A program made the position numbers and the translations under genes. Source: Sphacelaria rigidula (taxonomy: Eukaryota). Taken from it: 32,974 bases of DNA. This document shows, one piece after another, positions 1 to 32,974 of the stretch (its first letter is position 1; each line of letters opens with the position of its first letter). Under the pieces are notes generated by a model. It was not told where the DNA came from. It was given only the letters and a program-made list of their open reading frames with translations, and made no database searches. The stretch spans positions 1 through 32,974 of the forward strand of contig CAXNAA020000035.1 of NCBI GenBank assembly GCA_964200075.2. Reading direction: 5' to 3'.

Positions 1-66
1 TGCTCCGTCTCGAAAGGGATGCGTGGTCAATGGTCAAACGACTAAGGCAAGCAACAAATGAGTACG
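1..66 (+). mobile_element. 3' end of tail-less LINE-like element
   Basis: Near-identical to 8702-8767 and 4152-4213; ends GAGTACG followed by a C-run; absent at the equivalent position of the intact paralog (~12060). Confidence 0.75.
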
Positions 67-547
67 CCCCCCCCGTGTACGTGAATCTTGGTTTTTCACT
101 CCCTCAGCAAGAAGTCCGAGAGCAGGAGTGATCGTGAGGAAGATGAGCGGTGTCTCGAGTGTGCGAGAAGAGTACGGCGTACATGAGGAAAACGGGCAAA
201 ACGGTCTGTTGGCCATACTCTCAGGAAAGCTCGATTGCCGCCCGTTTGGCACGTGCGGCATCGACGTAAGTGTCGATCGGCACAAAATATGAGTGGTGTA
301 CCCAATTACACTTCTGCCCCATCGCGAACGTCGCCTACATCTTCCGCCCGACCAACGCAGGTACAGCTGATGGCGACGGGATATTGTATGGGGTGCTACA
401 GAGACTCTAACAGCGATCACCCAATGACGAATAGTTTGAACGCTGAAGACATGACCGCCACGGTAAGAGGGTGGACAAGTCGCCACGGTGCTTGCTCGCA
501 TTCTATGAAGTACTTTGTCATCGGCATATCGAGATACAGCTGTAACT

Positions 548-997
548 AACAAACAATTCTGTGACATGAATTTGTACGATGAAGTGAGGTTCAAGCCCAA
601 AACGGTGCTTTCCCCACACTTTTAACGATGGTGCCCGATGACGTTTTTGTCGGCCTAATCCCCTTCGATCGCGTAGATACGGTTTTAGCGCATTTTACCG
701 ACTCTGTGAGCTAGGTTACAGCGCTGACTGGAACCGACGTTTCCCCTCATATCATCCCCCCTTCCCGCCATATGGTCTAACGAATAAGGCAAGCAACAAC
801 TGAGTATGCCCCCCCCCCCCCTGGGCAGCACTGTAAGCTCACAGAGTTGGAAAAACACGCTGAAAAAGTATCTACGCGATCGAGGGACATTAGGCCGAAA
901 AAAAGTCATTGGGCACCATCGCTGCAATTGTGGGGAAAGCACTGTTTCGGGCTTGGATCTCATTTCATCGTACTACCTATTCTTGAGACTTGTCTGC
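548..997. mobile_element. Foldback MITE with long (~170 bp) imperfect terminal inverted repeats
   Basis: 565-712 is the imperfect reverse complement of 836-973; flanked by a TAACT direct repeat (543-547, 998-1002; a TA duplication is an alternative reading); empty site in the paralog near 12955; second copy at 21689-23287. Confidence 0.85.
772..808 (+). mobile_element. ~37-bp 3' stub of the tail-less LINE inside the MITE spacer
   Basis: atggtctaacgaataaggcaagcaacaactgagtatg matches the family 3' end; flanked by C-runs; absent from the second MITE copy. Confidence 0.7.
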
Positions 998-3391
998 TAA
1001 CTGCAGACTGCTGTGAGCAACCGACAGCAACGGCGTTCGACTGTCGTTCCCATCGCCGGCTACACTGTACATTTTTCACCCAGGCAGCATGATCCGCTCG
1101 TACAGCGCTGTCTTGTCGCGCTCAACTCACAAACCCTGAAGACTGTCGTCGACGATGATCGACCGCTACTGAAGAGTTACCTGTATCTTGGTGTGCGCCG
1201 GCCATTGCTCCGGTTATGCCTACTTTGCAACGCAGTACGGTATTTAGCTGTGAACGAAGCACCCGGCAGTGTGTACGTCGCCCCAACGGTGTCCTCATGC
1301 TGCCATACCGTCCAATGATGCCGTCTGATGTCCTTGTGATGTAGCAGGTGCGGAGTGAACGTAAATAGTAATTCAACTGAGAATCACTACGGCGCAATAG
1401 ATTTATTGAACGCCGGTGACAGCTGCGTCATGCTGGAGTCCGAACCTCTGATGCCCCTTCGCTCTCGTTGGTGCGGAGTCCAATATCGTAATCATCGCAG
1501 CTTGATCTCTCCGGCTTTCATCCCCCTTCCACGATGCGGTGCTTGTGTGGCTGAGCGGTATCGACTACTGCAGACATGGGACGGGTACTTGATGACATCA
1601 CGTGCGCAGGAGACTGTACCGATACGTGCGGTGGATGGTATGCCTTCGGTATGTACATGGCGCCCACTCCAGCACCGACCCCGATTCCCACCGCGGCTCC
1701 GACCAAATGCGCAGACTGTGGGTGATCCGAGGACACCAGGAACAACTGCATCATAAAAAACGTGTTGATCAACGACGGCTTGACGAATGAGGTCAGGTGC
1801 GTGTGCCGACTGATAGGACCTACGTAACATGACCGCCCTGCGTGGCTCGTGTCGTTGAGCAGGACGTGGAGCACTGGCTTGGATGAACGGGAGCTCTCAT
1901 AGATTCGCGTCGAAAGATTTGAGCATCGCCCTAACAACACGATTGGGATGAAACCACCCCAGCGCCTGAAAATTAGAGGTTCAACGGTTTGCACATCATC
2001 GCATACGAACATCCTCTATGTTTGCGTCCTCCTGCTCTCGTCGCCATAGGCATGCGTCGCCCAATCCCCCGGCCATTCCTACTTCGCCACGCAGAACGGG
2101 ACGGAGGTGAGGTCAACCCACCCCGACTCTAGTATTCGTGGGGATGGCGGTACTGGTTTTGTTCCTCTCGTGGACGCGCGTTCGCTGCGTTTGCTTCTGA
2201 GTCGACCCCTTTATGGTGTCACAGCGGCTTCGTAAAGCAACAGCTCGATGAGACACATACAGGTCCAACGCATTTCACAGCTTACAGAATTGTTCTCATA
2301 CGAAGGTGCACGTCGACGAAACCACCGTCGTCCTCGCTCCCTTTTGTTTACTATCAGCAGCAGGGAAAGGTCATCGTCAGCACCGGGTCCTCGTGCCGTT
2401 CCTGCTGCTCCATCGCGCGGACGAAATGTTGTGCGGAAGAAGACCGAACCCATTTCCGAACCTTCCTGATCGCTCACGGGAAGTCGCAATGTGGTCGCTC
2501 ACTCGCATGTTAGCGACGACCACGTCCTATATATGTCTACGGACACTCCTGCCGTTGCCTCGCGCCATCTTTCTTGTTGTCCGGGCGAACTCTAAATACT
2601 CCCTGCTTCGCTGCTCTGCATGAAATTGTTCAGCTGTTGCTTCCATGTCCATTCTACGATATGGTGCTGGTGTGGACTGGGCGGTATTGACTTTACGATA
2701 GGCACGTTCCGACCACGTGCGAATATTCATGCGCGGGGGATTCTTCGGAGACGTGCGGTGGATACTTTACAATGTTTTTGTGCCCTACCCCGACTCCGGA
2801 GCCGACGCCGGAGCCGACCCCGGAACTGGCCAACTGCGCAGACTGTGGGCGCTCCAAGGACACCAGGGACGACCGCGTCACAACCAACATGTTCACCGGC
2901 AACAGCATGACGAATGGGGTCAGCTGCCTGTGTCGACTGGCAGGACCTAGGTGACTTGTTCTCCCAGCGTGGCTCGTGCGGTTGGACAGTCGGTACTGGC
3001 CCGAATGAACGAGAGCTTTCATAGACTCGCGTCGGAAGATTTGTCATCACCCCAACAACACGACGGCCTTTGAGCCACCCCAGCGCCTGAAACTTGGAGC
3101 GCCGAATGTTTGCACATAATCGCAAATGACCATCCTCAATGTTTACATCTTCACGCCCTTCTCGCCACAGGCATGTGCCGCCCAATGCTCCGGCTATGCC
3201 TACTTCGGTACGCAGTACGGGACGGAGGTGAGGTCAAACCACCCAGACTCTAGTTTCCGCGGGAGTGGTAGCAGTGGTTTTGTTCCGCTCGTGCACCCGT
3301 GTTTGCTGCGTCCGCTCCTGGATCGACCCCTTAGTAGTGTCACGGCTGCTGCGTGAGGCAAGACGTCGATCAGACACACAGTTATACGAGC

Positions 3392-3728
3392 TGGGCCAGC
3401 CAAGGCTTTGTGGCAACAAATACAGACCACGCGCGGGTCGAGGTTTCGAATTGTTGGATGAAAGTTTGACCCCAGAGAAACAACACTCAGGTCCACCTCG
3501 TCACTCTCTTAACCTTTTGCTTTTTACTCTAACTCTGAGCTATTCCATTCTTCGGGATAGGTTTGGATGCCTTCAAGCGAGCGAGAGAAAAATGAAATTA
3601 TGTGCCAGAGGTGGGGCAGGGTGAGCCCGAGTGCGGTTTCTCTGGTGTCAAAAGTTTAGCCCAAAAATTGAAAAAAAATGAGCCACGCCTTGTCGCTTCA
3701 GTATTTTCGCATATGAGGAAAGTGCCCT
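3392..3728. mobile_element. Degenerate foldback/MITE-like insertion
   Basis: 3445-3505 is the imperfect reverse complement of 3608-3675 (ccagagaaac..cactc vs gagtg..gtttctctgg); starts where homology to the WSC intron stops. Confidence 0.5.
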
Positions 3729-4032
3729 GGAGCCATCGTACGATAGGGGGGGGGGGAATTTCAGGCCACTTCTTGCTAGATATTTCAAGCCAAATCGTCG
3801 CTGAAAGCAGCAACGGCTGTTTGAACGAGCTTGTTGGAGATATATAAAGCTCACCCATACCACTTGACACTGTTTTTTACCAAATATAAGCGCACCGCGA
3901 GTGTTGCAGGTCATATGACACGCCTTCGGGTTTCTTTTGTCGTGCAATCAAATATCTCCCCCCCTCCACCCACACCCTCCGGCCCCCCCCACCCCCCACC
4001 CCCGCCCCCCCCCCGCCCCCGCGCGCGCGGAG

Positions 4033-4042
4033 NNNNNNNNNN
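4033..4042. other. Assembly gap (10 N)
   Basis: Run of N next to a C-rich low-complexity tract. Confidence 1.
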
Positions 4043-4151
4043 TTTGCAGGCGGCGTTTCTCATCGTGACGCACCCCCGGGTTATGTCTGTTTGGTTAGCT
4101 GTACCCAATCCTCCCCCCCCCCCCCCCCCGCCTATCGTAGGGTTAGGGTTA

Positions 4152-4213
4152 CCGTCTCGAAAGGGATGCGTGGTCAATGGTCAAACGACTAAGGCAAGCA
4201 ACAAATGAGTACG
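4152..4213 (+). mobile_element. 62-bp 3' stub of the tail-less LINE with 11-13 bp target-site duplication
   Basis: Identical to 5-66; flanked by CCTATCGTAGG at 4131-4141 and 4214-4224; 10 extra nt GTTAGGGTTA at the 5' junction. Confidence 0.85.
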
Positions 4214-5473
4214 CCTATCGTAGGATGACTCCCCGGTGATCAATAGATCACACAGGTATTGTCAGGGTGAAGAGAACGTGGGTGAAATTCCCGCCAGACG
4301 CGCTCTTTGCCTTCGGGAAATAAATAAATATAATTTCTACCGTCAAAAGCGTGTTGACGTCACGAGAGATGAGTTGATCCCTTCAGACCAAGAACTCGAC
4401 GCGAGTAAGGGGAGGAGTTTAGAGTGTGACAAAAAATAGGTCCTACGCCGAAAGAGTGTGACGAAAACATGAAAATCGTGCGCAGATGATATTCTACGTT
4501 ACGTATAGCACGTGCCCAACTATTCGGGAGAGAGCACTAGCCGGCGATTCTGCCACACGTATGAGAGCTATGACGTAATGATGAAACGTGTCAGCGTCTA
4601 CGCAGCGTGAGGTTACCTGGTGGGTTGGTTATTCCCACATACACGACTCCCACACTCCCACCAGGGGCGTTGTAATCTCTGTACTACACGTAGCACTGCC
4701 TTGACTGCCACGATTCCTTTCGAAACATGTGTTGGAACCTCATCGTCACACCAAAGCTGTCGTAGTACATGAACAAATCGCCTGTACTATCCTGTTTTTT
4801 CCTTTCGTTTGTAACTCAGGCAATTATTTTGCGCAAAGTACGGCACCAGAAAGGCCCCGCAATGGCACTGTTCCGAAATATGGTGCGGTAGCCAAGGGAG
4901 TATTCCGCGTAGTACAGAAAGTACAACGTACCTGGTGGGAGCGTGGGACTAGTGTACGCGGATACCATTCACCCAGCGGGTAACAGAGTGATGCTACGGT
5001 AGAGGTGCACAAATATTTTCTGAGGTTGAAATTGTTAGGAGCCCTTTATCTCATCCGAAACACGGCTTCTGAAAATATGTGAGAGTAAACGCCAGGATTA
5101 CTTTTCAAATGTGCTGGGGATATCCCGAATAATTTTGCAAACGGGGGTGCCCTGACCCGTAATCTTGTGCACTGGAATCGTTAGGAGCCCCAGAGCCAGA
5201 CAAGATTTCGCGCAGAAAGCGCACCCCTACCGTAGCATTGCCCAACATCAAGCTGCGCAGACATCCAGGATATTTCATCGTTCCACCATGGCTATCATAC
5301 GTGGCAGAATCGCTGGGTCATTCTCCCTGTCGAATATTTGGGCATGTGCTGCACTTAATCGAGTGCATTATCCCTTTCCCGGGGACGAGTCTGTGATCTC
5401 AAGGGGTTAATTAAACTCTCCTGACGCCCCCACGCTTACGACGGGGGGAATCGTATTTCCCGAAGAAAAAAAC

Positions 5474-5547
5474 GCGCGTTCGGGGGGAATCGGACCCATG
5501 TTCGCTTGATCCTGACGGTGGCAGTCTGACCATTAGATCACGCACGG
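5474..5547 (-). other. tRNA-like sequence (pseudo-tRNA or SINE head)
   Basis: Minus strand has A-box-like TGATCTAATGG, B-box-like GGTCCGATTCC, a partial acceptor stem (ccgtgcg/cgaacgc) and a downstream T7 run; the anticodon arm does not pair. Confidence 0.45.
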
Positions 5548-5654
5548 GTGGCCACTGAGGTGCCTACAACCTCAAATTTGGACGTTACAGTCGTTGCACA
5601 AGGTCTGTAACGTCCAAATTTGAGGTTACAGGCACCCCAGTGGCCACCCGTGCG
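5541..5654. repeat. Near-perfect 50-bp inverted repeat (hairpin, 14-nt loop)
   Basis: 5541-5590 versus the reverse complement of 5605-5654: 47/50 matches. Confidence 0.95.
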
Positions 5655-5909
5655 GTTGCGCCTTGTACTTTACTCGGCATATTTTCGGCACACAAAAATT
5701 TCCTCAGTGCAAACAACATGAAGTACATTGAGAGCTGTCGGACTTCCGCGTGTCGATCCCCCGGTCCCAGGAATAAGTTTACTTTGCGATAAGTCCCCGT
5801 GGTTTTTGAGATATATTTGGTGGAAGGAATTCCAGTCTTGAGGCTGACGCAGCTCGCTGTGCACGTCACAGCTTATCACTCATGGGGCATGACGACGCAG
5901 GTGAGAGGC

Positions 5910-6290
5910 ACATTGCGTTCCAAGTCTTCTCATACGGAGGTAAACATCGGCGAAGTCGCCGTCGTCCTCGCTCCCTCCTGTTGACCAACAGCAGCAAGGA
6001 CAAAAAATGGTCAGCCCCAGGTCCTCGTGCCGGTCCTGCTGCTTCGTCGCACAGACGAACTGTTGTGTCAAACAAAAACAAACCCATTTCCGTACATTCA
6101 TGATCGCACACGGGAAGTCGTCGCGAAGCAATGTGGTCGCTCACTCGACATTAGCGACGACCATAGCCTGAGTATATCCACGGGGCACTCCCGCCATTTC
6201 TCACCATTGTTCTCTGTTGTGTTGTTGAACGCACCCTGCATGCGCCCTGCTTCGCTGCTCTGTACGCAACTATTAATTCTGCCGCTTACA
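5910..6290 (+). pseudogene. Displaced remainder of the pseudogene's last intron (intron-6 homolog)
   Basis: Aligns to 2270-2640 and 14525-14915 (ttctcatacg.aggt..ac.tcg.cg.a..c.ccgtcgtc...aacccatttccg...gctctg); separated from 3380 by ~2.5 kb of insertions; no following exon found. Confidence 0.8.
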
Positions 6291-6369
6291 CGTGTAGGCT
6301 TTGCCTTCACACACCAGCCCCTTTCTGGGGAGGGGCTATCGTAGAAAGACTCATAGGTGAGATGTACGT

Positions 6370-6918
6370 CACGAGTTTTCGAACGTGCTGAATCGTTCCC
6401 CTGACTTCTCCGAAAGTATGTAGCCTGTTTCGTCTTCATCTATGGGCTGAAGAAATGATGAAGCCTGCTCTCACATGTTTCGGAGGAAGTGGAACCCGTC
6501 CAAATATGTCGGAAATTTCGGGCGGAAACACAGTGGACTAGTTCAAAATACCCCTTAGCTATGAAGGTCGCCGCGTGCTTCCTGTTCCGGGCAATCGTGC
6601 TTTTCGTTTCGGTCGATTTCATCGCATGTGCGTCTGGTACCAAAGAATGATTTTGTCATATATGTGTATGTACACTTGTCAGTTGAGAAAAGGGGTCAGA
6701 ATAGGTAAAAAGGGGTCGAGATTTGTGAAAACGTGCTACGATGCGCTAGGTCTCAACGTCATTCGTTGTCCACTACAGCGAGGAATATCGCACGCGGTTC
6801 GCTTTTCTGTGCAGTTTACAGCCCACTGCATAGCACTGGGGACATAGAGTAACGGGGAAAGTGAGCCAGCTACAGAGAAAAAAAGAGTCGTAAGTATTAC
6901 GTTTTGACGCCGTGGTGA
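6370..6918. repeat. Dispersed ~550-bp repeat, copy 1
   Basis: Collinear with 31935-32481 with the same boundaries (cacgagttt...ttttgacgccgtggtga). Confidence 0.9.
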
Positions 6919-7944
6919 AGTTGGCGACCGGGAATCTGGGCAGGCGGTGCGACGCACAATACCCGTCGGCTGGTGCCTATTCACTGGCACCACCCGAATG
7001 CTCCGCGATTTCGGGAAACATCCCCAAACGCTCCCCACGTGGTCCTCAAACGAACGCAAGTGATCTCACAAGAATCGGTGATGCTATGCGATGGGGAAGT
7101 AAGAGCGTTCGGCAGTGGTGGCTAGGGATGCATGTTGGGCTGCTGACCACCCCACTTTAGCGACCCAACAGTGCTGCAGACCCGCAGACGGCCGACGTAT
7201 GACGCGAGACGTGTTGTTCTGAGCAGAGGACGGCCTTTGCTTGTGTGGGGCGCTGCTCTATCATGTACTACAGCACCATGCAGTACGCTACTATTTTATC
7301 ATAATGTGCGTGTTGCGCACGTAGTGTGCAAGACCTGTGCGCATATGACGTAGCAGATATACGCGTCGTGTACTATGCAGTACATTTCAGCTACAAGGTG
7401 TCGATTCAGTCCTCCGCTGGCCACGATATGTCTGCTTTAGCCCGTACACGAGCGATGTACCTCGTCGTGACCATCTGCATGCGCAACGGTAGTTTACGTC
7501 ATGCTATTCCAAGCGGCAAATATCAGTTGAATGTGACTGAGCGCTCGGTGCAGATCCTGGTGACGAGAAATCTCGGTTTTTGTTGACCTCGACTGTGTGT
7601 GTTGATTTGAATATTCGGAATATGGGAGGTGACAAAGCATTGTGGCTGAACAGAAGTACCACGGCAATCTCTTATCGTAGAAGACGCTTCTCGATCTAGC
7701 TCCCAGCGGACGTCTACAGAGACTGCTTGACTGCACTTCGACTGAATCCTCGATCGAATTATAGACTGCACCCGTACAGAACCTCTGCACCATAGAAACC
7801 TTTCTCAAGTCCGCTACTGTACCCCGTATCACCCGTGTACTGGGTTACGTTCCTCTTCTCGTTTCCCGTCATACTTCGAAATGATGATGTCATCGGGACG
7901 AGCCCGTAGTTTCAAGGGCTCATCCCATCTCCCCCCTGCTACCA

Positions 7945-8767
7945 GCAGAGAAAGAAAGAGAAACTTGTGATGGCAATATAGCGTCAGGAACATGCAGAGA
8001 AAGACATTGTCATCTATGGTTGATAAGGCTGTATGGGAGAAAGCTACGACAGGGCAGCTTGAATGAGGTGGGACAGAGAAGTCGAAAAAGTATGCAGGAG
8101 ATAGGGAAAAACCAAGACGAAATACTCTCCATAGGTAAATGCGCGGGGTGCAAGACAAACGTAAGAGACATGATAGAAATACGGGGGAAAGGAGCGCTCA
8201 GACTCGAAGTAGACGGGGAAGAAAACCTGAAGATATGCGGGGGGTTGAGAGAGGGGATAGGCATGAAAACATGTTTGCATGGCCCAATGGACGCGGCGAA
8301 AAATCTGAAACTACGATATCGGGTGGGGGACCTAGACCTGCCAGAAAGAAAGAAGACATTTACCAATAGTCGAGAGAACGAGGAAGTAGATGCACCGAAC
8401 TTCCCCTACGGTAAAGCAATAGAGAGCAGAACTCAAAGAGTGGCAGCATGTGTATTATACAATGAGGAACGGGACGTGCTAGAGTGGGAAATGTGGGACG
8501 TGAACGAAGGTGGCATGAAATCGTTTGATGCAGTAGACAGTAGCGAAAAAACGATGGCCATGGCGATACTAGGAGATAGATGGTGGCCACACACGACGAA
8601 ATACGAGGGGGATAAGATTATAAAAAGCTTTTGTGCAATATATGGAAGAAACGTAATGCGCACCTAAACGTCGGAGGTGTCTCTATGAGGAGTAGGAACG
8701 GTGCTCCGTCTCGAAAGGGATGGGTGGTGAATGGTCAAACGACTAAGGCAAGCAACCAATGAGTTCG
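7945..8767 (+). mobile_element. 5'-truncated LINE-like retroelement (C-terminal ORF2 remnant, ORF 8020-8667)
   Basis: 14-bp TSD with one mismatch (cccccctgctacca 7931-7944; ccccccttctacca 8768-8781). ORF has LKLRYRVG..L and a degenerate CCHC-like segment (NFPYG..ESRTQRVAAC..Y.EER) resembling post-RT LINE domains. Shared 3' end, no poly(A). Confidence 0.75.
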
Positions 8768-9985
8768 CCCCCCTTCTACCACCCCTTACAACGTATTACC
8801 GTGGACCGGATCAGCACTGGAACAGCCCGTCACCGTTGGTCAAGTGAATGTTTCATCCATTCACGCTCTAGCGTTTTCCAACACGGAAGCAAGCGAAGTA
8901 AATAATTCCCGCCGGGGTTCCAACTCACGACTTCGGCTCTCGTTTCATTTTTCACCCACGTAGCCCCAGGTTCATTTCCGCCTCAAGTTGCCGCTACAAA
9001 ACGGTGTACTCCGCGGCCCACGCAGACGGGCTGCTCTCTATCGACGGTATCATATGTTGACGGTGTGTACCAACAGGTGTTTCCCAACCTCATGCAGCAC
9101 ACTAAGTTGAGAAGCATTGACTGCAAGAGCCCCAGAAGCATATTTGCTAACGTAGCCATTGATGCCACGCTTGTGTTAAAGACATTGAACACTTTGCACG
9201 CACTTTCAGCACGAAGACGAGCAAATACGGCCCGTGCTGAAGAAAGTGGCCCAAGGAGATGTGATTGGGAGACCGATCGGACCAACCCGGGGGTATCTCA
9301 ACATACGCGAGGGCGTGAAAGTTAGTCATCAAGGGCATGCCTCGTAAACGCCATCAACGAAAAACATCGAAACTGGGCATGACGATAGAATACCGAAGCG
9401 AAATGCGAAGACGATCTTAGACCAGGACACTATGCAACACGCAAACCGGGTACGTCTTTCGTACGCAGCTCGCACTCTATCTGGGTTCCTTCCCCCTTCG
9501 GTCGCTTACCTCGATGAAAAGCTTTGTAATCCCGTAATCCGTTCGCCGAGTACCGGAATAAAAACAAACGATTAAAGTTCGAGACAGAAATGTCGAAATA
9601 CCCCGATTCTTACCGTGAGCTTAGGTCTGTTTATGTTGGGCGTAGCCGCCGATCGATGGAGAACAGTGTGCGAATGGCACACTGCGTGTGTTTCATTTCT
9701 CCGAAACCGTCCCAGCCCGAGACTGCAATTCCCTTTAACCGGTAAAACCGAGAACTCCGCTACGGCTGACGCGGGATTACGTTCACATAATCGGATGCGT
9801 ACTTGATCGTCCTATTCATACACGGGTGTGCACATGCCACTCCGGGGATGCACGCGGAACTCGTTGTGTGTGTGTGAGTGTGAGTGAGTGTGTGTTCCAT
9901 CAACACGCGACGCGCGCGACAGACGTCTCCAGGTCAGTTGAAGATGAACGGAGTTGTTCGTGGGCCTCATAGTGGACGTTAAGAC

Positions 9986-9998
9986 TGGTGTCAGAAGT
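9986..9998 (+). mobile_element. tRNA-Leu-type primer-binding site of a probable LTR-element remnant
   Basis: TGGTGTCAGAAGT matches the complement of a tRNA-Leu 3' end; no partner LTR or pol ORF seen. Confidence 0.4.
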
Positions 9999-10647
9999 CA
10001 GATGGGCCTTATTCCTGGTGGGCACCCATGTTCAACATGATAGATCCACAGTCAGAGTTGACGTCCATGTATGGCGTATAATTCTCCCGGGTGGCCACGA
10101 ATGATCCGATGATTGACCGAAACACTTGGACGCAGAGTTGCCCAAGCCAAACAAGAGTCCTCCGCTGCTCCATGGCAGCTGGTGATTTCGGTACGCCTCC
10201 CGGTGAATGTCCCCGGCGTTCGAACCAATGCCGGGATCCGGGACAAGCGTGTGGACGCCGTTCTGCTTGAACATGCGCGCATTTACTCTTAAGCTGGGGA
10301 TACCGAATGGAGAAATGTCTTGCTGTCCATCCCATTTGGGGCGGTGATCTCGGGTCAGGCACGACACGCTCCCCATATTAAATACCCCGGCGTGGGCTTT
10401 CGGTTCGACGGCTGCTGCCGCGAGTCTCCAGATTCTAGGATTTTCCTCCGCTACACGTCGCGTCGCTGCGTACCGAGTACTTCCACGGAATGCACGCGTC
10501 ACCAGATGCGTTCAAACGGTTGCCGTTCGGGCATCCGAGATGTGTACCCCGACTGCACTCATCTCCCGTCCGTTCATTCTTCAGGCACCCCCTCAACCGC
10601 CAACGGACTCACGCGACCTCTATCTGACTGCTAGAGCCTGCTGCAGC

Positions 10648-10711
10648 ATGAAGCTTGCCGGGTTCTTTCTCGGCGCCTTGGTCGTCTCGAGCTCGCTCGC
10701 AAGCTCATCCG
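10648..10711 (+). CDS. WSC gene exon 1 (signal peptide)
   Basis: ATG AAG CTT... encodes MKLAGFFLGALVVSSSLASSS; donor G|GTGAGT at 10712, phase 1. Confidence 0.75.
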
Positions 10712-13700
10712 GTGAGTGGGCGCACGGTCCAGCAGGAAATGGCGAGGTCAAAGAGACGAGCATCGACGATCGCGTTCATCATGTCCCGAGAATGCGCCGT
10801 CAAATGTGCCTGCGGTGTCTCACCACCCTGTTTTACTTCGCCCCAGTCGCCGTTGCCACCTGCTGCAGGTCATTGTGTAGTTCTGACTGTGGCTGCAGTA
10901 CTCTGGCGTCGGTCCGCGAACCCGAATTCTGCTTATGATCGAAGTACGAATCACTGATCCAACGCCCACGAGACTAGACTGCTGTACGCACAGCATGACA
11001 TCGCCATAGGACGCCCTTGTGTGAGAGTGGGCTTGCGAGACGTCCGTGCAGCTGATTCCTCAATATCAGAATAAATCCTTCACCGTAGCGTCGGGCACGG
11101 TGCTATGGCTATCTTTGTTTTACTTTGGCGTACAGAGAAGAAGTAAACCCACCGTGACCACAAGCTGGAGTACTGGAGTTGCTAAACACAACCCGGTCTT
11201 CACCGTTGGAATCTGACAAAGAGCGGCAAGCGTTGAGCACCGTGGATAGACATTGTGATTGACTTCGAAGAGATCTTGGTACTACAATCACTGGAAAGAA
11301 CAAGGTCGACCTCGAGGCGTGATCAAACGTAACGAGATATGCTACAATTTTCGCTCACCGGGCATTTTCACACTATCTTCATGTGGGCCGAGCCCCAGCA
11401 CGCTTTGCGTCCAGAACATTTGCAAAACGTTGAGTTCCAACATTTCGTGCATAGAGCGAGAGGGGTTCACGCGATATTGCCGTCGGAAGCCTATCGTTCA
11501 CACGTCCTAGCTTCTGTTGAACCGTAGCCGTAGCCCCGACGGACGCCAACCGGACACCCTTCGCCAAAGACAGCCGTAAGCAACGTATGCACCCTCAGAG
11601 CTCGAAGCGGGTAGTACGGCATTAGTTCGGGCACCAATAGGTGCGGCACACGCCGTGAAGTACGGGGTGTCGACCTCTCGTCCTCCTGTTGGAGATCTCA
11701 CTCCAAGTATGTACATGAAAGTTGTATATGCTTCGACCGTGTGGCTTTGACCACGAAGTCGCGTGAGCTCACTGCAACAGGCAAAGCGTGGTGTAGTTCA
11801 CCCCTCCTCGCTGACTGGAGGCATCGAGAAATCGGACGAGACGTGCGTTGCCCACGACTAATGATGATGGAATCCCCAGTCGGGTCCAAAGTCACGGTAG
11901 TAATGACATGAGGGCTCGGCACAAGATGATGGTGCGCTAGGTTGTGCGTGTCATATTGAACGTATATGTGTTGTCACTGTCTGTCCGTTGCGTGCCGTGG
12001 TGATTAAAAAAGCCTAGCACACAATACCTTTTGGTAATGGTTCGTGGTGCACACTCCTCTCGCCGCCCCTTGTGCGTGAATCCTGTCTTTTCCACCCCTG
12101 CAGCCGGAAGACTGAGAGCGGGAGCGACCGTGACGGAGGTGAGCGATATCTCGAGTGTGCGAGACGAGTACGGCGTACACGACAAACACTGGCAAAACGG
12201 TCTGTCGACAATGCTCTCAGTGCTGCTCGATTGCTGCCCGTTTGGTACGGGCGGCATCAACGCAAGTGTCGATCGGCAAAGCCCATCAAATGTATGAGCG
12301 GTGTACCCAGCTGCACTCCCACCCACTCGGGAGAGTCATCCTGCGGTGGAGATTGCACATTCGGGCCCAAATCTTCCTCATTCGAAGGCTCCTCAAGTCG
12401 GGGGCTGCGCAAGAATAAGGGTCAGGATATTCCCTTTTTTCAAGCCCGTTCGGGATATCCCCGCCCAGTGGAATGCTAATGGTGGCGTGCTCTCAAATAT
12501 TCCGTGAGCAATGCCACGGTAGGGGTGCCTTTTTTGCTTCTCGAGGCTCTGTGCTGCTGGAGCCTCTCGACGATAAATATCTGGGCCTTAGTGTGCAGCC
12601 TCAGACACGTTTCGGCCCAAACCGTGCACCCCTACCGTGGAATTACACCCATCAGTCGTTTCCTGGATGTGGTGGAGGGATCGTAATAATTCGAACCTCA
12701 CAAAATATGAGCGCACCCTCAACGTAGAAACGCTCGCGAATGTCAACCACATCTCCCGACCAACCAACGCAGGTACAGCTCATGGCGACAGGATCCTCTA
12801 CGGGGTGCTACAGGGACTCTAACAGTGACCGCGTGATGACGAACAGGTTGACCGCTGAAGATATGACCGCCGCGGTAAGAGGGTGGACAAGTGACCATGG
12901 TGCTTGCTTGCGTTCTGTGAAGTACATCGTCATCGGCATATCGAGATGCAGCTGTAGCTCCAGATTGCTACGAGCAACCGACAAGAACGGCGTTCGACTG
13001 TCGTTCCCGTCGCCGGCTACACTGTACATTTTTCACCCAAGTAGCATGATCCGCTCGTACAGAGCGCTCAACTCACAAACCCCGAAGACCGTCGTCGACG
13101 ATTATCGACCGCTACTGAATAGCTACCTGTATCTCCCCCCCCGCAGGTGTGCGCCGCCCACTGCTCCGGCTATGCCTACTTCGCAACGCAGTACGGCAAT
13201 GAGGTGAGAACGAAACATCCGGTAGTCTGTACGTCGCCCCAGTGGGTGTCCTCATGCTGCCGCCGTGCGATGATCCGATCTAACGCCTCCTCGTGTAGCC
13301 GGTGCGGCGTGACCGCAGGTGAAACACTCCACTGAAGAACGACTGCGGCGCAATCGATACATTAAACGTCGCCGGCGACAGCTGCGTCATGCTCGGATCC
13401 TAACCGCCGATGCCTCGTCGCTCTCGTTGGTGCGGAGTGCGATATTCTATAACCATCGCAGCCTAATCTTTCCGTATGAAGAAATTCCGCTACCGCTTGC
13501 ATTCCACTTCCACGATACAGTGCTGGTGTGGGCTGAGCGGTATCGACTACGACAGGCATGGGCCGGGTACTTGTGATATGGCATGCGCAGGAGACTCTAC
13601 CGAGACGTGCGGTGGATGGTATGCCTTCAGCATGTACACGACGCCCACTCCAGCACCGACCCCGGCGCCGACCCCGGCCCCGACCCAGTACGCAGGCTGT

Positions 13701-15957
13701 GGATGCTTCAAGGACACCTGGGACGACCGCGTCATGACCAACATGTTGACCAGCAACGACATGACGAATGAGGTCAGACGCGTGCGCCGACTGGCAGGGC
13801 CTACGTGACTCTCTCGCCCCACACGACTCGTGTGGTAGGACAGGCCGTGGTGCCCTGGCCCGGATGAACGAGAGCTCCCATAGACTCGCGTCGAGGACAC
13901 TTTCTACGACAGGCCCTCCCAAAACGTGGCTGATTTGGGGAGGGAAAATTTACACGTAAATCGAACTGAAAAAAGCGAAGCCCACCGAGCATCTGGGAGT
14001 TTCCACGCTTTGCTTTATGTCCGCCGATGTCGCCTGTATGAGGCGCTTCATGCAGGCTGTAGCTAAACATCAGTCGCTTTATAACCATTTTCTCCGCGAC
14101 AGTTCCTCGTTGGTTTTGGGCGGAGGCTATCGTAGAAAGTGTCCAAAATACCTTGACATCACCCCAACGACGGTATGGCGTTCGAGTCGCTTCAGCTCCT
14201 GACTGTCAGAGGTTCGAACGTAGGCACACCATTGCGCACCGCCACCCTAATCGTGCATGTCGTTCCGCTCTCCTCGCCACAGGCATGCGCCGCGCACTGC
14301 TCCGGCTACGCCTACTTCGCCACGCAGTACGGGAGGGAGGTGAGAGATCAACCCGCCCTGACCCTAGTCTCGTAGGAATGGTAGCAGTGGTTTTTTTCCG
14401 CTCGTGCACGCGGGTTCGCTGCGTTTGCTTCTGGATCGACCCCTTGGTGGCGTCACGGCTGCTGCGTAGGGCAACCACTCGATGAGATGCACGCTGTTCC
14501 AGCTCTCATCACCGCCCAATACGCAATGCATTCGAGCTCTTCTCATACGAAGGTGCACGTCGGCGTAACCGCCGTCGTCATCGTTCCCTTTCGTGCCCCA
14601 ACAGCAGCAGGGACAGAGCGAGTAATCAGCACCAGGTCGTCGTGCCGTTCTTGCGGCTTCGTCGCGCGGACGGAATGATGTCCATGAAAACAAAAACGAA
14701 CCCATTTCCGTACCTGCATGGTCGCCCACGGTGAGGTGTCGTAGAGCGATGCGGTGGCTCATGCGCACGTTGGCAACCGCCACGTCCTAGACATGTCCAC
14801 GGGGTACTCCCGCCTTCGTCGTCTTGGCGCCTTTCTCCGTTCCTTCTCGAGCGCGTTCTAGATGCTTCCTGCCTCACTGCTCTGTACGCAATCGTTGTGC
14901 TGTCGCTTCCGCGCTAATTCTACAATGCAGTGCTGGTGCGGACCGGGCGGTATCGACTACGCTAGGCACGGCGCTGCAACGTGCGACTACCCTTGCGCTG
15001 GAGATTCTTCGGAGACGTGCGGCGGATTCTTTGCGATGTCATTGTGCGCCACCCCGACCCCGGAGCCGACCCCGGCGCCGACCCCGGCGCCCACTGCGTA
15101 CCCACCGACTCTCGGATGCTTCAAGGATAGGAGGGACGACCGCGTGATGACCAAGATAGCCTCGAGCGGCAGAATGACTCCTGCGGTGAGGAACTATTTG
15201 TGCTTGCTAGCAGCTCGCGGATGTTAGTGTGCGGAGGTTACGTGAGAAGCGACGACTCGACATTCCCGCGATAGCGGCGTTTGTCCCCCTCTCCTTTTGT
15301 TCGCAGACGGCCTGAAGGCCGGAAAGCGTGATCGACAGCGTTGCACCCGTGTCGTGACCCCGAAGTTCCGATTCGTGCCGCTAGCAACCTTACAGACCCC
15401 CGCATGCGGCCAATCCCACCTGTTGCTCGCCCGCTTGCTCGCCACAGGTTTGCTATGCGTACTGTTCATCAGCCACCGTCAATTATCGCTACTTCGCAAC
15501 ACAGTACGGAAGCGAGGTGAGCAGAACAAGTTTGTCCTCGCAATGTGGGAGTACTATGCTCTGTACTGTCAGCACAACCCGCGAGATATTCCTGTGATGC
15601 ATGGGCTTGAACACGCTTAGTAACCGTACAGAAACCCCTGCTGCCACACGCTCATTCCTACAACGCCTCTTCTGACGTTTCGCGTCTCCCTACTTCGCTC
15701 ATCTGCGCGCGCCTTCTGCGTACCGCTTCCACGCCCGTTCTGCCATACAGTGCTGGTGCGGGGAGGCCGGCATCGACTACGCCAGGCACGGCTCCGGTAA
15801 TTGTGATATCGATTGCAGGGGAGATGCGTCGATGAAGTGTGGTGGTACTTTCGCCTTCAACCTGTTCTCGTTCCCCGCCACACCGGCGCCCACTCCGGTG
15901 CCCACCCCTGCGCCGACCCTGACACCCACGTCCGCACCTACCTCGGCCCCCGTTTAA
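10648..15957 (+). CDS. Secreted triple-WSC-domain protein with Pro/Thr-rich (AGP/mucin-like) linkers; 9 exons, 365 aa
   Basis: Hand-spliced exons 10648-10711, 12104-12138, 12773-12874, 13147-13203, 13521-13772, 14283-14339, 14931-15185, 15448-15516, 15751-15957 total 1098 nt, open from ATG to TAA, all introns GT..AG. N-terminal hydrophobic signal MKLAGFFLGALVVSSSLA. Three copies of the WSC pattern GC(Y/F)xD..RVM..MT..C..C..Y.YFATQYG.ECWCG....C...C.GD....CGG, separated by PTPAPTPAPT linkers. No TM or GPI-like tail seen. The exon 1-2 link is the least certain part. Confidence 0.9.
11371..11934. mobile_element. Possible MITE in intron 1
   Basis: cactatcttcatgtgggccgagccc (11371) versus gggctcggcacaagatgatggtg (to 11934) form imperfect ~25-bp inverted ends. 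Confidence 0.35.
12104..12138 (+). CDS. WSC gene exon 2 (35-nt micro-exon, AGRLRAGATVTE)
   Basis: Pyrimidine tract and CTGCAG acceptor, GAG|GTGAGC donor; converts phase 1 to phase 0 as required; homologous segment in the paralog at 108-142. Confidence 0.7.
12330..12732. mobile_element. ~400-bp insertion in intron 2 (MITE-like)
   Basis: Absent from the paralog intron (~330); flanked by a CTCG direct repeat; begins GAGAGTCATCCT like the element end at 32826. Confidence 0.65.
12773..12874 (+). CDS. WSC gene exon 3 (N-terminal part of WSC1)
   Basis: VQLMATGSSTGCYRDSNSDRVMTNRLTAEDMTAA; CAG acceptor, GTAAGA donor; an alternative in-frame acceptor 6 nt downstream is possible. Confidence 0.85.
13147..13203 (+). 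CDS. WSC gene exon 4
   Basis: VCAAHCSGYAYFATQYGNE; CCGCAG / GTGAGA. Confidence 0.9.
13521..13772 (+). CDS. WSC gene exon 5 (end of WSC1, linker, start of WSC2)
   Basis: CWCGLSGIDY...CGGWYAFSMYTTPTPAPTPAPT...GCFKDTWDDRVMTNMLTSNDMTNE; TACAG / GTCAGA. Confidence 0.9.
13895..14144. mobile_element. 250-bp MITE in intron 5
   Basis: ~31-bp TIRs ggacactttctacgacaggccctcccaaaac / gttttgggcggaggctatcgtagaaagtgtcc; absent from both homologous introns of the pseudogene; related copy at 17611-17854. Confidence 0.85.
14283..14339 (+). CDS. WSC gene exon 6
   Basis: ACAAHCSGYAYFATQYGRE; CACAG / GTGAGA. Confidence 0.9.
14931..15185 (+). CDS. WSC gene exon 7 (end of WSC2, linker, start of WSC3)
   Basis: CWCGPGGIDYARHGAATCDYPCAGDSSETCGG...GCFKDRRDDRVMTKIASSGRMTPA; TGCAG / GTGAGG. 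Confidence 0.9.
15448..15516 (+). CDS. WSC gene exon 8
   Basis: VCYAYCSSATVNYRYFATQYGSE; CACAG / GTGAGC. Confidence 0.9.
15751..15957 (+). CDS. WSC gene exon 9 (end of WSC3, Pro/Thr tail, stop)
   Basis: CWCGEAGIDYARHGSGNCDIDCRGDASMKCGGTFAFNLFSFPATPAPTPVPTPAPTLTPTSAPTSAPV*; TACAG acceptor. Confidence 0.9.
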   Translation, partial: CWCGEAGIDYARHGSGNCDIDCRGDASMKCGGTFAFNLFSFPATPAPTPVPTPAPTLTPTSAPTSAPV

Positions 15958-16517
15958 GGAGCTGCTGCGCACCAAGCCAGCGTCTCAGCACACGTTACGC
16001 AGGGATCCCGTGAGCTCGGGGCTTGCACGACCATCATTGTTGTCGTACTACCTGACTCCGAGACACGCGCATCGAATGACAAAAGTGTTAGTTTTAGATT
16101 TGTCATGGCACTGTTGTTTCACCACCATGACCGTTGTCACAGTCGACTGGCTCAGGGGATATCTGTGTCTTGTTTCATCGTGTTTCTGCGTGAACGTTTA
16201 GCCGTGTAACCTGGGCTCTTCGTGCGGGTACGTACTTACGGCTTCGCGTTGACACGGACGTATCGGTACTCATGTGCTTTTCGTGGTGGCCAGAAGGGTG
16301 CCTTGGTTAGACGTTGGCCAGGTCACTTTTGCATGTTGTCTCCTTTCACAGCCTCACTCCCGGCTGCAAAACATTCGCTGACCTCATACAAACGGCGATT
16401 GACGCACATTGCCACCATTAAGCGCACTGTGACCTCGCGATGTGTTTGTCGAGACAGAGTGGCCCCACGTTGTCCCGAATTTTGTTTGGTGGTACCTATG
16501 GCCACCTGTGTGTACCC

Positions 16518-16519
<2 letters not shown>

Positions 16520-16549
<30 letters not shown>

Positions 16550-16599
16550 TGTATGTATGTATGTATGTATGTATGTATGTATGTATGTATGTATGTATG
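16520..16599. repeat. (TATG)20 microsatellite, followed by degenerate TG/CA-rich sequence
   Basis: Direct reading. Confidence 0.98.
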
Positions 16600-17610
16600 C
16601 ATGCATGATAACATGTACGTATGTAGCTATCCATGTATGTAGCTATGTGTGTGTGGCTATGTTGGCATGTAGCTGTGTATGTATGCGTGCACGTGCGTAC
16701 CTACGTAGGTGGGTATGTTTATGTGTACGCATGCACGTGTGGCTTTTTGCGCACGCATGTGTGTACGCCGAACATATGTACTTCGTTGTACGAAGTGTAA
16801 GTTCATCCCGTAGATGATGTTCTAAGCCACATGTATGTACAAATGTACAATTACAGCGAGTACTGGTATCGTTCCTTCCCCAGCACGTCACTTGGGGACG
16901 ACTGTCTGGGTAGGTATTCTAGCCTGGGTACTTTGCACGCACGGTATCATTCACACCGTTTGCATCATGAGCGTTTTCCACGTGTTGGATATCTGATCTT
17001 TTGTTTTTGTTGGGGCCGGTACTGCTGGTGCCTCTGGCCCAGCTGGCGTACTTGGCAGGGTTGACATTGGTGCGGATGTTCTCAATCCGGAATTGTACAT
17101 AGGGTGTCACTCACACCGTCCGTTTCGTTGACGAACATATTGACTCGGTAATGATGGCGGGCTGCGGCGCCGCATCTGCTATACAGTGTATACAGTTTGT
17201 GCGCTGCCGTATTTTCGCGTGAACGTGGAGGGTGGTGCTTGAGGGAAGAGTGGGGGCTTTGACCTGTCCGAGTCTACACAAATTCCGAAATTTTACACGC
17301 GCTTAGCAATGCATGTGGCGTCGTTGTGAATACGCCTTGAGCCTCACTTCGTATGGAGGCACCCGTCCAAGGTGGGCGAGTGCCGACACTCGTTTCCATA
17401 CCGAGGAAACAGCGTGCATCAAATGATCTGAAGAGAGGGACAACCATTTTCTACGTTAAACCGTCCGTACCTCCGATATCACGACAGCCCATCGGACGTC
17501 GATCGCAAAAGAAACCGAGTGCAATCGAAAACCCAGTGATTACCATGCCTGCACGGCAGCAGCAGCGGGGCGCACTCATCACCCAGGCACCATCCTGGTG
17601 CGTCACTGAC

Positions 17611-17854
17611 TGATGCAGCGATAGCCCCCTCCAGGAAAGTGGCTGATTTGAGGAGGCAAAATCTACACGTAAACCGAGGTGACGAAAAACAGAGCACACC
17701 GAGCAGCTGCGAATCCCCAGGTTTGTGATTGTTTGTGCCAATATCGCCCGTATCAGGCGCTTTATGCAGTCGGAAACCATCGACCATGCGCTCTACGACC
17801 ATTTCCTTCGTGACAGGTTTAGGATTGGTTCGGAGGGGGGCTATCGCGCCATCA
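17611..17854. mobile_element. MITE related to 13895-14144
   Basis: TIRs tgatgcagcgatagccccctcc / ggaggggggctatcgcgccatca; internal homology (gtggctgatttg..tacacgtaaa..caccgagca..aggcgctt.atgcag..accattt). Confidence 0.75.
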
Positions 17855-20800
17855 CTTCCGTTATTCGCCCGCGCGGCCCCGGCGAAGGCAGGCGTCAAAC
17901 TCTCACACGCCCATCTCCAGTCTTGAATTGAGTCCGATCGTCGTAGAGTGAGTCACACCCCTTTTGTCGCCCACTTGTGCTCGTCCGGAATTCGCCCCGG
18001 ATCATTACTCGAGTGATGTATCAGTGCCCCTTGCCCGTAAGTGTGTTCGTAGCTCCAACGTTTCCCCGGCATCCTCACCCCTTCTTCACCCGTCCACGTG
18101 AAAGCTTGGCACGCGCGCCAGTCTCTCCATTTCCACGTCAAAGCTGGCAAAAAGACGCGGTTTGCGCTCTACACGCGAGTGATGTAGTCTGATGCTCGCG
18201 GATATGTACAGACACAGCAATTTTAGAACACGCGGCTCGCTCTGAGACAGGTGATAGCGTCGCGCATACTGCACTGACTGCGTATCTGGTCAGTCCCGCC
18301 CTGTTCCCGATGCGGTGACGTGCTCAGCACTACTAAAGCACTTGTCTATACAGCAAGCACCTGCGGCTTTGAATTCCGAAACAAGAAAGGGAATCCAGCG
18401 GCATATATCTGGATAGTTGACTGCTGCCGAGATAGCCCCCCCTGGACCGGCCAAAAACGTGCACAGAGGCGATGATCATATATGCCTTTAGAGCTGGTTT
18501 CGTGCTGCACGATACGACTCATTTGGGCGTTGTACCTGATTTCGGACTGCTACACGCCTCTCATGCGGGCGAAATTGCTGCAAACGAGCCCAATAGTGGG
18601 ATCGCAGCCGGTTTGTCGGACGGTCTCCGGTGCACTTTTTGTGGCGACGCTATCTCGGCATTAGTCAGTTGTGGCCGAGGACGAAGAGGTGTCCCCGTGC
18701 GGCGTGGAAGCTAAAGGTGCCGAAGGGTCCATCGTGCGTGCCGCTGTCAAATATCGCTGTGAGTCTGGGGTATGTCGGTCAACAACACGGATAGTTACAG
18801 AGTCGGGACAGGGCTGAGCATCTCGCGGTCAGCATGAGCTCGGCGGCGGTGAGGATGTGCCTGGGTGCGGTTGTCCGCGCGTCTCTATCAAGCCGTTGTG
18901 GTGATCGCCGGCGCGTACCCGTGCCGATGCGTGACGTATGATCGTCGTGGACTGCCGGTGTGTGGTGTCGTGCGTGGGCCCGTGCCCAACTTTTGTATGT
19001 CGTGAGGGAGGGAGGGACGGCAGCATCGCCATGTCTCTCTTCGGAATTGCAGTGAGGGCATGATGCTGCCCTGCGGGGCGCAGATTATTCGGGTCCGGGC
19101 TGTGTACGCCCAGCGGAGGTCTCTAATGGCACATGGGCGGAATCAGTCGGTTCTTGTGTGGTAGTATGAGAGGAGCTCGTCATTGCGTTGGCAAGCGGTA
19201 TGTTTGATTCGCTGTGCGCACTGGTAGATGAAAATCGGATCCTTTGATGTAGGGCAGAGGCCAGGATCATCGACCTTGTACCGGCGCTGACATGAGGAAC
19301 AGTACTCGCAGGATCAGACGGTGATGGAGACCGCGGTGCTGGAGCCGGAGCTTGTACCGAAGGCATCGCTGCTGTCTCACAGTCAGCGCGAGGGGCGAGA
19401 CGCTGTTGACTCACACGAGTGGTAGGATGGAGTAGGCGTAATAGAGGCAACCTCCGCGGCACCATCCCTGACCCGGGAAGTCAAACCCTCCGGTTCGACT
19501 GATGTGTCATGAAACGTCGTACCCGTCGTCGGACGGGTTGCCACGGTCAGAGCAACCGTTGTAAGGGCGTCACTGACACGTGTGTCAGGGGGCAAGGACC
19601 CAACCGCGCAAGACACTGATCTCCGGTCCGGCAACGGAGTCCGAGAGAGCAGGTCTCCGTGTAGTAATATTGTCTGCAAATCTCGAAGATCGAGCAACCC
19701 CCGAGAGTGGCCACCGGTATGCCGAAGTGAAGCGCCGTCGTGAACAAAAGGTCGTAGGCGGCCCAGCGCTTGGCTGAGTGAACCAAGGGAAGAACCGGTG
19801 CTACTGTTTCGCGACATGATACGAAGACCAATCCAGCCGAGCGTCTATGAACGGCTAGCAGGGCACCCAAAGGGCATGCGCTTAGAATAGTATAAACCAA
19901 CGGTGCTCAAGTAGGGTAACTCGCGTATTCCGGGCAACGGTCGAAAATATCGCGATTTCGGGACGCCTCTTGAAAAGCATGGGAGCAATGCTAAGATAGG
20001 GGTTGCGCGTTTCGATTTTGAGGCTCTCTCTCTTGTGAGAGCACGAATACATGGGGCTTACTGTGCAACCCTAACCTTTTCGGGACTGGACTCCCAGGAA
20101 CATGGTGCTTGCACGCTGGGGCCTGTTCGTGAATCGGCATCATTTTCAGTCTTTTCCAAGTAAAATGATGCCGCTTCACAAACTCGTCCATCCACCACGC
20201 AGAGCAGCCCCGAGAACCCTTTTAGCTGAACGAGTGCAGCCCCTACCGTAGTATCACTCGTGGGAAACATTCAAGCCGCGGGTGCTCACTGGGATCCGCC
20301 GAAAACTTCGGAGTTCCGGTTGCTTCTTGGAGGAGCACCGGGAAAGACGTGGGATCGCGAGCGCTCGAAAGGGTGTTTGTACCAATGAAGAGTACCGTAG
20401 TCAGGGGGGGGGGGGGCGTAATTTTTACTGCGGCAAGGTGCAGGTCGATCAAATACCCTGGACGTCAGGGGCACCAACTTTTGTGTGGTTGGCGATTCAT
20501 ACTGAAGTCGGTCGCAAGTCGACCAAAGTAACTCGGCGGCAACAGCACCAACTCGAATGCACCACAACTACATGAGCTGGCGGCAGTGACAAATAGCAGA
20601 ATTCATAGCTGATATGGCGCCTGTATATTCGAATCCCTGGTCACGATCGATTGGGACGAACTTGAACGGATCGAAGTCATGTGTGTGAAAGACAGCGGCT
20701 AACTACAAGCCACACAATAGTTCTCGTTGAGGAAGACGTTGATCAACAAGCGGTATGTCGACTGTAACCTGCGGTGGTAGACGCTACGAAGGGAAACTAT

Positions 20801-21688
20801 CTCTAACTCAGAGGCTGGTAATGCTGAGACGACGCGAACAGGATCTGCACAGCACGTCTCACTGTAGAGAGGGAAAGGGGGCAAAATATCTGTAATAGCA
20901 AATGCGCGGCGTCCTCAGAAACCCCGCGGCGTACACGATGAGAGACAGCTCGAGATGGAAGGTGACAAAGTGCCTGCACGGTTGCGTGCTGTCGCGGCTG
21001 GAACGATATCACGGAAAATTACGGCCAGGCAAGAAGGCGGCATTTCGAAACGTGCTACAAGTATGCAGCGTACTAGGCGCGCGGAGACGCGCAGCCACAC
21101 AAGGGAGCGACAATCAAAATTAGGTGCTACAGATGAGCAGCTTGCAGAATGCAACGGGAAATGGCGCATGAACGGCGACGGAAGAACCGTGCGATTGTCG
21201 AAACATCCAAGGGGTGCCAACTATGTCCTGTACGAAGCCACGCAAATTCTGACTGCGAGGGCAGCACAGACACTACGAGTGGTCATAATCGTGTGATACC
21301 GTGTCCGTGAATGAGCAGTTTCGGGCGGGCTTGACAGCGGCTACACACCTAGAACACAACGGTCGGAAAGCGAAGGGCTTGCGAGGAAACAATGCTCCGA
21401 TGTCTTCAGTTGTAATCGTGAACAACTCCGAAGCACAGGGCTGAATGCCACAGCGACGTACTATAGTGTGGGCGTTCATCTGCAAGAGTCAATGCCCTGC
21501 GGAGTGCAGCACGGCCAGAGAAAAGCTTTTGAAAACAAGGCCGACCGAAAGCAGTGATTGTGCGGTGCTGCAGTCGCAAGGGCACTCAACGCTGAACGTG
21601 AATTAGGAGGTACCATTGAGCGCAATGAGCTGTGAGGCAGGCACAAGCTGTGCAGAGGCTACTGGAACAGGGGCAAAGCAGCATCACA

Positions 21689-23287
21689 CAGACAATTCTA
21701 TGAATGAGGTTGTGCGATTAAATGAGATTCAGGCCCGAAGCAGTGCTTTCTCCACGCTTTTCGCGATGATTCCCGATGATATTTTCGTCGGCCTAGTGCC
21801 CCTCGATTGCGTAAATACTTTTTCAGCGCATTTTACCGACTCTGTGAGCTTACAGCGCCGACCGAAACCGTCATTTTCCTCGATGTCACCCCCAGCCCTC
21901 CCCCTTCAATAATCAGAGAAAATGGCGGTTTCGGTCACCGCTGTAACTACAAAGAGTCGGAGAAATACGCTGAGAGAGAGCACCCACGCGACCGAGGGGT
22001 ACTAGACCGACAAATAACTCATCGGGCCCCATCGCTGCAAGTGTGGCGAACGCACTGTTTTTGGCTTGAACCTCATTTTGGTGTGCAGCCTTCATCGAAA
22101 TCAACCGCCGTCTCAGCGCGGCGTGGGCGCGTATCCGAAAATATAGCCGCCAACTCTACGACCGACCCAACGCCGAGCTATCCTTGAAAGTTCGACCGCT
22201 TAAAGCGGAGGTGGTGGAAGCTCTGTTGCATGGGTGTGCCACATGGACGCTACGTTCTGAGAACTTCGAGGGTCTGCGCACTGCTCATCACAAGCTCTTG
22301 CTGCGAGTGATTGGATTCCGCACGAACGATCGAACTGGTTACAAGACTCTTTCGTACAGAGGGGTGCACGAGATGATCAACTGCGAATGGATCGAGACGA
22401 CTATCCGCAAACGTCAGCTCTGGTTCGCCGCAGTCCTTGTCCGGCAGAAGGACACCCGCCTTTCCAAGCGTGTCATGAACGGTGGGCTTTCCACACGAGG
22501 ACCCCGAGGAGGTCGGCCGCCCCCCCAAGCAATGGGAGGATACCTTGAAGAAGACCCTACGTGCGCTAGGGGCTGTCCCGCACAAAGAAGCCCGACGAAA
22601 GTGGTTCGTCTACGGTGTAGAGGTTAACGATGCATATACGATTGGGTCACTGCGGCGAATGACCTGGGCAAATGGCATATTGGAGTCGGAAAGGGAGCGG
22701 AACTTGAGGACACGTGGCGACGTGCGGACAAGCGAGAATCAGACCGCCGTCAAAAGCGAGAGGATGCTGCGTCGAGGGCTGCCAATCGGAGAATCCTGTC
22801 TGCTGATATCGGTTGTTGATCATGTCCTTAGTCAGTGGCTCTGCGGTGCCCACTCGTGTGTGTCTGTATCTACTCTGCTTCCCTGAATCCCTTTTGGGCC
22901 TTTTCCTTTTCCCCCCTTTTCCCCCTTTTTTTTCTCCTTTCTTTCCTCCTTTTTTTTCCATCGTTTCATTGTATTTTTTTATTTCGCTCTGCACTTTTTT
23001 ATTTTTTCCTTTTTTTTGTTTTAGGTTGGCCATTTCTTTCTGTGCTTTGCTTGCGTTGACTTTCTGCTTACCTGTTTTTTCTTACGACTTAGTCTGCTAT
23101 GTCGTTCTGTTCGACCCCCCCTCCCCCCCCTTTTTCTGTCCCTTCTTTTACTCAGAGCGCGTTTCAGTTTCGCTTTTCTTGGGTACGTCTATCATGAGAC
23201 CACGGCTGGACTCGTGGGGGATCAGTCAAAGTGCGACAGTAAAAAAAATCAAAATAAAAAATCAGCCTCAATTTATGGAATTGTCTG
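21689..23287. mobile_element. Second copy of the foldback MITE, right arm split by a LINE
   Basis: Begins CAGACAATTC and ends GAATTGTCTG; arms homologous to 548-997; right arm is 21915-22091 plus 23263-23287. Confidence 0.85.
22092..23262 (+). mobile_element. 5'-truncated RTE-like LINE (RT C-terminal remnant, frameshifted)
   Basis: Translation IEINRRLSAAWARIRK...LKVR.LKAEVVEALLHGCATWTL....HHKLLLRVIG...IRKRQLWFA....R.KDTRLSKRVM.G...GRPPKQWED is typical of the RTE-clade post-RT region; pyrimidine-rich 3' UTR; A-rich tail; CAGCCT TSD at 22086-22091 and 23263-23268. Confidence 0.88.
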
Positions 23288-23941
23288 CTGTAGGGTGTAT
23301 CACGAGAGCACGCTGAGGCTATGTTCATGGGCAGTGCTGTGGCAGCGGAAAGGTGTCACTGCTCCGTCCTTCGGAAGGGCAGAAAAATGTCTATCTTTTC
23401 TGTGCAGGAGGCTTGGGTTGGTAGCACGTATGTGTAGGTACCTAGCCCGTGAGGTCGTAACGGTTCAGAAAAAGCAAGTGACATACAGTAAGGCACAGCA
23501 TGATGTGGTGGTACCAACGTGTGCAACTCAGGCGGAAGCTCGTGGCCTCGATCGAGGTTGCTCAAACCGCGGTTTGCACGACGGCGGTCGGAGGCTGTGG
23601 TGGTGTGCGGTCCAACACGATAGTGCAGAAACGAACAGCACGTATCCGCACGTAGCACAGCAGTTGAGTTCGATGGGTAAACCGTTCATCGTAGGCAATG
23701 GACAAAAGTCAAACCTACTTCACGCAGAAACAACAGCGGGCAACAGCCGTATTCTACAGCGGGTGAAAGGCGCGTTACGACTGTACCACTCTGTATTGCA
23801 ACAACAAGCAGGGAGCGGCAAACAGAGGGAGCGGGGCTATACCACAGCAGTCACGGGAGTACGACAACGCAGGCTATGTGGAAAATCCATCTAGCAACCG
23901 GGAAGGACACGGGTCGGTGTCGACGCCAATGCCAAGGGGTA

Positions 23942-24382
23942 TGTCATGGCTCGATACTCTAGCTGGGAATGGTGCCAGTTCAGTGGGCACCAGGCTAGCG
24001 GTTCAAGCACAATCATTAGTATCGAATCCATTGAGCTCGATTTGCTAGGTGGGGAGTCAACCCACACACCAATGACCAGGCGCCATGCCCATGGTTCGCC
24101 GGAGACAAGACCCATATAATGCGTGCGATGCGGGCTTACATTTGTGAAGACCGAAGACTCCTCTGAGATAGCAGTCCGTGATAGTGCTGATGCTTCTTGT
24201 ATTATTGGCAACCGGCTGGTAGTTGCTATTCGCGCGTTGAGATACGTTCCCAAAAGACTGTGCCCAAGTAGGGGGCACTGTCGAAATCAATCAGACTCAG
24301 AATGGCCCGTGACCTGTCGGGCTAGACAACGCAAGGGTATGACACATGGAATCTACTCGACTTAACCGATAAATCCGGAACG
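23942..24382 (-). repeat. 3' LTR (441 bp)
   Basis: Direct repeat of 30788-31234. Confidence 0.92.
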
Positions 24383-25319
24383 TCCCCCCAGCCTTTTAAT
24401 AAGGCTAAGCGAAAGAAATGTGGGAAACGAAGCCTGTGCATCAACACCTGAAATAAGGAAACGTAAAAAACCTGCAACTAATGTTGCAGGGGGAAACTCG
24501 GTATCTAATAGATAGGTAAACCCCGTTAGACGGGGGAAACCCTATCCGTTAGGAAAGGAAAAAAATGTCTAGCGCCCCTTCCAATCGACAGAAACCGCAG
24601 ACAAGTGCGATCACTGTCGTTTTCCCGGGACCTCAGTTAGACTGGAGAACGATTAGCTAATTCGCTGCATCGCGCGTCGACACCCTAGATCAGTTACACT
24701 GAATTCCAGGGTAGTGCGGGGCTTTGACCACATCCAACTTACGTTGGATTCGCTAAAAACAAACTTTCCACGAACTCATCAGTAGTTACAGGAGTGCAGC
24801 TTTTGGGAAGTGCTTCCCTGTAACTACTGATGTTTATGCTACGAAGAATAGAGCCCACCCGCCTTGGCTCATAAATGTATTTGCATGTTACAAAATGGGA
24901 ACCAGACGAGGCCAAGGAACGACAAAAAGAAGATAAACAAAAACAGGCACACTCGCAATTCACACTGAAGAGTACGGTACCAACAATTCATCTTGCTTTT
25001 TTTACAACCGTATTCCTCTCGCAATGGTATCGTATACCACATCACACAACAGCCATTCGTACACGTCCATGGCTGCAGTCTATCTTTGGCTCCTCCGTTC
25101 CAGCTTGGGGCGCTCAACTTTCAAGCGAGATGGCTGTTTCCAGTCTCCATCTTCGTATCGTACTCGCCGAAAGAAATTCCCACAATCATGCACGTGGTAC
25201 TTCAGCTCGGCACTGGTGTAGCCTTTCCAGTATTGCACCTATGGCGAAAGCTTCAAGGCATCACTACGTGGGGAAGCGGGGCGTATCGAGTGCGATGGCG
25301 GGGTCGAAGAAACTGTGGG

Positions 25320-25799
25320 GTGATACAGGTGCAGAAGGCTCATGACGCATGAGGAACTGGGATCAAAGGAAAGGTGTGGACGATTAAGACGAAAGAAACG
25401 TGCCAAACGTGCGATGCTAGACAGGGAAATATCGAAATATTTTGATGTTTTGCAAGGAGTCGCACCAGGATGTACGTTATCACCCTCTCCAACCGAGGTA
25501 GTCTTTGATGACCTGATACAAGCATTAGACATGGCAAAGCAAGGGGTGCAGTTGATGAAACAACTGGAAACAGCGCAGCTGGCCGCAGCTAAGAGAATAC
25601 TTTGATGCTGAAACGGTGCGAATGGCAGCAAAGAAAAGAATACTTGGATGCAATAAAAATAGTGAAGAAGATGGAAACAGTACAGAGTGCAACAGCTCAG
25701 ACACTACTTGGATGAAGTGAAGTTGGTGAAGGAGTTGGGGAACAGTGCAGATTACAGCAGCTAGGGGAATTACTTGGATGCTCGATACAAATAGGTACG
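25320..25799 (+). mobile_element. Internally deleted, scrambled LINE reverse-transcriptase remnant
   Basis: Motifs VQKAHD (cf. DxxKAYD), GIKGKVW, FDVLQGVAPGCTLSP (cf. GVxQGCxLSP), then four degenerate copies of KQLETVQ.AAAKRILGC; ends ACAAATAGGTACG plus C11. Confidence 0.75.
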
Positions 25800-27076
25800 C
25801 CCCCCCCCCCTTTGAAGTCGTTCCCTTTTCCCCACCCGTCAGTGCCTGGAACAACGCAGAGTTCTCGACAATCCAACATGGTGACAGATACAGGCAATGC
25901 AGTCGAACGCGACACAAATTCAGGGGTCAGGTGGAATGTATGGGTGTGGCGTTCCAGTTTGGTCCCCCTCAGGGTGTGACGCAAACACTTCGGGTATGAG
26001 GTGTTTCGGATGGGGTGGGCGGATATGGAGGGAACTTCTTGCTATGGAGACAGCGGTCGTACGTGTATATTGTTTACGGCCAGTCCAGTGCTCGAAGGGG
26101 AATGTGTCAGACGGTAGCATGGCGTCGGGGCGTCGGGTAGGGTACGGTTGCGCAAGAGTGTGCGTGAAACGTACTCTCTCTGGGACCAAGATTTGTACAA
26201 TTCTGTAATTTTTTCAGCAGCCGTCCCCCTAGGTTTTTGAATCCTGTGAAACTGTAGACATAATCATGGCGGGAATAAAAAATAAACAAGGTATGCTGAG
26301 TAAAAATATAATAATGAGGTACGTTGTACTAAGTATACCGAGACAAAGCACAGAAATGACAAGAGACATGCCCTCACACGCATGACTTGTACATTGACGC
26401 TCATTGGGCGAGAGTCTAGTTCGTATGCCATATCCTAGCTGAGCCACCATGAGACGACCGGATTGTGGTGGTGAAGTCTTGCTGCAGTTATACGGCATGC
26501 AAGGGGAGAGCGCGCGTTTACCTACATCGTGCGGCAATACTATTGGCTTTCCTCCTTGTTTAGAATATCGGTCAGCAGGGCGCCTAGAATGCTACGCTCC
26601 TGGACAAACTGTCCAAGGTACCTGGTGGCTTTAGAAACGAACGTGGTTTTTCGATTGCATGGACGTGACGTCTGAGCAATTGCGTTGCAGTTGGAGGGGG
26701 CTGGTTGTATGCCGGTATTATCGATTAACAGGCTAAGGAACCTGTGAGACCCTGCAGTGAAGATATATTTGGCGAACTTGGCGAATTTCACTGAACATGA
26801 AATCGTGCAGTCGACAAACTTTGCCGGGGAAAGTTGGGTGAGCAACACCTCGGTCATGAAGCTTGTGCATTTCTTTTCTGATCATGCGGCGTTCTCATGG
26901 TGGGAAACCGCGTTGTTTTGTGGCAAAGGGTGTGCACGCGAGACACCAACCAGCAAAAAATATGGAACTCGTGCTTCGCCCCCCCGAGGGGGTTCAGCGA
27001 CCACATCGGCGGAATGAGTGTCTGAAAACCATATGTAGGGTCTGTAGGAAATGTCAAAGACACGGTACGTAGTCGC

Positions 27077-27384
27077 GCAGTCACCTTGCATGGTACGCTA
27101 GACATGAAGGGCAAAAAGATAGAGCAGGGCGACTAAGTCTGCGTACTGCATAAGTAATGACAAGACATTGCACGAACATATTTGGCAGTCACCTTGCATG
27201 GTACGCTAGACATGAAGGGCAAAAAGATAAAGCAGGGCCACTAAGTCTGCGTACTGCATAAGTAATGACAAGATATTGCACGAAAATATTTGGCAGTCAC
27301 CTTGCATGGTACGCTAGACATGAAGGGCAAAAAGATAAAGCAGGGCAACTACGTACGTCTGCGTACTGCATAAGTAATGACAAG
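27077..27384. repeat. 108-bp tandem repeat, ~2.8 copies
   Basis: gcagtcaccttgcatggtacgctagacatg at 27077, 27185 and 27293. Confidence 0.95.
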
Positions 27385-28707
27385 GCAATCCATGGGAAGA
27401 TGAGTGGCAGCATGATATCGAAAACCAAGTTCGAAGCAACTGAACAATGTATTATCCAACTACGGTACCGCGAAGGAACAAGGTAGTATCCAACTACGGT
27501 ACAGGATGCGTCAATAAGTCAACCTGGTGAATAGCAAATCCTACAATCGATAACCAGTGTGGGATAAAATGGGGATCCTATTTAGTAGCACCAAGGTAAT
27601 GACCCTGCTACCAAATGCTCTGAAAAGGTACCCGGGATTAGCGACACCAAACCAAATTGCGGACACTCCATAAAAACGTACCCGGTATTAGCTAAACCAC
27701 ACCAAGTTGCAGACACTCCACGCGGGAACATACCGTCATTGGCAAACCGTTCGGTGTTTCCTGCGTGTCCTCCCCAACGCAATGACGTTTAGCGCCGGCT
27801 CCCTCTGCGGGATGCGACACACCCAGGACAAGAGTGTGGGTGAAACAAGGGCGGAAGTAATCGCGGGCGTGGTTAGTATACGTTGGAAGTCTTGGGGTAC
27901 ATGAAAATATGGCTCGGTTTCATACCACGTGACGCAGATCGAAATGTCGTGTGCCGGGCGGTAAACTCGGCGTTTCGGCCTTGCGAACCAGGTAGATGAA
28001 ACGATTACCAGTGGAATCCTGCTCAAGCATGATGAGTACAGGCGGCGCGACAGACAAGGCCCTGCAGATAGCCTACACCCGCGCGGTCAAAGAAAAACAT
28101 CGCGAACGCCAAACACAAAACAAAATTACCAGAACATGAAATAAAAAATAGTGCCGCGCATAATTATCGAGCACTCAAAATACAATCGAGGGGCTCAAAA
28201 GACAGTTATGGTAGACGCGACACCCGGAGATGCTGACAATATGAGTATGTAAAATGAAAGAAAAGCAAACAAGATCGAAATAAAATGGAAGCTTTACTGC
28301 ATGCGTATTCTACAAATCCTCATGGCCACAATAAAAATGCGACCCCGGAAGCAAAGTACATACTGATCATGGTGGGTTGTTCTGCAATAAAACTACCGGG
28401 ATACTATAGAGAATGCCTAGAACACGATCATTGCTGGTAAGGTACAGCGATGATGTTATGACTGACCAGGTGTAGATCAGGCGAAGGTAATACAATGCAC
28501 GCGACAAATGATAAAACAAAAATACTGTGCGATCAGAGCGAAGCAAGGTTCATGGAGAAAATGAGGGCGGAAAATGCACGTGCACCTGACAACATGCAAT
28601 GTGATAGCGAGCGAGAAAAGTATAACCGACAGTAGGTGGTAGAGGCAAAAGCACCACAAGCGGGACAATGACAGCCAACCAGGGTAGTAGAAAGCACGGT
28701 GGAAACT

Positions 28708-28839
28708 CCAGCAGCAGCAACAACAACATACAACAACAACAGCAGCAGCAACAGTCGTAATAGGTAACAGCAACAACAGAAAGCAGAAAACAACAACAGC
28801 AGCAGGAACAACAACATACAACAGCAGCAGCAACAACAT

Positions 28840-28919
<80 letters not shown>

Positions 28920-28927
28920 AACAACAT

Positions 28928-28966
<39 letters not shown>

Positions 28967-29007
28967 GCAGCAGGAACAACAACATACAACAGCAGCAGCA
29001 ACAACAT

Positions 29008-29043
<36 letters not shown>

Positions 29044-29055
29044 TACAATAACAAC
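28708..29055. repeat. Compound (CAA)n/(CAG)n microsatellite
   Basis: Direct reading; recurrent CATA and CAG interruptions. Confidence 0.97.
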
Positions 29056-29225
29056 ACGGCTTCACAGCTTCCGCAGCTGTCTGGAGCCTGATGTCCCGAA
29101 ACGCCCCGACGTAATTGTTGTCGAGAAGGACCGGCCCTCAAAAGTTGGTTATCAAAGGGTTGTCATCAATCCAAGCAACCGCAGTCATGAACAGTACGGG
29201 CAGCAGCAGCTTCAAAACGAATTTT

Positions 29226-29384
29226 TAAATTACCGACCAACCCGTACACACAATTAGTAACATGTGTGATCCCGACCAAAAGTGATGATGGTGACGCGAT
29301 GCAGTCTAAATTCCCGGCCAACCCGTACACACAATTAGTAACATGTGTGATCCCGACCAAACGGGATGATGGTGACGCGATGCA
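29226..29384. repeat. 81-bp tandem duplication
   Basis: taaatt.ccg.ccaacccgtacacacaattagtaacatgtgtgatcccgaccaaa at 29226 and 29307. Confidence 0.95.
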
Positions 29385-29869
29385 AGGAAAGCCACTATAG
29401 TGTGCGGGTAGGCCACAACAGCGGACAACGTCTCATCACCACGAAGAGGTGCATTTCAGGGGAACAGATGCGTGGGGACCTCGGTGTAACAATTTAGGCA
29501 CATACGGTGATGACAATCGTTTATCGGAAAAAGCTCATGCGGTCAAAGTTGGGCACCGTACAAGCAGCAGAGTGGGAAACTACGCGAGTGGGGAAACTAC
29601 TCGTGACTTTACATGCTGGTGTAAGAGGCATTACGCGCACATGAGGGCTAAACAGACAGTGCGATAGCCAGCAGGGTACAACTACCCATGGGCGGTGAAG
29701 TCGAAAATCGCAACGCCTCAGGCGGGACAGTAACCGCAGAGCAGCAAAACAAAACCGGGACAGTAGCCGCCGAGCAGCAGAACAAAATTGCATTGTTCTT
29801 TAGGCGGAATAGTAACCACACAGCAGGGTAACAGCCGCAGCAACATGAAAATTTATAGTATCGCCAAAA

Positions 29870-30165
29870 GCGACAGCAACACAGCAAAGCAGCAGAGACC
29901 GCAGCGGCCGTAACAACAGCAGACGATAACAGGCAGAAGCAACGCCACCACCACCATCACCAACAACAACAACAACAACGGCCGATAACAAGAGCGAAAG
30001 ACGGCAGCAGCAGCACAATAACAAAAACAAAGGACAACAACGAAGCGCAGCATCCAAACAACGAACAGCCACAGACGGTAGCAGCAGTACAATAACAGAA
30101 ACAAAGGACAACAACGAACCGCAGCAAACAAACAACGAACAGCCACGACAACGGATAACAACTAC
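29870..30165. repeat. Degenerate CAA/CAG-rich low-complexity tract
   Basis: Direct reading; includes a ~75-bp internal duplication (aataaca.aaacaaaggacaacaacgaa.cgcagca). Confidence 0.8.
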
Positions 30166-30787
30166 GCGGCTGTACAGCTTCCGGAGCTGTCTGGAACTTG
30201 ATGTCCCAAAACACCCCGACGTAGTTGTAGGCCCTCTGGTTCGTTGACTCGTGCGATCTCATTCGACCTTTATGCCTTCGTCAATTGTTTTGTCTAGGTT
30301 ATTTCACTTTCGCTTTGAACGTCTGCCGTGGCGTGCTGATGAACCATCCTTGATGAGCTCGTGCATAAAGCCGTTGGTGGCGCTCTGCTTGGGTTGTATG
30401 TAACGCAGTGCAAATGCGGCGGGCAACAACGCAATACCACAAACAGACAGGACGACAAAGCCTACCTAGTCCATGCTTACTTTTTACTGTTCCGCGTAAT
30501 TGTAGTTCAAGCATATCCTGGTGCAGTTGTTTTTGCTATTGAAAACAATGAGTGCACGCAACTGTGAAGCAGCGCGGTTGTGTTGTTTCGTACTCGTGAA
30601 AAGAAGAGCGTCTGTAGCTATGTGGATTTTCTCCCATGTGTGCAACGCACACTATTTACCATATATAAGTCTAGTGACACGACAAGATGAAATCTCAAAC
30701 CTCCCCACAAAAACATTTTACGGACGCGCATGCTACGCCTTTGGGGGTCATGCCGGAGTTGACCTACACACGCACGGATGGACACCA

Positions 30788-31234
30788 TGTCATGGCTCGA
30801 TACTCTAGCTGGGAATGGTGCCAGATCAGTGGGCACCAGGCTAGCGGTTCAAGCACAATCATTAGTATCGAATCCATTGAGCTCGATGTGCTAGGTGGGG
30901 AGTCAACCCACACACCAATGACCAGGCGCTATGCCCATGGTTCGCCGGAGACAAGACCCATATAATGCGTGCGATGCGGGCTTACATTTGTGAAGACCAA
31001 AGACTCCTCTGAGATAGCAGTCCGTGATAGTGTCGATGCTTCTTGTATTATTGGCAACCGGCTGGTAGTTGCTATTCGCGCGTTGAGATAAGTTCCCAAA
31101 AGACTGTGCCCGAGTAGGGGGCACTGTCGAAATCAATCAGACTCAGAATGGCCCGTGACCTGTCGGGCTAGACAACGCAAGGGTATGACACATGGAATCT
31201 ACTCGACTGGACCATAACCGATGAATCCGGAACA
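30788..31234 (-). repeat. 5' LTR (447 bp)
   Basis: Direct repeat of 23942-24382; TG...CA termini. Confidence 0.92.
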
Positions 31235-31934
31235 GGTATACTGATGTGTAGGGAACAACGCTGGTCAAGCACCGAGCATCGTAACGGGAAAACGCCCTTG
31301 TTGGGTGCGGCGTGTACCGCATAAGCCGTGCAACGCCCTTTCACGTTATCCCCCTGTACATCGCGTAGGATAACGTCTCGTGAGGTCAGGTAGAGAAATC
31401 GTTCTCACTTTTGCATCCCCGCCCGCTACTCCCTCCCGCCATCACCAAGTGAATGGTCCAGGCCGCAGAGGGCGGGAAAAGCAACTGAGAGGTGGCTGCG
31501 TCGACCTCGCCACTTCGTAATGTATACATGTACAACCTGGTGTTATCGCCCCGAGGCTAGGGGGAGAACGTCCGATTCGTCTACCGGTCAGATCAGGGAT
31601 CCCAGTAATCGCAGATAGCTGTCATTATGCTGATCACACCGGAGATCAAAGATCTCAGACAACCACCAATCTACGACCCTCAGGAGAAGATGCGGTAAAA
31701 ACTTCTCAGCCTCATACCACGCTTTCACTGGATGGGCAAACGGTATACATCAACGGCAACCTCTTCCAGGGGGTGACGTGAACGGTATAAATCAGCGGTA
31801 CCGTTTTGCCACGGGATCACTTATACAGTATACCTCAGTGATTCTTCCTGCCCGCTGGATGGGTTATACGGTAAAACCCAGCGGTATCTATTCTTACTGG
31901 GTAAGTGATACCTCATTTACCTTAGTAGTTAAGC

Positions 31935-32481
31935 CACGAGTTTCCGAACGTGCTGGATCGTTTTGCGACTTCTCCGAAAGTATGTAGCCTTTCTCGTGTT
32001 CATCTATGGCCTAAAGGGATGATGAGGCTTGCTCTCACATGTTCCGGAGGACGTGGAACCCGTCCAAATATGTCGGAGATTTCCGGCAAAACACAGTAGA
32101 CTAGTTCATAATAACCCTAAGCTATGGAGGTCGCCGCGTGATCCCTGTCGCAGGCAATCGCGCTATTCGTTTCGGTCAATTTCAACGCATGTGCATCTGG
32201 TGTCGGAACATGCTTTTGTCATGTATGTGTATGTACACTTGTCAGTTGAGAAAAGGGGTAGGAATAGGTAAAATGGGGTCAAGATTTGTGAAAAAATGCT
32301 ACGATGCGCTAGGCCTCAATGACACTCGTGGTCAACTACAGCGAGGAATATCGCGCGCGGTTCGCCTCGCTGTGCAGTTGACAGCCCACTGCATAGCACT
32401 GCGGACATAGAGTAACGGGGAAAGTGAGCCAGCTACAGAGAAAAAGAGAGTCTGAAGTATTACGTTTTGACGCCGTGGTGA
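31935..32481. repeat. Dispersed ~550-bp repeat, copy 2
   Basis: Collinear with 6370-6918. Confidence 0.9.
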
Positions 32482-32825
32482 GGTTTGTAGACCTAGCCAC
32501 CATTGTTACCTAAGGTCAGGGACATTGTAGGTGGAGTTGCGGGTCTGATTGCCGGACTCTGTGATGGTGACCTCCATGGCGAGCAGGCTTAGTTTTGTCT
32601 CTCTGGTGGAGAGAGGCTGTATGGCCCTATTCTCCTGTACTATGCTGAGGGTTGATACGTAAATAACTAAAGCTGCTGAAGTCCATGTGGCCGTGATGGG
32701 AGGAGTCCACATGACAATCTGATCTTGAGTGACAGAGGTCTATAATGAACGTTCATTAAGTCCGCTGAGGCGGTAGTTTCGCTGAAAAGCAGCTGACATT
32801 TCAAGATAGGGACGTCTGCAGGCCT

Positions 32826-32974
32826 GAGAGTCATCCTACGATAGGGGGGGGGGGGTATTCTGGGCCATTTGTTGCTCGAAATTTCTAGTCAGATCGTCGT
32901 TGAAAGCAGCAACGGTTGTTCAAACAAGCTTGTTGTGGCTCAATTACGCTCATCCATACTGCCTGACACCGTTT
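32826..32974. mobile_element. Left end of a MITE (same family as 3729-4232), runs off the window
   Basis: GAGAGTCATCCTACGATAGG plus G-run, then homology to 3757-3876. Confidence 0.75.

What the first reader, a model, noticed from the sequence alone, without database searches (positions are those of the whole stretch)
1540..3227. WSC domain number changes by recombination inside the Pro/Thr linker repeats, producing a chimeric exon
Seen: the pseudogene exon 2665-2918 has a 5' half matching exon 7 of the intact gene (..GDSSETCGG.F.M.LC.TPTPEP) and a 3' half plus downstream intron matching exon 5 (..CG..KDT.DDRV.TNM.T.N.MTN|GTCAG). The switch lies in the 12-bp ccgaccccgg(a/c)g linker repeats (~2787-2826). 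The result is a 1121-bp tandem unit (57-nt exons at 2050 and 3171) holding exactly one WSC2 domain with its two introns. Inference: the linker minisatellite acts as an unequal-crossover site that adds or removes whole domains in frame, an 'accordion' route to variable-valency glycan-binding proteins. This differs from the intron-mediated exon shuffling described for Ectocarpus ROCO-LRR and NB-ARC-TPR genes.
Basis: partly seen in the sequence, partly recalled or inferred. Interest (0 to 1): 0.75.

Follow-up and report, generated by a model that had tools for sequence, protein, structure and literature searches.

The report
Hybrid exon from whole-domain duplication
A brown-seaweed gene for a probably secreted, sugar-binding protein gained one whole binding domain by a DNA exchange inside the spacer between domains, which left a hybrid exon; this is a known kind of event, but read data hint that the working gene also carries a hidden extra copy whose number may differ between samples.

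Summary
Exon 2665-2918 of a broken gene copy is exon-7-like up to 2801 and exon-5-like from about 2829. The switch interval matches a 23-base tract in the Pro/Thr linker, the longest exact match between the two units of the intact gene. The 1121-base unit holds one WSC domain and two introns. Single contigs of two runs bridge the junction. Two additions: an intact hybrid exon of the same type exists in another assembly (P0001), and in 3 of 4 runs the matching stretch of the intact gene has about twice the flanking contig depth, one contig stopping exactly at the end of the 23-base tract. That hints at a collapsed extra unit; I could not see its sequence. In 6 of 7 other brown-algal repeat groups an edge lies in a linker, but also in linkers without Pro/Thr repeats, and one paralog that has these repeats ends at a splice donor. 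So linker-bounded domain gain is supported; a special minisatellite hotspot is not shown. Homology plus selection for whole domains suffices. Known mechanism, new case.

The parts
104..146 (+). pseudogene exon 2 remnant (approximate edges); exon 1 of this copy is not in the contig
361..462 (+). pseudogene exon 3 (N-terminal part of WSC1)
1191..1247 (+). pseudogene exon 4, both splice sites lost, stop at its end
1540..1791 (+). pseudogene exon 5: acceptor lost, compensating 1-base indels, two stops; exon-5 type in both halves
1681..2801 (+). first copy (U1) of the 1121-base unit: exon-5 3' half, intron 5, exon 6, intron 6, exon-7 5' half = one WSC domain; edges uncertain by about 26 bases
2050..2106 (+). 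57-base exon 6, first copy
2665..2918 (+). hybrid exon (exon-7 5' half, linker, exon-5 3' half); broken
2802..2827 (+). switch interval, inside the 12-base Pro/Thr repeat at 2790-2824
2828..3378 (+). second copy (U2), first part: exon-5 3' half, intron 5, exon 6 (3171-3227), start of intron 6
3379..5910 (.). about 2.5 kb inserted in the second intron 6; holds high-copy repeats and a 10-N gap at 4033-4042
5911..6269 (+). rest of the second intron 6; no exon 7 follows
10648..15957 (+). intact paralog as assembled; exons 10648-10711, 12104-12138, 12773-12874, 13147-13203, 13521-13772, 14283-14339, 14931-15185, 15448-15516, 15751-15957; hydrophobic N-terminus (by eye), three WSC-type domains, Pro/Thr tail; exons 3-9 all phase 0
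   Evidence: exons predicted from splice sites and homology, no RNA
13656..13678 (+). 23-base tract in the exon-5 linker, identical to 15066-15088
15066..15088 (+). 23-base tract in the exon-7 linker; a contig of run X5 stops at 15088
14207..15154 (+). stretch of the intact gene with about doubled contig depth in 3 of 4 runs: possible collapsed extra unit
13894..14145 (.). repeat element with 15-base inverted ends in intron 5 of the intact gene, absent from both pseudogene units and from contigs of all 4 runs that skip it

Best explanation
An ancestor of this WSC gene gained one whole domain by a homology-driven unequal exchange between the linker of exon 7 on one DNA copy and the linker of exon 5 on another. 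Introns cut each WSC domain in three, and introns of different units are unrelated, so such exchanges can only happen in exons; the linker offers the longest exact match, and an exchange there keeps every domain whole and the frame intact. The product is an array: exon 5, then [exon 6 + hybrid exon] n times, then exon 6 and exon 7. The broken copy froze n=1. The working gene probably has n of 1 or more in many molecules, with units kept nearly identical and collapsed to n=0 in this assembly. Linker edges are common in WSC arrays because of homology plus selection for whole disulfide-bonded domains; the 12-base repeat helps but is neither needed nor always used. Shown: hybrid exon, unit, switch interval, intact hybrid exon elsewhere. 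Inferred: unequal crossing over as the route, extra unit in the live gene, secretion, glycan binding.
For: Half-exon identities, shuffles and trees. Longest exact match between units is 23 bases in the linker, next 15 and 14. Introns of different units align only at 0.54-0.63 globally, with no local hit. P0001, an open frame from another assembly, not encoded in G000: upstream 12/28 to intron 6 vs 5/28 to intron 4; 5' half 31/40 to exon 7 vs 27/40; 3' half 20/29 to exon 5 vs 11/29; contig depth over 14207-15154 is 1.75/1.73 (X1), 2.06/2.23 (X3), 2.49/2.09 (X5) and 1.09/1.56 (X4) times the left/right flank; the X5 contig (130.3) stops at 15088 and depth at 15106 is 67.8; the X1 and X3 contigs lack 3 bases at 15106-15112, the exon-5 length. 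Intron distances are nearly star-like (U1-U2 0.235, U1-intact 0.259, U2-intact 0.256; 723 columns), as expected if the units were near-identical when the copy died. 6 of 7 other brown-algal repeat groups have a placeable edge in a linker.
Against: Only one junction lies in the window. The tool warns that contig depth is no copy number, and the letters of the doubled contigs were not shown; X1 and X4 contigs stop at 15154, not 15088, which a simple hybrid does not explain. X4 shows little excess and no 3-base gap. The test of domain-wise against exon-wise similarity was not significant (36 pairs from 14 genes: rho 0.26, p 0.125, against -0.06, p 0.72), some N-halves were cut short by the pattern, and the 4 of 14 genes that favoured the exon are all in the window's own subfamily. 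L003 ends at a splice donor. No RNA support for any exon.
Confidence: 0.68

Rival explanations
1. The 12-base Pro/Thr minisatellite is a true hotspot: it raises the exchange rate and repeatedly makes the same hybrid exon, so the pseudogene, P0001 and the live gene reflect separate events.
For: The switch lies in the longest exact match; an X5 contig stops at its last base; near-identical units in the live gene could be a fresh event.
Against: One old event inherited by all three explains the same data (distances). L003 has the same repeats and ends elsewhere. Edges in acidic or Ser/Thr linkers (P0058, P0080, P0039). In the P0029/P0170 group only one parent linker is Pro/Thr-rich.
Confidence: 0.17
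2. The duplication was a one-off in the dying copy, and the read signal in the intact gene comes from alleles, a short conversion patch from exon 5 into exon 7, or a separate close paralog missing from the assembly.
For: U1 and U2 are slightly closer to each other (90 sites against 73 and 75). The runs hold mixed haplotypes and the intron-5 element may simply be polymorphic. Contig ends at 15154.
Against: An intact hybrid exon with both splice sites exists in another assembly. Alleles do not double depth. No second close copy is in G000.
Confidence: 0.11
3. The hybrid look comes from gene conversion or rate differences in a plain exon-wise duplication, or from an assembly join.
For: A few exon-5-type sites lie in the 5' half (5 of 24) and exon-7-type sites in the 3' half (3 of 21).
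Against: Both flanking introns switch with the exon halves over hundreds of bases; the junction is bridged by single contigs in 2 of 4 runs; the unit copies differ by about 24%, unlike an assembly echo.
Confidence: 0.04

Closest known systems
Domain gain and loss by unequal crossing over inside an exon in spider Hc1a-type two-domain peptides (PMC13172734; passages read)
   Same: Exonic exchange at a short tract of high identity (25 bases there, 23 here) changes the number of cysteine-rich domains and is linked to avidity.
   Different: There both domains lie in one exon and the product is a fused domain; here the unit carries two introns and a whole short exon, and the junction lies between domains.
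Ectocarpus ROCO-LRR and NB-ARC-TPR exon shuffling (PMC3341825, abstract and sections 15, 17, 27; PMC11378527, passages)
   Same: Brown-algal genes with variable repeat number between close paralogs, by intra- and intergenic recombination.
   Different: One repeat per exon there; here a domain spans three exons and the unit is out of register with them. No reversed or intronic spare exons were looked for or seen. Their genome screen kept successive in-phase exons of identical length, so alternating 252/57-base units would not have passed it (my inference).
WSC3 of Serendipita indica (as described in PMC7816849, passages)
   Same: Protein built of three WSC domains; binds long beta-1,3-glucan and not short oligomers, which fits a valency effect.
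   Different: Fungal; no ligand is known for the algal protein and no orthology was tested.
Expanded WSC orthogroups of brown algae (bioRxiv 10.1101/2024.02.19.579948, passage); WSC proteins among cell-wall proteins (PMC8307928, passage)
   Same: Same domain family and lineage.
   Different: These passages deal with gene number, not domain number or junction position; Table S3 was not seen.
Intragenic repeat variation in yeast flocculin genes, and the old proposal that Pro/Thr linker DNA of bacterial glycanases serves domain shuffling (both recalled; one search did not return the latter)
   Same: Coding repeats as exchange sites that change surface-protein length or module number.
   Different: Intronless genes; recalled only, not checked here.

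Membership tests
WSC domain (Pfam PF01822) | Match to the profile above the curated cut-off over the whole domain | tested here: inconclusive
   Single exons match only profile 50-82 and score 13.7-23.1 bits, under 27.8. The spliced paralog P0008 (locus L003) scores 60.2 over profile 2-82, across three exons. The window's own spliced protein was not scanned.
WSC domain (Pfam PF01822) | Up to eight conserved cysteines per domain (PMC12879055) | tested here: met
   The spliced frame shows the cysteine pattern in all three domains, seven in the conserved positions shared with paralogs.
WSC lectins (WSC3-like) | Binds long-chain glucan | not testable with these tools
   No assay.
Intragenic duplication by unequal crossing over | Direct tandem copies with a hybrid junction | tested here: met
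Intragenic duplication by unequal crossing over | Junction in a tract of identity between the parent units | tested here: met
   2802-2827 corresponds to the 23-base tract 13656/15066; judged from today's intact gene, not the ancestor.
Intragenic duplication by unequal crossing over | Reciprocal products or variable copy number among individuals | tested here: inconclusive
   Depth ratios 1.1-2.5 in 4 runs; the tool says depth is no copy number.
One-repeat-per-exon shuffling (ROCO-LRR, NB-ARC-TPR) | Each repeat encoded by one exon of fixed length | tested here: not met
   Each domain spans three exons.
One-repeat-per-exon shuffling (ROCO-LRR, NB-ARC-TPR) | Spare repeat exons in introns, also on the opposite strand | not tested
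   Both strands were scanned but strands with fewer than two hits were not printed.
Minisatellite recombination hotspot | Excess of independent junctions in the repeat over what homology and selection predict | tested here: inconclusive
   One junction here, one counter-case (L003), linker edges without such repeats.

The most novel reading that the evidence does not exclude
The working gene holds a hidden, homogenised array of linker-to-linker WSC units whose number differs among living seaweeds, with both ends pinned to the 23-base linker tract and the hybrid exon kept functional across lineages: a running accordion for lectin valency that short-read assemblies and exon-length screens both miss, and that may be widespread in brown-algal WSC genes.
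Probability: 0.3. Interest if true: 0.62.

Novelty: new member of a known kind. Interest (0 to 1): 0.42.

Why it matters
The mechanism is textbook, but the case is clean and testable. A dead copy preserves the junction, and the live gene may still vary. If so, WSC domain counts from short-read brown-algal assemblies are underestimates, and the published view that repeat shuffling in Ectocarpus is nearly confined to LRR and TPR genes rests on a screen blind to multi-exon units. Comparing junctions in dead and live copies would separate mutation bias from selection for whole domains, and 3- against 4-domain proteins would test whether valency changes wall or pathogen glucan binding.

Tried and rejected
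Expression: no RNA holder listed; nothing can be said. Pseudogene cover is near zero in X5 and low in X4; contigs show presence, not absence, so this is only a hint of presence/absence variation. No second near-identical copy of exon 5, of 14150-15460 or of exon 1 in G000, so the suspected extra unit could not be read from the assembly. No upstream continuation of the L003 array found (only 40 of 1620 candidates scored, mostly a repeat). P0001 has no relative in the JGI metagenome contigs (0 of 104 pattern matches confirmed), so its DNA and organism are unknown. Half-exon trees resolve few deep forks (3 of 23 and 4 of 20 branches starred); a by-eye idea that exons 5 and 7 are themselves old hybrids relative to the five-domain paralog L001 stays untested. 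The domain-versus-exon correlation was not significant. The first profile for N-halves found almost nothing and was replaced by patterns. Tract edges in proteins that coincide with gene-model faults (P0024 both, P0026 left, P0058 and P0110 right) or sequence ends were not counted. Assembly artefact rejected. Earlier scan findings: none on this genome or topic. No structure was predicted. Literature: searches found no paper on junctions or domain-number change in brown-algal WSC genes; most subscription papers and the preprint's supplements were out of reach and may bear on this.

Full report
Setting. The window is contig C35 of a 244-Mb assembly. Proteins that a source names Sphacelaria rigidula match fetched paralog loci in sequence and contig length, so the genome is very likely of that brown alga (inference). 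The window holds an intact gene at 10648-15957 and a broken copy at 1-6269. Nine predicted exons of the intact gene splice to one open frame of 365 residues: a hydrophobic start (by eye), three WSC-type domains and Pro/Thr linkers. Two phase-0 introns cut each domain, so every long exon carries the end of one domain, a linker and the start of the next. A spliced paralog confirms that a full Pfam WSC match spans three exons (P0008, 60.2 bits); single exons stay under the cut-off. A protein search with exon 5 gave 136 matches among 150 scored candidates in the genome. No RNA supports the exons.

The observation. Exon 2665-2918 is exon-7-like in its 5' part (96/120 vs 84/120) and exon-5-like in its 3' part (75/92 vs 62/88), while the pseudogene's own exon 5 is exon-5-like throughout. 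The split was matched by 10 of 20000 shuffles of 59 sites; that split fell at 2842/2845, where an indel blurs the alignment. With the 45 sites at which both exon-5 copies agree, the counts are 19:5 up to 2801 and 3:18 from 2828. Trees place the halves apart: 100/97 with exon 7, 89/85 with the exon-5 copies. The flanking introns switch as well. The uninformative interval 2802-2827 corresponds to a 23-base tract shared by the linkers of exons 5 and 7, the longest exact match between the two units; the next are 15 and 14 bases. The unit is 1121 bases. Single contigs of X1 and X3 bridge the junction. The copy is dead: lost acceptors, stops, a 2-base insertion in the hybrid exon, a 2.5-kb insertion, no exons 7-9.

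Age. Over 723 intron columns U1-U2 differ by 0.235, U1-intact by 0.259 and U2-intact by 0.256 (sites 90, 73, 75); the unduplicated intron 4 is 229/289 identical. The two units were thus near-identical about when the copy split off. Either the unit was duplicated then, or it was older and kept homogeneous until the copy died.

The hybrid exon is not confined to the dead copy. P0001, from a 580-base ENA contig, is an open frame with intron-6-like sequence upstream (12/28 vs 5/28), an exon-7-like 5' half (31/40 vs 27/40; 7 of 9 deciding residues), an exon-5-like 3' half (20/29 vs 11/29) and read-through residues consistent with intact splice sites. It is not encoded in G000; its organism is unknown.

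Hint of a hidden unit in the live gene. In one search the contig depth over 14207-15154 is 211.8, 529.5, 15.6/13.7 and about 131 in X1, X3, X4, X5, against flanks of 121-123, 238-257, 9-13 and 52-62: ratios about 1.7, 2.1-2.2, 1.1-1.6 and 2.1-2.5. The X5 contig stops at 15088, the last base of the 23-base tract, and depth at 15106 is 67.8. The X1 and X3 contigs lack three bases at 15106-15112, the length difference between exons 5 and 7, and the X1 contig has 16 other letters; a switch to exon-5 sequence would give about 13. All 4 runs have contigs that skip the intron-5 element, as both pseudogene units do. The pseudogene, at 73-76% identity, cannot cause this at a 90% threshold. I rate a collapsed tandem unit as more likely than not, but unproven.

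Is the linker special? I fetched 40 loci chosen from the matches. One other shows a recent duplication with intron homology: L003, identical over its first 208 bases, 95% to 395, 84% around the short exon, and unrelated after the donor. It has the same linker repeats, yet its edge is inside a domain. Older blocks in L018 and the L008/L009/L013/L014/L015 family look domain-wise. The formal test was not significant (36 pairs, 14 of 18 genes examined gave pairs; rho 0.26, p 0.125 vs -0.06, p 0.72); the best pair favoured the domain in 10 of 14 genes (one a tie, five from one family) and the exon in 4, all of the window's subfamily. Among 170 proteins, 35 had a high-identity repeat tract; 10 of these, plus P0045, are named brown-algal by a source (most others were not looked up). 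By eye they form 7 groups; 6 have a placeable edge in a linker (P0029/P0170/P0024; P0026; P0036; P0045; P0058/P0080/P0110; P0039) and 1 is L003. P0036 and P0045 belong to one wider family. Ectocarpus relatives show 2, 3, 3 and 5 WSC stretches (P0007, P0029, P0170, P0024). Their introns were not seen as DNA; skipped or read-through segments in the gene models fall at the same two positions. Linker edges also occur with acidic or Ser/Thr linkers and in a diplonemid and a Phaeothamnion protein. So linker-bounded gain is the rule, but the Pro/Thr repeat is neither needed nor always used, and live genes cannot separate mutation bias from selection.

How it most likely works. Misaligned units pair in exons, the only homology they share; exchange in the linker joins the 5' half of exon 7 to the 3' half of exon 5, adds one whole domain with two introns, and keeps the frame. 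Once two units exist, more than a kilobase of homology allows further exchange anywhere in the unit, which homogenises it and changes its number while the array ends stay put. The anatomy is shown; the route, the live array, secretion and glycan binding are inferred. The fungal three-domain lectin WSC3 binds long but not short beta-1,3-glucan (PMC7816849), which makes a valency effect plausible, not shown.

What is known. Exonic unequal crossing over at a 25-base tract changes domain number in spider peptides (PMC13172734, passages). In Ectocarpus ROCO and TPR genes each repeat is one exon, the mechanism was not investigated in depth, and the screen kept only successive in-phase exons of equal length (PMC3341825, sections 15, 17, 27; PMC11378527, passages). 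WSC families expanded in brown algae (bioRxiv 10.1101/2024.02.19.579948, passage). Nine searches found nothing on junctions in brown-algal WSC genes; subscription papers and that preprint's supplements were not seen.

Verdict. Observation confirmed; interpretation partly supported; a new, well-resolved case of a known mechanism, with a testable lead that the live gene is a collapsed variable array. Interest 0.42.

Noticed in passing
window 900-3956 and 5628-6690: The pseudogene stretch has contig depth about 26-28 in X1 and X3, under 1 in X5 and 0.6-5 in X4, far below the intact gene; between 6400 and 9860 the commonest contigs differ from the window by a few percent. The window may carry a minority haplotype with the dead copy.
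   Followed up: partly
L003:1-1908 (G000:C12873): Paralog whose contig begins inside a unit identical to the next one over 208 bases; probably another collapsed WSC array. Its orthologous exon P0012 occurs in another assembly.
   Followed up: partly
window 13894-14145, 17627-17816, about 6320-6350: Short repeat element with inverted ends in intron 5; a related copy at 17627; a similar end lies where the pseudogene breaks off.
   Followed up: partly
G000:C5540:1432-1636 (-): 74% match to intron 1 of the intact gene; may hold the missing 5' end of the pseudogene.
   Followed up: no
L001, L002, L005, L006, L012: In one domain of these paralogs the intron before the 57-base exon is absent; other families lack the second intron or have introns at domain borders (L032-L036), and L016 has a long uninterrupted frame. 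Intron positions in WSC arrays vary.
   Followed up: no
L002:4366 exon (minus strand): Its start resembles the previous exon type and its end its own type: a possible conversion edge inside a domain half.
   Followed up: no
L026, L027, L037, L038; L023, L024: Recent whole-gene duplicates of WSC genes at 74-93% identity with unchanged domain number.
   Followed up: no
window 7888-8773, 4152-4215, 1-72, 22070-22627: High-copy retroelement-like fragments; very high read depth at 3984-4497 and 8096-9123.
   Followed up: no
window 23941-24381 / 30787-31233; 6370-6922 / 31935-32485; 27077-27384; 28718-29056: A 96.6% direct repeat of 447 bases, an 88% repeat of 553 bases, a 108-base tandem repeat and a long CAA run.
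   Followed up: no
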